64,000 nucleotides of DNA from an uncultured Rhodospirillales bacterium. GTDB lineage: Bacteria; Pseudomonadota; Alphaproteobacteria; UBA9219; RGZA01. The stretch is taken from contig CAZMQI010000004.1 of assembly GCA_964568585.1 (NCBI GenBank), positions 11,312-75,311 on the forward strand, read 5' to 3'. This document shows, piece after piece, positions 1 to 64,000 of the stretch. The notes beneath the pieces are model-generated. The model was not told the DNA's origin, made no database searches, and saw nothing but the letters and a program-made list of their open reading frames with translations. Positions within the stretch are counted from its first letter, which is position 1. The number at the start of each line of letters is the position of its first letter. A program made the translations under genes and the position numbers.

Positions 1-1
1 T

Positions 2-715
2 ATCATTAATGAGAACGATACCGTCAGCACCGCTGAAATCCGCATCGGCGATAATGACCGTTTGGCAGCACGCGTCGCACAGATGATGAGCGCGGACACG
101 CTTATTCTATTGTCGGATATCGATGGATTATATACGGCAGATCCCAAAACCAATCCATCCGCCACCTTCATTCCTGAAGTTAAAGAAATCACCGCCGATA
201 TCGAAGCCATGGCCGGTGACCCACAACCGGGCATCAGCAGTGGCGGCATGAAAACCAAAATCATGGCGGCAAAAATCGCCGTCACATCCGGTTGCCGCAT
301 GGCTATTTTAAAAGGCACCGAAGAAAATCCGCTACGCAAATTGGATGAAGGCACATTGCGCTGCACATGGTTCACGCCATCCACTACACCACTTGCCGCG
401 CGCAAGCGGTGGATTGCCGCGCATATGAGCATGAAGGGTGCCATCATCATCGATGATGGCGCGGTTAAAGCATTACAAGATGGGCGCAGCCTGTTACCCG
501 CTGGCGTCAAATCCTGCGAAGGCGTGTTTGCATCGGGTGATGCTGTGGCAATCAAAACCTTATCCGGCCAAAGCATTGGTTGCGGGCTCATCGCCTTTGA
601 CCGTGATGAGGCCGATAAAATCTGCGGCAAGCGCAGCGATGATATCGAACGCCTGCTGGGCTATGCGGGCCAAGAAGAAATGATCCACCGCGACAATATG
701 GTCATCAATAAATAA
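2..715 (+). CDS. proB: glutamate 5-kinase, C-terminal part (gene starts upstream of window)
   Basis: Frame 2 is open from the window edge. The translation (IINENDTVSTAEIRIGDNDRLAARVAQMMSADTLILLSDIDGLYTADP...GGMKTKIMAAKIA) matches the amino-acid kinase core, and the PUA-like C-terminus matches ProB. proA lies downstream. Confidence 0.85.
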   Translation: MINENDTVSTAEIRIGDNDRLAARVAQMMSADTLILLSDIDGLYTADPKTNPSATFIPEVKEITADIEAMAGDPQPGISSGGMKTKIMAAKIAVTSGCRMAILKGTEENPLRKLDEGTLRCTWFTPSTTPLAARKRWIAAHMSMKGAIIIDDGAVKALQDGRSLLPAGVKSCEGVFASGDAVAIKTLSGQSIGCGLIAFDRDEADKICGKRSDDIERLLGYAGQEEMIHRDNMVINK

Positions 716-739
716 CGAGCTAAATAACGGAGCACACAC

Positions 740-1348
740 ATGGATGCAAACACGCTACAGGTTTTACAAAATTTGCAACCTGGGTCAGATGCTCAGTTTT
801 TCAGCGATGCCGTAGCCGTGCAAGCTGGTAAATCCGGTCTTACCATCGCCGCCATTCTTACTGCCACCGCTAGTGTTTATTATTTGTTGTGCAGCCTTGG
901 CGTATTTGGCTCATCCAAGCGTTCTGTATTTGCGATTATCGTCACTGTTATTGCTGGCATCGGCGCATTTTTACTCAATCAAAAGGCTGAAACCTTCCGC
1001 GTCATTGATGACAGCCGCCCTATCATCGCGCTCAATGCCACCAAACTGGAATATGATGTGCGCCGCAATGGCTGGATTATTCCGTGGACGTATGTGACAT
1101 CGGTTGAACTCAAAACCACCACCACACACAAAAAACAATCGGTTGAACAAACGACATACGAAATCCGTGTAAATACCAAGCTCGCCCCGCCCATCACATG
1201 GAAATACGAACCATCTGCGGATAACGATGTGGAAACCGTGCAAAAGCTGGTCCAAAGCGAAAATTATCTCGTGATTGACCCAGAACCCCTCGGAATTGAC
1301 GCAGCAGAACTACAGAAGGCGCTGGAAAAATACCGCCAGGGCCTCTAA
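740..1348 (+). CDS. hypothetical membrane protein (two predicted TM helices plus a C-terminal soluble domain) inserted between proB and proA
   Basis: 202-aa ORF with two hydrophobic helices (LTIAAILTATASVYYLLCSLGVF and VFAIIVTVIAGIGAFLL) and a non-repetitive C-terminal part. No recognisable family. Confidence 0.5.
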   Translation: MDANTLQVLQNLQPGSDAQFFSDAVAVQAGKSGLTIAAILTATASVYYLLCSLGVFGSSKRSVFAIIVTVIAGIGAFLLNQKAETFRVIDDSRPIIALNATKLEYDVRRNGWIIPWTYVTSVELKTTTTHKKQSVEQTTYEIRVNTKLAPPITWKYEPSADNDVETVQKLVQSENYLVIDPEPLGIDAAELQKALEKYRQGL

Positions 1349-1357
1349 ATTAGTGGC

Positions 1358-2635
1358 ATGCAAGCAGCACCACAGCAAAACGTGAACTGGATCCAAGAAC
1401 TCGAAGCGATTGGCCTCAATGCCAAGGCCGCGATGCCTTTGCTTGGCAATGCAACGGCGGCACAACGGACCAAAGCATTGCAGATTTGCGCGCAAAAATT
1501 GCGCGACAACAAAGATGCCATTTTAAAAGCCAACGCAGCAGATGTCGCCAAAGGTCAAACGACGATTAGCAAGGCGATGATTGATCGCCTTACCCTCACC
1601 CCTGAACGGTTGGAAGCAATCGCCAAAGGTCTGGAAGATGTCGCCAAGCAGCCCGACCCCATTGGCAAAATATTGGAAGAATGGACGCGCCCGAATGGTT
1701 TGAAGATTCAACGCGTCTCCGTTCCACTTGGCGTTATCGGCATGATTTACGAAAGTCGCCCGAACGTAACGGCGGAAGCTGCATCCATTGCGCTGCGCGG
1801 CGGCAATGCGATCATCCTCCGCTGTGGTTCCGATTGTTTTGAAAGTTCACTAGCGATTGCAAATGCCTTGCAAGACGGCCTTACCGAAAGCGGTTTACCA
1901 AAAACCGCCATTCAACTTATTCCAACGACTGACCGCGCCGCTGTCGGCGCACTACTCGGCATGAGCCAATATGTGGACGTGATTGTGCCACGTGGTGGCC
2001 GCGAATTGATTGAACGCGTTGAACGCGAAAGCAAAATCCCTTTGCTGCGTCAGTATGAAGGCGTGAACCATATTTATGTGCACGCCAAGGCCGATGCGGA
2101 AAAAGCAGAAACGGTCATTCAAAATGCAAAGATGCGCCGCTGCACCATTTGCGGCGCGGTTGAATGCCTGTTGTTCGATGCCTCAACGCTAAAAACCATT
2201 GCAACATCTGCCATCAAGAAGCTTTTGGATGCTGGCTGTGAAGTGCGCGGGGATGACTCTATCCAAGCTATCGATGCGCGCGTGAAACCAGCGCAGCAAT
2301 GCGATTGGGGCAAGGAATTCCTTGAACCCATCGTGGCGGCACGCGTAGTGAATGGTATTCAAGAAGCGATGGAACATATCGAAACCTATTCATCACACCA
2401 TACCGATTGCATTTTAACGGAAGATAAAGCCGCCGCAGAAACCTTCACCCGTCAGGTGGATAGTGCGATTGTGATGGTCAACGCATCCACCCAATTCGCC
2501 GATGGCGGTGAATTTGGCTTTGGCGGTGAAGTGGGCATTGCAACGGGTCGTTTCCATGCACGTGGCCCCATTGGCGCAGCACAACTTACCAGTTATAAAT
2601 ACATCGTCTTGGGTAACGGCCAAACACGGCCCTAG
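1358..2635 (+). CDS. proA: gamma-glutamyl phosphate reductase (glutamate-5-semialdehyde dehydrogenase)
   Basis: 425 aa. Aldehyde dehydrogenase-type motifs typical of ProA (VIGMIYESRPNVT, GNAIILRCGS, catalytic Cys region CTICGAVECLL). Confidence 0.9.
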   Translation: MQAAPQQNVNWIQELEAIGLNAKAAMPLLGNATAAQRTKALQICAQKLRDNKDAILKANAADVAKGQTTISKAMIDRLTLTPERLEAIAKGLEDVAKQPDPIGKILEEWTRPNGLKIQRVSVPLGVIGMIYESRPNVTAEAASIALRGGNAIILRCGSDCFESSLAIANALQDGLTESGLPKTAIQLIPTTDRAAVGALLGMSQYVDVIVPRGGRELIERVERESKIPLLRQYEGVNHIYVHAKADAEKAETVIQNAKMRRCTICGAVECLLFDASTLKTIATSAIKKLLDAGCEVRGDDSIQAIDARVKPAQQCDWGKEFLEPIVAARVVNGIQEAMEHIETYSSHHTDCILTEDKAAAETFTRQVDSAIVMVNASTQFADGGEFGFGGEVGIATGRFHARGPIGAAQLTSYKYIVLGNGQTRP

Positions 2636-2659
2636 CATCTCGGCCTAAAAGGAATTCGT

Positions 2660-3304
2660 TTGCTTCCCATTTCCCCGCCTCTACTTTCTGGTCCATCTTA
2701 CCGAAATCTTCGCATCGGATTATTGGGCGGGTCATTCAACCCCGCGCATGAAGGCCATGTGCATATCAGCATGCTCGCGCTTAAGAACATGAATCTGGAT
2801 GCTGTGTGGTGGCTGGTCTCCCCGCAAAATCCGCTCAAAAGCGATAAGGGCATGGCCAGCTTCGAACAGCGGTTTGAAGGCGCGCGGCTCATCACCCGCA
2901 ATTGCCCGAATATCATCGTCAGCGATTTGGAAACACGATTAGGCACGCGCTATACCGCCGATACCCTAAAACGCCTGACCCAGTACTTCCCGCAGACACA
3001 CTTTATCTGGATGATGGGCGCAGATAACCTCATTCAAATCCCCCGTTGGCAGCGTTGGCAGGACATTTTCAAGCTTTGCGATGTTGCTGTTTATCGCCGC
3101 CCGCCCTATGCTGTGGGGGTCTTGCGCGGCAAAGCGGCACAGCGGTTCTGTTTGAACCGTATTCCGCCAGCTAAAGCAAAACAGATGGGCCAAAAAAACA
3201 ATGGCCTTTCTAAAAAGAAAAAATGGATCTTATTCAGTAACCGTTTGAATGCTGAATCCGCGACGCAAATTCGTGCCAAAAACATTATGTACTCTATTCT
3301 CTAA
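2660..3304 (+). CDS. nadD: nicotinate-nucleotide adenylyltransferase
   Basis: N-terminal (H/T)xGH nucleotidyltransferase motif GLLGGSFNPAHEGH. Conserved nadD-rsfS-rlmH neighbourhood. Confidence 0.85.
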   Translation: MLPISPPLLSGPSYRNLRIGLLGGSFNPAHEGHVHISMLALKNMNLDAVWWLVSPQNPLKSDKGMASFEQRFEGARLITRNCPNIIVSDLETRLGTRYTADTLKRLTQYFPQTHFIWMMGADNLIQIPRWQRWQDIFKLCDVAVYRRPPYAVGVLRGKAAQRFCLNRIPPAKAKQMGQKNNGLSKKKKWILFSNRLNAESATQIRAKNIMYSIL

Positions 3305-3315
3305 AAGGATATCAC

Positions 3316-3897
3316 GTGGCTAAACCTACCAACAAAAAAACAACAGCTCAGAAACCAGTAGCTAAAAAATCAGCTGGCAAAGCAAAACCCGCTGCCAAAA
3401 AAGTTGCGCCTAAAAAGGCCGCTGCCAAGCCAGCCGCCAAAGTAGCTGTCAAAGCCCCGATTAAAGTGATTGCACGCAATAGCGCGCCGGCGAAATCCAA
3501 AAAGCCTGCCGTGAATGAAAGCCCAAAAGATAAAAAGGTAAAAGACCTTCAAGAGTTCATGCGCGATAAGGTATTGCAGGTATTGGACGACGGTAAGGCC
3601 GAAGACACCATGTGCATCGATGTGCGCGGCCAATCCCCCATCTGCGATTTTCTGGTCATCACCACGGGGCGTTCATCAAGAGCTGTGCATGCATTATCCG
3701 AAGCCGTTGAAAAAGCATTACGTGAATCCGGCGCAAAGAATGTTCGCAACGAAGGTAAGGCCGCTGGCGATTGGGCGGTTGTAGATGGCGGCGATGTTAT
3801 CATCCATGTGTTTCGCCCCGAAGTGCGCGCATTCTACCGCCTTGAAGAAGTATGGGGTCTTGAACCGCCGCTTCAACAAACATTCAAAGACCTGTAA
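3316..3897 (+). CDS. rsfS: ribosome silencing factor RsfS (Iojap family) with an N-terminal Lys/Ala/Pro-rich (histone H1-like) extension
   Basis: The C-terminal ~110 aa (DKVLQVLDDGKAEDTMCIDVRG...FLVITTGRSSRAVHALSEAV...DWAVVDGGDVIIHVFRPEVRAFYRLEEVWG) match RsfS. The N-terminal ~80 aa are AKK/PAAK repeats. GTG start with AAGGA Shine-Dalgarno 7 nt upstream. Confidence 0.8.
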   Translation: MAKPTNKKTTAQKPVAKKSAGKAKPAAKKVAPKKAAAKPAAKVAVKAPIKVIARNSAPAKSKKPAVNESPKDKKVKDLQEFMRDKVLQVLDDGKAEDTMCIDVRGQSPICDFLVITTGRSSRAVHALSEAVEKALRESGAKNVRNEGKAAGDWAVVDGGDVIIHVFRPEVRAFYRLEEVWGLEPPLQQTFKDL

Positions 3898-3927
3898 TTC
3901 TTCATACCTTAACTTGGCGAGGACATC

Positions 3928-4347
3928 ATGAGCAGCGACAATTTCAGCATTGATCAAGTGAAGCATTTCTTTGAGCCAGAAAACCTGAAGAACTTTTTCA
4001 AACCTGACAATCTGAAAGCCTTTGCCACACGTGCATGGCATGGCGAATTGCCCTTATGGCAGGCGTTTTGGGGGCTGACTGTGCTTCCCAACATCCTCAT
4101 CAATTTTGTTACACGCATTATTGCTGCGCTTATCCCCATCCCCAGCTTTCTGGTTATCCTTGGCATCCTTGTATTCCTCATCACGCTGCCATTGACCATT
4201 TTGCAATTGGTTTCCGTATGGCGCAGCGCAGTGAACTACAACACCGCCAACCCAAGCGTCTATTGGGGCTATGCCGCACAAGCACTGGTGGCGCTCGGCG
4301 GATTGATGTTGGCCGTTGGGTTAGTCGGCACCATATTCCGTCATTAA
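3928..4347 (+). CDS. hypothetical small membrane protein inserted between rsfS and rlmH
   Basis: 139-aa ORF with 3 hydrophobic segments. No family recognised. Confidence 0.5.
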   Translation: MSSDNFSIDQVKHFFEPENLKNFFKPDNLKAFATRAWHGELPLWQAFWGLTVLPNILINFVTRIIAALIPIPSFLVILGILVFLITLPLTILQLVSVWRSAVNYNTANPSVYWGYAAQALVALGGLMLAVGLVGTIFRH

Positions 4348-4359
4348 GTTGAAACTGAT

Positions 4360-4818
4360 TTGCCAAACATCCTCATCCTCGCAATTGGTAAAATGAAGCA
4401 GGGCCCTATGGCCGATGCGTTGGCGGAATATCAAAAACGCTTACGCTGGAAATTGACCATAAAGGAATTTGATTTCAAAGACCTGAACGCGAACAAGTTG
4501 CGTGATAAGGAATCGCAGGCATTGCTTGCAGCAGTTCCCGAAGGCTACCGCATCATTGCATGCGACGAACGCGGCAAGGAAACCAGCAGCATGGATTTTT
4601 CCCATAAAATCGAACATTGGCAGGATAACGAATCGCATAACCTTGCCTTCCTAATCGGCGGCGCCAATGGCCATAGCGACTATGTGCGAAAAAAGGCTGA
4701 CTTTCTCCTCAGTTTTGGCAGAATGACATGGCCACATATGATGGCGCGCGTCATGCTGGTCGAACAGCTTTACCGCGCCCAGCAAATAATGGCGGGTCAT
4801 CCCTACCACCGTGAATAA
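4360..4818 (+). CDS. rlmH: 23S rRNA (pseudouridine1915-N3)-methyltransferase RlmH (SPOUT)
   Basis: 152 aa. Characteristic LIGGANGH motif and C-terminal HPYHRE. Confidence 0.85.
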   Translation: MPNILILAIGKMKQGPMADALAEYQKRLRWKLTIKEFDFKDLNANKLRDKESQALLAAVPEGYRIIACDERGKETSSMDFSHKIEHWQDNESHNLAFLIGGANGHSDYVRKKADFLLSFGRMTWPHMMARVMLVEQLYRAQQIMAGHPYHRE

Positions 4819-4838
4819 GAATAAGGTTTCATTATATT

Positions 4839-6377
4839 ATGTCAGTTCAAAAAACTCGTCCTGTTGTCTTGTGCGTATTTGATGGCTTCGGCCACCGCCC
4901 GGATGCGCCTGACAATGCTGTCTCGCTTGCGAATACGCCGAATATCGATCGCTATTTTGCGACCTGCCCACATTCACTGCTTGATGCGAGCGAAGAACAT
5001 GTTGGCTTGCCACAGGGCCAGATGGGCAATTCCGAAGTCGGCCATATGAATTTAGGCGCAGGCCAAGTGATTTTCCAAGATTTGCCGATGATTGACCGCG
5101 CGATTAAGAACGACGAACTGAAATCATCCCCCGCTCTTGTCGATTTAATCAATAAACTGCAAGCATCCAAAGGCACATGCCACATGATGGGTCTTGCATC
5201 ACCGGGCGGTGTGCATTCGCATCAAGATCATCTAGTTGCTCTGGCCAAAATCCTCAACGCCGCAAATGTGCCCGTTGCCATCCACGCATTTCTTGATGGC
5301 CGCGATATGCCGCCGCAAAGCTCCATTGATCAAATCGCCAAATTGCAAAAAGATATTACCGGCTTGCAGCACGTGAAACTGGTCAGCTTATGTGGCCGTT
5401 ATTACGCGATGGACCGCGATAAGCGCTGGGAACGCGTTGAAAAAGCTTACCGCCTGATTGCAAATGGCGAAGGCAAACAAAGCACTGATGCGCTTGCTGC
5501 CATCAAGGAAAGCTACGCTGAAAAAGTATATGATGAATTCGTGCTGCCCGTTGCCTTGAACGGATATACAGGTATTAAGGATGGCGATGGTATCTTGTTT
5601 ATCAATTTCCGTGCCGACCGCGCCCGCGAGATTTTGCACACACTGATTGATCCATCCTTTGATGGCTTCAAGCGCGACAAGCAAATCACCTTCGCTGCAA
5701 TCACCGGCATGGTCGAATATTCCGACAAGCTGAAGATGATGATGAGCGCTCTCTTCCCGCCGAAAATCATCAACGACACGCTTGGTGAAATCGTATCGAA
5801 AGCGGGCATGAAGCAATTGCGTATCGCAGAGACTGAGAAATATCCGCACGTTACCTTCTTCTTCAATGGCGGACGCGAAGAACCCTATGCTGGCGAAGAA
5901 CGCATTCTTGTGCCCTCACCCAAGGTCGCGACCTATGATTTACAACCGGAAATGTCCGCGCCAGAAGTGACGGATAAGCTGGTAGATGCTATTAATTCAA
6001 CTAAATTCGACATGATTGTGGTCAATTACGCCAATGGCGACATGGTGGGGCACACCGGTGATTTGAATGCGGCGATTAAAGCTGTTGAAACATTAGACAC
6101 ATGCATTGGCCGCGTCGAAGCAGCAGTGAAGCAACACGGCGGCGTTATCCTGCTGACTGCCGATCACGGCAATTGTGAACGCATGCATGATCATGAAACG
6201 CACGGGCCCCACACAGCGCATACCTTGAACCTTGTGCCTGCTATCCTCATCAATGCACCGGCAGACGTTAAAAAAATCCATGATGGAAAGCTGGCGGATG
6301 TCGCCCCCACCTTGTTGCATTTTTTAAATCTGCCGCAACCCAAAACCATGACAGGGAAAACTATTCTGAACGAATGA
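4839..6377 (+). CDS. gpmI: 2,3-bisphosphoglycerate-independent phosphoglycerate mutase
   Basis: 512 aa. iPGM motifs (VVLCVFDGFG, NSEVGHMNLGAG, TADHGNCE). Confidence 0.9.
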   Translation: MSVQKTRPVVLCVFDGFGHRPDAPDNAVSLANTPNIDRYFATCPHSLLDASEEHVGLPQGQMGNSEVGHMNLGAGQVIFQDLPMIDRAIKNDELKSSPALVDLINKLQASKGTCHMMGLASPGGVHSHQDHLVALAKILNAANVPVAIHAFLDGRDMPPQSSIDQIAKLQKDITGLQHVKLVSLCGRYYAMDRDKRWERVEKAYRLIANGEGKQSTDALAAIKESYAEKVYDEFVLPVALNGYTGIKDGDGILFINFRADRAREILHTLIDPSFDGFKRDKQITFAAITGMVEYSDKLKMMMSALFPPKIINDTLGEIVSKAGMKQLRIAETEKYPHVTFFFNGGREEPYAGEERILVPSPKVATYDLQPEMSAPEVTDKLVDAINSTKFDMIVVNYANGDMVGHTGDLNAAIKAVETLDTCIGRVEAAVKQHGGVILLTADHGNCERMHDHETHGPHTAHTLNLVPAILINAPADVKKIHDGKLADVAPTLLHFLNLPQPKTMTGKTILNE

Positions 6378-7516
6378 AACGCCCAGTGAACTATGTTCCG
6401 CTTATCATTCTATTCTGCATGCTTGGCTTCAGCGTTCCAGTAAACGCCGCCATACCGCCCGAACTTGCCAAGCTGCAAGAAGACCTCAACCTCAAGCGCC
6501 AAAAAGATGCCGAGCTCAAAAAGCAGCTGGATACAACGGAAACCGAGCTTTCCGACCTTCGCGCGAAGCTGGTGAGCGCAGCGCGTGAACAGGAAAACAG
6601 CGAAGATATTCTCCTCAACTATCATAAAAAGCTGGAAACTCTGCAACGCGCCGAAACGCAGCAGCAAGCCGATTTAGACAAGCAACGCAAACACATGGAA
6701 GAAGTGCTGGTTGCATTATTACGCATGGCACGTACACCTGCGGAATTGATGATTATCCGTCCCGAAAAACCGGTCGATAATATCCGCAGTGCAATCTTGC
6801 TGCGCGAAGCATTGCCGCAATACGCGCTGGAAGCGCAACGTCTGTCATCCCAGCTTGATCGATTGCAAATCACCCGTGCAGATATTCTGGATAAACAGGC
6901 CGCATTAAAAGACGCGCAAAAAACATTCGCCTCCAAACAGGATGAATTGAATAAACTATTAAACCAACGCCAAGCATGGCTAAAAGCCACCGAAAGCCAG
7001 CGCGGCGATTTACAGGCGCAGATTGCCGAACTGACCAAGGAAGCACAAAACGTGCAGGATCTGGTTCAAAAGGTGACCAGCTCCGGCATCATCCCCGTCC
7101 CGCAGAAGCTGAAAAAGTCAGGGCATGTTGCTTTTACTGCCCCCGCCAAGGGTAAGATTCTCTATGCATTTGGTGATGCGGATGATGTGGGGAGCTCAAG
7201 CCGTGGCCTAACCATGCGGGTCAGAGGCGGCGAAATGATTGTTGCGCCAGCGGATGGGCAGGTGGTCTTTGCCGGGCCATTTAAAGGATACGGCAATATC
7301 TTGATTATCCGGCACGGAGACGACTATCATTCCTTCCTAGCTGGTTTTGGCCGGCTTGATTCTGCCGTTGGGCAGGTCGTTAATGCAGGAGAGCCTTTGG
7401 GCCGAAGCTCCATGGAGCAAGGCAATAATACGCAGGTCTATTTCGAGTTGCGTTATAAAGGTGCGCCGATTAACCCTGCACAATATGTTAAAGTCACGAA
7501 TGTCGCCGCAAACTAA
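6374..7516 (+). CDS. EnvC-like murein hydrolase activator (N-terminal coiled coil plus degenerate C-terminal M23/LytM domain)
   Basis: Signal peptide, then a long coiled coil. The C-terminal LytM fold (GLTMRVRGGEMIVAPADGQVVFAG...GNILIIRHGDDYHSFLAG...VYFELRYKGAPINP) has the HxH motif replaced (YFELRY instead of HFEIR). 4-bp overlap with gpmI. Confidence 0.8.
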   Translation: MKRPVNYVPLIILFCMLGFSVPVNAAIPPELAKLQEDLNLKRQKDAELKKQLDTTETELSDLRAKLVSAAREQENSEDILLNYHKKLETLQRAETQQQADLDKQRKHMEEVLVALLRMARTPAELMIIRPEKPVDNIRSAILLREALPQYALEAQRLSSQLDRLQITRADILDKQAALKDAQKTFASKQDELNKLLNQRQAWLKATESQRGDLQAQIAELTKEAQNVQDLVQKVTSSGIIPVPQKLKKSGHVAFTAPAKGKILYAFGDADDVGSSSRGLTMRVRGGEMIVAPADGQVVFAGPFKGYGNILIIRHGDDYHSFLAGFGRLDSAVGQVVNAGEPLGRSSMEQGNNTQVYFELRYKGAPINPAQYVKVTNVAAN

Positions 7517-7568
7517 TACGCCAATCCTTAAGTCCAGTTCTTAATTTTTCTTTCCCATCTTCAAGGAA

Positions 7569-9080
7569 ATGTATCTGATGCCAAATCGCTTTAAAAAATC
7601 GCTTTTCGTTTCATTGTTAGCGTTGTTGTTTGCATCCGGTCTTGGTTTTGGTGTCCCTGCCCTGCTTCACGCCGAAGACGGCCCGAAGAAAAAGGAAGAA
7701 GAAGAGTCACCCGATGCACGTGACACCTTTAAATATCTAAGCCTGTTCAGCGATGTGATGGAACGCGTTCGTGCCGATTATGTGGATAGCGTAACCGATG
7801 AAAAGCTCGTGGAATCCTCGCTAAACGGCATGCTGATGTCACTTGACCCGCATTCGGGTTACATGACCAAGAAAAGCTTTGGCGAAATGCAAACCCAAAC
7901 CCGCGGTGAATTCGGCGGCCTTGGTATCGAAGTGACGATGGAAGACAATATTGTGAAGGTTGTATCACCAATTGACGATACACCCGCCGCGAAAGCCGGC
8001 ATGCAACCCGGCGATTTAATTACCCATATCGATGAACATCCGGTAACAGAACTGACCCTGTCCGAAGCCGTTGATAAAATGCGCGGCGTCCCCGGCAGCA
8101 AGATTAAACTTACCGTACGTCGTGGTGGCCTTTCCGGCACACCGTTCGATGTAGCAATTATACGCGCCATCATCAAAATCAAATCGGTGAAGTATGAAGT
8201 GAAGGATAACCTGATTGGTTACATCCGCATCACCACCTTTAATGAACAAACCCAACTTGGCCTCGATAACGCGCTCGCAGATTTTGAAAAAACTGCTGGT
8301 GACAAGCTGATTGGTTATGTGCTCGATTTACGTAACAACCCGGGCGGCTTGCTGGAACAGGCAATTTCAGTTTCCTCAACCTTCCTACCTGCGGGCGTCC
8401 CTGTGGTATCGACCAAAGGTCGTCACAGCGAAGACAATCAGGCATTCCTGTCACGTGGCGGCGATAAAACCAACGGCAAGCCGATTGTGCTGATGGTGAA
8501 TGGTGGCTCTGCATCCGCATCTGAAATTGTTGCTGGCGCTTTGCAAGATCATCATCGCGGCATTGTGATTGGTATGAAGTCCTTTGGTAAAGGTTCTGTG
8601 CAAACCATTATTCCGCTGCAAAATGGCGGTGCAATGCGGTTGACCACGGCGCGTTACTTCACACCATCTGGCCGCTCTATTCAGGCCGAAGGCATCAAGC
8701 CCGATATCGAAATCCTTCCTGCCAAGGTTGAAGAAATCAAGCCCAAGAAAGGTTTAACCGAAGCCGATTTGAAGGGCGCGCTCGCCAATCCGAATGATAA
8801 GAAATCAGCTAACGACAATACGGCTGAAAAGAAAGACGAGAAGAAGGATGATGCCAAGGATAAGAAGAGCGCCAGCGATGGCGCCATGGGACCTGATGGT
8901 ATTGACGAAGCAGACAAGGATAAGGACGGCAAGGATGGTAAGGAAGTGAAGAAGCCTTACGATTATCAATTGGCGCGTGCTCTTGATATGCTGCGCGGTA
9001 TTTCACTGTATGAAAAACGTGGCCAAGCAGTGACCCCCGCGCCTCCCGCAGCTGAAAAACCTGCAAAAGCAGCGCAGTAA
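7569..9080 (+). CDS. ctpA: carboxy-terminal processing protease (S41 family) with an Asp/Lys-rich C-terminal tail
   Basis: Signal peptide, PDZ domain (GGLGIEV...VVSPIDDTPAAKAGMQPGDLI) and S41 catalytic region (LDLRNNPGG, GGSASASEIVAGALQD, SFGKGSVQT). Confidence 0.9.
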   Translation: MYLMPNRFKKSLFVSLLALLFASGLGFGVPALLHAEDGPKKKEEEESPDARDTFKYLSLFSDVMERVRADYVDSVTDEKLVESSLNGMLMSLDPHSGYMTKKSFGEMQTQTRGEFGGLGIEVTMEDNIVKVVSPIDDTPAAKAGMQPGDLITHIDEHPVTELTLSEAVDKMRGVPGSKIKLTVRRGGLSGTPFDVAIIRAIIKIKSVKYEVKDNLIGYIRITTFNEQTQLGLDNALADFEKTAGDKLIGYVLDLRNNPGGLLEQAISVSSTFLPAGVPVVSTKGRHSEDNQAFLSRGGDKTNGKPIVLMVNGGSASASEIVAGALQDHHRGIVIGMKSFGKGSVQTIIPLQNGGAMRLTTARYFTPSGRSIQAEGIKPDIEILPAKVEEIKPKKGLTEADLKGALANPNDKKSANDNTAEKKDEKKDDAKDKKSASDGAMGPDGIDEADKDKDGKDGKEVKKPYDYQLARALDMLRGISLYEKRGQAVTPAPPAAEKPAKAAQ

Positions 9081-9098
9081 TAATCCTTAGGAGAATGC

Positions 9099-10184
9099 GT
9101 GGACATCAAGCTACCCGATATCTCAGACGCCCTTAAGCCTCTCCCGAGGCTTAAGAGTGTTGTGATAACGGAGCTAGAGAATATCAGCCGCAAAGCACCG
9201 ATTGACCGCAAAGTATTTGGCATTGCATTCCTTGCAGTGTTCAGCGTTTTACTAATCATCGCCTTCACATTACCAATGCTGAAACCCAAACCCGTGGAAG
9301 TCCCGCCACCAGTGGTTGCAGCACCAACCCCGCCGCCCCTCACCGCTGTTCAAATCAGTGCGCTGGAAGAAAACGACAGTCATTGGGGCGAAGCTTTACC
9401 GCAAGCGCCAATCGCAGAATTACAAGAGCCTCTGGGCAATGGCTTCATTCCTATCACTGCGCTTGATGGCCGCGCGTCATGGCATTCCTATGCACGCCCC
9501 TATAATCAAACTGATGCGCGCCCCCGTATTGTAATCGTGATTGGTGAGTTGGGGCTGTCACAACAAATCAGCCAGGCGGCAATTACTGATTTGCCCGGAC
9601 CCGTCAGTTTGATTTTCTCGAAATTCAGCGCAGAGCCCGATGCGTGGATGGCCAAAGCGCGTCAGCTAGGCCATGAAACCTTGCTCAGCATTCCAATGGA
9701 ACCACTGGATTATCCCTCCAGCGATCCGGGGCCAGACACATTGTTGGTTCACAACAACAATGATGAGAACAAAGCCTTGCTGCTCAAATACCTTGTAAAT
9801 GGCAAAGGGTATATCGGCGTAACCAGCCTTTCCGGTTCGCGCATGAGCACTTCGCCAGATCGTTTAAAACCCATTCTGGAAGAACTGAACAAGCGCGGCC
9901 TGATGTGGCTTGATGCCAACCTGACGCCGCTTAGTGCGGGCAATATTATTGCCAAGGAAATCAGCCAGCCCTCCGCCAAAGCCGATATACATATTGACGA
10001 AAATATGGGCGAAGCCACGATTACAAAAATATTACAGGACGCGGAAGCGCATGCCTCCAAGAATGGCCACGTGCTGCTCATCATCCAACCATCCCCGCTT
10101 TCACTTTCGATGGTGCGTGAATGGATTAAGCAATTGCCAGGTAAGCGCTTCTCGCTTGCGCCATTATCGTCCTTGGCTAAATAA
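9099..10184 (+). CDS. divergent polysaccharide deacetylase family protein (YibQ-like)
   Basis: 361 aa. N-terminal TM, Pro-rich linker, then a domain matching YibQ-type deacetylases. Position after ctpA is conserved. GTG start with AGGAGA Shine-Dalgarno. Confidence 0.7.
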   Translation: MDIKLPDISDALKPLPRLKSVVITELENISRKAPIDRKVFGIAFLAVFSVLLIIAFTLPMLKPKPVEVPPPVVAAPTPPPLTAVQISALEENDSHWGEALPQAPIAELQEPLGNGFIPITALDGRASWHSYARPYNQTDARPRIVIVIGELGLSQQISQAAITDLPGPVSLIFSKFSAEPDAWMAKARQLGHETLLSIPMEPLDYPSSDPGPDTLLVHNNNDENKALLLKYLVNGKGYIGVTSLSGSRMSTSPDRLKPILEELNKRGLMWLDANLTPLSAGNIIAKEISQPSAKADIHIDENMGEATITKILQDAEAHASKNGHVLLIIQPSPLSLSMVREWIKQLPGKRFSLAPLSSLAK

Positions 10185-10194
10185 CGGGGAAAAT

Positions 10195-10695
10195 ATGGAA
10201 CAGGCAATCCTTCCTTATCGCTCCTGCGTTGGCATCATGCTCATCAATCATGATGGGCGCGTGTTCTGCGGTGAACGCCGCGATACACCAGGCGCATGGC
10301 AAATGCCGCAAGGCGGTATCCAAAAAGGCGAAGATCCAAAGGTCGCTGCGCTGCGCGAATTGCATGAAGAAATCGGCGTGAATAAGGCTGAAATCATTGG
10401 TCAAACGTCACAAACTTATCGCTATGACTTTCCTGATTTCTTACAGCATCGCTCCGTTTACAAGGGCAAATACCGGGGTCAGGAACAGCATTGGTTCGCC
10501 CTTCGCTTTCTAGGCAATGATGACGATATCGATTTGGTCGCACATAATGATGAAGAAGGCCCCGAATTCATCGCATGGAAATGGGTGCACTTACCGGAAG
10601 TTGCCCAGCTCATCGTGCCGTTTAAACGTGCGGTATATGAAGGCGTAGCTGCGGAATTCGAACCGCTGATTAATACAATCAAGAAATCCGGCTAA
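10195..10695 (+). CDS. rppH: RNA pyrophosphohydrolase (NUDIX)
   Basis: The Nudix box (GGIQKGEDPKVAALRELHEEIG) and the RppH-like N-terminus (LPYRSCVGIMLINHDGRVFCGERRD...WQMPQGG) support ATG 10195 as the start. The longer ORF from 9934 overlaps the upstream gene out of frame, so it is discarded. Confidence 0.85.
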   Translation: MEQAILPYRSCVGIMLINHDGRVFCGERRDTPGAWQMPQGGIQKGEDPKVAALRELHEEIGVNKAEIIGQTSQTYRYDFPDFLQHRSVYKGKYRGQEQHWFALRFLGNDDDIDLVAHNDEEGPEFIAWKWVHLPEVAQLIVPFKRAVYEGVAAEFEPLINTIKKSG

Positions 10696-11365
10696 CGGCG
10701 CGAAGGGTTTTCGCACTCTCGCTATCCAACTCGCCCGTTACCATGTGTTGCACATAATGCCGTTGAAATGCACGCAGCGTCGCGTGTAGATTTTCTTCAT
10801 CCATCCCGCAATCATAACCGATTGCCGATAATAGTTTTTCTGCTTCAACCAAACTCATTGGCGCATCATCTTGTGATGTTATGTGCGGCCATACACCAAT
10901 GCCATTTTCCGCCAGCGTTTTCCAATCAAATAACTCCCCTGGGTCTTCCTTACGCAACGGCGCAATGTCGGAATGACCAATGAAAGCAGCCGCTGGCAGC
11001 GTGTATCGTGCTTTGATACCTTGGCACAGTTTCAATACTGCCTGCATCTGCACGTCAGGGAATGCGCGGTAGCCAAATTCATGACCCGGGTTCACAATCT
11101 CGATACCGATGGAATGGGAATTCACATCCACAATCCCGCACCAGAAACTTTTACCGGCATGCCATGCGCGCTTGTGTTCATCAACCAGTGCGAAGACACG
11201 GCCATCCTCTTCGACGACATAGTGTGCGCTGACTTTTGCATTGGCATCACACAGCCGCGCAATCGCCGATGCACCATCCTTCATGCCGGTATAATGCAAA
11301 ATGACCAAGCTAGGCGTATCGCATCCCTTGCGGTCATCGAAATTGGGCGATGGTGTGCTGATCAT
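10679..11365 (-). CDS. amiD: N-acetylmuramoyl-L-alanine amidase (amidase_2, AmpD/AmiD type) with C-terminal peptidoglycan-binding domain
   Basis: Amidase_2 Zn-site context (ILHYTG...AHYVVEEDGRV...WHAG...IGHSDIAP) and PG_binding_1-like C-terminus (ATLRAFQRHYV). Converges on and overlaps the rppH 3' end. Confidence 0.8.
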   Translation of the reverse strand: MISTPSPNFDDRKGCDTPSLVILHYTGMKDGASAIARLCDANAKVSAHYVVEEDGRVFALVDEHKRAWHAGKSFWCGIVDVNSHSIGIEIVNPGHEFGYRAFPDVQMQAVLKLCQGIKARYTLPAAAFIGHSDIAPLRKEDPGELFDWKTLAENGIGVWPHITSQDDAPMSLVEAEKLLSAIGYDCGMDEENLHATLRAFQRHYVQHMVTGELDSESAKTLRAVSRIS

Positions 11366-12189
11366 ACGGCTGTGGCTTTTTTGATTTTGGTATAGGCATC
11401 ATTGATGAGGACAGTTTTCTCCTGCGCGCGCTGTAACGCAAAGGTATTGCGCCCTTGCCAGCGGTCGGGATGAAATTCCTGAATTAGGCGCTTATACGCC
11501 TTGGCCGCTGCGTCAACGCCAGCACCAGTTGGCAGCCCCAATATCTGATACGGATCATATAGCGCATCAGGTAGATAGCCTTTAATCGTAGCTAAAGCTG
11601 CAAAATCATCGGGGTCGTAATTCAACTTGGCCGCGATTTGCTCCAGCGTCGCCATCGTTGCGCGGTCAAGGTGATGATGGCCTTCCACCGCTAAATCCAG
11701 AAGGCATGCCAGCATCGCGTGAAGTTTTTCGGGTTTGCCTGCGCCTTCAATCCGCAATTGCGTCAATGCATAATTCACTTCGGAAGTCGCCGCAGCATCC
11801 GCCGCAACAATACGCCCTATGTAACGCAACGTGGATGCGTTCAGCACATAGGAATTTTTTAAAATAGCGATGGCACGTGCAGGTTTTGAAAGCGCGGGGA
11901 ATGCATAGGCCTTGGCCAGCATCACCAATGCCACGACTGTCGGCGCATCATGCGTCTTGGGTGGCGCAATGGCTTTAGGAGGTGCTTGGTGTTTACCCGA
12001 CAATAAAAATCCCCATACATCAAATGCCAAACCAGCGACAATGCCGATGAATGTGCCCCACACGCCCCAGAATGTGAACGCCGCAAGGCCAACGCCAGCG
12101 CCAATCAGTTTACCCTTATGATGATGATATGGGAAATTTTTTAAACGAATTGCGTTCACTAAATCAAGCTCGTCAGCTGAATGTGCCAA
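11362..12189 (-). CDS. djlA: DjlA-like membrane co-chaperone (N-terminal TM, TerB-like middle region, C-terminal J domain)
   Basis: The C-terminus (DPYQILGLPTGAGVDAAAKAYKRLIQEFHPDRW) is a J domain carrying the HPD motif. Hydrophobic N-terminus. 4-bp overlap with amiD. Confidence 0.7.
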   Translation of the reverse strand: MAHSADELDLVNAIRLKNFPYHHHKGKLIGAGVGLAAFTFWGVWGTFIGIVAGLAFDVWGFLLSGKHQAPPKAIAPPKTHDAPTVVALVMLAKAYAFPALSKPARAIAILKNSYVLNASTLRYIGRIVAADAAATSEVNYALTQLRIEGAGKPEKLHAMLACLLDLAVEGHHHLDRATMATLEQIAAKLNYDPDDFAALATIKGYLPDALYDPYQILGLPTGAGVDAAAKAYKRLIQEFHPDRWQGRNTFALQRAQEKTVLINDAYTKIKKATAV

Positions 12190-12207
12190 GGGAACAAAAC
12201 GGAACGC

Positions 12208-12915
12208 TTAAACTTCTTTGCTGTAATAGGTGCCGTTGCCGGAATCGAATAATCCGCCATACACCTGATTTAATAGCGCATTGAGACTGCTGCCGCTTTG
12301 TGCACCGGCGCTACCATAGGTGGTTTTCACCGCTGGCTTTTCAATGGTGTCGTAATCTTTTTCAAAGTATTTAGTCGAAGCCAACTGGATAGCGTAATTG
12401 GGTTTTACGGAATCAAGTGTGCCGGTCGGGCGGGTTACTTTGATAAAGTATTGCCCCTTGGCAAGGTTCAAGGTCTGCGCGCCAGCTTTATCGAAATTGT
12501 CTTTCTTTTCGCCAAAGCGCGCTTCGCTATCTGCAATCACGCGGCCTTTGCTATCCAGAATTTGGATGCGTACATCGAAGTCAGTCTTGACCGAGATGCC
12601 TAGGTTTTCTTTTTCTGTCGCATTGAACTTGAAGAAATCGACCTTATCGCCAGTCGTCAACGCGCTTACGATATTGAGGCGTGTCTTACCGCGTGTTAAA
12701 TCGCCAACATTACGTGCGGTGAGTGTACTGTCACCGGTTACGTCGTTTGAATTTTGTTGGAAGTTCTGAATGCGTTTTTCAGAGAGGGGTGTTTTAAGAT
12801 CGTATGGGTCAACTTCAGTCGTGCCCTGCAAGAGCTTGGTCTTGTTGACCTGATACTCCGCTAAAATCAGCGTCAGGTTCACTTTGACTTGTGCAGCTGT
12901 TAATGCTGTCGGCAT
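12208..12915 (-). CDS. hypothetical protein with a PPC (bacterial pre-peptidase C-terminal)-like beta-sandwich domain and no signal peptide
   Basis: 235 aa. The central segment (GDKVDFFKFNATEKENLGISVKTDFDVRIQILDSKGRVIADSE...GQYFIKVTRPTG) follows the PPC-domain pattern. AGGAA Shine-Dalgarno 8 nt upstream. Confidence 0.5.
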   Translation of the reverse strand: MPTALTAAQVKVNLTLILAEYQVNKTKLLQGTTEVDPYDLKTPLSEKRIQNFQQNSNDVTGDSTLTARNVGDLTRGKTRLNIVSALTTGDKVDFFKFNATEKENLGISVKTDFDVRIQILDSKGRVIADSEARFGEKKDNFDKAGAQTLNLAKGQYFIKVTRPTGTLDSVKPNYAIQLASTKYFEKDYDTIEKPAVKTTYGSAGAQSGSSLNALLNQVYGGLFDSGNGTYYSKEV

Positions 12916-13032
12916 GTTTCAATTCCTAAAGGTGCGAGATTCCCCGCAAAATCAGCTTTCCCTATTCTTGTATGATTGTGCCTTCAAAAGCTTAACAACG
13001 CTTTAAGGGAAAAAGCTGCCTAGTGAACAAAA

Positions 13033-13857
13033 TCAAACACTTAAGACGCCATAAAGCATCTTCGCGGCAATAAACAAAAGAAAAGCACCGAATATCCGGC
13101 GCAGCACGTGGCGGCTCAGATAATGCGCGACTTTTGCGCCTACTGGAGCAAGCAAAGCTGTGGTGGGTAATAGCACCACCAACGCCATCAAATTTACGAA
13201 ACCAAGCGAGTATGGCGGCAATCCTTCATGCCCCCATCCGCTGATGATAAAGCCAGCTGCACCCGGCAAGGCGATGATAACACCAAACGCAGATGATGTG
13301 CCCACCGCGCGTTGCATCGGCACATTACATGCGGCCAGTGTCGGCACGCTGAGTGCGCCACCGCCAACACCAACGATGGAGGAGAACGTTCCAATGAACC
13401 ATGAAATGAAACGTTGCCATCCCACCGATGGCAAGCTTTGGCGCAACACTGCTCCGTCTTTGCCAATCAACATATATAACGCAACAAATATCAGGAACCC
13501 GCCAAATGCCAATCGCATATCTGTTCCAGACATCATGCCCGCAATCAGCGCCCCCGTGATGGCACCCACCGCAATCGGCGGACCCCACACTTTCAAAATA
13601 TCATTATCGACGCTGCCGCGTTTTTCATGTGCACGCGATGATGACAGCGATGTTGCGATGATGGTAGCAAGCGAAGTGCCCACCGATACGTGCATGGCGA
13701 CTTCGTGCGATATACCCATATGCGTGAACCAGTAAAATAATACTGGAACGGTGATTGTGCCGCCGCCAACGCCAAATAATCCCGCAATAAATCCGCCGAA
13801 CATGCCAGCACAGATGAGCATAATTAAATCGGGTAAATACTGGGCTAAATCATTCAT
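13033..13857 (-). CDS. sulfite exporter TauE/SafE family membrane protein
   Basis: 274 aa and highly hydrophobic. Duplicated GGG-containing helices (GLFGVGGGTITVPVL ... VGVGGGALSVPTL) are typical of TauE/SafE. Confidence 0.85.
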   Translation of the reverse strand: MNDLAQYLPDLIMLICAGMFGGFIAGLFGVGGGTITVPVLFYWFTHMGISHEVAMHVSVGTSLATIIATSLSSSRAHEKRGSVDNDILKVWGPPIAVGAITGALIAGMMSGTDMRLAFGGFLIFVALYMLIGKDGAVLRQSLPSVGWQRFISWFIGTFSSIVGVGGGALSVPTLAACNVPMQRAVGTSSAFGVIIALPGAAGFIISGWGHEGLPPYSLGFVNLMALVVLLPTTALLAPVGAKVAHYLSRHVLRRIFGAFLLFIAAKMLYGVLSV

Positions 13858-14133
13858 TTTGTATGGGATGGTTTATTACGCTGCAGAGTTGAACGTGCGT
13901 TCAAGATGGAGTCCACAGAGCATTAACACAAGCAACAAACAGCGACTCAAATGATGTTTTAGACAAGGTGTGACGGATAAGACTCTTGCTCAGAACCTCT
14001 TCAAAATCTCGCTGTGGCTAAGGATTATGGGTGGGTTCGAGAACCGGAGCGCAGCGTACATTTAAGTACATGAGCACCGGAAGCGGAGAAGCCGCACATA
14101 AGCCAACGCCGCAGTTAGAGATTGTGAAAGGTT

Positions 14134-15297
14134 CTAGGAGATTATGGCATTCGCCACATCGTCAATCAGCCAGCCTTGGTATGAACGTACACCAAGCTTT
14201 TGGCCGAACTGCAACGCTTCTTCGTGGTCACAATGGCTGAAGATGATTTTTTCCGATGGCAGCGTTTTAAGTGCTTCCATTACAGCAGGACTATTCATTC
14301 CCGCCCATTTCTCTTTTGTTACATTGATTTTATAAAAATCGACATTCATACCTTTAAAATTAATGTACGGCAGCACCGATGCCGTGATGCCATCAATGCC
14401 CACATTAAATCCTTCTTCTTTCAATACGTTCAACGCGTTTTGCGTGGTCGTATAATTCAGGAATAATTCGGAGCGATGGATTTCAAAGTTCACCTTGCGC
14501 CGCGCAGGCTTAGATACCGCTTGACAAAACTGTGCAAACACCGATGAAAACGCCGTTTCAACCGACAAATTCAAACTGATGTTCTTATTTTCCCATTGCT
14601 GGGTAAAACTGCCGAGTTCCAGCAACAACTTGCGATCCAGGGAACTGCATAGTTCAAGAAACAACCGTTCCGGCGTATCCAGAATTAATCTGGGAAAACG
14701 TTCACGCTTCAAATCCGCGATGCCGATGAAAAAATCGATTTGCTTTTTTTCCCATACGCCGCGCTCGTCTTGTTTATAAACCGGCTGGGTACGCACATAC
14801 CGCTTGATATCGATTTTATCGAGCAGCAATTCAACCTGGTTCAAACTCCACGCAGTAAGCGGCCCTTGTACATCATGCGCTTGCAACGCTTGCGTCACCG
14901 TTTGAATAGCGCCCATATGTTCGGATGCATTCACCAATTCTACGTATACATTCGCGCGCTGGCGAAGCGCGGTATAATCTTTTGGCAATTCATAAAAGGT
15001 GATGACTTTGTCTTGGTCAGCTTCAGTGGTGACTTCCATCGCAGCATAAAGCGCGGCCTTTAAATCCGCCATCTGCTCTGCGTTATGTACTGGCATCACC
15101 AGAAACAAATCGCCATTGGCCATGGGATAAACTTCGCCGCTGGATTTTCTGACGATGTTCTTGATTGCCGTTTCCACCATATCGCTGGAAACCACATCAT
15201 AATCGACCAGTTTGCGGCGCACATTCACAATCGTGTGCGCGGAATTCAACCGGTTGAAGCGACGGATAAGCAGGATGAAATCTTGTTCGGCAATCAT
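14134..15297 (-). CDS. hypothetical protein with a C-terminal degenerate EAL-like (c-di-GMP phosphodiesterase fold) domain
   Basis: The C-terminal ~230 aa align by eye to the EAL pattern (LSLNLSVETAF...VNFEIHRSEL...LKEEGFNVGIDGI...NVDFYKIN...IIFSHCDHEEALQFGQKLGVRSYQGWL). The EAL, DDFG and EGVE catalytic motifs are replaced. Confidence 0.55.
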   Translation of the reverse strand: MIAEQDFILLIRRFNRLNSAHTIVNVRRKLVDYDVVSSDMVETAIKNIVRKSSGEVYPMANGDLFLVMPVHNAEQMADLKAALYAAMEVTTEADQDKVITFYELPKDYTALRQRANVYVELVNASEHMGAIQTVTQALQAHDVQGPLTAWSLNQVELLLDKIDIKRYVRTQPVYKQDERGVWEKKQIDFFIGIADLKRERFPRLILDTPERLFLELCSSLDRKLLLELGSFTQQWENKNISLNLSVETAFSSVFAQFCQAVSKPARRKVNFEIHRSELFLNYTTTQNALNVLKEEGFNVGIDGITASVLPYINFKGMNVDFYKINVTKEKWAGMNSPAVMEALKTLPSEKIIFSHCDHEEALQFGQKLGVRSYQGWLIDDVANAIIS

Positions 15298-15396
15298 GAC
15301 ATCAGGTTAAAAGATGGGCGCAGATACAGCAAAACAAATCGCCCCACTGAGTGTGGAACGATTCATTTAACAATTCATCAAGGCGATTAGCTAATA

Positions 15397-15855
15397 TCAG
15401 CTAACCAAAAATATCGCTTCTACTTCAACGGGTGCATTGATCGGTAATGCGGCTACGCCAACGGCGCTGCGGCTATGCTTGCCCTGCTCGCCCAGCACAT
15501 CAATCAGCAATTGCGAACAGCCATTGATAACCACAGGTTGCTGCGTGAAATCAGGCGTGGAGGCAACAAAGCCCGTTAATTTGATGCATTGCTTAACCTT
15601 GTCTAAACCCACAGCCGCATGCACTTGCGCCAGAATATGCAGGCCGCAAAGCTTGGCGCAGGCTTGCGCTTGCTCTAACGTCACGTTCTTGCCCACAAGG
15701 CCTTCATGCAGCAATACGCCGTCTTGGCGGGGCAACTGCCCTGATACAAATAGCAAATCTCCTGCTCGCTGCGTTGCAACATAGGCGGCAACAGGGTTGG
15801 CTGGGGTTGGCAGTGTGATGCCGAGCGCGGAAAGGCGTTCTAGTGCTGTGGGCAT
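15397..15855 (-). CDS. ridA: RidA/YjgF family reactive-intermediate deaminase
   Basis: 152 aa. YjgF signature at the C-terminus (AALPINAPVEVEAIFLV) and overall RidA-like sequence. Confidence 0.85.
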   Translation of the reverse strand: MPTALERLSALGITLPTPANPVAAYVATQRAGDLLFVSGQLPRQDGVLLHEGLVGKNVTLEQAQACAKLCGLHILAQVHAAVGLDKVKQCIKLTGFVASTPDFTQQPVVINGCSQLLIDVLGEQGKHSRSAVGVAALPINAPVEVEAIFLVS

Positions 15856-16003
15856 GGTTTGTTCCTATCGGTGAAATTGTCCTCAAAAAAGTAGCCTAAC
15901 ATAACCAAAAGACTTGAGATTTCCTACTCCTGTTGTCATGTTTCATACCTTATTGAGTCCCGACATCAAGTTTGAGGACTAACCCCTTTTCTGAAAAAGG
16001 TTT

Positions 16004-19000
16004 TTGACCGTGAACGCTGCCCGCCCTATCTCAAAAAAATCGACAAAAGAATCCAAATCTGCAGCCGTAAAGGATGCCCCAAAGACCGTGAAGGGCAAGT
16101 CGTCGAACCAGACCGTCGCTGCCTCAAAAACCACAAGCGAAATCAAAAAAGTACTCTCGGCACACATCCCTGCCCGTGACCGTACCCAGTTCCACGATCA
16201 TGATTTATCTGCCATCTCGGAAAGCATGGGTTCATTCATTCACGAACGCAAACGCGGCGTGCCAAAACTGCGCGTCCTAAACCCAACCTTGAAGAAAGAC
16301 GGCTATGTCAGCCGCCACACTGTCATCATGGTTGCCAATGACGACATGCCATTCTTGGTAGACAGCACGACGGGTGAATTGAACCGCATGGGTCTGGGCA
16401 TCCATCTTGTCATTCATCCGGTTGTACACATTGTGCGTAATGAGCGTAATCAATTTGAACATTTTGCGGGTAAGACCACCTCCCCCGATGAGCTCAGCGT
16501 TGAATCATGGATGTACATCGAAATCGATGAAACCCATGAAGCTGCCAAGCTTGCGGAAATCGCCGCGAACCTTGAACGCGTCCTATATAATGTTCGTTTG
16601 GCCGTGCGCGATTGGTCGGGCATGCGTACCAAAATCATGGAAACCATCACCGAATTGCCACGCAATGAAACCGTGGGCCTGCCCGCAGGTGAACGCGAAG
16701 AGACCGCGAACTTCCTTGCATGGCTGGAAGCGGATAATTTCACATTCCTTGGCGCGCGCGATTACCACGTCACGGGCACTGGCAAGAATATGCACCTTGT
16801 TACCACGCCCGGCAGTGGCCTTGGTATCCTCACCGACGCAGTATCCGTCATGTTCTTTGGCGAAGAAGGCGAAGGTAGCCAGCCAACCGACATCCATCAT
16901 TTCCTTGAACGCAAACAGCTTGCGCTCATCACCAAGACCTATAAGCACTCGGTGGTTCACCGCACCACGCCAATGGATGCAGTGCTCATCAAACGCTATA
17001 ACGCCAGCGGCAAATTAATTGGTGAACGGTTGTTCGTCGGCTTGTTTACATCATCGTCGTATAATCGTCTTGCCAAGGATGTTCCGCTCATCCGCGAAAA
17101 GATTTCGTATGCGATTGACCATGCTGGCCTTGATCCGCGCAGCTATAACGGAAAAGTATTCACGCATATTCTCAATTCCTATCCGCGTGATGAATTGTTC
17201 CAAATCTCGGCCGCTGAATTGTTGGAAACCGCAATTGGCATTCTGGATTTACAGGAACGCCAACGCCTTGCGCTATTTATCCGTCATGATGCGTTCGAAC
17301 GTTTTGTGAATTGTTTGATTTATGTGCCACGTGATTTGTACATCACCAAATTGCGTAAGGAATTCCAGCGCATTCTGATGAACACGTTCAAAGGTGCCCA
17401 TAGCGATTATAATGTGAAGATTACCAATGAATCCTTGGCGCAGATCTTCATCGTCGTGCGTACCTCCAAGGGTCAAATCCCTACGTACGACCGCGCCAAA
17501 CTGGAACACGAACTGGAAGATGCAAGCCGCGGCTGGTCTGGCCGTCTTCGCAATGAATTGATTGCAGCCTTTGGTGAAAACCAAGGCTTGAAGCATGCCG
17601 AAAAATACTCGGAAAGCTTCCCGGATGCATATTGCGATACCGTGAATGCACATGAGTCCTTACAAGACTTGGCATTCATTGAAGACGTTCTGCAAAACAA
17701 TGCGCTTGAATTGAATCTGTATCGCCCCAGCAAGGCCACGCAAGAACGCATTCACCTGAAATGGTTCTCCCCTAATGTGCCATTATCCTTATCGCTTATT
17801 CTTCCCATCATGCAGGATATGGGGTTGAAGACCAACGCGGTGCTTGGTCCTTACGAAATCAAACCAGCGGGTTCTGAAAAATCGGTATGGATTCAGGATT
17901 GCCATGCGGAAGTAAAACCCGGCATCCCCATTAATCTGGAACGGGTGAAGGCGAAGTTCGAAGAATGCCTGCTTAAAGTCTGGAACAACGAAGTTGAAGC
18001 GGATGCCTATAACCAGCTTATTTTGCTGGCCGATATGAACTGGCGCGAAGTGGTGATTTTGCGCGCGATTGGCAAATACCTTCGCCAAGCACGCCTGCCC
18101 TATTCCGAACAAGCCATCATCCGCACGCTGTCACAGCATCCTGCGGCGGCACGTCTATTGGCGCAATTGTTTATCGCACGTCATAACCCTGAACTGGGTA
18201 AAGAAGGCGCAAAGCTTTCCGCAAAACTTGAAAAAGACATCGCGGAATATCTCAAAGACGTCAGCATGCTGGAAGAAGACCGCATTCTTCGCCGCATGCA
18301 CAATGTTATTCAAAACACATTGCGTACCAATTATTTCCAAAAAGACGAACAGGGTCAGCCGAAATCCTATCTGTCCTTCAAGCTCGACAGCAAGAAGCTG
18401 GATGGCTTGCCACTGCCGCGTCCGCACGTTGAAATTTTTGTCTATTCCCCTCGTACCGAAGCCATTCACTTACGTGGCGGCAAGGTTGCACGTGGCGGTA
18501 TCCGCTGGTCAGATAGACGCGAAGATTTCCGTACCGAAGTCTTGGGCCTTATGAAGGCACAACAGGTAAAGAACACCGTGATTGTGCCCGTGGGTTCAAA
18601 GGGCGGTTTCGTTGTGAAAAACCCAAAACCCGCCGATATGGCGAAGGAAGGCGTTGCCTGCTATCAGATCATGATGCGCGGCTTGCTCGACATCACCGAT
18701 AACCGCGTTGGCGAAAAGATTGTCCCGCCCAAGAACGTAGTGCGCCATGACGAGGATGATCCATATCTGGTGGTTGCTGCTGATAAAGGCACCGCGAAAT
18801 TCTCCGACATCGCGAATGCGTTATCGATTGAATACGGCTTCTGGCTGGGCGATGCGTTTGCATCGGGCGGTTCGGCTGGTTACGATCATAAAGGCATGGG
18901 TATTACTGCACGTGGCGCATGGGAAGGCATCAAACGCCATTTCCGCGAAATGGGCAAAGACATCCAGAAGGAAGATTTCACCGTCGTCGGCATCGGCGAT

Positions 19001-20938
19001 ATGGCGGGCGACGTGTTCGGCAACGGCATGCTGTTATCGCAGCACATCCGTTTAGTCGGTGCGTTCAACCACAAACACATCTTCATCGACCCATCCCCTG
19101 ACAGTGCGAAATCATTCGTTGAACGCCAACGTCTGTTTGATTTACCCGGCAGCCAATGGAGCGATTACGACAAGAAACTGATTAGCAAGGGCGGCGGCAT
19201 TTATAACCGCGATGCGAAGACCATCCCGCTATCCAAAGAAGCGCGTGATTTATTCAACATCAAGACCGACAGCGTGACCCCAGATGCGCTGATACAGGCG
19301 ATGTTGCAAGCCACCATCGAACTGCTCTATTTCGGCGGTATCGGCACCTATATTAAGGCCGAAGACGAAAACGATGCTGATGTGGGCGATCGTACCAATG
19401 ATGCATGCCGTGTGAATGCCGAAAGCGTTCATGCCCATGTGATTGGCGAAGGCGCGAACCTTGGCATGACCCAAAAGGCGCGTATCGCTTACGCCCTTCG
19501 TGGTGGCCGTTTGAATACCGACGCGATTGATAACTCCGCTGGTGTTGATACATCCGATCATGAAGTGAATATCAAAATCCTGCTGGCCCCCGTTGTGGCA
19601 TCGGGCAAGCTGTCGACCAAATCACGCAACGTATTATTGGCGAAGATGACCGATGATGTTGCTGGCTTGGTCTTACGTGATAATCACCTGCAACCACTTG
19701 CACTTACTGTTACGCAATCACGTGCAGCAGAACTCTTGCCCATCCACGCACGCTTGATGCATGCATTGGAACGCAAAGGGCTGTTGAACCGTAAGGTTGA
19801 ATATCTGCCGAATGATGAAGCCATTCAGGAACGCGCAAGACTTGGTAAGGGTCTCACCCGTCCAGAACTCGCCGTACTCATGGCTTACGCTAAAATCGAT
19901 CTGTACGATGAAATTTTGGCCAGCCAATTGCCGGATAACCCTGCCCTTGAAGATGATTTGTTCATCTATTTCCCCAAAGCGCTGCAAACCGAATACGCAT
20001 CGGCCATCCGCAACCACCGTTTGCGCCGTGAAATCATCGCAACCTTCACCACCAATTCATTGGTGAACCGTGGCGGCACGCATCTTATCCAGATGATGCA
20101 GGAAAAAACCGGCAAATCCCCTGCGGAAATCGCGGGTGCCTATGCCGTGCTGCGTACTGTCTATGGCCTTCGCGTCACATGGAATGAAATCGAGAAGCTG
20201 GAAGGCAAAATCGATAGCAAGACCACGACCGAGCTATATACCCGCCTTGCCAAGATGATTGAACGCGCAACGCCGTGGTATGTAAAACATTCCACCATCG
20301 CCAACAGCCAAGCCTTGATTAAAAAGCATAGCGATGCCGTGGTGACCTTACGTAAATGGATGAGCGCACGCGCCGATGAATTCATCACCCGCGATGAAAA
20401 CGAACAACGCGCTTCCGATTTCCGTAAAGCCGGTGTTCCAGCCAAAATCGTGGATGATATTCTGGGTCTGCCCGTTTTGGCGCATATCCCCGAAATCGTC
20501 AGCCTGTCGGAAAAAACCGGCCGCAGCCTTGAAAGCGTCGCGGAGTTATACTTCGCCGTGGAACAACGCTTCCGCATCTTCTGGCTGCGTACGCAGGCAC
20601 GCGATTTATCATCAGAAAACACATGGCAGCGCGAAGCCGCCACCAATCTGATTGATGATTTGTATGATATGCAATCGGTGCTCACCAACCTTGTGCTGCA
20701 AGCGAACGGCAAAGTTGCCCCAGCAGGCAAAGCTAAAGGTAAGGGCAAGAAGGCATCCCCTACTTCATCCAGCAAGGCGAAGCCCGAACAGCTCATCGAA
20801 CATTGGGCGGAACCAAAGACAGACATTGTGCGCCAATATGGTGTGATGCTTGGCGAAATCGCCGCAACACGTCATGCTGATTTCGCGATGCTGAACCTTG
20901 CGCTGCGTCACCTGCAACAACTTGCTTATAAAGGCTAA
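16004..20938 (+). CDS. NAD-specific glutamate dehydrogenase, large (~180 kDa) type
   Basis: 1644 aa. The central catalytic domain has GDH motifs (IVPVGSKGGF, DKGTAKFSDIAN, GIGDMAGDVFGNGML). Size and architecture match large NAD-GDH. The start is ambiguous (TTG 16004 or GTG 16010). Confidence 0.9.
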   Translation: MTVNAARPISKKSTKESKSAAVKDAPKTVKGKSSNQTVAASKTTSEIKKVLSAHIPARDRTQFHDHDLSAISESMGSFIHERKRGVPKLRVLNPTLKKDGYVSRHTVIMVANDDMPFLVDSTTGELNRMGLGIHLVIHPVVHIVRNERNQFEHFAGKTTSPDELSVESWMYIEIDETHEAAKLAEIAANLERVLYNVRLAVRDWSGMRTKIMETITELPRNETVGLPAGEREETANFLAWLEADNFTFLGARDYHVTGTGKNMHLVTTPGSGLGILTDAVSVMFFGEEGEGSQPTDIHHFLERKQLALITKTYKHSVVHRTTPMDAVLIKRYNASGKLIGERLFVGLFTSSSYNRLAKDVPLIREKISYAIDHAGLDPRSYNGKVFTHILNSYPRDELFQISAAELLETAIGILDLQERQRLALFIRHDAFERFVNCLIYVPRDLYITKLRKEFQRILMNTFKGAHSDYNVKITNESLAQIFIVVRTSKGQIPTYDRAKLEHELEDASRGWSGRLRNELIAAFGENQGLKHAEKYSESFPDAYCDTVNAHESLQDLAFIEDVLQNNALELNLYRPSKATQERIHLKWFSPNVPLSLSLILPIMQDMGLKTNAVLGPYEIKPAGSEKSVWIQDCHAEVKPGIPINLERVKAKFEECLLKVWNNEVEADAYNQLILLADMNWREVVILRAIGKYLRQARLPYSEQAIIRTLSQHPAAARLLAQLFIARHNPELGKEGAKLSAKLEKDIAEYLKDVSMLEEDRILRRMHNVIQNTLRTNYFQKDEQGQPKSYLSFKLDSKKLDGLPLPRPHVEIFVYSPRTEAIHLRGGKVARGGIRWSDRREDFRTEVLGLMKAQQVKNTVIVPVGSKGGFVVKNPKPADMAKEGVACYQIMMRGLLDITDNRVGEKIVPPKNVVRHDEDDPYLVVAADKGTAKFSDIANALSIEYGFWLGDAFASGGSAGYDHKGMGITARGAWEGIKRHFREMGKDIQKEDFTVVGIGDMAGDVFGNGMLLSQHIRLVGAFNHKHIFIDPSPDSAKSFVERQRLFDLPGSQWSDYDKKLISKGGGIYNRDAKTIPLSKEARDLFNIKTDSVTPDALIQAMLQATIELLYFGGIGTYIKAEDENDADVGDRTNDACRVNAESVHAHVIGEGANLGMTQKARIAYALRGGRLNTDAIDNSAGVDTSDHEVNIKILLAPVVASGKLSTKSRNVLLAKMTDDVAGLVLRDNHLQPLALTVTQSRAAELLPIHARLMHALERKGLLNRKVEYLPNDEAIQERARLGKGLTRPELAVLMAYAKIDLYDEILASQLPDNPALEDDLFIYFPKALQTEYASAIRNHRLRREIIATFTTNSLVNRGGTHLIQMMQEKTGKSPAEIAGAYAVLRTVYGLRVTWNEIEKLEGKIDSKTTTELYTRLAKMIERATPWYVKHSTIANSQALIKKHSDAVVTLRKWMSARADEFITRDENEQRASDFRKAGVPAKIVDDILGLPVLAHIPEIVSLSEKTGRSLESVAELYFAVEQRFRIFWLRTQARDLSSENTWQREAATNLIDDLYDMQSVLTNLVLQANGKVAPAGKAKGKGKKASPTSSSKAKPEQLIEHWAEPKTDIVRQYGVMLGEIAATRHADFAMLNLALRHLQQLAYKG

Positions 20939-20946
20939 AATCCTCA

Positions 20947-21900
20947 GTGAAACGCCGTGAACTGTTCAGTCCTTTGGAACCTTACCAAACCGGTAAGCTG
21001 GAGGTGTCTGGGCTTCACACGTTGTATTGGGAATGCAGTGGCAACCCGAAAGGTACGCCGGTCATCTTCCTGCATGGCGGGCCGGGCGCAGGCACACAAA
21101 GCCTGCACCGCCGTTTCTTTGACCCAAAGCATTGGCGCATCATCCTGTTCGATCAACGGGGTTCCGGTAAATCCACGCCGCATGGCGAAATGGCGGAAAA
21201 CACCACGCAGCATCTGGTGGATGATATGGAAAAGCTGCGCGTGCATCTGGGCGTTGAACGCTGGCACGTCTTTGGCGGCTCATGGGGCAGCACCCTTGCA
21301 TTAGCGTATGCGGAAGAACACCCTGCCCGTGTGCTGGGGTTAATCCTGCGCGGCATATGCTTGCTGGAACAATGGGAAATCAACTGGTTCCTCTATGGCC
21401 TTTCCACCGTCTTCCCCGATGCGTGGGAAGCATTCGCCAGTTTGGTGCCCGAAGCAGAGCGCGGCAATCTGCTGGATGCCTATCTGAAATTGATGGATGA
21501 CCCGAACCCCAATATCCGCGTGCGAGCGTACGCCGCGTGGAGCCAGTATGAAAGCAACTGCTCCACCCTGCTGCCGAACCCAGATGTGCAATCCAACCCC
21601 GATGAAGGCAAACGCGCCGCCAGCATTTCACGGCTCGAAGCGCATTATTTCAAAAACAATCTGTTCCAACCGGAAACAAAGCTGATTGATAATGTGCACC
21701 GCATTCGCCACATCCCCGGCGTCATCGTGCATGGCCGTTATGACATGGTGTGCCCCGTTGCCAACGCATTCAAACTACATAAGGCATGGCCGGAAGCCGA
21801 TTTCATCGTCGTTCCCAATGCTGGCCACGCCGCGATGGAACCCGGCATCCGCAGCGCACTGATTGAAGCGACGGATCGATTTAAGGATATTGTGGTCTGA
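20947..21900 (+). CDS. pip: prolyl aminopeptidase (proline iminopeptidase, alpha/beta hydrolase)
   Basis: 317 aa. HGGPG oxyanion motif and GGSWGSTLALAYA nucleophile elbow. GTG start. Confidence 0.9.
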   Translation: MKRRELFSPLEPYQTGKLEVSGLHTLYWECSGNPKGTPVIFLHGGPGAGTQSLHRRFFDPKHWRIILFDQRGSGKSTPHGEMAENTTQHLVDDMEKLRVHLGVERWHVFGGSWGSTLALAYAEEHPARVLGLILRGICLLEQWEINWFLYGLSTVFPDAWEAFASLVPEAERGNLLDAYLKLMDDPNPNIRVRAYAAWSQYESNCSTLLPNPDVQSNPDEGKRAASISRLEAHYFKNNLFQPETKLIDNVHRIRHIPGVIVHGRYDMVCPVANAFKLHKAWPEADFIVVPNAGHAAMEPGIRSALIEATDRFKDIVV

Positions 21901-22941
21901 TTATCCCACTTTTCGTTGATATGATGCGGCCGTTGAATTGGCAATTGATACCAGCCATAGCATCACAGGCACTTCCACCAACACGCCCACCACGGTGGCC
22001 AAGGCCGCGCCGGATTGTAACCCGAATAAACTAATCGCCACCGCCACCGCCAATTCAAAGAAGTTCGATGAGCTAATCAACGCAGCGGGCGCGGCGATTG
22101 TTTGTGTCACACGTGCCTTATACATCCACACATAGGCGAGTGTAAACATCAGCAGACTTTGCAATAAAATCGGCACGCCAATCAGCGCAATCACCAATGG
22201 CTTATCCAGTAATGTCTGCGCCTGAAATCCGAATAGCAATACCACCGTCGCCAACAACCCAAGCACGGAATAAGGCTTTAAATGAGAAAGAAAAGACTGA
22301 AGTTTCTGTTCGCCCTGCGCCAATAATTTTTTTCGTGTTACATATCCCGCAACAATCGGAATGATAACGTATAGCCCAATCGATAATATCAACGTTTCCC
22401 AAGGCACGGTTATATTGGTAATCCCCAGAAGCAATGATACAAGCGGCGCATAGGCCACCATCAATATCACATTGTTAATCGCAACCTGCACCAGCGTGTA
22501 ATTGGGGTTTCCACCCACCAACCGGCTCCATACAAACACCATCGCCGTGCATGGCGCAGCACCAAGCAGAATAAGCCCTGCGATATAATTCTGTGCATCT
22601 TGCGCCGGAATAAAACCGGCAAAGATGTGCTGTAAAAATAATATGCCAAGCCCCGCCATGCTGAACGGCATCACCAGCCATGTGACGATAAAGCTGATGA
22701 TGAACGGTTTCGGGCTTTTGGTGACTTCCCTTAGATTTGAAAAATCCACATTCACCATCATCGGGTAAATCATCACCCAGATAAGAACGGCAACAACCAG
22801 ATTAACGCTGGCCACCTCATAATGTGCGATGGCTTGAAACAGCGACGGCATAAGCGACCCCAGCCCAACCCCAGCGACAATACACAGCCCCACCCAAATC
22901 GATAGATAGCGTTCAAAAAAACCTAAGGGGGATGCGTTCAT
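21901..22941 (-). CDS. arsB: arsenite efflux transporter, ACR3 family
   Basis: 346 aa with 10 TM segments. N-terminus (FFERYLSIWVGLCIVAGVGLG) and overall sequence are typical of ACR3. 4-bp overlap with arsC. Confidence 0.9.
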   Translation of the reverse strand: MNASPLGFFERYLSIWVGLCIVAGVGLGSLMPSLFQAIAHYEVASVNLVVAVLIWVMIYPMMVNVDFSNLREVTKSPKPFIISFIVTWLVMPFSMAGLGILFLQHIFAGFIPAQDAQNYIAGLILLGAAPCTAMVFVWSRLVGGNPNYTLVQVAINNVILMVAYAPLVSLLLGITNITVPWETLILSIGLYVIIPIVAGYVTRKKLLAQGEQKLQSFLSHLKPYSVLGLLATVVLLFGFQAQTLLDKPLVIALIGVPILLQSLLMFTLAYVWMYKARVTQTIAAPAALISSSNFFELAVAVAISLFGLQSGAALATVVGVLVEVPVMLWLVSIANSTAASYQRKVG

Positions 22942-23408
22942 AACTTACCTATATCGTTTAATGTTTGAGCAAAAACGGCTTTATCCAGATTTTCTGGTAA
23001 CGCAACCAACGCCCGTATACGTGTATGTAATTGATCGAACACAGCATTGAATACGGCCTGTTTTTCAGTATCTGTACCTTGGGCATGTGCGGGGTCTGGC
23101 ACGCCCCAATGCGCTTTTAATGGCGCGCCAAAAAATACGGGGCACACTTCACCAGCGGCATTATCACAAACGGTAATAACCAGATCAAAAGCTTGCCCTG
23201 ATAATTCATCCCATGATTTGCTGCGATAGCCTTCGGCGTTTATTCCATGCGCCTTTAACGTAGCAAGACTGGTTGGATGCACAAAACCGGATGGCTGGCT
23301 GCCAGCACTATAGGCTTTGAATTTCCCTTCCCCCAACTGATTTAATAAGCCTTCTGCCATGATGCTGCGGCAAGAATTGCCCGTGCATAAGAATAAAACA
23401 TGCTTCAT
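22938..23408 (-). CDS. arsC: arsenate reductase, thioredoxin-coupled LMW-PTP family
   Basis: P-loop CTGNSCRS plus the downstream Cys pair (CDNAAGEVCP) characteristic of the Trx-dependent ArsC type. Confidence 0.9.
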   Translation of the reverse strand: MKHVLFLCTGNSCRSIMAEGLLNQLGEGKFKAYSAGSQPSGFVHPTSLATLKAHGINAEGYRSKSWDELSGQAFDLVITVCDNAAGEVCPVFFGAPLKAHWGVPDPAHAQGTDTEKQAVFNAVFDQLHTRIRALVALPENLDKAVFAQTLNDIGKL

Positions 23409-23423
23409 TATTTACTCCGGATT

Positions 23424-23750
23424 TTATTTCTTTTTCTTCTTTGGCGGGCAGCACGCCCCGCTTTTATCACGCACACAGCAATTCTCGATTAAATACCCAA
23501 GCAAGCCGTCAATCGTTTTGGTGTTTGCCGAATAGATAATTGAACGCCCTTTACGCTGCGACATGGCCAAACCCGCGTGGCTTAAATGCGTTAGATGGAA
23601 CGACAATGTGTTATGCGGAATGCCCAATTCCTTGCCGATGACACCTGCGGCAACGCCCTGCTCACCATATTCAATCAGCAGCCTGAACACATTCAGGCGT
23701 GTTTCTTGTGATAAAGCAGACAGAGCTATGACGGCTTGATTTATATCCAT
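23424..23750 (-). CDS. arsR: ArsR/SmtB family arsenic-responsive repressor with C-terminal Cys cluster and poly-Lys tail
   Basis: Winged HTH (LNVFRLLIEYGEQGVAAGVIGKELGIPHNTLSFHLTHL). No ELCVCDL site in helix 3; instead a C-terminal ENCCVRDKSGACC, then PPKKKKK. Confidence 0.85.
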   Translation of the reverse strand: MDINQAVIALSALSQETRLNVFRLLIEYGEQGVAAGVIGKELGIPHNTLSFHLTHLSHAGLAMSQRKGRSIIYSANTKTIDGLLGYLIENCCVRDKSGACCPPKKKKK

Positions 23751-23772
23751 ATGTCCAGATATATAGACATAT
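23749..23772. promoter_or_regulatory. candidate ArsR operator: inverted repeat ATATGTC-N10-GACATAT overlapping the arsR start codon
   Basis: Perfect 7-bp inverted repeat with a 10-bp AT-rich spacer, placed exactly at the 5' end of arsR. ArsR family repressors autoregulate through such dyads. Confidence 0.5.
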
Positions 23773-23929
23773 TATCATGAATGCAAGTTTTTTTATGATT
23801 TACCCCGTATGAACAACTTCAAAAAATTCTAAAAACAAATTACGCATTTGCATTTTGCAAAGCTTGAAAATGCTGGTGCATTTTCGTCAACCACATTCTT
23901 GCTAAACCACTCTTTTCAACCTCTGGATG

Positions 23930-23945
23930 TGTTTCACGTGAAACA
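23930..23945. promoter_or_regulatory. perfect 16-bp palindrome TGTTTCACGTGAAACA, with an additional TGTTTCAC half-site 31 bp downstream (23961..23968)
   Basis: Read directly from the sequence. It lies in the AT-rich region between the ompA terminator and the arsR promoter. Confidence 0.4.
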
Positions 23946-24020
23946 TTTTTGATAAGCATCTGTTTCACAAACGCAATTTCGAACTAATCAATTTGGCCCG
24001 AAAAAAGATAAGAAAAAAGA

Positions 24021-24055
24021 TAAAAAAAACCCCGCTATTGCTAGCGGGGTTTTTA
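24021..24055. terminator. bidirectional rho-independent terminator (A-run, hairpin CCCCGCTATTGCTAGCGGGG, T-run)
   Basis: GC-rich perfect 6-bp stem with 8-nt loop, flanked by AAAAAAAA on the 5' side and TTTTT on the 3' side. Immediately downstream of the ompA-like gene on the minus strand. Confidence 0.75.
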
Positions 24056-24076
24056 ATTCTTAAGCGATGAAACCGA

Positions 24077-25201
24077 TTACTGAACCAGTATGATTTCTGC
24101 GCGGCGGTTCTTGGCTTCACGAACATTGTTCGCGGTTGGAACCATCAACTCGCCTTCGCCAGCACCGCGTGTGGTGATTTCGTCGCGTGGGATGCCAAGG
24201 CTAACCATGTAACCCTGCACCATGCTTGCACGGCGATCCGACAAACGCTTGTTATAGCGGCTGCTGCCACGGGTATCGGTGTGACCTGTAACTTGAATAC
24301 GGGCTACACCGCCACGGCGGAATGCATCTGCTGCGCGTTGGATGGTTTCCTTCGCTTCGGCAGTTAAGTAGGTCTTATCGTAGTCAAAGAATACGATATA
24401 GGTTTCAGGAACAACCGGTGGTGGTGGTGGAACCTGCATCATTGGCTGTTGTTGTTGTACCATCATCATGCGTTGTGCAGGAACAACCTGTACTGCGCGT
24501 GGCATAGCACGCATCGCAACGGGGGTTGGCACTTCACGTTCGATGCCGAATACATAGCGCAAGCCCAGCAAGAAGCTGTGGTTGCGGTATTCTGCTTCGC
24601 TGGTTCTAAAGCCACCCACGGTGGTTTTGTATTCTGGATCAAGCGTTGCAAAATAACGGTAATCGGCGGTTACGTCCCAACGTTCGCTGAGTTCGTACGC
24701 CAAACCCGCGATACCTTGGTATGCGAATTCGAATGGATTATTGCTGAACAAGTTGCCACCAAATACGCGGCCTGCATCATTCGCACCAATGATCGCACCA
24801 CCGGCACCGATACCCAAATATGGGGTTACGCCAGATTGGGTTTGGAAGTCGTAGAACAAGTTACCCATGAAGGCGACTGAGTCAAAATTACCCACGGGTG
24901 CACCAGCGCCGGTACCGCTTACTACATCAACGGTGTTGCGGCGATATGCGATTTCAAATTCAGGGCGGAGCTGGTTTTCAAAGCCAAAACCAATCGAGCC
25001 ATCGAGCAAGAAACCTGGATCTGATTCAATGCGGTTGGTGGTTACGCCAATCTTGGTATCATTGTCTTGAAGGAAGTTCACACCTGCGCCTGCGCCGATG
25101 TACCAACCTTGTTTAGGATAAGCTTCCGCAGAACCCGGAATAATAAGCGCGATGGCTAATGCCGCTGCTGCAAGTTTGCTGATGAGAAAATTAGTCTTCA
25201 T
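24077..25201 (-). CDS. OmpA-family outer membrane protein (N-terminal beta-barrel, Pro-rich linker, C-terminal OmpA peptidoglycan-binding domain)
   Basis: Signal peptide (KLAAAALAIALIIPGSAEA) and a barrel region with alternating aromatic and Gly residues. PPPPPVVP linker. The C-terminal OmpA domain carries TGHTDTRGSSRYNKRLSDRRA and NRRAEIILV. Confidence 0.8.
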   Translation of the reverse strand: MKTNFLISKLAAAALAIALIIPGSAEAYPKQGWYIGAGAGVNFLQDNDTKIGVTTNRIESDPGFLLDGSIGFGFENQLRPEFEIAYRRNTVDVVSGTGAGAPVGNFDSVAFMGNLFYDFQTQSGVTPYLGIGAGGAIIGANDAGRVFGGNLFSNNPFEFAYQGIAGLAYELSERWDVTADYRYFATLDPEYKTTVGGFRTSEAEYRNHSFLLGLRYVFGIEREVPTPVAMRAMPRAVQVVPAQRMMMVQQQQPMMQVPPPPPVVPETYIVFFDYDKTYLTAEAKETIQRAADAFRRGGVARIQVTGHTDTRGSSRYNKRLSDRRASMVQGYMVSLGIPRDEITTRGAGEGELMVPTANNVREAKNRRAEIILVQ

Positions 25202-25370
25202 GTCCTACCCTCAATGATCCTTAGTTTGAAACGCTTTAGTTGAATTAGCACTTTTAACGATTTCACCCTAGGCAAAAAACAAATTACCAATGTTAATCAA
25301 TGAGTCAGCTCATTATTGTTGCAATTATGCAACTATTCTTTTTAACCCTTTTTGATGTATCATCTGCGCT

Positions 25371-25750
25371 TCACCAGATGGCTGGATGGCCGCCTCTTTC
25401 GCAAGATTGGGGAGGAAAGTCCGGGCTCCATAAGATTATGGTGCTGGCTAACGGCCAGCGGGGGTGACCCCAGGGAAAGTGCAACAGAAAGATACCGCCA
25501 ATTCGCTTCTAAGACGGGGGTTTTGGTAAGGGTGAAATGGTGCGGTAAGAGCGCACCGCGTTTTTAGTGATAAAAACGGCATGGCAAACCCCACCAGGAG
25601 CAAGACCAAATAGGGATGGTTGGCTGATCTTACCATTAACCATCCGGGTAGGTTGCATGACATGCGGAGTAATCCGCATGCTAGATGAATGGCCGTCTTA
25701 ACACAGTAAAACGTGCGACGACAAAACCCGGCTTACAGGCCATCTGGTGA
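25371..25750 (+). ncRNA. rnpB: RNase P RNA, bacterial type A
   Basis: Conserved blocks GGAGGAAAGTCCGGGCTCCATAAG, GGTAAGGGTGAAATGGTGCGGTAAGAGCGCACC and ACAAAACCCGGCTTA (P4 halves). P1 is formed by 5' TCACCAGATGGC and 3' GCCATCTGGTGA. Confidence 0.85.
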
Positions 25751-25833
25751 TATTTTAATAAAGATGAAATCCTATACTTTCAATTCCGCGTGATACATTT
25801 GGATGTCGATTTTAATATTTATCGGGACAAATA

Positions 25834-27597
25834 ATGGTCACCATCGCACAACCAATTGTTGAATTAAAAAGAAGACAACTCGTTGATGCAGTTGCGGCAT
25901 TCAACACGCAAGATGAATTATACAACAATCTGCACCGCAATATTCCTGAGCTTAGAACCACGTTGCAAAGCGCAGAAGCCGCCCTGCTTGCACGAACAAA
26001 CGAAAAAACACCACGCGATGAAGCGGTAACTGCTAAAACACGCGCGCATAGCGAAGCAGAAGCATTAGTACAGCCAGCCGTTGATAAAGAAGCCGAAGAA
26101 AAAACCAAATCCGAAGCGGCTGAAGAAAAACTAAGAGATTTACGTATCGAAATCGGAAGAGCAAATAGCGAATTAGGCGATGCAACCCGCGACCTCGAAG
26201 CGCTCGGTCTTGATATAAGTACTGCCGAAGGATTGCTGACACAAGCAAGACGAAGACTTGAAGAAGTGCGGACCGCAAAAGCAGCATCCGAAGCACGCCT
26301 GCGTGAAGCCGAAGCAAAAGCTGCGTTATCGGCTGCTGCCGCCGCTGCCCCCGCTCCTGATGGTAAAATTGCAAGGTTACGTGCAGCAGCTGCTGCACGC
26401 ATAAAAGGCACACCAGCACAAATCGCAGCCGCCGATGCACTTGCGGTAGAACACGCAAAAGGTGCTAATGCAATTAACCAAGCAACACTTGAAGGCATTG
26501 AAGAGAAAGTAACCCGTGATGACGAAGCACTTAATGATGGTACAACCGGTTTAAAATCGAAACTGCCAGCGGCAGAACAGCTAGTTCGCGAGAAAACAAC
26601 CGCGCATAACGACCTTAAAGGCCAAGAAGCCGGACTAATGCAAGCGGCAACTGAAGCAGCGACAGCATATCAAGAAGCACAAGCAGACACGGGTAGAAAA
26701 AAAGCGGATGCAGAAGCAAAACTAAGACAAAAAGAAGAAGCTGTTCGACAGCAAACTGTTGCAGCACAGGCAATCACTGATGCAACAGAGAAACGCGATA
26801 CAGCGCGACAAAACCTAGACGAAGAAGAAGCAAAGGTTGAGCCCGCAAAACTTGAAAGAGCGCGTTTAAAAGACGCAGCAGAAAAAGCAAAAGCCGCGGT
26901 AGAGCTTGCAATAAATGAAGAAGCCGAGCGTAAAGCTGTTGCAGAGCTGGGCAATATTGTAAGCCTTGCAATCGGCGCCGATAATATGGGCAAAGGGGAT
27001 AGCTTCAACGATCAGCAGATAATAGGGATTGTTAGAATTCTGAATGATCAACTGAAGCGCTCAGGTGCATGGGGTGATACTGTCCATCACACAATTTCAC
27101 ATGATAAAGATAAAATCGTTTTTGATGACCGCATAAAACCCAACAAGCCGGGAACAGTGACAAGAATGATTATTGTTAATCCACGCACCATCGATATCAA
27201 AGGCGATATGGATGACAAAACCATTCAAGCCGCATTAATCGCAGCGAATGCAATGTGGGGTGAACAGGGCATTCAAATCAAAACCATCGACCCATGGTTG
27301 AAGTCACGCCTTCTGGCAAATGCCGACCATTTGCACAAATTGGGCTTAATTAAAAAATACAAAACCAAAACACTGTTTGGAACTGTGGGTGAAGGATTTG
27401 CAAACGCAAAAGGGTTGGTCACTGCACCGCGCGACACATGGCGTTTTGGCACAAAGGGGATCACCTATCGCCATCGTTTGGATTGCCTTGAACACGGTTT
27501 GGAGAGCAACACATTGCGCCCTGTTAAGTGGTACAAACTTGGTGGCATGAAAAACGGTATCAGCGCAGCCGCCCCTGCCCCTGGCAGAACCGCATAA
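25834..27597 (+). CDS. hypothetical protein: ~400-aa Ala/Glu/Lys-rich coiled coil followed by a ~190-aa globular C-terminal domain of unknown function
   Basis: 587-aa ORF. The N-terminal region is heptad-like and low complexity (AEAKAALSAAAAAAPAPDGKIARLRAAAAARIKG). The C-terminal region is non-repetitive (GDSFNDQQIIGIVRILNDQLKRSGAWGDTVHHT...WRFGTKGITYRHRLDCLEHG). The antisense ORFs are A/S/R-rich artefacts. Confidence 0.6.
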   Translation: MVTIAQPIVELKRRQLVDAVAAFNTQDELYNNLHRNIPELRTTLQSAEAALLARTNEKTPRDEAVTAKTRAHSEAEALVQPAVDKEAEEKTKSEAAEEKLRDLRIEIGRANSELGDATRDLEALGLDISTAEGLLTQARRRLEEVRTAKAASEARLREAEAKAALSAAAAAAPAPDGKIARLRAAAAARIKGTPAQIAAADALAVEHAKGANAINQATLEGIEEKVTRDDEALNDGTTGLKSKLPAAEQLVREKTTAHNDLKGQEAGLMQAATEAATAYQEAQADTGRKKADAEAKLRQKEEAVRQQTVAAQAITDATEKRDTARQNLDEEEAKVEPAKLERARLKDAAEKAKAAVELAINEEAERKAVAELGNIVSLAIGADNMGKGDSFNDQQIIGIVRILNDQLKRSGAWGDTVHHTISHDKDKIVFDDRIKPNKPGTVTRMIIVNPRTIDIKGDMDDKTIQAALIAANAMWGEQGIQIKTIDPWLKSRLLANADHLHKLGLIKKYKTKTLFGTVGEGFANAKGLVTAPRDTWRFGTKGITYRHRLDCLEHGLESNTLRPVKWYKLGGMKNGISAAAPAPGRTA

Positions 27598-27861
27598 ATC
27601 CTACATATTTTTGAATTTGATAATTGAGCGCTGAAAAGCCGCTTAAACGCTGTGAATTTCATCACTATAAAGAACAAATAAAGAACATAAAATCCTTTAG
27701 AATCAGTTGTTTATTTGGTTAAAACAGCAAAATAGCTGTTGATAACCCATAAAATTCCATGCTATACCATAAAGACCCAGAAACGATCCAACTTATCCAC
27801 AGAGTTATTCGTTTTTACTGCATAATAATTAAGCAAAGTTTAAACGACGGCGTCCTTAGAT

Positions 27862-28344
27862 ATGTCCCTATTCCTCTCCACCACCACGAATAAAGTCGAT
27901 AAGAAAGGCCGCGTTTCCGTGCCTTCGACATTTCGGGCGGCTTTGGGTGATGATGTTCATCACGGAATTGTGATTTTTCGTTCCTTGCAGGTTGATGCGC
28001 TGGATGCATGTTCGTTGAAGCATCTGGATATTCTTTCCCAATCGCTGGAACGCCTTTCGCTTACCCCTGAAATGTACGAGCTGATTGAAACGACGATTTT
28101 CGGCGGCTCCGTTCAATGCGCGATTGATGCCGATGGCCGCATCATCATCCCCGAACATTTCATGGAAGCCGTTGGCATTGATGATGAAGCAGCATTCGTT
28201 GGCCGCCGCCGCACCTTCCAAATCTGGAACCCGAAGAAATTCAAAGCATTCGAAAACAAGGCACGCGATGCCGTTCGTTCGCACAATATTTCACTTTCCA
28301 AAATCATCGCCGATGCTTCCGCACTGAACGGAGGCGATCAATGA
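27862..28344 (+). CDS. mraZ: transcriptional regulator MraZ
   Basis: 160 aa. Duplicated MraZ/SpoVT-AbrB halves (VDKKGRVSVP ... IDADGRIIIP). First gene of the dcw cluster. Confidence 0.9.
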   Translation: MSLFLSTTTNKVDKKGRVSVPSTFRAALGDDVHHGIVIFRSLQVDALDACSLKHLDILSQSLERLSLTPEMYELIETTIFGGSVQCAIDADGRIIIPEHFMEAVGIDDEAAFVGRRRTFQIWNPKKFKAFENKARDAVRSHNISLSKIIADASALNGGDQ

Positions 28345-29366
28345 GCTTTAGCCATATCCCCGTGATGCTGAAGGAAGTTTTGCAATGGTTGAAGCCAAAA
28401 GCCGAAGGCGTTTATGTGGATGGAACCTTTGGCCGTGGTGGATATAGCAAAGCCATTCTGGAAACGCCAAACACCAGTGTTTACGGCATTGATAGAGATG
28501 CACAGGCGATTGAAGCAGGCCGTGCATTGGAAAAAGATTATGATGGCCGTTTGCAAGTGCTGCATGGCCGTTTTGGTGAAATGGATACATTGCTTGCCGA
28601 TAAGGGTGTTGGCGCGGTGGATGGTGTGGTTCTGGACATCGGCGTTTCATCCCCGCAATTTGATGATGCGGAACGCGGGTTCTCTTTCCGTCATGATGGC
28701 CCGCTCGACATGCGTATGGGTCAAGACGGCCAAAGTGCTGCGGATGCCGTGAACACCCTTCCTGAAAAAGATTTAGCCGACATCGTGTTCAACTTTGGCG
28801 AAGAACGTTTTGCCCGCCGTGTTGCTAAAGCCATTATCGAAGCACGGATGGAAAAGCCCATCACCCGTACCGGCCAATTGGCCACCATCATCCGTGGTGT
28901 GGTGCCATTCGCCAAGGATGGATTGGACCCCGCGACACGCAGCTTCCAGGCCTTACGCATTTACGTGAACCAGGAATTAGACGAATTGAGCAATGGATTA
29001 AATGCTGCTGAAAAGCTTTTGAAGCAAGGCGGATTATTGGTGGTTGTCTCCTTCCACTCCATCGAAGACCGCATCGTGAAGAACTTCATGCGCGAACGCA
29101 GCGCAGGAAAATTTAACGTATCGCGTCATATGCCGATGCCGGTGAACGAGTCGAAACCAGGTCTTCGCATCCTCACGCCAAAACCCATCAGCCCAAGTGA
29201 TGAAGAAGTTTCATCCAATTCCCGCGCGGCTTCGGCACGCCTTCGTGTGGCAGAAAAAATTACCGAAATCCCCAATAGCAATGTGAATACGGAATCACAA
29301 AAACAAAGGACTCCGGCCGGAATCATTTGTGAAGACTCTGAACGCTCTGACACAAAAGGAGAATGA
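28341..29366 (+). CDS. rsmH: 16S rRNA (cytosine1402-N4)-methyltransferase
   Basis: HIPVMLKEVL N-terminus, the SAM-binding motif GVYVDGTFGRGGYS, and DIGVSSPQ. 4-bp overlap with mraZ. Confidence 0.9.
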   Translation: MSFSHIPVMLKEVLQWLKPKAEGVYVDGTFGRGGYSKAILETPNTSVYGIDRDAQAIEAGRALEKDYDGRLQVLHGRFGEMDTLLADKGVGAVDGVVLDIGVSSPQFDDAERGFSFRHDGPLDMRMGQDGQSAADAVNTLPEKDLADIVFNFGEERFARRVAKAIIEARMEKPITRTGQLATIIRGVVPFAKDGLDPATRSFQALRIYVNQELDELSNGLNAAEKLLKQGGLLVVVSFHSIEDRIVKNFMRERSAGKFNVSRHMPMPVNESKPGLRILTPKPISPSDEEVSSNSRAASARLRVAEKITEIPNSNVNTESQKQRTPAGIICEDSERSDTKGE

Positions 29367-29947
29367 TTATGATGGTATTACGCGACGCAATCACCAGAAA
29401 CGCCAAACGCAGCAACTCGTTACAAGTTCTGCTTTTGTGGATTTGCATCATGATCCCTGTCAGTGCATTGCTGTACGGCACCAGTTCGAACGTTCGTGAA
29501 AAAGAAAATCAACTAAGCATCATCAACGCACAAATCGCCGCTGAAAAAGACAGCCTTCGCGTGCTTCGCGCGGAATGGGCGTATTTGAACCAACCACAAA
29601 AGCTTGCATCCCGCGCACAGCGTTATCTGGTCGCCAAGAAAGCTGCCATTCCAGCACAAGTACTTAGCGAACGCCAAATTCCAACCAAGGTCGCTTACCG
29701 CGCTGCGCCATCTGTTGTGGCAAGCAACGTATTGCAAATCCAGCCATCAAGCACCCAGCAGGTTGCGACCCGCTTGCTCGCCAAGCCAATTGTATATGAT
29801 GACCACGCGCTTGCTGCACTTCATACCCAAGAGGATGCGAAACTTCCTTCTGCGGTGACATGGTCACAAAAAGTTGTGAGCGCATTCGGGCTCTCCAATA
29901 ATTTCGTGGCGGGCGAAGCTCAGAATAAAAACCGCTTGGCGCCATGA
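29363..29947 (+). CDS. ftsL: cell division protein FtsL (alphaproteobacterial type, extended C-terminus)
   Basis: A single TM (VLLLWICIMIPVSALLY) followed by a coiled coil (ENQLSIINAQIAAEKDSLRVLRAEWAYLNQPQKL). Sits between rsmH and ftsI. Confidence 0.75.
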   Translation: MIMMVLRDAITRNAKRSNSLQVLLLWICIMIPVSALLYGTSSNVREKENQLSIINAQIAAEKDSLRVLRAEWAYLNQPQKLASRAQRYLVAKKAAIPAQVLSERQIPTKVAYRAAPSVVASNVLQIQPSSTQQVATRLLAKPIVYDDHALAALHTQEDAKLPSAVTWSQKVVSAFGLSNNFVAGEAQNKNRLAP

Positions 29948-31719
29948 GTCTACTCGGGAGTTTCTTGGGCTTTCTTAATTCAAAGCCAACCCCACCCTCT
30001 CGCCCTGCACCCGCATACCCTGCATATCCCACATTAAACGCTGGTTGGAATACGCAGCATGGCCGCAGCTTTGCTGCCGCACTCCCCGCTTTGGAAAAAG
30101 CCCGTGGCCGCCTCGTTATCATCGGCATCTTCTTTATCCTACTCTATTTGTATGTCGTGGCTGGCCTGTTCGACACGATGATTTTTAATACCGATACGGA
30201 ATTGAAAAACGCCACGCCTGCGCCGGAACCTGCCATCGTAAGCCGCGGGGATATTGTGGATCGCAATGGCGAATTGCTGGCCACCTCGCTTCAAATGGCA
30301 TCGCTTGCCGCAGACCCTGCCTTAATCATTGATGCGAATGATATGATTAAAAAACTAAAGTCCGTGTTTCCGGATTTGAATGGGCCAGATATTTTAAAAG
30401 AGATGAACAGCAAAAAACGCTTCATCTGGATAAAGCGCAATCTATCGCCCAAACAACAGGATGCGGTGAATGCACTTGGTATTCCTGGCCTTTCATTTGA
30501 GCCGGAAGAAAAGCGGTTATATCCAAAGGGTTCCCTTACCGCACATATCACCGGATATAGCAGCGTTGATCACACAGGTATCGCAGGCTTAGAAAAAACA
30601 TTCGATGCGTTTTTAAGGAAAAAGAACCAGTCACTTACCCTTGCGCTCGATATTCGCTTACAAAACATTATGCGTGACGCGCTAGCCGAAGGGATTAAGA
30701 CCTTTAGCGCGCTGGGCGGTGCCGGCGTGATTATGGATATCCATAATGGGGAAATCCTCTCCATGGTATCCCTGCCCGATTTCGACCCCAATGACATTAA
30801 TAAAGCCAATGATAATGCGCGGTTTAACCGTGCATCGCTTGGTATTTATGAAATGGGCTCGACATTTAAGACGTTTACGCTGGCGCAGGCACTGGACCGC
30901 GGCGCCATTAGTATCTCCAGCAGTTTTGATTGCACCCACCCCATCTCCATCGGCCGATTCAAGATCAACGATTATCACCCGATGCATCGCTGGCTTAACG
31001 TGCCGGAAATTTTCCTCCATTCATCCAACATCGGCGCCGTGCAAATTGTCGAGAAAATTGGCATCACCGCGCAGCGCGAATTTTTGGGCAAGCTTGGTCT
31101 TTTGAAACAAACTTCAATCGAAATACCTGAAGTCGGTAAGCCGATGATTCCAGCCGATTGGCAGGAAATCAGCATGATGACCGTGTCATACGGCCATGGT
31201 ATTTCGGTAAATGCTGTGCAACTGGCAAGTGCCGCCGCCAGCGTGCTGAATGGCGGGACATTGGTCACCCCCACCCTGATCAAGCGCGACCCGTCCATTC
31301 CATTGCCGCAAACACGCGTGATTTCAGAACATGCATCGAATGTGATGCGCCAGCTTTTCCGTGTGGTGGTCACGGCTGGTACAGGTAAATCGGCGAATGT
31401 CCCAGGGTATGTGGTGGGCGGCAAGACCGGTACCGCCGATAAGCAATCCGGCAAAGGATATAAGAAGGATGCGCGGCTTTCGTCCTTCCTTGCCGCTTTC
31501 CCGATGAACGACCCCAAATACGTTGTGTTCATCATGATTGATGAACCCAAGGGAACCAAGGAAAGCTATGGCTTTGCGACAGGGGGCTGGGTCGCTGCCC
31601 CCACGGTTGGACGTGTTATTTCGCAAATTGCACCCTTGCTAGGGATTAGCCCAGTGGATGATAATGATACTAGCATCACTGAGAAGTTGCGCCTGCCGAT
31701 ACCGGTTAAGGGCGAATAG
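29944..31719 (+). CDS. ftsI: peptidoglycan D,D-transpeptidase FtsI (PBP3)
   Basis: N-terminal TM, dimerisation domain, and transpeptidase motifs (STFKTFT, SSN, KTGTA). Confidence 0.9.
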   Translation: MSLLGSFLGFLNSKPTPPSRPAPAYPAYPTLNAGWNTQHGRSFAAALPALEKARGRLVIIGIFFILLYLYVVAGLFDTMIFNTDTELKNATPAPEPAIVSRGDIVDRNGELLATSLQMASLAADPALIIDANDMIKKLKSVFPDLNGPDILKEMNSKKRFIWIKRNLSPKQQDAVNALGIPGLSFEPEEKRLYPKGSLTAHITGYSSVDHTGIAGLEKTFDAFLRKKNQSLTLALDIRLQNIMRDALAEGIKTFSALGGAGVIMDIHNGEILSMVSLPDFDPNDINKANDNARFNRASLGIYEMGSTFKTFTLAQALDRGAISISSSFDCTHPISIGRFKINDYHPMHRWLNVPEIFLHSSNIGAVQIVEKIGITAQREFLGKLGLLKQTSIEIPEVGKPMIPADWQEISMMTVSYGHGISVNAVQLASAAASVLNGGTLVTPTLIKRDPSIPLPQTRVISEHASNVMRQLFRVVVTAGTGKSANVPGYVVGGKTGTADKQSGKGYKKDARLSSFLAAFPMNDPKYVVFIMIDEPKGTKESYGFATGGWVAAPTVGRVISQIAPLLGISPVDDNDTSITEKLRLPIPVKGE

Positions 31720-31749
31720 ATTTAAAAAGCACGTTATAAAGTTTGGCAT

Positions 31750-33192
31750 ATGAAGATTTCGGAAATTGCAACAGGCTGCGCGGTCAGCGGCGAAGATAAA
31801 GACATCACTGGCTTGGCTCAGAATTCGAAAGCTGTTGCGTCCGGTTTTTTATTCGCAGCATTGCAAGGCGAGAACGTCGATGGCCGCGATTTTATTGACG
31901 CCGCGATTGCCGCAGGTGCGAATGCGGTGCTGGCACAAACCGGAACCAATATTCCAAATTCAGTTACCGCGATTACGCATGATGAACCCCGCCTCGCCTT
32001 AGCGAAAATCGCTGCGAAGTTTTATAAGGTGCAGCCCAAGACGATTGCAGCAGTGACAGGTACCAGCGGCAAGACATCCACCGTACAATTCGTGCGCCAG
32101 CTTTGGCAGATGCTGGGACACAAAAGCGCCAGCGTTGGAACACTGGGCATCATTGGTGACGGAATTGAACGTTACGGTTCGCTGACCACGCCTGATAGCA
32201 TTACATTGCATCAGGATTTGGCGATGCTGGCGCTGGATAAACGCATCACGCATCTGGCAATGGAAGCATCCAGCCACGGATTAGAACAATACCGTTTAGA
32301 TGGCGTGAATGTTACGTTGGCAGCGTTCACCAACCTGTCGCGTGACCATCTGGATTATCACAAGACAATGGAAAGCTATCTAAAAGCGAAGCTTCGCTTG
32401 TTCAACGAGTTACTGCCAGCGAACGGTACAGCAGTTGTCAATGCCGATATGGCGGAGTTTGCGGAAATTTCTGCCGCAGTGCGCGCGCGCAATATCAAAA
32501 TGTTATCGTATGGCACCAACGGCAACGAAGTGCGTTTGGAAAAACGAACCTTCAACGCACATGGTCAGGATTTAGAATTAAAGGTATTGGGGAAAAAAGT
32601 TTCAACGCATATCAATCTGGTCGGTGCGTTTCAGGCTGCGAATGTTTTATGTGCCTTGTCACTGGTCATCGCCAGCGGCGCGGACGCGAAGAAAGCCATT
32701 GAATGTTTGCCAAAATTACAACCGGTTCGTGGCCGCATGGAATGGGTTGGCGAATATAAGGGTGGCGCGGTGTATGTTGATTACGCGCACAAGCCCGACG
32801 CATTGGAACAGGTATTACAGGCCTTGCGCCCGCACACACAAAACCGCCTGATTTGTGTATTTGGATGCGGCGGCAATCGTGATGCGGGCAAACGCCCCAT
32901 TATGGGAAGTATCGCCAAGACATTCGCCGATGTTGTGATTGTAACGGATGACAACCCACGCAATGAAGATGCGGCAAGCATCCGCAAAGCGGTAATGGAA
33001 GGCGCAAGTGGAGCAACCGAAATTGGCAACCGCAGCGATGCGATTGCAGCGGCACTAAATATGATGTGTGCTGGGGATGTAGTGGTGATTGCAGGTAAAG
33101 GCCATGAACAAGGCCAGATTATCGGCACGCAGACATTGCCGTTTGACGATGTGGCGGTTGCCAAAAAAGTAATGAATGGAAGAGCAGCATGA
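31750..33192 (+). CDS. murE: UDP-N-acetylmuramoyl-L-alanyl-D-glutamate--2,6-diaminopimelate ligase
   Basis: Mur ligase P-loop VTGTSGKTST and the DNPR motif (VTDDNPRNED) that marks DAP-adding MurE. Confidence 0.9.
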   Translation: MKISEIATGCAVSGEDKDITGLAQNSKAVASGFLFAALQGENVDGRDFIDAAIAAGANAVLAQTGTNIPNSVTAITHDEPRLALAKIAAKFYKVQPKTIAAVTGTSGKTSTVQFVRQLWQMLGHKSASVGTLGIIGDGIERYGSLTTPDSITLHQDLAMLALDKRITHLAMEASSHGLEQYRLDGVNVTLAAFTNLSRDHLDYHKTMESYLKAKLRLFNELLPANGTAVVNADMAEFAEISAAVRARNIKMLSYGTNGNEVRLEKRTFNAHGQDLELKVLGKKVSTHINLVGAFQAANVLCALSLVIASGADAKKAIECLPKLQPVRGRMEWVGEYKGGAVYVDYAHKPDALEQVLQALRPHTQNRLICVFGCGGNRDAGKRPIMGSIAKTFADVVIVTDDNPRNEDAASIRKAVMEGASGATEIGNRSDAIAAALNMMCAGDVVVIAGKGHEQGQIIGTQTLPFDDVAVAKKVMNGRAA

Positions 33193-34595
33193 GTAGTAGT
33201 TTGTGGATTAGTAGCGATATTGCCAAAGCGACCAAGGGAACCTGTTCTGGCCTATGGCGCGCCAATGGCGTTTCAATCGACAGCCGCAGCGTTGCACAAG
33301 GCGATTTATTCATCGCATTAAAGGGCCCAAATTTTGATGGCCATGATTTCGTTGCTGGCGCGATTGCTGCGGGCGCAAGTGGCGCGATTGTAAGCGCCAT
33401 TCCAACAGGAGTATCCGCCGATAAATGCGTAGTAGTCGCGGATGTGTTCAAAGCATTACATGATTTAGGCCAAGCTGGCCGCAACCGCAGCCGTGCAAAA
33501 ATTATCGCTGTCACAGGTTCGGTTGGAAAAACCGGATGCAAAGAAGCCTTGCGCCAAGTATTGACCGCGCAAGCCCCGGCTTACGCGAACGAAGGAAGCT
33601 TCAATAATCATTGGGGCGTTCCATTAAGCCTTGCACGCTTGCCGCAAGATGCCGAATACGGCGTATTTGAATTGGGCATGAACCATGTAGGCGAACTTGG
33701 TCCCTTATCGCAGCAAGTACGCCCCGACATTGCGCTAATTACCAATATTGCACCGGTACATATCGGCAATTTCAATTCATTAGATGAAATCGCAACTGCA
33801 AAAGCGGAGATATTCGAAGGATTTTCAAGTAACGGTCACGTTGTGTTGAACGCTGATAATAGTTACGTGGAATTTTTAAAACAGCGCGCTATCCATTTTG
33901 GAATTAATGCCATCGCCACCTTTGGCGAAAAAGGCACCGAAGCGCGATTGGAAAATTGTGTATTAAAAAGCGACACCAGCGATGTGACCGCCATTCTGTT
34001 CGGCAAAAAAATTAATTACACCGTTGGTGCGCCGGGCATGCATTGGGTTACCAATTCATTGGCTGTATTATTATGTGCAGGATTGGCAGGCGCGGATGTG
34101 GCAAAGGCCGCGCAAAGTCTAAGCACACTGGCCTTGGCGCAAGGACGCGGCACCCCGCAGCAGATATCTATCTCCAATGGCAGCATCACGTTAATCGATG
34201 AAAGCTATAATGCCAGCCCTGTTGCCGTTGATATGGCCATTCAGGTCTTGGGTAATAAAGAGCCCAAGGGCAGACGCATTTTGGTGTTGGGTGATATGCG
34301 CGAGCTTGGCGAACATTCGCAAACATCCCATGTTGCATTGGCCAAACCCATTAAGGATGCTGGGATTTCTAGCGTTTTTTGTTGCGGCGAGCATATGAAG
34401 CATTTGTTCGACGCATTGCCGGATGCGATTCGTGGCGGCTACGCCTTCACTAGCGCGGAGCTTGCACCAATCGTTGCAAGTGCGGTGCATGATGGCGATA
34501 TGATTACGGTCAAGGGTTCGAAGAGCGTGGGCATGCAAAAGGTCGTGGATGCGCTATTGAACCTTGATATCTCTAAAACCAAAAAAGCTGGATAA
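33189..34595 (+). CDS. murF: UDP-N-acetylmuramoyl-tripeptide--D-alanyl-D-alanine ligase
   Basis: Mur ligase motifs (VTGSVGKTG). Sits after murE. 4-bp overlap with murE. Confidence 0.9.
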   Translation: MSSSLWISSDIAKATKGTCSGLWRANGVSIDSRSVAQGDLFIALKGPNFDGHDFVAGAIAAGASGAIVSAIPTGVSADKCVVVADVFKALHDLGQAGRNRSRAKIIAVTGSVGKTGCKEALRQVLTAQAPAYANEGSFNNHWGVPLSLARLPQDAEYGVFELGMNHVGELGPLSQQVRPDIALITNIAPVHIGNFNSLDEIATAKAEIFEGFSSNGHVVLNADNSYVEFLKQRAIHFGINAIATFGEKGTEARLENCVLKSDTSDVTAILFGKKINYTVGAPGMHWVTNSLAVLLCAGLAGADVAKAAQSLSTLALAQGRGTPQQISISNGSITLIDESYNASPVAVDMAIQVLGNKEPKGRRILVLGDMRELGEHSQTSHVALAKPIKDAGISSVFCCGEHMKHLFDALPDAIRGGYAFTSAELAPIVASAVHDGDMITVKGSKSVGMQKVVDALLNLDISKTKKAG

Positions 34596-34598
34596 TCA

Positions 34599-35687
34599 AT
34601 GCTACATCTGTTGCTTAGCCCCTACGCTAAAGAATTTATTTTTTTCAATTTGTTCCGTTACATCACGTTCCGCACGGGCGCGGCGATTTTAACAACGCTG
34701 CTCCTCGCCTTCTGGCTTGGCCCGAAACTCATCCGCTGGCTGAAAAGCAAACAAGGCGAAGGCCAGCCTATTCGTGAAGATGGCCCAGAAACCCATTTCG
34801 TTAAAAAAGGCACGCCGACCATGGGCGGCGTCATCATTCTGGTGCCGTTCTTCATCGCGGCTTTGTTATGGGCGGATTTAAGCAATGCTTATGTTTGGAT
34901 CGTGTTGTTCGTCACGCTTGGCTTTGGACTTGTCGGATTTGCCGATGATTATTTGAAATTAACAAAGCGCAACACAAAAGGCGTTTCGGGGCGCATGCGC
35001 CTTTCCATTCAAGCGGCGGTTTCGGGTATCGCAGCCTATTTCGTCAGCATGCAGGCAACGCCGGAACTCGCCAACACGCTTGCATTACCGTTCTTCAAAG
35101 AAGCGCTTATCCCGCTGGGCATTGCACTATTCATCGTCTTCTCCGTGCTGGTGATGGTTGGGGCTGCTAATGCCGTCAATTTGACCGATGGATTGGATGG
35201 ATTAGTAACCGTTCCGCTCATTCTATCGGCAGGAAGTTTTGGGCTTATCGCGTATCTGGTGGGCAATGTCGATTTTGCAAAATATCTGCAACTGCATCAC
35301 GTACCGGGAGCTGGCGAGATGCTGGTGCTATGCGGGGCATTGATTGGGGCATGTCTGGGCTTTTTATGGTTCAACGCACCGCCTGCACAGGTGTTCATGG
35401 GTGATACGGGTTCGCTTGCCCTTGGCGGTGCGATTGGCAGCATTGCGGTGATTACCAAGCATGAAATCGTACTTGCGATTGTCGGCGGGTTATTTGTCAT
35501 TGAAACCCTATCGGTCATGTTACAAGTGGCGAGTTTTAAATTGACTGGTAAGCGCATATTCAAGATGGCGCCCCTGCATCATCATTTTGAAAAATGCGGA
35601 TGGTCGGAACCGACTGTAGTTATCCGGTTCTGGATTATCGCGTTCATTTTTGCATTGATTGGTCTTGCCACACTAAAATTACGGTAA
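34599..35687 (+). CDS. mraY: phospho-N-acetylmuramoyl-pentapeptide-transferase
   Basis: 10-TM protein with MraY motifs ([23 protein letters not shown]). Confidence 0.9.
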
Positions 35688-35690
35688 ACC

Positions 35691-37076
35691 ATGGTCGCGA
35701 TTACAGGATTAGCCGGAAAAACGATTGCAGTGTTTGGTCTTGGTAAGTCGGGCATGGCGACGCTTGATGCGTTGAAATTCTCCGGTGCGACGATATTGGT
35801 GGGCGATGATAATGCGGGTAGCCGTGAGAAGGCCGAAGCTGCGGGCTTTCCTACCACCGATTTGACAAAAGCGGATTGGACGAAGGTGGATAGCCTGATT
35901 TTATCACCGGGCATTCCCCATACGCACCCTGCCCCGCATCCGGTTGCGGCACTTGCCAGACAGCATGGCGTAGAAATTGTTGGCGATGTGGAATATCTGT
36001 TCCGCATGCTGCCGGAGCCAGTCTATATCGGCATCACCGGAACGAATGGCAAATCAACCACCACCGCACTGATTGCACATATTTTGACCAATGCAAAACG
36101 TAAGAATGAGGTCGGCGGCAACCTCGGTATTCCGGTTCTGTCATTCAAGCCATTTGGTAAGGACGGCGTATACATCATTGAAATGTCCTCGTTTCAATGC
36201 GAGCTGACACCATCTGCTGCATTCGATGTGGTGGTATGGCTCAACATCACGCCGGACCATATTGACCGCCATGGGGATATCAAAGGGTATGTCGCCGCCA
36301 AGAAGATGTTATTGCGGAATGCTTCCAAGAAACAGGTATTGGTCATCGGTGTGGATGATGAATTCAGCGCCGCGGTCGCCGATGAAGCCGAACAGGCCGG
36401 ACCCGAAAATACTAATCCGTGGCGCGTCATACGAATAAGCAGCAAAACCATGCTTTCGAACGGCGTTAGCGGCATAAATGCCAAGCTATATGCCAATGGC
36501 AATGAGCTGTTCGATATTAGTAAAGCGCCAACATTGCCCGGCGCCCATAATTGGCAGAACGCAGCGGCGGCATTGGCAGCAACCAATGCGCTGGCCATTG
36601 ATATTGGCACAATTAACAAGGCCATTCATAGCTATCCGGGCCTTCCCCACCGCCAGCAACTCATCCGTACCATCGACGATATCCGCTTTATCAATGACAG
36701 CAAGGCGACCAATGCGGACGCGACCAGTAAGGCATTGTCTTGCTATGATGCGATTTACTGGATTGTGGGCGGCAAGGCGAAGGATGGCGGGCTTAACGGG
36801 CTTGAGGAATATATGCCGCGTATCAAACACTGCTTCCTTATCGGGGCTTCAGCAGATGAATTCGCAAGCTGGCTGGCGGGGAAAGCTCCAGCCACCATCA
36901 GCACGACTCTGGACGTTGCCGTACGTGATGCCGCAAAAATGGCCCGCGACGCGGCCAAGAATACTGGGAGTAAGAATGCTGTTGTGCTTCTATCCCCTGC
37001 TTGTGCATCCTATGATCAGTTCAATAATTACGAACATCGCGGCGAAGAATTCGCACGCTTCGTAAACGCCCTATAA
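35691..37076 (+). CDS. murD: UDP-N-acetylmuramoylalanine--D-glutamate ligase
   Basis: N-terminal Rossmann fold (IAVFGLGKSGMA) and P-loop GITGTNGKSTTT. Confidence 0.9.
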   Translation: MVAITGLAGKTIAVFGLGKSGMATLDALKFSGATILVGDDNAGSREKAEAAGFPTTDLTKADWTKVDSLILSPGIPHTHPAPHPVAALARQHGVEIVGDVEYLFRMLPEPVYIGITGTNGKSTTTALIAHILTNAKRKNEVGGNLGIPVLSFKPFGKDGVYIIEMSSFQCELTPSAAFDVVVWLNITPDHIDRHGDIKGYVAAKKMLLRNASKKQVLVIGVDDEFSAAVADEAEQAGPENTNPWRVIRISSKTMLSNGVSGINAKLYANGNELFDISKAPTLPGAHNWQNAAAALAATNALAIDIGTINKAIHSYPGLPHRQQLIRTIDDIRFINDSKATNADATSKALSCYDAIYWIVGGKAKDGGLNGLEEYMPRIKHCFLIGASADEFASWLAGKAPATISTTLDVAVRDAAKMARDAAKNTGSKNAVVLLSPACASYDQFNNYEHRGEEFARFVNAL

Positions 37077-37086
37077 GAAAGCCGCC

Positions 37087-38202
37087 ATGCCCATCACACG
37101 TTCAGACCAATCGATTTTAGGCCGCTGGTGGTGGACGGTGGATCATTGGACGCTGGGCGCAATTGCGATTTTATTGATTGTGGGCGTCTTACTCATTCAG
37201 GCTGCATCGCCGCCCGTTGCCATGCGTATTGGCCAAGACAGTTATTATTTTGTGGAGCGGCATTTATTCCAACTGCTGCTTGGCGTTATCATGATGGTAG
37301 GATTGTCGCTGTTATCACCATCGCAAATCAGAGCGTTGGCACTGGTGACGTTTATCATTTCACTGGCGCTCGTCATTGCAACGCATTTTTGGGGCGTGGA
37401 GATTAAAGGCGCAAAACGCTGGATCCATCTGCCCGGACTTTCCATCCAGCCATCGGAATTTTTAAAGCCGTGCTTTATCATTCTATCGGCACGGGTGTTC
37501 TCAAAGCGCCTTGAAACACAGAACTACCCCGGCTTCTGGATGGGTATTGCCCTATATATATGTGTCGCTGGCGCGTTATTGATGCAGCCCGACATGGGCA
37601 TGACATTCCTTGTTTCAATCGTATGGGCAACACAGTTCTTTTTAGCGGGCATGCCATTCTTCATCATGCTTGGCTTCGTCGGGCTTGGCGCAACGGGCAT
37701 CCTTGCTGCATATTTCTTTTTCCCCCATGTGACATCGCGCGTAGACCGTTTCTTGAACCCCGATGCTGGCGATAATTACCAAATACAGAGATCGCTTGAA
37801 GCGTTTCATAATGGCGGATGGCTGGGCGTTGGCCCGGGCGAAGGCCAAGTGAAGATGACTATTCCCGATGCCCATGCCGATTTTATCTTTTCAGTGGCGG
37901 GGGAAGAATTCGGGCTCATTAGCTGCGTTATCATCGTTGCCTTATTCGCATTCATTATCCTGCGCGGGTTCTGGCGCTTACGCAGTGAAAATAATTTCTT
38001 TATATTCCTTGCGGTTGCAGGATTGCTGACCGAGTTTGGATTGCAGGCTATCATCAATATGGGTTCATCGCTGCATTTGTTACCCACAAAAGGAATGACC
38101 TTGCCGTTTATTTCCTATGGCGGTTCATCGCTGCTTGCACTATCTCTTTCTGCGGGTATGCTTTTATCACTGACGCGCAAACATTACGGCCAAAACACAT
38201 AA
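37087..38202 (+). CDS. ftsW: cell division protein FtsW (SEDS family peptidoglycan glycosyltransferase)
   Basis: 371-aa multi-TM protein with SEDS motifs (PDAHADFIFSVAGEEFG, LPTKGMTLPFISYGGSS). Confidence 0.85.
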   Translation: MPITRSDQSILGRWWWTVDHWTLGAIAILLIVGVLLIQAASPPVAMRIGQDSYYFVERHLFQLLLGVIMMVGLSLLSPSQIRALALVTFIISLALVIATHFWGVEIKGAKRWIHLPGLSIQPSEFLKPCFIILSARVFSKRLETQNYPGFWMGIALYICVAGALLMQPDMGMTFLVSIVWATQFFLAGMPFFIMLGFVGLGATGILAAYFFFPHVTSRVDRFLNPDAGDNYQIQRSLEAFHNGGWLGVGPGEGQVKMTIPDAHADFIFSVAGEEFGLISCVIIVALFAFIILRGFWRLRSENNFFIFLAVAGLLTEFGLQAIINMGSSLHLLPTKGMTLPFISYGGSSLLALSLSAGMLLSLTRKHYGQNT

Positions 38203-39368
38203 TGAATAAAACCAACTCATCTTTTCCTTTAGTCATGCTTGCAGCAGGCGGCACGGGCGGCCATATTTTTCCAGCCGAAGCGTTGGCGCGTGAATTATTG
38301 AAGCGGAATGTGAATGTATGTCTGGTCACTGATAAACGCGGCGGCCAGTTTAGCGCGGATATGTTGGACGTGCCTGTACTCCGCATCCACGCGGCAGGAT
38401 TAGGTAGCAGCTTTCTTGGCAAGCTACGCGGTGTTATTGAAATGAGCATCGGTGCGTTTGAAGCATGGCTTGCGATACGCAAACACAAGCCATCGCTGGT
38501 AGTCGGTTTTGGCGGCTATCCATCCGTTCCCACCGTTTTTGCTGCATCACGCTGCGGTATTCCCATTATGCTGCATGAACAAAATGCCGTGGTGGGACGA
38601 GCGAATAAAATTTTGAGCCATTTGGCGCAGTCCATTGCCACATCATTCCCGAATGTAAAGGGGTTGGAAAACAGCAAAACGCGCATTGCATTAACGGGCA
38701 ACCCCGTGCGCCCGGCCATTCGTGCGCTTTATGATGCAGCCTACCCGCCTGTTTCTGAAACTGGCACCCTCACATTATTAGTATTAGGCGGAAGCCTAGG
38801 CGCGACGATTTTCAGCGACGTTGTTCCCAAAGCCGTGATGCGTTTGCCGGAACCGCTTCGTAAGCGCCTGATTATCCACCAGCAATGCCGTAAGGATGAT
38901 CTGGAAAAAGTTCGCGCAGCCTATGGCGAAAACGGAATTCACGTTGAACTCGCCACATTCTTTCACGATGTTCCGGAACGTCTGGCGAATTGCCATTTGG
39001 CGATTTGCCGTTCGGGCGCATCCACCGTTTCGGAATTGGCGGTTGCAGGACGCCCTGCCATTTTGGTGCCATACCCACATGCCTTGACGGGTGAACAAAA
39101 AGCCAATGCGGAAGCTTTGGCGGAAACCGGCGGCGCATGGCTTATCCCCCAAGCGGCATTTACGCCGGAAGCTTTGGCCGTTCGGCTTGAATCCCTCCTC
39201 ACCCTGCCCGCCACGTTAATAAAGACGGCAGCCGCCACTAAAAACATGGCAAGGGTCGATGCAGCCAGCAAATTAGCGGATTTAGCGTGCGAGATGATTG
39301 GCCTCTCGCATGATGGACAAAAAGCAGGCTATAATGACGGCGGAACAGATAAGAACCTTGCCGCTTAA
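38202..39368 (+). CDS. murG: undecaprenyldiphospho-muramoylpentapeptide beta-N-acetylglucosaminyltransferase
   Basis: [17 protein letters not shown]-terminal motif and the C-terminal GT-B region. dcw position. Confidence 0.9.
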
Positions 39369-39382
39369 GTCAGGCCCGTTTG

Positions 39383-40855
39383 ATGAACACTATTTCGCCG
39401 CTTCATAATAAAACACGCATTCCACTTGCCGTGGGTGCCATCCATTTCGTGGGCATTGGCGGCATTGGCATGAGCGGTATTGCCGAAATCCTCCACCATC
39501 TTGGCTACACCGTGCAAGGCAGCGATGCGGCGGAGAATGCGAACGTCAAACGCCTGCGTGAACGTGGCATCAAGATATGGACAACCCATGACGCATCCCA
39601 TTTGGGCGATGCAACGGTTGTCGTCATTTCATCTGCGATTAAAAAAGATAATGCCGAACTGATTGCTGCGCGCGAAAAACATATTCCAATTGTACGCCGC
39701 GCCGAAATGCTTGGCGAGCTCATGCGTCTTAAATGGGCGATTGCAATTGGTGGCACGCACGGAAAAACGACCACGACATCACTGGTTGGCGCGATGCTGG
39801 AAACCGCACAGATGGATCCCACCGTCATTAATGGCGGCATCATCAACGCCTATGGCACCAATGCGCGGCTTGGCGATGGCGAATGGATGGTGGTTGAAAG
39901 CGATGAATCCGATGGCTCATTCACCAAGCTGCCAGCAACCGTTGCGGTTGTGACCAATATCGATCCGGAGCATATGGAGCATTACGGCACGTTCGATGCT
40001 GTGCGGAAGGCGTATGATACATTCGTAAGCAATATTCCCTTCTATGGCTTTGCGGTGTTGTGTACTGACCACCCGGAAGTTCAGGCGATGATCCCGCGTG
40101 TGTCAGACCGCCGATTAATAACCTATGGAACCAATGCACAGGCGGATATACGCGCCAGCAATATCGAAACTGGCGCTTTTGGCGCACGGTTCGATGTTGT
40201 CTTTACTGACCCGAAAACTGGAACTTCGGAAACCGTAAGTGCAATCGATTTGCCGATGTATGGGCATCATAATATTTTGAATGCACTGGCATCTATCGCT
40301 GTTGGACGTGCATTGGGCATTGCAACGCCGGTAATGCGCGAAGCGTTGGCGAAGTTCAGCGGTGTGAAACGCCGCTTTACCAAAATCGGCACGGTCAATG
40401 GTATCACCATCATTGATGATTACGGCCACCACCCTGTTGAAATCTCCGCTGTGCTATCCGCAGCACAAAGCGCACGCGGTGGCCAAGGCCGCACCATTGC
40501 CGTGGTGCAGCCGCACCGCTACACACGCTTGCAATCATTGTTCAATGAATTCTGCACCTGCTTTAATGAAGCGGATATTGTGATTGTCGCTGATGTATAT
40601 GCCGCAGGCGAACAACCGATTGAAGGCGCAAGCCGTGATGCGTTAGTTGAAGGTCTTCGTACCCACGGCCACCGTCATGTGCATGCCCTTAGCTCACCTG
40701 AAGCACTACCCACACTCATCGCCGAGCTCGCCTCCCCCGATGATCTGGTTGTATGTCTGGGTGCTGGCAATATCACCAGCTGGGCGCAGCAATTGCCCCA
40801 AGCATTGGAAGAACACTATAATCAAGCGCCGAAGAAGACGGCATCCGCCACATGA
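39383..40855 (+). CDS. murC: UDP-N-acetylmuramate--L-alanine ligase
   Basis: [17 protein letters not shown]-terminus and P-loop [11 protein letters not shown]. The ORF track starts at a TTG one codon upstream (39380); ATG 39383 is preferred. Confidence 0.9.
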
Positions 40856-41757
40856 GTTTGGTTCTGCCAGAAGTGCGCGGCGCATATATCAAGGATGCGC
40901 CATTAAAGGACAGCACATGGTTCAAGGTTGGCGGCAATGCGGAAGTATTATTCAAACCAGCTGATGAAGAAGACCTATCGCAGTTTTTAAAACATGTTTC
41001 GCCGGAAATTCCTGTCACTATATTGGGATTAGCATCCAACGTCATTGTACGCGATGGCGGGATTGATGGCGTTGTCATCCGCATGGGTGCGGAGTTTAAA
41101 AAGATTGCAATCGATGGCGACATCATTACCGCTGGCGCAGCCGCTGTGGATTTAATGGTGGCCAAGGCAGCAGAGAAAGCAAGTCTGACCGGACTTGAAT
41201 TCATGAGCGGTATTCCGGGCAGCGTTGGCGGCGGATTGTTCATGAATGCTGGTGCCTATGGCAGCGAATTCAAGGACGTGGTGATTGATGCACGGTTGAT
41301 GGACGAAAAGGGTAATATAAAAACCCTTTCCAATGATGAGCTTGGCTTTACATACCGCCATTCCAATACGCCAGACCGACACATTTTCCTTTCTGCGCGG
41401 TTTCAAACCAAACCCGGGGATGCCACGGCCATAGCGGCAAAGATGGCTGAAATCCAAAGCAGCCGCCAAGGCAGCCAGCCTATTCGCAGCTACACGGGTG
41501 GTTCGACCTTTGCGAACCCACCCTTAGATATTTCTGGGGGTAAGAAAGCATGGCAGCTCATCGATGCGGCGGGTTGCCGCGGGTTAAGAATTGGCGGTGC
41601 GGAAGTATCGAATCAGCACTGCAATTTTTTAATAAACACGGGCGATGCTAACGCGCATGATTTAGAATTGCTCGGTGAAACGGTACGTGAACGCGTGGCG
41701 GGGCACAGCGGCATTGAATTGCGCTGGGAAATAAAACGATTAGGAAAAGAAGGATGA
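40852..41757 (+). CDS. murB: UDP-N-acetylenolpyruvoylglucosamine reductase
   Basis: FAD-binding domain ([10 protein letters not shown]...[14 protein letters not shown]) and C-terminal MurB domain. 4-bp overlap with murC. Confidence 0.9.
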
Positions 41758-42023
41758 GGGTGTGTCATCAATTATAGCGTGGAGTATTGTTTCAAAATAA
41801 AAGTAATATGCTAGGAAGCAAGCGCAGCTGTAGTATTGCTACAGCAAGTGAAGGTGACAACGCAGATTGCTTTTATTTTGAAACCCTAAAGGGCGCGGCA
41901 GAAAAACGCCCCGACTACTTCAGAAAGCTTGGCCGTAGCACCACTACGACCATCGCTTTCTTCATAGTCGGATACGCTTTTCTGCTACGTGCAATACCCA
42001 CGTTATAATTGAGGACACACCCC
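41758..42023. repeat. ~265-bp element with ~31-bp imperfect terminal inverted repeats filling the murB-ddl gap (MITE-like or large structured RNA)
   Basis: The left end GGTGTGTCATCAATTATAGCGTGGAGTATTG (41758..41789) pairs with the reverse complement of the right end CAATACCCACGTTATAATTGAGGACACACC (41992..42021), with only about 3 mismatches. Internal hairpins GCTGTAG-N5-CTACAGC and GGGCG-N11-CGCCC. Confidence 0.55.
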
Positions 42024-42024
42024 T

Positions 42025-42966
42025 ATGACCATTACGCCCAAAAAAATTGCTGTCCTGCTGGGTGGCTGGTCGGCTGAGCGCGAAGTATCGCTGACCGGTG
42101 GCGCATTAATCGTTGAAGCGTTGAAAAGCCTTGGCCACCAAGTTAGTGCGATTGATGTGCAACGCGATCTGGTTGGATTATTGCAATCGATTTTACAACA
42201 CCCGATGGGTAAGCCTGATGTCATCTTCAACGCACTGCACGGGCGCGGCGGCGAAGATGGGTGTATTCAAGGCGTTCTGGAATTTCTTGGCATTCCCTAT
42301 ACCCATTCCGGCGTTTTATGCTCCGCAATGTGTATGGATAAGCCGACCGCCAAAAAAATCGTATCGTCCTTTGGCGTGCGCTGCCCCGAGGGCAAGGTGA
42401 TGACGCGTGACGAAATTTTAAAAAACGGATTTCCATTCGAAGCACCGTTTGTCATCAAACCCACCAATGAAGGTTCCAGCGTTGGCGTGCATATCGTACG
42501 CAAAGGCGAGAATTTCGATATTGCAAGAGAAGGCTGGGTTTACGGCCATGAAGTATTGGTGGAACGCTATATCCCTGGCCGCGAATTGACCGTTGGATTA
42601 CTTGGCGGCAAGGCAATGATGGTAACCGAAATCAAATTCACCGCAGATTTTTATGATTACACCGTGAAATATACTGCTGGCCATTCAACGCATGATTGCC
42701 CTGCACATATTCCGCTTGCCGTTGAAAAGGAAGCGATGCGTATGGCCGAAGTTGCCTATGCCGCGCTTGGATGCAATGGCGCGGCACGTATCGATTTGCG
42801 TTTTGATGAAAGCCGCAAAGAATCCGAAAGCCTGTACTTCCTTGAAATGAATAATCAGCCGGGCTTTACGCCCATGTCGCTTGTTCCGGAACAAGCAGCT
42901 GCAAAGGGCATGCCTTACGCACAATTGTGTCAGTGGATCATCGACCATCCTATCCAACCAGATTAA
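42025..42966 (+). CDS. ddl: D-alanine--D-alanine ligase
   Basis: 313 aa, ATP-grasp fold. N-terminus KIAVLLGGWSAEREVSL, then GEDGCIQGVLEFLGIPYTHSG. Confidence 0.9.
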   Translation: MTITPKKIAVLLGGWSAEREVSLTGGALIVEALKSLGHQVSAIDVQRDLVGLLQSILQHPMGKPDVIFNALHGRGGEDGCIQGVLEFLGIPYTHSGVLCSAMCMDKPTAKKIVSSFGVRCPEGKVMTRDEILKNGFPFEAPFVIKPTNEGSSVGVHIVRKGENFDIAREGWVYGHEVLVERYIPGRELTVGLLGGKAMMVTEIKFTADFYDYTVKYTAGHSTHDCPAHIPLAVEKEAMRMAEVAYAALGCNGAARIDLRFDESRKESESLYFLEMNNQPGFTPMSLVPEQAAAKGMPYAQLCQWIIDHPIQPD

Positions 42967-42972
42967 CGCTGC

Positions 42973-43824
42973 ATGAAACGCAAAGTTGTTATTCGTCGTT
43001 CAAAGCCAAGACCCGCACCCCGTTCCACGGAAACGGTGTGGAATTGGCGTTCGACTGCGCTAGCCGCCAGCGTGTTTTTAGTATTGGGATTATTGGTCAG
43101 CGGATTATTGCTGTGGCGTTCGGGCTGGTTTCAAAAACAAGCTGAACTGATTACGGCCAGCAGCCTTGAGCTAACCCGCAAAGCAGGTTTTTCGGTTGAG
43201 GACATTCTGGTCGAAGGCCGCAGCCAAACCGATAAAGAACAGATTGTCAGCGTGCTGCAGGTTGAAAAGGGTTCCCCTATTCTTGCATTCAATCCGCATG
43301 ATGCATTGAAACGTCTTGGCGATATTTCATGGGTAAAAAGCGGTGTCGTTGAACGCCGTTTGCCAAGCACGATTTTCGTGCGGCTATATGAACGCGAGCC
43401 AATCGCCATCTGGCAGAACAAACACATCATCAAACTGATTGATGCGGAAGGCCATGTGCTTCGTGACTTAGGCGATGATGAACCCGTGCGCTATCCGCTA
43501 GTGGTGGGTGAAGGTGCAAATACCCATGTAGCCGAGCTTTTAATCCAGCTGCGGCAATATCCATCGGTACTGACACCGCTCACCTCAGCCGTGCGCGTTT
43601 CCAACCGCCGCTGGGATTTGCACATGAACAATAATATCATCGTGAAGCTGCCGGAAGAGAACGTAGCAGCCGCATTGGACCGCTTGTATAAAGCCATTAC
43701 CGAACAACATATTATGGAGCGCAACATCGTTGCACTGGATTTACGCCTGCCAGACCGTATGATTATCGAGACCAACGACCCGATTGAACAACCTAAAGCC
43801 ACCAAGTCAGCCCCCAAGATATAG
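42973..43824 (+). CDS. ftsQ: cell division protein FtsQ
   Basis: Basic N-terminus and single TM, followed by the POTRA and FtsQ beta domains. Sits between ddl and ftsA. Confidence 0.85.
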   Translation: MKRKVVIRRSKPRPAPRSTETVWNWRSTALAASVFLVLGLLVSGLLLWRSGWFQKQAELITASSLELTRKAGFSVEDILVEGRSQTDKEQIVSVLQVEKGSPILAFNPHDALKRLGDISWVKSGVVERRLPSTIFVRLYEREPIAIWQNKHIIKLIDAEGHVLRDLGDDEPVRYPLVVGEGANTHVAELLIQLRQYPSVLTPLTSAVRVSNRRWDLHMNNNIIVKLPEENVAAALDRLYKAITEQHIMERNIVALDLRLPDRMIIETNDPIEQPKATKSAPKI

Positions 43825-43835
43825 CGGATTAGCCA

Positions 43836-45110
43836 ATGGCCAATGATAACAATCAAAACACGCGCAAACGTTCAAACACCAAAGGCGATATCCTTGCCGC
43901 GCTTGATATTGGCACCAGCAAGATCTGCTGCTTCATCGCACGCGCGACGGAAGAAGGTGGCACGCGCGTTATCGGTATTGGCCATCACATCTCCCAAGGT
44001 GTGAAGGGCGGCAATATCGTGGACGTGGAAGCCGCGCAAAGCGCCATCAACGCGACGCTTGATAATGCCGAAGAAGTTGCCGGTGAAAAAATCAGCCGCG
44101 TCATCGTGAATTTCTCAGGGGGCAAACTGGCATCGCACCATGCCGACATCCACATCAATCTGAATGGCCGCGAAGCAAGCGACTATGACATTGAACGTGC
44201 CTTGGCGATGGGCCAGCAGGAAAATCTGGCGGAAGGCTCGGAGCTTATTCATTTAGTGCCAACCGATTTTTCGATTGATGGCCAGAATGGGATTAGAGAT
44301 CCGCGCGGGATGATTGGCGATAATTTGAATGCGAAATTGCACATGGTTTCGGCTCATTACGCCCCTATCCGTACCCTGTTATCTGCACTGCAACGCTGCC
44401 ATCTTCAGGTGAGCGATGTAGTTGTATCACCATACGCCAGCGGACTTGCATGTCTGGTGGACGATGAAATGGAATTGGGCGCAACGCTAATTGATATGGG
44501 CGGCGGCACAACAACCTTTGCATTATTCAATGATAAACAGATGGTACACGCCGATAGCATCCCCATTGGCGGCATGCATGTGACGAATGATATTGCGCGT
44601 GGTCTTACTACGCCCGTCAATCACGCCGAACGCCTCAAAACACTTTTTGGAAATGCACTGTCCAGCTCATCCGATGAGCGCGAGATGATTGACGTGCCGC
44701 AAGTCGGCGAAGAAGCACCCGAACATGCAAACCATATTCCGAAATCGCATCTCATCCGCATTATCGGCCCACGCCTTGAAGAAACATTCGAACATCTGCG
44801 CGACCGATTGAAGGTTGCGGAAAGCAGCGTTGCAGTTAATCGCCGCGTGGTGTTGACGGGCGGCGCATGCCAATTGCCGGGCATTCGTGAAATGGCGCAA
44901 CGTATTCTGGATAAACAAGTTCGCATTGGCCGCCCTTATCGCTTGCAAGGCCTCAGCGATAATGCATCCGGCCCGGCCTTCGCCACGATTGCAGGATTGC
45001 TGGCCTATGCCACCAACCCCGAAGCAAGCATGCCGCGCTTTGGTCAGGATTTGAGTGCGAACCAAGGGTTCTTCGACCGCATCGGCGGCTGGCTGAGAAA
45101 CGCTATCTAA
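43836..45110 (+). CDS. ftsA: cell division protein FtsA
   Basis: Actin-like ATPase (LDIGTSKICCFIA, DMGGGTTT). Confidence 0.9.
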   Translation: MANDNNQNTRKRSNTKGDILAALDIGTSKICCFIARATEEGGTRVIGIGHHISQGVKGGNIVDVEAAQSAINATLDNAEEVAGEKISRVIVNFSGGKLASHHADIHINLNGREASDYDIERALAMGQQENLAEGSELIHLVPTDFSIDGQNGIRDPRGMIGDNLNAKLHMVSAHYAPIRTLLSALQRCHLQVSDVVVSPYASGLACLVDDEMELGATLIDMGGGTTTFALFNDKQMVHADSIPIGGMHVTNDIARGLTTPVNHAERLKTLFGNALSSSSDEREMIDVPQVGEEAPEHANHIPKSHLIRIIGPRLEETFEHLRDRLKVAESSVAVNRRVVLTGGACQLPGIREMAQRILDKQVRIGRPYRLQGLSDNASGPAFATIAGLLAYATNPEASMPRFGQDLSANQGFFDRIGGWLRNAI

Positions 45111-45116
45111 GATTTT

Positions 45117-45437
45117 TTAAATTGTCATATTGAGGGTGATGCCTACGGCGTTCGCGCCGCGTCCATCCGCTTTCAAACTGCGTTTAATCTCGTCCGCGAT
45201 TTGTTGTTCAACCTTTTTCTGCTCGTCGGGCAGCATGGCCTTTAAGCTTTCTTCGGTCATGTTATGGGCGCGCAGATATTTGTAGCGGATTTTGTCGGCT
45301 ACCGACATCTGGGAATATTTTACCAGTTCCTCGGCAGGGTTGGCCTTGTCCGCCGCGCTTTTGGCAAGGGCGGAAGTACTGGTTTTACCCGTATAATAGC
45401 TACCGGCGTTAGTAATGCCTGATATTGCACTGGTCAT
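45117..45437 (-). CDS. hypothetical small protein encoded antisense in the ftsA-ftsZ intergenic region
   Basis: Non-repetitive, protein-like ORF. An internal ATG (the codon ending at 45437) is preceded by a perfect GGAGG Shine-Dalgarno with a 5-nt spacer, giving a 106-aa product (MTSAISGITNAGSYY...). The ORF-track start at 45449 is 4 codons upstream. Confidence 0.55.
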   Translation of the reverse strand: MTSAISGITNAGSYYTGKTSTSALAKSAADKANPAEELVKYSQMSVADKIRYKYLRAHNMTEESLKAMLPDEQKKVEQQIADEIKRSLKADGRGANAVGITLNMTI

Positions 45438-45659
45438 AACAACCTCCATGCGCGTGATGCGCTACCCCTTACAAAGCATATTTTGTGCCAAATATAGGCC
45501 ATGGCTGGCTGCCACAAAAATACCCAGATGAAAGCTAACCACCGGCCAATATGTTAAGGGTTTCAGCCAATCATTACGCAAATCAGTTGATTTGGCCTTG
45601 CTTCGAATCCGAGCCGCGGTTTAGCGTTTGGGTCTGATTCAAAAGAAGGATTCATCAGA

Positions 45660-47360
45660 ATGATTCAAATTACAGTTCCAGAAATGCAAACCCAACTCCG
45701 CCCACGTATCACCGTTTTTGGTGTTGGCGGCGCAGGCGGCAATGCGGTGAATAATATGATCCGCTCCAATCTGGAAGGCGTTGAATTCGTGGTTGCCAAT
45801 TCCGATGCACAATCGCTTTCAAGCAATCTGTCCGAACGCAAATTGCAACTGGGCGTGAATTTGACCCGTGGCCTTGGCGCAGGTGCAAAACCCGATGTAG
45901 GCAGAGCATCAGCAGAAGAACAAATCGATGAAATCAACGCGTACTTGGAAGGCACCAACATGGCCTTCATCACCGCAGGTATGGGCGGCGGCACAGGTAC
46001 TGGCGCAGCGCCCGTGATTGCCAGAGCAGCACGCGAACACGGTATTCTGACCGTTGGCGTTGTGACCAAGCCATTCCACTTCGAAGGTTCACATCGCATG
46101 CGTATGGCCGAAGCCGGTATCGCCGAATTGCAACAATATGTCGATACACTGATTATTATTCCAAATCAAAACCTGTTCAGAATTGCGAATGAAAAAACAA
46201 CCTTCGCCGATGCATTCCGCATGGCTGACGAAGTGCTCCATTCCGGCGTACGTGGCGTGACTGATTTGATGGTTATGCCTGGTTTGATTAACTTAGACTT
46301 TGCCGACATCCGCTCCGTGATGAGCGAAATGGGCAAAGCAATGATGGGCACTGGCGAAGCAACCGGCGAAAAACGTTCGGTGAATGCAGCAGAAGCCGCG
46401 ATTGCAAATCCATTGCTTGATGATGTGTCGATGAAGGGCGCACGTGGTGTGCTCATCAACATCACCGGCGGTTATGATATGACCCTGTTCGAAGTTGATG
46501 AAGCCGCAAACCGTATCCGCGAAGAAGTTGACCCAGATGCCAATATCATCTTCGGTTCGACCTTCGAAGAAAAGATGGATGGCCGCATGCGCGTTTCCGT
46601 CGTTGCAACCGGTATTGACGCCGCAGCAGAAATGCCGCGCAGCCAAGCCGTGAGCATGGCAGGGTTGAATGCTTCGAAATTCCGCGCAGCAGAAACCCAA
46701 GCACCACAGCAAGCATCCTTCAATGGTGGCTTCACCGCGCCAGCTGCAGCACAGCAGCATGCACAGCGTCAACAGTCCCAACAGCCAGCGGCATCGTTCT
46801 ATAACCAACAGCCCGCACAACCGCAGCAGCAAGCTCAACAGCCAGTGGCACAGCCTTCATTCTCTTCGCCGTTCACATGGGGCGCGCCAAAGCAATCCCA
46901 ACAGCCAAGCATCTCGTCGCAAAGCGCCGCGCTTGACCAATTGCTGGAACGTGCCAAGCAAGCTGAAAGCATCATGAACCAGGCAACTGCCGCTGAACAA
47001 CAACAGCAAGCGCCACAACCTGTACAACAACCAACATCGATTTCATTTGGTCAACCAGTTCCACAGGCGGCTCCACAACCCCAATTCCCGCAAGCACAGC
47101 AACAACAGCAAGCACCTTTTGTACACGTACAGGCTCCTGCTGCTGAAAAGCAGAACACCAAGCGCAGCAGCTCGCTGTTTGCACGTATCGCGGAGTTTGG
47201 CGGCGGCAAGCGTGATACCCAATCGGCACCGGCTGAACAACAGCAACAATCACAAGCACCATCCAAGGAATTGGGTGTGAATGCATCGGATCGTCCACGT
47301 CTTTCTTCGGAAGAAGAAACACTGGAAATTCCGGCGTTCTTGCGTCGCCAATCGAACTAA
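45660..47360 (+). CDS. ftsZ: cell division GTPase FtsZ with long Gln/Pro-rich C-terminal linker and conserved C-terminal peptide
   Basis: Tubulin signature GGGTGTG and the T7 loop. The ~220-aa Q/P/A-rich linker ends with [12 protein letters not shown]. Confidence 0.95.
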
Positions 47361-47379
47361 CGGCTATCCCTTTCAAGAC

Positions 47380-47422
47380 GGCGCGGGCCACTGGTTTTTG
47401 TCAGGGCTCGCGCCGTTTTTTT
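47380..47422 (+). terminator. rho-independent terminator after ftsZ
   Basis: 10-bp stem GGCGCGGGCC/GGCTCGCGCC (one G-U pair) followed by GTTTTTTT. Confidence 0.7.
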
Positions 47423-47575
47423 ATGTCCTTTTTGAGACATGCCCACTGGGGTTTTATGCTTATTTCCCAGATAGTTATCATTGTAATACGCCGCAACAAC
47501 CCGTGATTTCAGACTGCCCCGCCCCTTTGTTACTTTGGCGTCAGGATTAAACAATCAACGGATTCCTTTATTTCA

Positions 47576-48547
47576 ATGTTGGGCGATTTGCCACCACTCC
47601 TTACCTCACCCGTGCTTTCACGCACGCAAAAAACACTGGCAAGTGCATTGTCATGTGAAGGCGAAGGTGTGCACAACGGGAAATCGGTGCGCGTCTCCAT
47701 TCAACCTGCTCCTGCTAATTACGGCATCCAGTTCGAACGTACGGATGTAAAAGTTAAAACCAATATCATCCCCGCAATCTGGAGCGGTGTGCGTGTAACG
47801 CCGCTATGCACCCAAATCCTGAATAGCGATGGAATTGAAGTACGCACCATCGAACATTTGATGGCAGCACTGTTCGCCAGCGGCATTGATAACGCACACA
47901 TCACCATCAGCGGTGCGGAAATGCCGATTATGGATGGAAGCTCGTTGCCATTCCTGCACATGATTGCGGGTGTGGGTGTTGTGGATTGCGGAAATACACC
48001 GCGCGAATTCATCAAAATCATCAAACCCATTGAAGCAAAGCAAGGCGATGCCTATGCACGGTTATTGCCTGCATCCTCTCCCCGCTTCAGCGTGACGGTT
48101 GCTTATCCGCAGCATAATGTAGGCGAACAGCAAGCTACGTTCGATTTCGAAGATGGCAATTTCATCAAGGATATCGCAAGTGCGCGTACCTTCGGCTTTA
48201 AAACCGATTTGGAATATCTGCACGCCAAGGGCCTCGCGCTGGGTGGTAATTTCAGCAATGCGATTTTAATTAATGCCGAAGGGAAGATTATGAACCCTGG
48301 TGGCTATCGCTCCCCCAATGAACTGGCACGCCACAAGTTGCTGGACGCTGTGGGTGATATTGCGCTGGCTGGCAGCATCATCCTTGGTCATATGGATAGC
48401 AACCGTTCGGGTCATACACTCAACAATGCGCTGCTTCGCGCCTTATTCGCGGACGCAACCGCATATACCAAAGTCGAGCTGCCGAATGCCTTGGGCGAAT
48501 CATTGGACTTTGCTCCCACACGCTCTGAAACAACTGTTTCTGTATAA
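47576..48547 (+). CDS. lpxC: UDP-3-O-acyl-N-acetylglucosamine deacetylase
   Basis: Aligns to LpxC from QKTLASALSCEGEGVHNGKSVRVSIQPAPANYG onward, with the HKxLD motif (RHKLLDAVGD). The true start may be GTG 47612, which gives MLSRTQKTL. Confidence 0.85.
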   Translation: MLGDLPPLLTSPVLSRTQKTLASALSCEGEGVHNGKSVRVSIQPAPANYGIQFERTDVKVKTNIIPAIWSGVRVTPLCTQILNSDGIEVRTIEHLMAALFASGIDNAHITISGAEMPIMDGSSLPFLHMIAGVGVVDCGNTPREFIKIIKPIEAKQGDAYARLLPASSPRFSVTVAYPQHNVGEQQATFDFEDGNFIKDIASARTFGFKTDLEYLHAKGLALGGNFSNAILINAEGKIMNPGGYRSPNELARHKLLDAVGDIALAGSIILGHMDSNRSGHTLNNALLRALFADATAYTKVELPNALGESLDFAPTRSETTVSV

Positions 48548-48628
48548 GCGTTTTAGCCTAGGTTTTTGCCTTATGGCGGCCATCTTTTCGCGCTTTTTCA
48601 AGCACGCTTTTTCGTCTATAAACGAGGC

Positions 48629-49561
48629 ATGCTAAAACACATCAGAACACACTACATCCAACATCTCCTTATCGCGCTTATGTTCGTCCTGCTCGCTTCA
48701 TGCGAAAGCACAACGGAAAAGCCTTATGTTGAAAAATCAGTGGATCAGCTGTATTCGGCTGCATCCAAGTCGATGGAAGAAAAGGATTACGCGGAAGCCG
48801 CGCGCCTGTTCGATGAAGTGGAACGCCAGCATCCCTATTCCGAATGGGCATCACGGGCGCAGATTATGTCCGCCTTTTCGCATTACCAGAATTACAAATA
48901 TGATGATGCCGTCAATACGCTTAACCGTTTCATTCAAATCCATCCGGGGCATGCACAAATCGCCTATGCCTATTACCTGAAAGCGCTGTGCCATTACGAA
49001 CAAATCAGCGATGTGCGCCGCGACCAAGGCAACACCGCCAAAGCCATGGATCAACTGCGCGAAGTCGCACGTCGCTTCCCCGGCACGCCTTATGCCCGTG
49101 ATGCGGAATTGAAGATTGGTCTCGCCAAAGATCATCTGGCAGGTAAAGAAATGGAAATTGGCCGCTATTATCTGAACCAGAAGCAATACATCGCTGCGCT
49201 GGGGCGCTTCCGCCGTGTGATTGAGGATTACCAGACCACCAGCCATGTGCCGGAGGCACTCCACCGCCTTGTTGAAACCTATTTGCTGATTGGCATCCCC
49301 AAGGAAGCACAAACCGCAGCAGCAGTACTTGGCCATAACTACCCCGGCAATAGCTGGTATCAGGATAGTTATGAATTGCTCAAAGGCAAAAGCCTGACCC
49401 CACTAAAAGACGAAGCCAGCTGGATTTCAAAGACATTCGGTTCATCCACGCCGCAACAAACGCCCGCCGCCGTAACCGCGCCGCGTGAAACTGTTAAGGC
49501 AAACGGAAACACACGCGAAGTCATTCAACCCGTCTTTATCCGAACCGAAACAGCGAAATAG
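48629..49561 (+). CDS. bamD: outer membrane protein assembly factor BamD (ComL/YfiO lipoprotein)
   Basis: Lipoprotein signal with lipobox LLASC. TPR-like repeats (YAEAARLFDEVERQHPYSEWA...). Start moved to ATG 48629, which gives the signal peptide and has an upstream GAGG. Confidence 0.8.
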   Translation: MLKHIRTHYIQHLLIALMFVLLASCESTTEKPYVEKSVDQLYSAASKSMEEKDYAEAARLFDEVERQHPYSEWASRAQIMSAFSHYQNYKYDDAVNTLNRFIQIHPGHAQIAYAYYLKALCHYEQISDVRRDQGNTAKAMDQLREVARRFPGTPYARDAELKIGLAKDHLAGKEMEIGRYYLNQKQYIAALGRFRRVIEDYQTTSHVPEALHRLVETYLLIGIPKEAQTAAAVLGHNYPGNSWYQDSYELLKGKSLTPLKDEASWISKTFGSSTPQQTPAAVTAPRETVKANGNTREVIQPVFIRTETAK

Positions 49562-49575
49562 GAACAACCCGCGCA

Positions 49576-55172
<5,597 letters not shown>

Positions 55173-55181
55173 GATTTCAAG

Positions 55182-56075
55182 CTATCCCATCTTCTTTAAG
55201 ACTAATATACACCAATTGCCAAAGCGTAAACGGCGCTGCACATAAATGCGTTGTAACGCATAGGCACCCGCAACACGCGCCACATCTTTATGTAGAAAAC
55301 CCGCCAAAATCACGATACCGCCGGGTTTTAAATGGCGGCGCATCTGCGGCGCAAGTTTGGCCAATGGCCGTGCAAAAATATTGCTTAAAATCACATCATA
55401 GGGTTTGCGCGCCGTGATGACGGCATGGGCAAAGCCCATCGCTTTACGGTTCGTTACAAAACGCGCAACGCCGTTCTTGCGGCAATTTTCATCAGCGACA
55501 ATGACGGAATCCGCATCCATATCCGTGGCAACGACGCGTGTTTTAAAAAGTTTGGCCATCGCCATTGCTAAAATCGCGGAGCCTGCACCTAAATCCAGCA
55601 CATGCGCGTGCGGTTTGATATGCAGTGCTTGTAGCGCAGTTAAACAGCCAAAGGTGGTTGGATGTTCGCCCGTGCCGAATGCACAAGATGCTTCCAGTTC
55701 GATTTTGGTGCGGTAGCTTGGAATGGTATCGCGGTCTTTTTGCCCGTGGATGACGACGCGGCCGATTTCAATCGGCGCGAAGCTGTCTTGATTGGCTTTA
55801 AGCCAGCCTTGGGCAGGGAGTTTTTGCAATTCGTGGCGATATGGCGCATGGGCATTACCGCTGGCCAGAATGGATAGTTCCATCAGGCATGCCTTGATGT
55901 CGGGTTCTGCCAGATACAGGCTTTCAGCAATCCAACACGGGTTTTCGGTGCGGTCTTCGGCATCCGCTTTAAACGCGGTTTGCCCTACTTCGCCTTCGGG
56001 TAGAAGCATCAGCGTATCTTCAATCACAGATTGCGGCACATAAAGTGTAAGTGACCAGACGTATTTAACAGCCAT
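55182..56075 (-). CDS. prmA: ribosomal protein L11 methyltransferase
   Basis: 297 aa. The FGTGEHPTT motif is diagnostic of PrmA, and the SAM-binding motif is VLDLGAGSAILA. Confidence 0.85.
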   Translation of the reverse strand: MAVKYVWSLTLYVPQSVIEDTLMLLPEGEVGQTAFKADAEDRTENPCWIAESLYLAEPDIKACLMELSILASGNAHAPYRHELQKLPAQGWLKANQDSFAPIEIGRVVIHGQKDRDTIPSYRTKIELEASCAFGTGEHPTTFGCLTALQALHIKPHAHVLDLGAGSAILAMAMAKLFKTRVVATDMDADSVIVADENCRKNGVARFVTNRKAMGFAHAVITARKPYDVILSNIFARPLAKLAPQMRRHLKPGGIVILAGFLHKDVARVAGAYALQRIYVQRRLRFGNWCILVLKKMG

Positions 56076-56088
56076 TAGAATATCTCAT

Positions 56089-58419
56089 TTAGAATTGGCC
56101 CGCTAAATCTTCGGGCACGACGAAATCAGCCATGATTTTTTTTGTGCCACCCAAATCGAATTCGACTTCCAGTTTTTCTCCATCAATCAACGCGATGTTG
56201 CCATAGCCGAATTTCTGGTGGAACACACGGTCGCCGCGATGGAATTTACGCGATACGGCTTCATCAGGCTCTACATGTACCGCACGGCCTTCAATCAAAT
56301 TGGCTTTGGGACGTTGCGGATAATTCGATTTACCAAAGGATGAGCCTTTGAAAGAAGATTGAGCAAATTCAGGAGGAGCGGAAGATGTGCGATTTTTAAA
56401 GCCGCCTTCCCCAAAGCTGGAACGGTTCATGGTGCCGAACATGCCTGCTTCGGCGCTTGATTCAATGTGCTGTGCGGGAAGTTCCGATATAAAGCGTGAT
56501 GGAATGGCATTCGTCCACGAGCCATAGACAAGGCGATTGGCAACCGTGCTGATAATCGCATGCTGGCGCGCACGGGTGAGGCCGACATAGGCAAGTCTTC
56601 GTTCTTCTTCCAGACCCTTCATGCCGTTTTCTTCCAGCGTGCGGCGGGATGGAAAAATTTCTTCTTCCCAACCGGGCAAGAACACCAAATCGAATTCTAA
56701 TCCTTTGGCGGCGTGGAGCGTCATCAACGTCACTTGATCCTGCTGGTCATTATTGGCTTTTTCCATCACCAGACTGACATGCTCCATAAAGCTTTGCAGA
56801 TTGTCAAATTCTGCAATCGCGCTGATAAGTTCTTTCAAGTTTTCAAGGCGCGTTGGCGCATCCGGTGTTTTTTCCGCCTGCCACATGGCGATATAGCCGG
56901 ATTCTTCCAGCACGCGTTCGGTTAAATCGGTAGCTGGCAAATCAGGCAATTGCTGAACCCACACATCATAATTACGGATGAAGGTTTGCAACGTGGTACG
57001 CATTTTGGGTTTGAACGCATCGCTAAATAATAATTTACGTACGGCCTCCAGCATGCCGATTTTGTTTTCGCGCGCAAAGACAGCAATTTGTTGCATGGTG
57101 GCGGGGCCAAGGCCACGCTTTGGCACATTGATGATACGTTCGAACGCCAAATCATCTTCGGGTACCAATATAATACGCAAGTAAGCGATGGCATCGCGGA
57201 TTTCCTGACGTTCATAGAAACGCGGGCCACCAATCACACGGTAAGGCACGCCGATTTTTAAAAAGCGTTCTTCGAATTCACGGGTTTGGAACCCCGCGCG
57301 CACCAACACCGCCATATTGTTCAGTGGCATGCCGCGCCGTTGGTAGGATTCCAATTCGTCGCCAACAAAGCGTGCTTCGCTTTCGCCATCCCACAAGGAT
57401 TGCACGCGGACTTTGTCGCCTTCGCTGGCAGTTGTCCAAAGTGTTTTGCCCAAACGGTCGCGGTTATGCGCAATGAGCGCAGATGCCGCGCCAAGAATAT
57501 GCCCTGAGGAGCGATAGTTTTCTTCGAGGCGAATGATTTTCGCGCCGGGGAAATCCTGTTCAAAGCGCAAGATATTGCCGATTTCCGCACCGCGCCAACC
57601 ATAGATGGATTGATCTTCATCACCCACGCAGCAGATATTGCGCGCCTGACCATCGGGTGTGAGCATCAACAACCGCAGCCATAGATATTGCACCACGTTG
57701 GTATCTTGATATTCGTCAACCAAGATGTAGCGGAAGCGATGCTGATATTCTTGCAGCAAGTCTTGGTGATTTTGCAGCAGCACCAGATTGTACAACAGCA
57801 AATCACCAAAATCGCATGCGTTCAAAGTGCGAAGGCGTTCCTGATAGATATGATAGACCTTTAGATACAGTCCGCTTTGCGTGACTTCGGTTGGCGGGAC
57901 TTTATCGGGTGTATAGCCCCTGTCCTTCCAGCGTTCAATGACGGCCAATACCGCACGCGCAGGCGTTTTCTTGGTATCGACATTCTCTGCCTCGAGGATT
58001 TGTTTGATAAGCCGCAACTGGTCATCGGTATCTAAAATGGTGAAGCTCTGTTTAAGACCAACGCGTTCAGCATGTTTGCGTAGAATACGTGTGCATATAG
58101 AATGGAAGGTGCCGATGAACCAGCCTTCGGTCGGGCGGCCAACCAACGCAGACACGCGCTCTTGTAATTCACGCGCGGCCTTGTTGGTAAAAGTAACCGC
58201 CATGATTTGAAACGGGTTAGCAAGACCATTAAGTAATATTGCGGCAAGGCGCGTAGTCAGCACACGGGTTTTTCCTGTACCCGCGCCAGCCAAAATAAGC
58301 ACAGGGCCATTCACCGCCTCAACGGCGGAACGTTGTGCAGGATTAAGCCCCGATAACATGTCGCCAGAGGACATAGTCGGCACATCGGCTTCGGATGGAA
58401 TAAGGGCGGGTTGCATCAC
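56089..58419 (-). CDS. uvrD: ATP-dependent DNA helicase, UvrD/Rep/PcrA family
   Basis: Helicase motifs (LNPAQRSAV, AGAGTGKT, VDEYQDTN, LEENYRS). The real start may be an internal Met (MSSGDM...). Confidence 0.9.
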   Translation of the reverse strand: MMQPALIPSEADVPTMSSGDMLSGLNPAQRSAVEAVNGPVLILAGAGTGKTRVLTTRLAAILLNGLANPFQIMAVTFTNKAARELQERVSALVGRPTEGWFIGTFHSICTRILRKHAERVGLKQSFTILDTDDQLRLIKQILEAENVDTKKTPARAVLAVIERWKDRGYTPDKVPPTEVTQSGLYLKVYHIYQERLRTLNACDFGDLLLYNLVLLQNHQDLLQEYQHRFRYILVDEYQDTNVVQYLWLRLLMLTPDGQARNICCVGDEDQSIYGWRGAEIGNILRFEQDFPGAKIIRLEENYRSSGHILGAASALIAHNRDRLGKTLWTTASEGDKVRVQSLWDGESEARFVGDELESYQRRGMPLNNMAVLVRAGFQTREFEERFLKIGVPYRVIGGPRFYERQEIRDAIAYLRIILVPEDDLAFERIINVPKRGLGPATMQQIAVFARENKIGMLEAVRKLLFSDAFKPKMRTTLQTFIRNYDVWVQQLPDLPATDLTERVLEESGYIAMWQAEKTPDAPTRLENLKELISAIAEFDNLQSFMEHVSLVMEKANNDQQDQVTLMTLHAAKGLEFDLVFLPGWEEEIFPSRRTLEENGMKGLEEERRLAYVGLTRARQHAIISTVANRLVYGSWTNAIPSRFISELPAQHIESSAEAGMFGTMNRSSFGEGGFKNRTSSAPPEFAQSSFKGSSFGKSNYPQRPKANLIEGRAVHVEPDEAVSRKFHRGDRVFHQKFGYGNIALIDGEKLEVEFDLGGTKKIMADFVVPEDLAGQF

Positions 58420-58549
58420 GTAATGTTAAGTAAGACCGCGATTCACATACTTGATGCCAGCATCAAACATGATCGCGGTCTAAAGATAGAACAAAACGCG
58501 AAAAGATACAGGGGGTATTTGATTGATTTGGCAGGAAATTATGGCGCGA

Positions 58550-59674
58550 TTAATTGGCAGCAACGCTATCTTCAAAGCCGCTCGAATCAAGGTCATCGAA
58601 GCGGTCGGCATCTTTACCTTTGCCATCCATCAGTTTGGCCATGGTCACGCTATCCAGATCCTGCACCACCACACGGTTGCGGCCAGCGGCTTTTGCCAAA
58701 TACATACCGGCATCCGCGCGTTTCAGGAAATGCGAGAGCTGTTCATGGTTATGATATTGTGCAACACCGATTGATACAGTCACCTGACCAATCGTCGCAT
58801 GGGTATCACGGCGGATAATCTTCTTTTGTGATACGGAGGTGCGAAGCGCATCGGCCACGCGCTGGGCATCGAGCAATTTGGTTTGCGGCAATACAATCAC
58901 GAATTCTTCGCCGCCATAACGCGCCACGCAATCTTTACCCTTCAGATTTTCCATGAGCGTACGTGCGACAAGCTTTAACACCTGATCGCCGACCAAATGG
59001 CCGTGGGTATCGTTGAATTTCTTGAAATGATCGATATCAATCATCAATACGCTAAGCGCGGATTTCTGTTCTTCGGATTCCAGCACAAGGCGCTTTAATT
59101 CATTGCTTAAGTGCTTGCGGTTGCCAACACCCGTCAATGTATCGGTGAGCGTTTCTTTTTGAACGCGCGTCAAATCTTCCTTCATCACGCTCATCTGCGC
59201 GGATGATTTTTCAAGCTGTTCCTGCAATTGCTGGTTCTTGGTAGCAATCGATTTGGTTTCGGTAACCACCTTGTTCACCGCGATGCGGATTTCTTCAACC
59301 GATAACGGCTTGTTCATGTGCGATGTGAAGCCGTTCAAGGTTTCATTGAATTGCTGAGTACCCTCATTCGCGGTGGAGATTAAATCCATCACTTTCGCCA
59401 GCTCTTCGGATAGCTGCTTCACGTTATTCTGCAGCACTTCTTTTTCTTTATCTGCGCCTAAATGCTTGTCGTAAATCGCGCGCGCTTGTTCGGCAGTAAA
59501 ACCGCCACCGCGCACCGCGCCATCCACCAGATCTTTAATCTGCGGCAAGCGGCCAGAAACATAGGCATACAGCAATTCGAAATTCTGCGGAGTTGCAGGA
59601 AGGCCCAAGAATTCCAGACGCAACATAGTTGCCTTGGAATATTCAGCGGCTTTTTGGATGGAATCTTCGAACAT
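58550..59674 (-). CDS. GGDEF-domain diguanylate cyclase with N-terminal coiled-coil region
   Basis: The C-terminal domain carries the active-site motif RYGGEEF and the upstream DxLT-type motif (DTLTGVGNRKHL). No RxxD I-site 5 residues upstream of GGEEF. Confidence 0.8.
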   Translation of the reverse strand: MFEDSIQKAAEYSKATMLRLEFLGLPATPQNFELLYAYVSGRLPQIKDLVDGAVRGGGFTAEQARAIYDKHLGADKEKEVLQNNVKQLSEELAKVMDLISTANEGTQQFNETLNGFTSHMNKPLSVEEIRIAVNKVVTETKSIATKNQQLQEQLEKSSAQMSVMKEDLTRVQKETLTDTLTGVGNRKHLSNELKRLVLESEEQKSALSVLMIDIDHFKKFNDTHGHLVGDQVLKLVARTLMENLKGKDCVARYGGEEFVIVLPQTKLLDAQRVADALRTSVSQKKIIRRDTHATIGQVTVSIGVAQYHNHEQLSHFLKRADAGMYLAKAAGRNRVVVQDLDSVTMAKLMDGKGKDADRFDDLDSSGFEDSVAAN

Positions 59675-59857
59675 CGACGGGCATTCACATAAGAACGATT
59701 TGAGAGGTTAAATTTACCGTGAAAACCCTTAAAAAAGATGAAATGGCAAAAGCCCTTTATAAGTTGAAATAACAGTGGTTTTCGGGGATTTTTAGGATTG
59801 CTTTTCGGATTGTTTGTAAACCGAATGTAAATTTTTATTTAAAATACGCAGGGACGC

Positions 59858-60478
59858 TTATTCAAAGACGCGGTTCCACGATGCTTTAAGCGCATCATCC
59901 AACTGCTGCATGGTTGCGTTAATCCCCAATTTTTTAAGCGATGTCACGCCGTAAGTGGAAATGCCACATGGAACGATGCCCGCAAAATGCGAAAGATCGG
60001 GATTGAGGTTTATCGCAACGCCGTGATACGCAACCCATTTGCGAATGCGAACGCCAATCGCCGCGATTTTTTCTTCTGTTCCGTTATGTTCAACCCAAAG
60101 GCCAATACGCCCATCACGCTGCGCGGCAGTTACCCCAAATTCTGCAAGTGCGCCAATGACCCATTGTTCAAGGTTTTGTACGTATGCGCGCACATCGCGC
60201 CCGCGCACGCGTAAATCGGCCATGACATAGGCAACGCGTTGCCCTGGTCCATGATATGTATAGCGCCCACCCCTGCCTGTTGGATAAACAGGAAAGCGCT
60301 GCGGCGTTAACAGCTCTGCCTCATCTGCGCTGGTGCCACTGGTATAAAGAGGTGGATGTTCGAGCAGCCAGATTTTCTCATCCGCTTTGCCGGCAATCAT
60401 TGCATCGACATGCGCTTCCATCGCTGCCAAGGCATGGGGATATTCGACGGGGTCTGATGCGGTATTCCAGTTAATCAT
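59858..60478 (-). CDS. lipB: lipoyl(octanoyl) transferase
   Basis: 206 aa. LipB family motifs (WLLEHPPLYTSGTS, RGGRYTYHGPGQ, catalytic Cys in VPCG). Confidence 0.85.
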   Translation of the reverse strand: MINWNTASDPVEYPHALAAMEAHVDAMIAGKADEKIWLLEHPPLYTSGTSADEAELLTPQRFPVYPTGRGGRYTYHGPGQRVAYVMADLRVRGRDVRAYVQNLEQWVIGALAEFGVTAAQRDGRIGLWVEHNGTEEKIAAIGVRIRKWVAYHGVAINLNPDLSHFAGIVPCGISTYGVTSLKKLGINATMQQLDDALKASWNRVFE

Positions 60479-60562
60479 TCAGCTTTTGGATGGTTTCACA
60501 CATAAGTATTTAGGTTGTTTACACATATTTGAATAGTTTGTAAAAACGAAGCGTATTTTCAA

Positions 60563-61411
60563 GTGATTGCCGCATTTTTTGATTACTTTTTTTCGGGTCA
60601 TGTAATGACAAAGCCTGCTGAAACGCCATTACCGGGTCTGCTGATTACCAGCAATGAAGACACCGCGGTTAAAGCGATGTTCGCCAGAAATTTTGATATT
60701 GTGATTCTGCGCCACCCCACTCCTGCATCTTTTGAAATCGCCGGACAGACCATTTGCAATGCGCGGCCTGACCTTCTTGAAGATGCGCTTGCTGTAGCAA
60801 CATCGGGAAAGTCAAAGAATGCGGTTTTTGTAGGCGAGCTTTTGAATGATGCCGCATGGCGTGATTGTGCCAAGGATGTTGCGGCGGCACGCAAATTTGT
60901 CAAAGACTGGTTTACGAAGGTGACCTATATCGCAACCAAGGTTCAACCCCATGCCAGCCAAGCAGTTTATGGAACGCGCAGCGATTATACGGTGCCCAAT
61001 GGAGATATGCGTCCCCGCGCAGGATTTCACGCCGATACACTTTTAGAAGTCGCCGCGCATGCACCATTATCGTGGCGTGTTGCCATGACGCTGGTTGGCT
61101 GCGGCACACAAGTGATAGATAAGCGCGCACTCCGTGCGCTGTGCAATCAAAACAACCCTCGTATCGCCAAATCACGCGAAATAGCAGCGCATGAATTTCC
61201 CTATCCACCGCAAGGCCAAGCTGATGACAATGTAACGCGGTTAAAGCGTAATGCGCAGATGAGTAAAGCACTGTTCGAAGGACAAAAAATCGTCAGTGCC
61301 AATTGCGGTGATATAGTTTTTATTGCCCAAAAACGCCCCGAATATCTATGGCACGCAACTCCCCAATATGATGGAAAGCCGCGTCTGGCCTTTGTATTGG
61401 ATATGGCATAA
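60563..61411 (+). CDS. hypothetical protein (conserved-looking, no family recognised), immediately upstream of tRNA-Leu
   Basis: 282-aa non-repetitive ORF. A more likely start is the internal MTKPAETP (about 60605). Confidence 0.5.
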   Translation: MIAAFFDYFFSGHVMTKPAETPLPGLLITSNEDTAVKAMFARNFDIVILRHPTPASFEIAGQTICNARPDLLEDALAVATSGKSKNAVFVGELLNDAAWRDCAKDVAAARKFVKDWFTKVTYIATKVQPHASQAVYGTRSDYTVPNGDMRPRAGFHADTLLEVAAHAPLSWRVAMTLVGCGTQVIDKRALRALCNQNNPRIAKSREIAAHEFPYPPQGQADDNVTRLKRNAQMSKALFEGQKIVSANCGDIVFIAQKRPEYLWHATPQYDGKPRLAFVLDMA

Positions 61412-61476
61412 GGCCAAATATAAAGTGCTTGCGTTTATCGCCAAAAAACCTTTTATTACCCCCCTACCTTGTAAGT

Positions 61477-61561
61477 GCGGTCGTGGCGGAATTGGTAGAC
61501 GCGCAGCGTTGAGGTCGCTGTAGGGCAACCTGTGAAAGTTCGAGTCTTTTCGACCGCACCA
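61477..61561 (+). tRNA. tRNA-Leu (anticodon GAG), class II with long variable arm, CCA encoded
   Basis: Acceptor stem GCGGTCG/CGACCGC, D-arm GGCGGAATTGGTAGACGC, anticodon loop TTGAGGT, long variable arm GTAGGGCAACCTGTG, T-arm AGTTCGAGTCT, 3' ACCA. Confidence 0.85.
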
Positions 61562-61604
61562 TTATTAAATCCCAGATATACCTATAATTATCCAACAGTC
61601 TCGC

Positions 61605-61641
61605 TGGTGCGGTCGAATAATCGACTGGGCGCACCATTATT
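61605..61641. repeat. inverted copy (TGGTGCGGTCGAA) of the tRNA-Leu 3' end plus direct repeat GCACCATTATT, 44-70 bp downstream of the tRNA
   Basis: 61605..61617 is the exact reverse complement of tRNA positions 61548..61560. GCACCATTATT occurs at 61556 and again at 61631. Confidence 0.5.
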
Positions 61642-61662
61642 TCAGATTAAATTGTCGGATGT

Positions 61663-63543
61663 TTACGCTGCTTGCGATGGCTTTTCGGAAGGCTCGTCCG
61701 CGTGTTCAGCAATGACTTCGGGCGACACATCATTTGATGTCACGGCAACTGTTTGTGGCGCAACGGATGGATCAATCGCGGCTTCGCGTTTACGGCCCAG
61801 CATATCCACCATTGATGTTGCCATGCGTTCGAAGCGTTCCTTGATGATACGCGCTTCTTCGTTCACGGAATTACGGGTTTGCTGTTGTTGGTCTGGTGCA
61901 TATTCCGCATCATCGGCAGGAACGACTTCCTCAATCGCTTCGGCAACGAATGGGTGGCCTGTGTATTCCACCTGCGCCAAACCATCCAAGATATTATCGA
62001 TATGGTCGGCAAGTGTTGACAGGGTTTCGCTGACCGCTGTGCTTGATGGCAAGCGTTGCATAGCGGTTTGTTGATAGTAAGCAGCATAATCGGCGCATTG
62101 ACCGTAAACGGATGCAACGCGGCGGGCTAAATCGGAACCCAATAAACCAATGGAACCTACATGCGCCTGATAGACAACAGCGCGAATGCGCGGCCAAAGC
62201 TGTGATGGGCGCGGCTGTGTTTCAACTTCAGCAAGGCGGTGCTGACGAACCAGTTCACGCGCGCGCGTACGGCAGATGTGACGCGCGGATGTAAGTTCGC
62301 CGTTCAATGCTGCGGCCAAAGCTCTGCGCTTTTCGGCAAGCTGCAACCGGTCACGTATCATTACGACAACACCAAATGCTGCTGCGCCGAATATCCATAA
62401 CAAACCACCGATGATGCCTTGGTAACGTTCCAGAAAGCCTGCGCCGGATGATGCGCTGGCGGTTACAACGGGAGGTGGAGCGGCCACCACAGGAGCAGCC
62501 TCCTTGGGTGTTTCTTTAACAGGTTCTGCAGCAACAGCTGGCTTACTGGTCGCCGCGGTTTCAGGAACGATAAGCGATAAGGCTGTGCGGGGTTCTTCGC
62601 CCGGCTTTTGGGCTAGCGGTACAACCTTTTGTTCTTCAGCTGGCTTGGAGCCGCCCTTGATGGTTTCAACCTTTGCACCCATGGCTGTAATCGGGGCAGT
62701 ATTCGCAGGGGTTACCAGCGGCACGGTCGTAGTATTAGCAGGGTTGCTGAGCGGAACGGAATTCACCATCGGCATCGGGGCGAAAAGGCCCTTGTTCAGC
62801 GATTGCGCTTCTTGTTCTACTTTCTCATAAACTTCGGCGAGCGAATTGTTTTTCAACGCTTTTCTATCAACCATCGCCCAGCCTTGGCGAAGCATTTCAT
62901 ATGACAGATCCGGTGTGTCTACTGTTCCGCAGAATGCGATGGGTCGACCATCCTTATCCTTGTCGGTGACCTTGCACAGCACAGCGCCCTTGATGATGGC
63001 GTCCAGCTTCTGGCGAGCTTGAGGGCCGTAATTGGATGAAATGCCGGGGGTAACGATGCCGAACAGGCGAATTTCCTTTTCGCCGATCATTAGGCGTTCA
63101 CCGTCTAACGCTTTGGCTACGCCTTCAAATTCTTTGGGTTCTTTGCCAACGGTGCTTTGCTTGGCCAATTCCTTGGCATTGGCTTTGGCGATGCTTTCCT
63201 TTGCTGCTTCTTTAGCAGCTGAGATTTTAGAAGATTTGGATGATGATTTGGACGAGCTTGGTTCGCTGGATAATGCTGTCTTTGCTGCGACCTTGATGGC
63301 ACCTGCTAAGGCTGCGGCTGGCTTTGGCGGCGGCGTATAATCGGGCGCAGCTTCATATAAGGTGACTTGCTGAACGGGTTCTCTGGGTGCTTTGCGCGGC
63401 GGGGGCATAATATCGCTTTTTGCAAATGCACTTCCACAGTATGGGCCCGAAGATAAGGCTAACAAAGCTGCGAGAGTGACTGCCAAAACGCGCATGAAAA
63501 CTATTCCACAAACTGGTCCAAAAACTGGCGAAAAAATTAGCAC
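61663..63543 (-). CDS. membrane protein with signal peptide, catalytically degenerate staphylococcal-nuclease (SNase)-like domain, Pro/Ala-rich linker, one TM helix and a ~250-aa cytoplasmic C-terminal domain of unknown function
   Basis: The SNase-fold segment (DGERLMIGEKEIRLFGIVTPGISSNYGPQARQKL...DGRPIAFCGTVDTPDLSYEMLRQGWAMV) aligns to the thermonuclease pattern, but IDAPE is replaced by IVTPG. TM GLLWIFGAAAFGVVVMI. The likely true start is ATG at 63495 (MRVLAVTLAALLALSSGPYCGSAFA signal peptide) rather than GTG at 63543. Confidence 0.6.
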   Translation of the reverse strand: MLIFSPVFGPVCGIVFMRVLAVTLAALLALSSGPYCGSAFAKSDIMPPPRKAPREPVQQVTLYEAAPDYTPPPKPAAALAGAIKVAAKTALSSEPSSSKSSSKSSKISAAKEAAKESIAKANAKELAKQSTVGKEPKEFEGVAKALDGERLMIGEKEIRLFGIVTPGISSNYGPQARQKLDAIIKGAVLCKVTDKDKDGRPIAFCGTVDTPDLSYEMLRQGWAMVDRKALKNNSLAEVYEKVEQEAQSLNKGLFAPMPMVNSVPLSNPANTTTVPLVTPANTAPITAMGAKVETIKGGSKPAEEQKVVPLAQKPGEEPRTALSLIVPETAATSKPAVAAEPVKETPKEAAPVVAAPPPVVTASASSGAGFLERYQGIIGGLLWIFGAAAFGVVVMIRDRLQLAEKRRALAAALNGELTSARHICRTRARELVRQHRLAEVETQPRPSQLWPRIRAVVYQAHVGSIGLLGSDLARRVASVYGQCADYAAYYQQTAMQRLPSSTAVSETLSTLADHIDNILDGLAQVEYTGHPFVAEAIEEVVPADDAEYAPDQQQQTRNSVNEEARIIKERFERMATSMVDMLGRKREAAIDPSVAPQTVAVTSNDVSPEVIAEHADEPSEKPSQAA

Positions 63544-63617
63544 AAACCTTAACGATTCAGGTCCACGCCCTTCGCGTTAACGGACACTATAGCAAATTGG
63601 AGTTAGAAAATAAAAGG

Positions 63618-63658
63618 GTCTTGAAGGTGCTATTCGCTTGGAATCAAGACGATTTTTT
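63618..63658 (-). terminator. hairpin terminator (GTCTTGA-N19-TCAAGAC) overlapping the stop of the acyl-CoA synthetase gene, T-rich on both sides
   Basis: 7-bp perfect inverted repeat flanked by GATTTTTT on the plus strand and TTTTATTTT on the minus strand. Confidence 0.55.
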
Positions 63659-64000
63659 CAGTTTCTCTTCATCAAGGAGGGCTTTGCGCGAAAGTTTTCC
63701 AATCATGGTCTTTGGAAGGCTTTCACGGAATTCAACCAGCTTGGGCATCTCGATCGGAGATAGTTTGTCGGTCAAGAATGCCATCAACTCATCCCGTGTC
63801 AGGGTCGTATCGGGCTTGAGCGCGATATAAGCCTTCACGGTTTGACCACGATATGGATCAGGCAAACCAGCGACGACACATTCGGCAACCGATGGGTGAA
63901 GGTATATCGCCTCCTCCACATTGCGCGGATACACATTGTAGCCGCCGCACAAAATCATGTCCTTGATGCGATCGACGATGAAGATATAACCATCTTCATC
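63644..64000 (-). CDS. AMP-dependent synthetase/ligase (acyl-CoA synthetase), C-terminal part; gene continues beyond window end
   Basis: The frame is open to the window edge. The translation (DGYIFIVDRIKDMILCGGYNVYPRNVEEAIYLHPSVAECVVAGLPDPYRGQTVKAYIAL...IGKLSRKAL) is the conserved AMP-binding C-terminal domain. Confidence 0.8.
   Translation of the reverse strand, partial: DEDGYIFIVDRIKDMILCGGYNVYPRNVEEAIYLHPSVAECVVAGLPDPYRGQTVKAYIALKPDTTLTRDELMAFLTDKLSPIEMPKLVEFRESLPKTMIGKLSRKALLDEEKLKKSS

Follow-up and report, generated by a model that had tools for sequence, protein, structure and literature searches.

What does a protein do when its EAL domain no longer carries the literal catalytic motifs but has a pocket that is still conserved? 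The question is raised by a gene on the reverse strand of the window, by which we mean the whole stretch of 64,000 nucleotides from an uncultured Rhodospirillales bacterium that was analysed here. The first-pass annotation of the gene, made from the sequence by eye, proposed a candidate receptor for c-di-GMP; other readings are an enzyme that hydrolyses c-di-GMP, a protein that handles some other phosphodiester, or a scaffold that uses no ligand at all.

The gene and its family

The gene (14134..15297, reverse strand) is a complete open reading frame in the ORF list, with 387 codons and a stop codon, exactly the extent that had been proposed for it. It encodes a soluble two-domain EAL-like protein, and there is no hydrophobic segment anywhere in the 387 residues (the maximum Kyte-Doolittle mean over 19 residues is 1.08). 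A word-indexed protein search returns 95 full-length homologs at 31-100% identity and 98-100% query coverage, nearly all of them 385-420 residues long. In a scan of one genome per species, the gene is found at 70 distinct loci, all in metagenome-assembled Alphaproteobacteria, with labels that include Micavibrio, ‘Bdellovibrionales’, ‘Rhodospirillaceae’ and ‘Geminicoccaceae’. When 1.84 billion cluster representatives (50% identity) are searched exhaustively with the family profile, 420 pass E<=1e-30 and 943 pass E<=1e-10, the majority aligned over the whole profile; a second search, seeded with distant members, yields at least 831 proteins and reaches cultured Rhodospirillales (Telmatospirillum sp. 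J64-1, Aestuariispira insulae, Ferrovibrio and Aliidongia). This is a genuine conserved gene.

The names given to family members go no further than ‘EAL domain-containing protein’ or ‘hypothetical protein’, and many members lack a precomputed Pfam match, including one to the EAL domain itself. Literature searches for Micavibrio with c-di-GMP and for degenerate EAL receptors found no relevant paper on the family. The label ‘EAL domain-containing’ is already in the databases; the cryptic GGDEF-like domain, an apparent M1-only metal site and the size of the family are the new findings here. The column counts given below come from 62 close and 162 wide-family sequences.

N-terminal domain and linker helix

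Residues 1-104 (14986..15297, reverse strand) adopt the nucleotidyl-cyclase/GGDEF palm (ferredoxin-like) fold in fold comparisons, with the topology alpha0-beta1-alpha1-beta2-beta3-alpha3-alpha-beta4. The N-terminal ~150 residues, previously left unassigned, can thus be divided into this domain and a long linker helix, and the protein is not the stand-alone EAL protein for which it had been taken, as the fold comparison places a GGDEF-like domain in tandem with the EAL-like one. The N-terminal domain is truncated and catalytically dead.

The beta2-beta3 hairpin M-A-N-G-D-L-F (residues 59-65; 15103..15123, reverse strand), located by translation, conservation and hhalign, occupies the place of GG(D/E)EF; it reads A-N-G-D-L and lacks the GG(D/E)EF motif. 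M59, G62 and D63 are invariant in close homologs, and D63 is kept in 149 of the 162 wide-family sequences. When hhalign is run against seven GGDEF domains, its sole match lays this hairpin over R-x-GGEEF with a non-significant E of 0.19. Pfam scans of 28 family members at E<=10 give no match to PF00990 and return noise only for the N-terminus, including one GGDEF_2 match at 0.039. Since the N-terminal sequence searches give nothing but noise or non-significant matches, the GGDEF-like assignment is made by fold comparison alone.

Helix alpha0 of this domain carries R-R-x-x-R (R12, R13 and R16; 15250-15264, reverse strand), noted for its conservation, and the three arginines are invariant. GGDEF domains are preceded by N-R-R, of which R-R-x-x-R may be a vestige. 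In some homologs a PilZ-style RxxxR regular expression also matches there; a PilZ domain (RxxxR...DxSxxG) can be set aside, as the match, located on the helix with R12/R13/R16, arises by chance.

The linker helix (residues 105-139; 14881..14985, reverse strand) is seen in the translation and in the secondary structure, which is helical over residues 108-139, and it bridges the GGDEF-like and EAL-like domains. It starts with the conserved L-P-x-D-Y-x-x-L-R-E-R-A-N-x-Y, in which P105, Y108 and R112 are invariant in the close clade. Model confidence is low over residues ~125-150.

The EAL-like domain and its pocket

The divergent EAL-like domain (residues 146-387; 14137..14862, reverse strand) is assigned by Pfam profile, fold and conservation. 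The C-terminal EAL domain that had been recognised by eye holds up: PF00563 matches with E=2.7e-11 and 43.7 bits, against a gathering threshold of 31.3, over profile positions 58-233 only, and residues 146-387 have the modified TIM-barrel fold of EAL domains. By sequence, nothing of an EAL domain can be recognised in the first third, where the base-contacting EAL strand is located, and a sub-profile of residues 146-262 finds no EAL domain in the PDB.

The conserved pocket comprises Q171, D188 (Glu in most relatives), D221, N243, E272, D302, K323, C356-D357 and Q374-G375. Residues in the last two thirds of the domain were mapped by HMM and profile-profile alignments, with RbdA, MorA, PA0575 and MucR (their sequences taken from PDB alignments) and PdeK, PdeL and PdeH of E. 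coli K-12 as references. The intact catalytic site of RocR consists of E175, N233, E265, E268, D295, K316 and E352, with further c-di-GMP recognition positions at Q161, R179, D296 and D318 (PMC2952852). In PA3825, the M1 ligands are Glu39, Asn98, Asp130 and Asp160, and the M2 ligands are Asp161 and Asp183, together with Glu217 in the Ca2+ complex (PMC5301497).

In this mapping, RocR N233 corresponds to N243 (159/162), E265 to E272 (acidic in 161/162), D295 to D302 (159/162), the catalytic lysine K316 to K323 (161/162), the base-position acid E352 to D357 (137 Asp and 20 Glu among the 162) and Q161 to Q171 (160/162), while the Gln of the C-terminal QG is Q374 (161/162). The second Asp of DDFG (RocR D296) corresponds to G303, a position that holds Gly (130 sequences), Ser, Arg or Ala and is never Asp in the 162; the Asp of KxD (RocR D318) corresponds to N325, which is Asn in the close clade and variable across the wide family; and RocR E268 corresponds to R275 here, also variable across the wide family. 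Loop 6, DFG(T/A)GYSS, is missing: D-G-I-T-A-S-V-L-P-Y replaces D-D-F-G-T-G-Y-S-S, and the family consensus is D-G-[IV]-T-P-D-M-L. The protein has neither the full set of seven RocR ‘A-site’ residues nor the second metal site, and R179, D296 and D318, three of the four RocR c-di-GMP recognition positions, are all replaced. Near-invariant residues without a canonical role are D221 (162/162), D/E277 (157/162), which sits two residues past the lost E268 position, and C356 (138/162).

Two cysteines may be mentioned in passing. C356 (14230-14232) stands directly before D357, replacing the V-E of EGVE, and C217 (14647-14649) is invariant in the close clade and Thr in the distant clade; a redox or metal role for either is conceivable.

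The M1 site, the lysine and the base-position acid thus appear to be kept, whereas the M2 site and loop 6 are gone, and the column counts indicate strong purifying selection on the M1 set, the lysine and the acid. The first-pass annotation had described the EAL, DDFG and EGVE motifs as all substituted and the domain as inactive. The first description is literally true, as the strings are gone, yet misleading: Q171, E/D188, N243, E272, D302, K323, D/E357 and Q374 are ~97-100% conserved, and the most important residue of each motif seems to survive. As for inactivity, the loss of the M2 ligands, E268 and loop 6 speaks for it, and the apparent retention of the M1 set, the lysine and the base-position acid speaks against it.

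The counterpart of the Glu in the EAL motif is ambiguous. Residue 188 is close to the C-terminus of the second hairpin strand (182-191 in the model), where this Glu is expected, and is acidic in 160 of the 162 sequences (Glu in 148, Asp in the present protein). With residue 188 in this role, the motif becomes [E/D]-[F/Y]-[F/Y]-x-[S/G] and the Arg of ExLxR is lost, its position probably being taken by G192. Three hhalign alignments instead lay A194-D195-L-K-R198-E-R-F-P202 over E-A-L-L-R-W-x-H-P and leave residue 188 in a nine-residue insertion; across the wide family, conservation is poor at 194 and at 198 (an Arg in 60/162), and D195 is acidic in 125/162. Because it is conserved, we favour residue 188 over 194/195 as the likely counterpart.

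Paralogs and gene neighbourhood

Members in the Rhodospirillales branch are often encoded as a pair of neighbouring paralogs, 416 and 424 residues long, with abutting start and stop, followed by an ABC-2 transporter pair. Adjacent paralogs are found, for example, at 275-1525 and 1525-2799 of locus L079, where the upstream one has P for Q374 and V-E for C-D, and the same layout appears on a JGI contig. One 712-residue protein (P0118) is a two-copy fusion, and locus L059 has 2-3 copies. The pairs suggest hetero-dimers in which a ‘complete’ subunit is joined by a more degenerate one.

A diguanylate cyclase with an intact GGEEF is encoded elsewhere in the window, as had been noted (58550..59674, reverse strand; Pfam GGDEF E=7.2e-46 over the full profile). 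Its sequence includes ‘...ARYGGEEFVIVLP...’, and the gene lies 43 kb from the EAL-like gene, with no genetic linkage. GGDEF genes are also found near homologs at other loci; together with the cyclase in the window, they argue that c-di-GMP is made in these lineages.

The neighbours of the EAL-like gene are a RidA/YjgF-like gene upstream, a TauE-type permease gene downstream, a divergent NAD-glutamate dehydrogenase gene and cell-envelope genes. This order is kept in the closest clade only, and distant members lie in unrelated contexts; in other clades, some have DJ-1/PfpI upstream of the EAL-like gene, and some have a putative trpF as a neighbour. No convincing promoter or terminator was found at the gene, and no riboswitch or other Rfam family near it. 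As the neighbours vary by clade and no regulatory signal stands out, the gene neighbourhood offers no pointer to function.

Several features of the surroundings are nevertheless worth recording. A 1644-residue ORF (16004-20938, forward strand; from the ORF list and synteny) is divergent from the RidA/EAL-like pair, and its syntenic counterpart at locus L002 has the full Pfam domain set of NAD-specific glutamate dehydrogenase. A 235-residue ORF (12208-12915, reverse strand) has a weak match to the PPC (pre-peptidase C-terminal) beta-sandwich. PPC-repeat homologs (1-3 copies, ~200-580 residues, Ser/Thr-rich, no obvious signal peptide) adjoin the EAL-like gene at 27 of ~62 loci, either co-directional after TauE or convergent with the EAL gene and abutting it; this proximity may be a functional link or merely old synteny. 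Downstream of the PPC-like gene, a J-domain protein is conserved in the closest clade; in the window it is a DnaJ (J) domain protein of 275 residues (11362-12189, reverse strand) with a C-terminal J domain and a Gly-rich hydrophobic N-terminal stretch. The sole Rfam matches in the window are a class A bacterial RNase P RNA (25374-25751, forward strand; 322 bits) and one tRNA (61477-61558, forward strand). In the ORF list, a same-strand run of ORFs of 300-590 residues each (~28341-47360, forward strand) looks like a cell-division/cell-wall (dcw) cluster, an impression from the ORF layout.

LapD has LapG as its partner, whereas a Peptidase_C93 neighbour is found here at one locus only. In Aestuariispira insulae, the family member lies directly downstream of a Peptidase_C93 gene (a LapG-like transglutaminase-like protease; 5218-5898 of locus L078) and near a PAS-HD_5 protein (2942-5062). 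With tblastn, Peptidase_C93 is placed beside no other family locus, so the LapG link is probably a coincidence.

A putative c-di-GMP sensor

An EAL fold without the canonical catalytic set makes a c-di-GMP-binding role reasonable. Our main reading, to which we assign a probability of roughly 0.4, is a cytoplasmic, metal-dependent c-di-GMP-binding sensor with little or no hydrolysis, acting through partners. The EAL pocket would bind c-di-GMP and one divalent cation; with little or no turnover, the messenger would be sensed and not cleared; and a ligand-dependent change in the arrangement of the GGDEF-like domain, helix and EAL-like domain, or in dimerisation, would pass the signal on. Output would go through partner proteins, since the protein has no output domain of its own. 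Given that three of the four RocR recognition residues are replaced, c-di-GMP is a ligand that we infer.

Overall, the module resembles the c-di-GMP receptors LapD and FimX, model receptors that neither need nor keep metal ligands. The cytoplasmic module of LapD (S helix-GGDEF-EAL; PDB 3pjw/3pjx/3pjt, 6pwj/6pwk) is a close known system, and the tandem of non-catalytic GGDEF and EAL domains typical of LapD and FimX is present here at the fold level only. LapD, however, sits in the membrane and has periplasmic LapG-binding and HAMP domains, whereas the present protein is soluble, has no other Pfam domain and begins directly with the GGDEF-like domain, without the transmembrane, periplasmic and HAMP parts; its GGDEF-like domain is also ~55 residues shorter than that of LapD and gives no sequence-level GGDEF signal. 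The off state of LapD has the GGDEF domain as a cap over the EAL pocket, and R450 lies at the centre of the c-di-GMP site (PMC3032553). LapD has K for the EAL Glu and keeps R450, whereas the present family appears to keep the acid and to have no conserved Arg: the counterpart of R450 is G192 (S/G in the family) by strand position or R198, Arg in the 60 sequences already mentioned, by profile alignment. FimX is a degenerate GGDEF-EAL receptor of c-di-GMP (PDB 3hv8, 4foj, 7lkq) with extra REC and PAS domains; it lacks the DDFGTG metal-binding motif altogether (PMC5301497), whereas here the first Asp is kept, as are the remaining candidate M1 ligands.

Some observations count against a sensor. 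The apparent M1 set, kept together with the lysine and the base-position acid, is more what one would expect of an enzyme than of a protein that only binds; a conserved counterpart of LapD R450 seems to be lacking in the family; and the EAL-motif Glu is ambiguous and the gene neighbourhoods are uninformative.

Alternative readings

A canonical two-metal phosphodiesterase is unlikely because the second Asp of DDFG, the Asp of KxD, the equivalent of RocR E268 and loop 6 appear to be lost. With residues of catalytic type retained, an atypical enzyme stays as the leading rival: a hydrolase of c-di-GMP that would work with one metal, or with a family-specific replacement of M2 by D221 and D/E277, and perhaps only after activation or dimerisation. 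We regard this as possible, although clearly less probable than a sensor. The candidate M1 ligands, K323, D/E357, Q171 and Q374 are near-invariant across the wide family; of the seven RocR ‘A-site’ positions, six have the original residue or a conservative replacement; D221 and D/E277 supply extra family-specific acids; and the tandem paralogs and the double-length fusion protein suggest that dimers are obligate, as they are in active EAL domains.

The best Foldseek matches are active GGDEF-EAL phosphodiesterases, namely MorA (4rnf), PA0575 (5m3c), RbdA/PA0861 (5xgb) and DosP (9bgv), and they span both domains with E of 7e-15 to 1e-11; at the sequence level, RbdA and 5yrp are the only PDB matches. 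The sequence identity to the active enzymes is 12-18%, and the family's N, E, D, K, acid and Q align with their catalytic residues. In these enzymes the EAL, DDFGTGYSS and EGVE motifs are intact and there are two metal sites, whereas the M2 ligands, loop 6 and the E268 equivalent are missing here. In EAL domains of the YkuI type, reportedly ‘class II’ of the Rao/Liang classification, the catalytic residues are conserved and loop 6 is degenerate. Both the second Asp of DDFG and the Arg of ExLxR are present in YkuI, which has a C-terminal PAS-like domain and not an N-terminal GGDEF-like one. The losses at the recognition positions would be tolerable for an enzyme to some degree, in that mutations at R179, D296 and D318 of RocR leave some activity and do not eliminate it (PMC2952852).

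It is less likely again, and in our view doubtful, that the protein is an EAL-derived sensor or enzyme whose changed specificity is for some other phosphodiester, for instance pGpG, a cyclic di- or oligonucleotide different from c-di-GMP, or a phosphodiester that is not a nucleotide. Such a change would be consistent with a pocket in which the residues for metal and phosphate chemistry are kept, the R179, D296 and D318 recognition positions are replaced and D221 and C356 are new invariant residues, and with the unrecognisable first third of the domain. However, there is nothing positive for any alternative ligand. Q171 and Q374, c-di-GMP contacts in canonical EAL domains, are invariant, the best structural neighbours are c-di-GMP-bound EAL domains, and no cyclase or synthase besides GGDEF proteins is linked to the family loci.

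A more specific proposal is somewhat less probable still: an EAL-derived one-metal enzyme or receptor of changed specificity, which would take another messenger, or c-di-GMP with D221, C356 and D/E277 replacing the second metal site, and in which the cryptic GGDEF-derived domain would be a built-in regulator.

A ligand-independent scaffold for protein interactions, like YdiV/RflP or CsrD, is unlikely, and we rank it last. CsrD of E. coli, which is membrane-anchored and independent of c-di-GMP, likewise combines degenerate GGDEF and EAL domains, and it is the sole NCBIfam match (NF008281); an output domain is absent here, as a scaffold would allow. The match is weak, however (E 2e-4; 19.7 bits vs an equivalog cutoff of 663), hhalign against CsrD gives a probability of 51% over 116 columns only, and CsrD has Gln/Asn at the N243/D302 positions; with a score so far below the cutoff and different pocket residues, CsrD orthology is rejected. 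YdiV is a precedent for a degenerate EAL domain that has lost most c-di-GMP-coordinating residues (PMC3510510), but profile comparison detects no similarity to it, and the pocket here, unlike those of YdiV and CsrD, is nearly invariant over a large evolutionary distance and has not lost its nucleotide-site residues, so a YdiV/RflP-like scaffold is not retained as the main reading.

Significance

For this window, the gain is modest and consists of an improved annotation and of correcting the description ‘stand-alone, fully degenerate’. Beyond it, degenerate GGDEF-EAL proteins are a main route by which bacteria read c-di-GMP, and to our knowledge only a few such architectures (LapD, FimX and CsrD-like) have been studied so far. 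The present family bears on automated calls of ‘active’ and ‘inactive’ EAL domains, as a one-metal EAL site could be a binder, a slow ‘trigger’ enzyme or a site of new specificity. It comprises hundreds of 50%-identity clusters in Alphaproteobacteria under generic annotation. If the one-metal reading with changed specificity were true, these proteins would be a new functional class of the EAL superfamily, widespread in Rhodospirillales and Micavibrio-like Alphaproteobacteria.

Follow-up and report, generated by a model that had tools for sequence, protein, structure and literature searches.

The dcw cluster in the 64-kb stretch of DNA analysed here (the window) has the canonical gene order murC, murB, ddl, ftsQ, ftsA, ftsZ, and raises the question of what occupies its murB-ddl junction and how an essential operon can accommodate it. 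The genes for UDP-N-acetylmuramate dehydrogenase (murB, 40852..41757, plus strand; NCBIfam NF010480, E 3.3e-118) and D-alanine--D-alanine ligase (ddl, 42025..42966, plus strand; NCBIfam NF002378, E 2.6e-107) are separated by 267 nt (41758-42024), of which 265 bp (41758-42022) form a single unit closed by inverted ends of about 31 nt. The left end of this element directly adjoins the murB stop codon TGA (41755-41757). The adjoining protein ends agree with those of relatives: the MurB C-terminus, ...RLGKEG*, is identical in a relative that does not carry the element (L018), and the Ddl N-terminus, MTITPKKIAVLLGG, encoded from the ATG at 42025, is kept in relatives. The closest named relatives of this Ddl belong to the Azospirillaceae (56-59% identity). 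The FtsZ of the cluster has an alpha-type C-terminal extension, and together with the Ddl relatives this marks the host as an alphaproteobacterium. The initial annotation described the gap as a 265-bp unit bounded by terminal inverted repeats of about 31 bp and containing at least two hairpins, and considered it to be either a MITE or a structured RNA such as an attenuator or sRNA. The best explanation, and a very probable one, is that it is a non-coding, non-autonomous MITE of 265 bp with IS5-type ends, inserted where murB stops and ddl starts.

The described architecture is borne out by arm pairing, by the predicted fold and by a search for the end pattern. The left terminal inverted repeat (41758..41788, GGGTGTGTCATCAATTATAGCGTGGAGTATT, from repeat search and pairing) and the right one (41993..42022, CAATACCCACGTTATAATTGAGGACACACC(C)) contain arms of 25 nt that are 92% complementary in the repeat search (41758-41782 and 41998-42022), and if one indel is allowed the pairing reaches about 31-33 nt (41758-41788 with 41993-42022/24). 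With up to three mismatches, a 24-nt end pattern occurs in the 64-kb window only at the two ends of the element, while none is expected on the basis of 100 shuffles. Between the arms, two long hairpins were found, in line with the two or more that had been claimed. The first, module A (41789..41884; repeat search, fold and covariation), consists of an outer stem of 23 nt (41789-41811/41862-41884, 91% complementary) and an apical hairpin (41823-41833/41839-41850), with internal loops that are unpaired and conserved. It is followed at the dyad centre by a linker, CCTAAAGG (41885..41892), which in the alignment of copies is the best-conserved stretch, and by module B (about 41893..41992), the second long hairpin of the fold. 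Modules A and B are homologous in inverted orientation, since a local alignment of A with reverse-complemented B reaches a score of 26 and shuffled sequences score 12.9 +/- 1.9 (maximum 20). Therefore, the whole element is a dyad made up of an end, module A, the linker, an inverted A-like module and the other end. Its predicted fold is Y-shaped, with paired ends and two arms, and is very stable on either strand: -131.1 kcal/mol (z -14.4) on the plus strand and -133.8 kcal/mol (z -13.7) on the minus strand, with none of 200 shuffles folding as well. The G+C content is 45% for the element and 50% for the window, and nothing comparable to the element exists elsewhere in the 64 kb.

A second copy was found in the window neither by pattern search, blastn-short or sensitive blastn nor by an nhmmer profile of three copies, and the same profile detected none in the related dcw loci that were fetched or in the 7.6 kb upstream of the window. 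The source genome thus has one copy in the approximately 72 kb that were searched (the window and L028). Other genomes do carry relatives of the element. The exact 21-nt end pattern GTGTCNTCAATTATANCGTGG was scanned against about 185,000 species genomes and then against JGI metagenomes, and it matched one of the species genomes and three metagenome contigs, so that the family is rare in these collections. The genome is the MAG 'Alphaproteobacteria bacterium WBA_2_308', which has two complete elements: a two-module copy directly upstream of hisI (L008, 5369-5634) and a one-module copy directly after the gene for 5-formyltetrahydrofolate cyclo-ligase (L007, 1287-1446). The metagenome contigs contain a copy of two modules that separates pth from the gene following it and has a degenerate left end (L010), the same locus as L007 (L011) and a partial copy (L012). 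Three other candidates, L005, L006 and L009, were rejected as single chance matches to the end pattern. In total the family is known from five loci in at least three sources, in unrelated gene contexts. It occurs in two size forms, a two-module form of about 265 nt and a one-module form of about 165 nt that amounts to a single long hairpin. The copies are located in or beside stop codons, and no transposase or other mobility gene was found adjoining any of them. The full-length element had no match in collections of plasmids and phages, nor did the end pattern occur in the viral contigs that were scanned, and the diagnostic sequences of the element were not found in the searchable literature. 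The family is previously undescribed, although it is of a well-known kind, the MITEs.

The history of the insertion can be read from junctions that are empty. The comparison set consisted of the dcw loci L013-L020 from five related lineages, with Ddl proteins 87-97% identical to that of the window, and the element is not present at the murB-ddl junction of any of these lineages. In the closest relative, L018 (Ddl 97%), the junction is GGATAACATGACC (...GAAGGA TAA C ATG ACC...), with a spacer of a single nucleotide. The spacer is 16 nt in L013, L014 and L015 (Ddl 90%) and 18 nt in L020 (Ddl 88%), while in L016 and L017 (Ddl 89%) and in L019 (Ddl 87%) murB and ddl overlap in an ATGA. The comparison of spacing in related alphaproteobacteria that the annotation had proposed thus supported its MITE reading, with the two genes overlapping or 1-18 nt apart and element-free in the relatives. 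At the C-terminus of MurB and the N-terminus of Ddl, the window and these loci are otherwise collinear. Since the element is absent from the junctions of the relatives, the 265 bp were gained in the lineage of the window. To judge from the sequences compared, the gain is recent on the scale of the 3% Ddl divergence, and the landing in the stop/start junction would have followed the split from the closest sampled relatives. A second empty site exists for another copy. In L022, whose cyclo-ligase is 72% identical, the sequence is ...CAAGGC TAA AACACC..., and in L007 it is ...CAGGGT TA followed by the element end GGGCGTG.... By this alignment the L007 element sits in the TA of the stop codon, with its first G remaking a TAG stop.

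The ends of the element suggest how it moved. Their consensus, read inward, is TA and then GGG(C/T)GTGTC(A/C)TCAATTATA(A/G)CGTGG, and the outer 16 nt of the family consensus, GGGCGTGTCCTCAATT, equal the left inverted repeat (IRL) of an IS1301-type IS. The link came from a search of a plasmid collection with a 36-nt element end, which gave three matches at E = 4, a value that alone is not significant; all three lie exactly at the terminus of an 843-bp element that carries the annotation IS5-like, IS1301 family, on plasmids of Moraxella osloensis and Acinetobacter baumannii. The left end of this IS, TA followed by GGGCGTGTCCTCAATTTAAC, and the end of the MITE, TA followed by GGGCGTGTCCTCAATTATAAC, are in equal register and identical in 16 of 16 nt (18 with the TA), or in 21 of 22 if one indel is included. 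According to nhmmer the likeness is confined to the termini, the interiors of the element and of the IS being unrelated. The IS comes from Gammaproteobacteria (Moraxellaceae), and no alphaproteobacterium was found to have a corresponding transposase gene. IS1301 is reported to insert at 5'-AYTAG-3' with duplication of the TA (PMC2193550), and the 843-bp IS is flanked by TA inside GCTAG and ACTAG. In the MITE family, TA flanks seven of the nine readable termini: it is present on both sides of L008 and L010, at L012, and on one side only of L007 and of the window copy. The inferred targets (CTTAT, CCTAA, GTTAG, GATAA) are only a loose fit to AYTAG. At the murB-ddl junction the presumed target duplication is the TA beside the right end (42024..42025), whose A is the first base of the ddl ATG. 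The left flank is the TGA of the murB stop, so that the TA duplication is not intact here, and deriving the filled site from the empty site of L018 takes two further small changes. Neither of the two pairs of empty and filled sites is unmodified.

The IS427 group of the IS5 family is common in Alphaproteobacteria; its members are about 830-865 bp long and produce 2-bp repeats, and their left end has a partial IHF site, ATCAA (PMC3281130). For comparison, CATCAATTAT is present in the MITE end. An outer end of TA and GGGCGTGTCCTCAATT and the TA flanks are common to the element and to the 843-bp IS of the IS1301 family, whereas IS of the IS1301/IS427 group are about 840 bp long and have a transposase, and the element has 265 bp, no transposase gene and an interior unrelated to that of the 843-bp IS. 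On the basis of the IS1301-type end and the TA, the element is a MITE that was probably moved by such a transposase, and its ends are probably recognised by a DDE transposase of the IS1301/IS427 type. An enzyme of this kind, acting in trans, would have moved the element by cut-and-paste with duplication of the target TA. The MITE reading of the annotation is therefore supported by the empty orthologous junctions, by the copies at unrelated loci and by the IS5/IS1301-type ends with their TA flanks.

The element shows no coding capacity. An ORF of 73 aa within it has no match to any protein family, and reading frames are not conserved between the copies. A translated frame of 76 aa found no homologue in a protein collection in which such short ORFs are probably not stored. 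On the operon strand, a scan detected neither an intrinsic terminator nor a sigma-70-type promoter; a TATAAT box is present in each end, with no usable -35. In the absence of a terminator, the element should be transcribed within the dcw operon. Rfam gave no match at the gathering threshold, and its hits up to E <= 10 amounted to noise (an HCV stem-loop, and mir-3338 with 20 bits). Retron msr/msd, the IS110 bridge RNA and integron attC were considered and rejected, because genes for a reverse transcriptase, a recombinase or an integrase are not adjacent and because these systems do not match IS-type ends with TA.

How, then, could an operon keep functioning with this insert at a junction where its relatives have almost no spacer? 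In the last codons of murB, a GAAGGA (41749..41754, plus strand) is the probable ancestral Shine-Dalgarno sequence of ddl, a role suggested by the junction comparison between the window and L018 (GAAAAGAAGGATAACATGACC). At the empty site of L018 it precedes the ATG by 6 nt; in the window its linear distance to the downstream ddl ATG is 270 nt. The right inverted repeat contains a candidate replacement, GAGGA (42011..42015, plus strand), 9 nt before the ddl ATG and paired in the outer stem. Three copies directly adjoin a start codon, namely the window copy before ddl, L008 before hisI (GAGGACACGCCCTATG from GAGGA to the start codon) and L010 (GAGGACACGCCCTAATG), and each has a GAGGA 8-9 nt upstream of its ATG. 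Of the five remaining readable ends, four carry GATGA or GACGA instead. The association of GAGGA with start codons is suggestive but, with three against five ends, not significant (hypergeometric p ~0.07). The element thus seems to bring its own ribosome-binding site for ddl.

In the predicted fold, the outer stem runs from one base past the murB UGA to two bases short of the ddl AUG, and U41755-A42025 and G41756-U42024 are predicted to pair, which sets the murB stop against the ddl start. The paired ends would loop out the 265 nt, with GAGGA sequestered in the stem. The long-range stem itself is borne out, and it probably influences ddl expression when the operon is transcribed. According to a partition-function model, the mean unpaired probability of GAGGA is 0.23, and it rises to 0.56 or 0.88 once the first 12 or 15 nt past the stop codon are forced to be single-stranded, as a terminating ribosome would do. 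On this modelling, the likeliest mechanism is a translational coupling that is opened by the ribosome across a looped-out MITE. After co-transcription of the element with the dcw operon, a ribosome terminating at the murB stop would melt the first 12-15 bp of the stem and free GAGGA and the AUG, so that the original coupling of murB and ddl would be kept. The combination of a looped-out insert, a supplied Shine-Dalgarno sequence and a preserved coupling would explain why the insertion is tolerated in an essential operon. As a variant, the stem may create a split ribosome-binding site by bringing the old GAAGGA back beside the ddl AUG. A second plausible fate for the transcript, by analogy with Correia elements (PMC10969869, PMC2649163), is that RNase III cuts the duplex of 30 bp.

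The hairpins themselves are maintained rather than decaying. Among the three full copies, 18 of the 102 predicted pairs have changed on both sides with pairing kept. Shuffling of columns gives 7.2 +/- 2.1 such double changes, with 0 of 500 shuffles reaching 18, and slid partners give 0-3. For module A, which can be compared in four copies, compensatory changes are present in 11 of 32 pairs, and its internal loops TAGGAAGCAAG and AAGNTGACAAC are nearly constant. There are several possible causes for this upkeep. It could reflect a function of the RNA, or it could come from selection on transposing master copies, for example for insertions that fold out harmlessly; a third possibility is hairpin-templated correction in DNA palindromes. 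The strand bias of mismatches, which might distinguish an RNA from a DNA structure, was uninformative: in the inner helices, G.U and A.C mismatches are balanced (about 6 against 5). The balance of wobble pairs between the strands does not support selection at the level of the RNA.

These observations bear on the rival that survives best, according to which the MITE has been exapted and its fold is now an RNA-level-selected regulator of ddl and of other downstream genes, acting through RNase III processing or ribosome gating. The covarying stems and conserved internal loops speak for it, as do the GAGGA at all three start-abutting ends and the predicted fold, in which the Shine-Dalgarno sequence and AUG are sequestered and the stop and start codons base-paired. 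There is also a precedent, since RNA of Correia elements is cleaved by RNase III at the inverted repeats (PMC10969869). Against it, the insertion is young, being absent from a relative with a 97% identical Ddl; both strands fold equally well, and the wobble pairs have no strand bias; covariation in a palindrome can also arise by the templated repair or master-copy selection mentioned above; and two of the five copies are oriented opposite to the neighbouring gene. On balance, we regard exaptation as possible but rather unlikely. A bolder form of the idea, to which we give somewhat less credence still, treats the family as a cassette of RNA that is mobile and self-folding, with selected hairpins and with ends that deliver a stop codon (TA plus G) and a Shine-Dalgarno sequence. 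Such a cassette could enter between genes that are translationally coupled, loop out of the mRNA and keep or gate their coupling, the gating occurring for example through RNase III or through temperature-dependent melting. If this were true, the supply of Ddl to an essential cell-wall pathway would be under the control of the element.

The element has several counterparts, of which the Correia elements are nearest in its likely behaviour in transcripts and Chunjie sets the precedent for a MITE within an operon. The Correia elements of Neisseria (CREE/NEMIS) are small, non-autonomous and variable in size, with inverted ends of about 26 nt. They are transcribed together with the genes beside them, RNase III cuts the hairpins of their RNA, and the expression of adjacent genes is affected (PMC2229807, PMC2649163, PMC10969869). 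The present element is like them in being small and non-autonomous with inverted ends and size variants, but the resemblance is functional only. It occurs in another host clade, has another size and two nested hairpin modules, has no detected promoter, and its possible IHF site is partial. Chunjie, a MITE of about 235 bp in Geobacter uraniireducens, is described in the title of Chen et al. (2008, as cited in PMC10969869) as residing inside an operon whose structure is left undisturbed. It comes in size variants, and a single genome contains about 38 full copies and 57 partial ones. Chunjie shares with our element the position between operon genes and the size variants, and differs in family, ends and host. 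The 107-bp RUP of Streptococcus pneumoniae was linked to IS630-Spn1 by the similarity of its ends and by insertion at TA (PMC2229807). The assignment made here follows the same logic of ends and TA, the link being instead to an end of the IS5 family. Finally, the ERIC/IRU sequences of Yersinia and other enterobacteria occur in transcribed intergenic regions as imperfect palindromes whose structure in RNA alters the stability of flanking mRNA (PMC10969869). In sequence and host they are unrelated to the element, and they have not been shown to have IS-type ends with TA.

The element therefore does not change a general principle, because MITEs that reside in operons and act on their neighbours via RNA structure are already documented by Correia, ERIC and Chunjie. 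Its distinct points are that its sequence family is new and belongs to a clade of uncultured Alphaproteobacteria, that it is a covarying dyad of two modules and that it is placed exactly between the stop codon of one essential gene and the start codon of another. It adds a family of IS5/IS1301-linked MITEs to that clade, and it would illustrate how a mobile element can lodge where an essential operon is most tightly joined and yet leave it unbroken, by means of paired ends, a stop made of TA plus G and a ribosome-binding site. As such it is a small, naturally occurring system in which to examine translational coupling over a large RNA structure. For annotation it holds a warning: long structured intergenic units within operons are likelier to be MITEs than riboswitches, and they fragment short-read assemblies.

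Less credible than exaptation or an RNA cassette is a classification of the element among those that depend on hairpins in single-stranded DNA, such as REP/BIME sequences mobilised by RAYT, palindrome-associated elements of the IS200/IS605 type, or attC-like sites. Nested hairpins, covarying stems and conserved unpaired bases would suit such a mechanism, and GTAG...CTAC is present in both apical hairpins. REP sequences are palindromic units of 20-40 nt in which the GTAG lies 5' of the stem and not within it, and they are linked to a RAYT gene. To our knowledge, neither IS200/IS605 nor REP elements have the long terminal inverted repeats of a DDE-type IS. The element has such long inverted repeats, together with TA flanks and 16 nt identical to the end of a DDE-type IS of the IS5 family, and the surroundings of the copies showed no gene for RAYT, TnpA-Y1 or an integrase. 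Membership in this class is therefore very improbable.

Still slightly less probable is a cis-regulatory RNA native to the murB-ddl junction itself, either a riboswitch or, as in the other alternative of the initial annotation, an attenuator or sRNA. It has in its favour a very stable, covarying structure inside the operon that overlaps the ribosome-binding site of ddl. It fails on the comparison of loci, because the element is absent from the orthologous junctions of all five lineages examined, the closest relatives included, and is found instead at the hisI, pth and 5-formyltetrahydrofolate cyclo-ligase loci elsewhere. A locus-specific RNA would also leave the TA flanks and the IS-like ends unaccounted for, and there is neither a terminator nor an Rfam match, even at E <= 10.

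Least probable of all is an assembly artefact, a chimeric or collapsed join of two half-elements, which might be suspected from the lack of a Logan contig spanning the centre of the element, but the join of module A, linker and module B is contiguous in the independent assemblies of L008 (an NCBI MAG) and L010 (JGI), and both halves at murB-ddl are reproduced base for base in three runs. In these runs the contigs with an identical murB end at 41909 or 41912, and those with an identical ddl start at 41902, which leaves an overlap of 8-11 nt. The contigs that carry the two halves encode MurB and Ddl identical to the proteins of the window. Both sets of breaks lie in the centre of the element, the stretch best conserved in the family, where a k-mer (de Bruijn) assembler would be expected to stop at a repeat shared with other copies; a drop in coverage at the hairpin is an alternative cause. 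If the former holds, the breaks hint at more copies of the element in the sample.

The body of the MITE is itself symmetrical. Module A (window 41789-41884) and the reverse-complemented module B (41893-41992) are homologous to each other, and the MITE is therefore an imperfect dyad of 265 bp. The one-module variant, as found behind the 5-formyltetrahydrofolate cyclo-ligase gene in L007, may represent the ancestral half-unit. The Logan short-read contigs that carry the murB or ddl side of the locus, from three runs, are all interrupted inside the MITE, at its conserved centre: L001 and L002 begin and L003 and L004 finish within window 41902-41912, with a mutual overlap of only 8-11 nt. These breaks hint at more copies in the same samples, or else at a dropout of coverage at the hairpin.

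In the two-module copy between pth and the next gene (L010), which is an older one, the left end is degenerate and the pth frame extends three codons into the element (663-700; …LPRV*). The inferred empty site reads CCTAATGATTGA; here, pth would have overlapped the ATG of the next gene by 8 nt, which would make L010 a further case of insertion into a coupled gene junction.

The ends of the MITE share 16 nt with the left end of an IS5-family (IS1301-type) element of 843 bp, present at 1503-2345 in both Moraxella osloensis pMOXF1 (L026) and A. baumannii pE47_001 (L027), where its TA duplication falls inside GCTAG/ACTAG. As this match occurs despite the gammaproteobacterial hosts of the IS, the sequence comparison suggests that the end motif is widely conserved in the IS1301-type group.

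Other palindromic repeats are found at dcw junctions of relatives lacking the MITE at murB-ddl. In L020, the ftsQ-ftsA gap measures 196 nt and is occupied by a palindromic repeat distinct from the MITE (4925-5075; ...ATGCCCTCTAACATCCGTCATGCCCGCGAAGGCGGGCATCC ... GAATGCCCGCCTTCGCGGGCATGAC), and the enlarged ddl-ftsQ gap of L019 holds a related fragment (3541-3585; CATGCCCTCTGAACGTCATGCCC). Small palindromic elements seem to be repeated colonisers of dcw junctions in this clade.

Elsewhere in the window, the class A RNase P RNA (25374-25751, plus strand, 322 bits), the single tRNA (61477-61558, plus strand) and the NAD-specific glutamate dehydrogenase (1644 aa; 16004-20938, plus strand) are ordinary features. 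Directly 3' of the RNase P RNA lies an ORF of 587 aa (25834-27597, plus strand), for which a Pfam search gave no match at E <= 0.01. The 550-nt ftsA-ftsZ gap contains an antisense ORF of 106 aa (45117-45437, minus strand) without a Pfam match. The relatives L001, L013, L015 and L018 have a comparable ORF of 106-112 aa called in this position, and L016 has none; either a genuine small gene or a spurious but conserved ORF across the ftsZ promoter region could lie behind these calls.

Follow-up and report, generated by a model that had tools for sequence, protein, structure and literature searches.

A minus-strand open reading frame (ORF) of 106 aa between ftsA and ftsZ is, judging by its pattern of conservation, a genuine and translated-looking gene of uncultured Alphaproteobacteria. 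We give a probability of about 0.7 to the reading that it belongs to a family of genes for small proteins with sigma-54-type promoters, and that its cassette was placed between ftsA and ftsZ in the ancestor of one clade. The novelty lies in the family, its regulatory signature, and its unusual location; the finding is not evidence of a new division regulator.

A small gene antisense between ftsA and ftsZ

The window, i.e., the whole 64-kb stretch of DNA that was analysed, carries a division and cell-wall cluster in the canonical alphaproteobacterial order (murC, murB, ddl, ftsQ, ftsA, ftsZ, lpxC, a BamD-like gene, recN, and ligA), whose genes were named from the ORF list and from Pfam labels on orthologous loci. 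The features that frame the small gene are the following.

42025-42966, ddl
42973-43824, ftsQ
43836-45110, plus strand, ftsA, convergent with the small gene (Pfam FtsA/SHS2_FTSA on orthologues)
45117-45437, minus strand, small-gene coding sequence of 106 aa, ATG at 45437, stop TAA at 45117-45119 (ORF list, homologues, dN/dS)
45443-45447, minus strand, Shine-Dalgarno sequence GGAGG, followed by the 5-nt spacer TTGTT and the ATG at 45437
45660-47360, plus strand, ftsZ, divergent from the small gene
47576-48547, lpxC

The original prediction had described a minus-strand ORF of 106 aa with GGAGG 5 nt before its ATG, lying in an ftsA-ftsZ gap of about 550 bp, convergent with ftsA and divergent from ftsZ. 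The sequence and the ORF list bear out the ORF and its ribosome-binding site, the gap measures 549 nt in the window, and the coordinates agree with the orthologous loci on the geometry. A second in-frame ATG lies upstream at 45449, where it overlaps the GGAGG, and would yield 110 aa; we place the start at 45437 (106 aa) because all homologues begin with M(T/S)SAI and are 103-106 aa long. All small-gene orthologues keep GGAG 5-6 nt 5' of the ATG. The stop codons of the small gene and ftsA are 6 nt apart in the window, the two genes overlap by 4 nt at two orthologous loci (L005 and L006), and no terminator-like site was found on either strand within 44900-45117. No RNA family was matched by an Rfam search of 44900-45900.

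Evidence for a conserved protein-coding gene

The length of the ORF is only mildly unusual, as 5000 mononucleotide shuffles of the gap yielded an ORF of at least 106 codons in 118 cases (2.4%), so conservation decides whether the gene is real. Five clusters were recovered from 5.8 billion proteins, with identities of 100, 67, 51, 52, and 49%, all of 103-106 aa. Orthologues with 49-67% identity are present at five other metagenomic loci, which amount to four further sequence types (L001, L005, L006, L007, and L008), and at each of them, as in the window, the small gene lies antisense between ftsA and ftsZ and converges on ftsA. One of these loci (L008) comes from a GTDB genome and is the sole extra locus from the GTDB genome scan with a close-orthologue alignment. 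MAGs with the small gene include GCA_033762625.1 and JAKFVN01. Two of the checks suggested with the original prediction came out in favour of the gene: relatives of the 106-aa product were found by protein and profile searches, and the antisense frame and its position between ftsA and ftsZ are kept at five further loci.

The substitutions among the orthologues are those of a protein-coding sequence. Codon-aligned orthologues give dN/dS values of 0.12-0.38 (Nei-Gojobori), their indels are in-frame, and third-position changes are 1.3-9 times as numerous as first- or second-position changes, with differences at codon positions 1/2/3 of, for example, 3/6/26 and 36/25/49. Between two sub-clades, the dS of the small gene (1.1-1.5) matches that of ftsA (1.10-1.13), which indicates that the small gene is as old as the divergence of these genomes. 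The dN is about 0.35, compared to 0.04 for ftsA, a ~9-fold higher value. By these estimates, the small gene is under purifying selection, and its protein evolves about nine times faster than FtsA. Among the orthologues, 36-44 of the 61 residues of the helical core (33-93) are kept, and 10-20 of the 32 residues of the N-terminal tail.

A chance open frame inside a conserved non-coding ftsZ regulatory region is the simplest alternative; the 2.4% of shuffles with an ORF of this length and the lack of a curated-family match for the protein would suit it. The codon-like pattern with third positions changing most, the in-frame indels, the hundreds of relatives that the profile recovers at other genomic places, and the lower conservation of the gene's DNA compared to the true regulatory block all argue against such a frame. 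The codon-like substitutions and the profile search effectively refute it, and its probability is negligible.

A probable sigma-54-type promoter and a 5' hairpin precede the gene

Upstream of the small gene, two minus-strand features can be recognized.

45475-45490, minus strand, sigma-54-type element TGGCACAAAATATGCT, with the halves TGGCAC and ATGCT on either side of AAAAT; GG of the -24 half at 45488-45489, GC of the -12 half at 45476-45477
45450-45462, minus strand, 5'-UTR hairpin GCGC-AUCAC-GCGC, 3' of the predicted transcription start, which falls at its foot, and 5' of the Shine-Dalgarno sequence

The element lies 53 nt 5' of the small-gene ATG and matches the consensus TGGCAC-N5-TTGCW at 6/6 positions of the -24 half and 4/5 positions of the -12 half, the latter being imperfect (ATGCT). 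Its GG and GC doublets are 10 nt apart (GG-N10-GC), the spacing that defines -24/-12 promoters, and the predicted transcription start falls at about 45464. The element stands 52-64 nt before the ATG at six of six orthologous loci. In the five distinct sequences, 11 of its 16 columns are invariant. Of the 11 consensus positions, 10 are unchanged, and variation is seen at four of the five spacer positions; the sixth position of the element is C or T across the orthologues, both of which are permitted. The original prediction had placed the promoter of the small gene inside the ftsZ regulatory region, and the gap indeed contains a probable promoter, which is separated from the ftsZ ATG by 170 nt and adjoins the conserved ftsZ block. 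The sigma-54 type of this promoter had no part in that earlier reading.

Across the 64 kb of the window, the degenerate pattern is matched four times, compared to 1.0 expected, and the small-gene element is the sole intergenic one. The other three (at 428, 11918, and 50906) lie inside the coding sequences of proB, a DnaJ-like gene, and recN, and were taken as chance matches.

The element recurs in front of distant members of the family. At a threshold of at least 9/11, we examined 28 distant loci (25 from the metagenome scan plus L009-L011) and then three more (L040-L042). The -24/-12 element was present upstream of the start in 26 of the 28 and in all three of the latter, which makes 29 of the 32 distant members examined overall. 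At the distant loci its distance from the apparent start is in most cases 40-80 nt and never exceeds 115 nt (-50 to -66 in L040-L042). The enrichment is about 28-fold, with 28 matches in 9.8 kb of upstream sequence, compared to a background of 27 in the other 260 kb-strand of these loci (0.10/kb-strand). Among the element-negative loci, L011 has the near-match TCGCAC-N5-TTGCA, and L035 has a truncated flank and orthologues that carry the element; the Agrobacterium plasmid copy of the family gene has no -24/-12 element. Given this recurrence before distant members, sigma-54 control appears to be a property of the family that the window gene has inherited, and we infer that the small gene depends on sigma-54 in vivo.

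Could the motif be something other than the promoter, with a housekeeping or other sigma factor transcribing the gene and the motif serving ftsZ regulation or occurring by coincidence? In favour of this, the -12 half departs from the consensus, coding regions of the window contain three matches of equal quality that are presumably due to chance, one family member is entirely without the motif, and the scan that showed no alternative promoter was restricted to the sigma-70 consensus. Yet the motif is found at the right distance and in the right orientation at 29 of 32 loci that have nothing to do with ftsZ, at about 28 times the background, and within the clade its consensus positions are invariant while its spacer varies. 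Moreover, a gene-less relative lacks the motif, which indicates that ftsZ is independent of it. Such an explanation is thus very unlikely.

The 5' hairpin is present at the same place in every orthologue, and its sequence and length differ, from 4 bp in the window to ~8-11 bp (plus flanking pairs) in L007, L001, L005, and L006. Its 3' arm extends to the AGG of the Shine-Dalgarno sequence in L006 and L001, and some distant members have outright Shine-Dalgarno-sequestering hairpins. The hairpin may serve as an mRNA stabiliser or in translational control.

The ftsZ upstream region

Between the promoter and ftsZ, the gap is divided into three segments of different conservation.

45491-45544, variable spacer, 6/54 columns invariant across five loci
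45545-45565, conserved element GCCAATATGTTAAGGGTTTCA (plus strand), 15/21 columns invariant, seen mainly in gene-carrying loci
45566-45625, plus strand, ancestral ftsZ upstream block, 56/60 columns invariant across five loci at which synonymous sites are near saturation (dS ~1.1)

Within the variable spacer, a terminator-like hairpin (45499-45517, minus strand) lies upstream of the promoter; it is not conserved and is the only such site in the scan. The conserved element, together with the next GCCAAT, presents two GCCAAT half-sites 21 nt apart and aligns weakly to the gene-less locus L013. We regard 45545-45565 as a site that might bind an activator of the small gene or have an architectural role for it.

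A 7-2-7 palindrome (CAAATCA-GT-TGATTTG) lies within the ftsZ upstream block, as does one GANTC site, and the block is also present in L013 and L014, both of which lack the small gene. The block lies 76-135 nt upstream of the promoter element, and this is a typical enhancer distance. GANTC sites at 45605, 45636, 45649, and 45662 form a cluster of four around the ftsZ start (45605-45666), although GANTC is four-fold depleted across the window (62 sites compared to 249.5 expected). In Caulobacter, ftsZ is under methylation-sensitive control, and by analogy, the GANTC cluster would fit a control of this kind.

A lineage-specific module in a conserved gene order

The small gene and its promoter are absent from a close relative. 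Two loci, L013 (GCA_974479845.1) and L014 (a JGI contig), encode FtsA and FtsZ that are 89.6% and 89.2% identical to those of the window and fall into the same 90% FtsA cluster. Their ftsA-ftsZ gap is 117 nt long and has no small gene, and no family member was found in the 9 kb read there. BLAST aligns window positions 45566-45718 to L013 at 84% identity, of which 45566-45659 belongs to the gap, and a MAFFT alignment suggests that a weaker similarity reaches back to about 45554. The module that the window has in addition can thus be delimited as follows.

~45111-45553, extra module of ~440 nt comprising the gene with its 5' UTR as well as the sigma-54 element and the spacer; absent from L013 and L014; right border uncertain, between 45536 and 45566

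A minus-strand TGGCAC in the L013 gap was considered as a relic of a lost promoter and rejected, as its counterpart in the alignment is the GCCAAT half-site that belongs to the ancestral block.

Because ftsQ-ftsA-ftsZ without intervening genes is the general rule, the parsimonious account is that the cassette was gained once, by the ancestor of this small clade of uncultured Alphaproteobacteria. Loss of the cassette in the sister lineage is a possible alternative. The locus is a rare break in the rigid ftsQ-ftsA-ftsZ order, with an independently regulated gene running head-on into ftsA, and the natural "empty-site" relative makes cis effects on ftsZ and ftsA expression directly testable. If there is no cis effect, the locus would be a clean example of a promoter-plus-gene cassette that settled in an essential operon and left its control region undisturbed.

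The linkage to ftsA and ftsZ is limited to one clade and absent in the sister lineage. In Caulobacter, the family gene lies between tatC and scpB; elsewhere, it adjoins parC (L010), lies between rplT and pheS or between secG and pyrG, follows rpsO, occurs near Rdx-family genes at some loci, forms a tandem pair (L012), or stands beside groES on an Agrobacterium pusense plasmid. No conserved functional neighbour was found across about 12 other family contexts, and the cassette therefore behaves as a free-standing unit. Three cases in which a family gene lies beside a segregation or division gene (ftsA, scpB, and parC) were noted and judged to be post hoc.

A large unnamed family of small alphaproteobacterial proteins

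The window gene belongs, by profile similarity, to a large unnamed family of alphaproteobacterial small proteins. A profile of five orthologues searched against 1.84 billion cluster representatives retrieved 578 at E <= 1e-3 and 29 at E <= 1e-10, and the family HMM matches the window ORF with E = 1.5e-33. The window protein has the three features that mark family members, i.e., a profile match over the core, the N-terminal peptide, and the hydrophobic C-terminal end. Members with a named source are those of Caulobacter (C. segnis WP_013078582.1, C. vibrioides OR37 WP_004622929.1, and numerous Caulobacter sp.), of MAGs of Ferrovibrio and Micavibrio, and of the Agrobacterium pusense plasmid, and all of them are annotated as "hypothetical protein". 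Hundreds of 50%-identity representatives, including those of the model organism Caulobacter, thus make up a widespread family that is unnamed in curated databases.

The window protein consists of a disordered Ser/Thr/Gly-rich N-terminal tail (1-32), a four-helix core (~33-93), and a short C-terminal tail ending in hydrophobic-x-A/I; the AlphaFold model shows the four core helices with pLDDT values of 85-92. Family members are mostly 100-170 aa long, and some of 250-290 aa have an extra N-terminal region. The alignment of 49 members gives a shared core of ~60 residues, roughly EFLKYxxMSPAEKIRxxYLxxHGLTEEDLKAMxPEERxKIExxIxxxIK, which looks like two copies of an "M-S/T-P-x-E-K/R + helix" (helix-hairpin) unit. 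Many members begin with MSISSIGS or MTSAISG (M-S/T-x-I/V-S-S/G) and end with G-h-x-(D/N)-h-x-(A/V). The conserved termini suggest docking motifs, and one may conjecture a likeness of the non-polar C-terminal end in A to protease-recognition tails. The product is probably a small cytoplasmic protein.

Scans of the protein and 49 family members against Pfam, NCBIfam, PHROGs, and PADLOC gave nothing above threshold, and the family found no match in Pfam, NCBIfam, the PDB, or a fold comparison. Sub-threshold Pfam matches among the 49 members were to CSTF_C (10 members, best E 1.4e-4), DUF1104 (7), and DUF3106 (3).

The activator and the Caulobacter programmes

Transcription by sigma-54 requires an ATP-dependent enhancer-binding activator. 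No GAFTGA activator was found in the window or at any of the family loci searched. In at least six independent distant lineages, the palindrome GGCA-N5-TGCC lies 50-135 nt upstream of the -24 element, with a density of 4.9/kb upstream of the distant members compared to 0.56/kb in the background; it is absent from the window clade. These sites may resemble the "ftr" half-sites of FlbD.

Caulobacter provides the most specific expectation about the activator. It has four such activators, only two of which, FlbD and TacA, bear the GAFTGA loop needed with sigma-54 (PMC10274813), and its sigma-54 promoters are only those of FlbD-dependent late flagellar genes and TacA targets (PMC10274813, PMC12421884). 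Since the Caulobacter family members carry the sigma-54 element and FlbD and TacA are the sole GAFTGA activators there, these orthologues would by analogy belong to either the FlbD (late-flagellar) or the TacA (stalk, G1/S) programme. The family is thus, by this reasoning, a concrete, testable, and uncharacterised candidate of the Caulobacter FlbD/TacA cell-cycle regulons.

A flagellar role of the product itself is highly improbable. The protein would then be an exported substrate or partner of the flagellar apparatus, expressed late (class III/IV-like) with its N-terminus as the export signal, and its position in the division cluster would have no meaning. The extreme N-terminus, which is conserved and leads into a disordered tail rich in Ser, Thr, and Gly and then into helices, would suit such a protein, as would the Shine-Dalgarno-sequestering 5' hairpins of several members, to which the translational control of flagellin is a parallel, and the GGCA-N5-TGCC sites, presumably akin to FlbD half-sites. 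The restriction of Caulobacter sigma-54 promoters to FlbD late flagellar and TacA genes (PMC10274813, PMC12421884) points the same way. However, no family locus lies inside a flagellar cluster, and the Pfam and NCBIfam searches show no likeness to flagellar protein families.

Is the small gene coupled to cell division?

The original prediction had suggested a coupling to division control, for which position was the sole basis, and this part of it found no support: the ftsZ block is retained in a relative that has a 90%-identical FtsA but no small gene, and the contexts of distant family members are unrelated. The geometry makes a role in cell division possible. In such a role, the product would bind FtsA, FtsZ, or the divisome, or the antisense transcription and the promoter would tune the FtsA:FtsZ ratio conditionally. 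The placement is stable throughout the clade with synonymous sites saturated, the gene converges on ftsA with a 6-nt gap or a 4-nt overlap and no terminator-like site, and its promoter lies 170 nt from the ftsZ ATG with the near-invariant block 76-135 nt upstream. Convergence on a gene for chromosome segregation is also seen for the family gene in two other lineages, with scpB as the neighbour in Caulobacter and parC as that in L010. Nevertheless, the ftsZ block is kept (~90% identity) in the sister lineage without the gene and is hence independent of it, and most family contexts are those of unrelated housekeeping genes. The protein, moreover, has no likeness to known divisome-binding proteins, and it evolves ~9 times faster than FtsA and FtsZ, which would be unusual for a partner of conserved proteins. 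A division-coupled regulator is therefore unlikely.

It is quite unlikely that the sigma-54-gated cassette has been domesticated as a conditional brake or tuner of division, acting through the FtsA:FtsZ supply and/or through divisome binding. Firing of the activator would then cause head-on transcription into ftsA and occupy the shared upstream region, and the FtsA:FtsZ supply would shift. If true, a developmental or environmental signal would be linked directly to cytokinesis in this lineage.

The sigma-54 cassette reading is the one that we prefer. The cassette of promoter, hairpin, Shine-Dalgarno sequence, and gene would have come to sit upstream of a pre-existing ftsZ control region. The small gene would stay silent until an ATP-dependent enhancer-binding activator acts, and would thus be conditional or developmental instead of housekeeping, with the 5' hairpin stabilising the message or limiting its translation. 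The product may act within a sigma-54 programme as a small adaptor or binding protein that is perhaps short-lived; in Caulobacter, FlbD and TacA would be the only possible drivers of this programme. Once the gene is switched on, we predict that its transcription continues antisense and head-on into ftsA, as there is neither room nor a termination signal between the two genes, and it might as a side effect dampen the read-through from ftsA to ftsZ.

Comparison with known systems

DUF3106, DUF1104, CSTF_C, and the LTXXQ hairpins of Spy/CpxP share with the family short charged helix-hairpin repeats opened by S/T-P-x-E. None of the matches to the three Pfam families reaches the curated threshold, and the window protein gives no such match. 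Besides, the "xPEE(R/K)" repeat families are periplasmic or eukaryotic, whereas the window protein has no signal peptide; the likeness to these repeat proteins is probably compositional.

Small division regulators such as MciZ, SulA, SidA/DidA, KidO, and ZapA-type proteins resemble the present case in being small proteins, plausibly under conditional expression, near division genes. However, no homology to them was found, the window family is mostly encoded away from division genes, and SidA and DidA have a membrane segment that the window protein lacks. Neither homology to a divisome-associated regulator nor family-wide linkage to division genes was found for the window protein.

In E. coli, an antisense transcript (stfZ) from the junction of ftsA and ftsZ was reportedly described by Dewar and Donachie in 1993. 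The stfZ transcript is a non-coding antisense RNA that overlaps the ribosome-binding region of ftsZ. The likeness is an opposite-strand transcript at the ftsA/ftsZ boundary that could interfere with division-gene expression; in contrast to stfZ, the window transcript would encode a conserved protein, point away from ftsZ into the 3' end of ftsA, and start from a sigma-54-type promoter.

We know of no counterpart for the position of a sigma-54 gene inside a division cluster. The known FlbD and TacA targets of Caulobacter, among them the class III/IV flagellar genes (FlbD) and staR and spmX (TacA), have no sequence or fold relation to the window family, and the activator site in the window is only a candidate. 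Nonetheless, they share with the family the -24/-12 architecture with its GG-N10-GC spacing, and they are likewise self-contained genes with their own promoters. Candidate palindromic sites occur in several distant family members, 50-135 nt upstream of the -24 element.

Genomic setting and variants of the family

Tail-to-tail arrangement with a division or segregation gene occurs in three independent placements of the small-protein family to which the 106-aa product of the window belongs, the partners being ftsA in the window, scpB and parC. In Caulobacter, tatC and scpB flank the family gene, which is convergent with scpB, the stop codons of the two convergent genes overlapping or lying 0–4 nt apart (loci L018, L022, L023, L027, L028, L030, and L033), and in L010, the locus of another distant member, family gene and parC are likewise convergent (5001-7929). 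The three placements may be coincidental. A further distant locus, L012, encodes tandem family paralogues (4530-4988 and 4992-5378; HMM E-values 9e-15 and 2.7e-23), and the small ORF that follows the pair had no Pfam hit.

Several members depart from the usual form. The proteins P0073, P0086, P0088, and P0175 are 250–290 aa long; their N-terminal region (~150–200 residues) had no Pfam hit and is common to several of them, with the motif ...VNG..VA.....G......A.......LP.... The gene for P0175 (L041, 4001-4855) has a sigma-54 element, i.e., the -24/-12 promoter motif, at -54. An exception to the family rule is HQN82_RS24995 (L043, 4776-5207), carried on the Agrobacterium pusense plasmid pR76 next to usg and groES-groEL, because it has no sigma-54-like element within 300 nt upstream and is missing the conserved C-terminal tail.

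Putative control of distant family members

The palindrome GGCA-N5-TGCC (counted at ≥7/8 matches) is enriched ~9-fold in the DNA preceding the sigma-54 elements of distant members of the family and is a candidate enhancer for the activator. It is found in at least six independent lineages (L009, L010, L017-L034, L037, L038, and L042), 50–135 nt upstream of the -24 element and up to ~165 nt in L042. All Caulobacter-type loci carry a site of this type, GGCAAGTTCTGCT, at -91, and L037 and L038 have paired sites at -83 and -52. The palindrome is absent from the window clade, i.e., the loci with the small gene between ftsA and ftsZ. Besides the sigma-54 element of the small gene, the window has three further matches to TGGCAY-N5-WTGCW, which all fall within coding sequences and are presumed to be due to chance:

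428-443, minus strand: inside proB, antisense
11918-11933, minus strand: inside a DnaJ-domain gene, sense
50906-50921, plus strand: inside recN, sense

The pairing of an anti-SD (CUCCUC or CCUCCU) with the SD in 5' UTR hairpins of several distant members suggests that translational control is added to sigma-54 control in these genes:

L036, 142-185: SD/anti-SD hairpin
L039, 2028-2070: SD/anti-SD hairpin
L023, 3878-3913: SD/anti-SD hairpin, an example of the Caulobacter-type loci

The region upstream of ftsZ

The constraint on a 60-nt block upstream of ftsZ far exceeds the needs of a simple promoter.

45566-45625: conserved block
45569-45575: AATCATT, at the 5' edge of the block
45658-45664: AATGATT, spanning the ftsZ start codon

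Across the five loci compared, 56 of the 60 columns are invariant despite near saturation of synonymous sites, and L013, a close relative that lacks the small gene, keeps the block at ~90% identity. Within it lies a 7-2-7 palindrome (CAAATCA-GT-TGATTTG), its minus strand holds a near-match to the IHF-like WATCAANNNNTTR, and a search of the block against Rfam gave no match. Between the block and the sigma-54 element of the window is a terminator-like hairpin with a T-run (45499-45517, minus strand); the other loci do not conserve it.

AATCATT and AATGATT are exact complements, paired over 7 bp by RNAalifold, and could form a candidate structure sequestering the start codon. L013 keeps 6/7 of the pairs, two through one-sided G-U changes, and the loci vary too little here to judge the candidate.

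In the FtsZ of the window (566 aa), the C-terminal peptide EIPAFLRRQ is preceded by a very long Gln/Pro/Ala-rich linker (residues ~330–515; 46640-47200). The reverse strand of this low-complexity region contains several long spurious ORFs.

On base composition, the window should hold 249.5 GANTC sites but has 62, a four-fold depletion; four of these nonetheless lie close together around the start codon of ftsZ:

45605, 45636, 45649, and 45662: starts of GANTC sites, four within 62 nt

This cluster occurs in L013 too, and the sequence pattern suggests CcrM-type methylation control of ftsZ.
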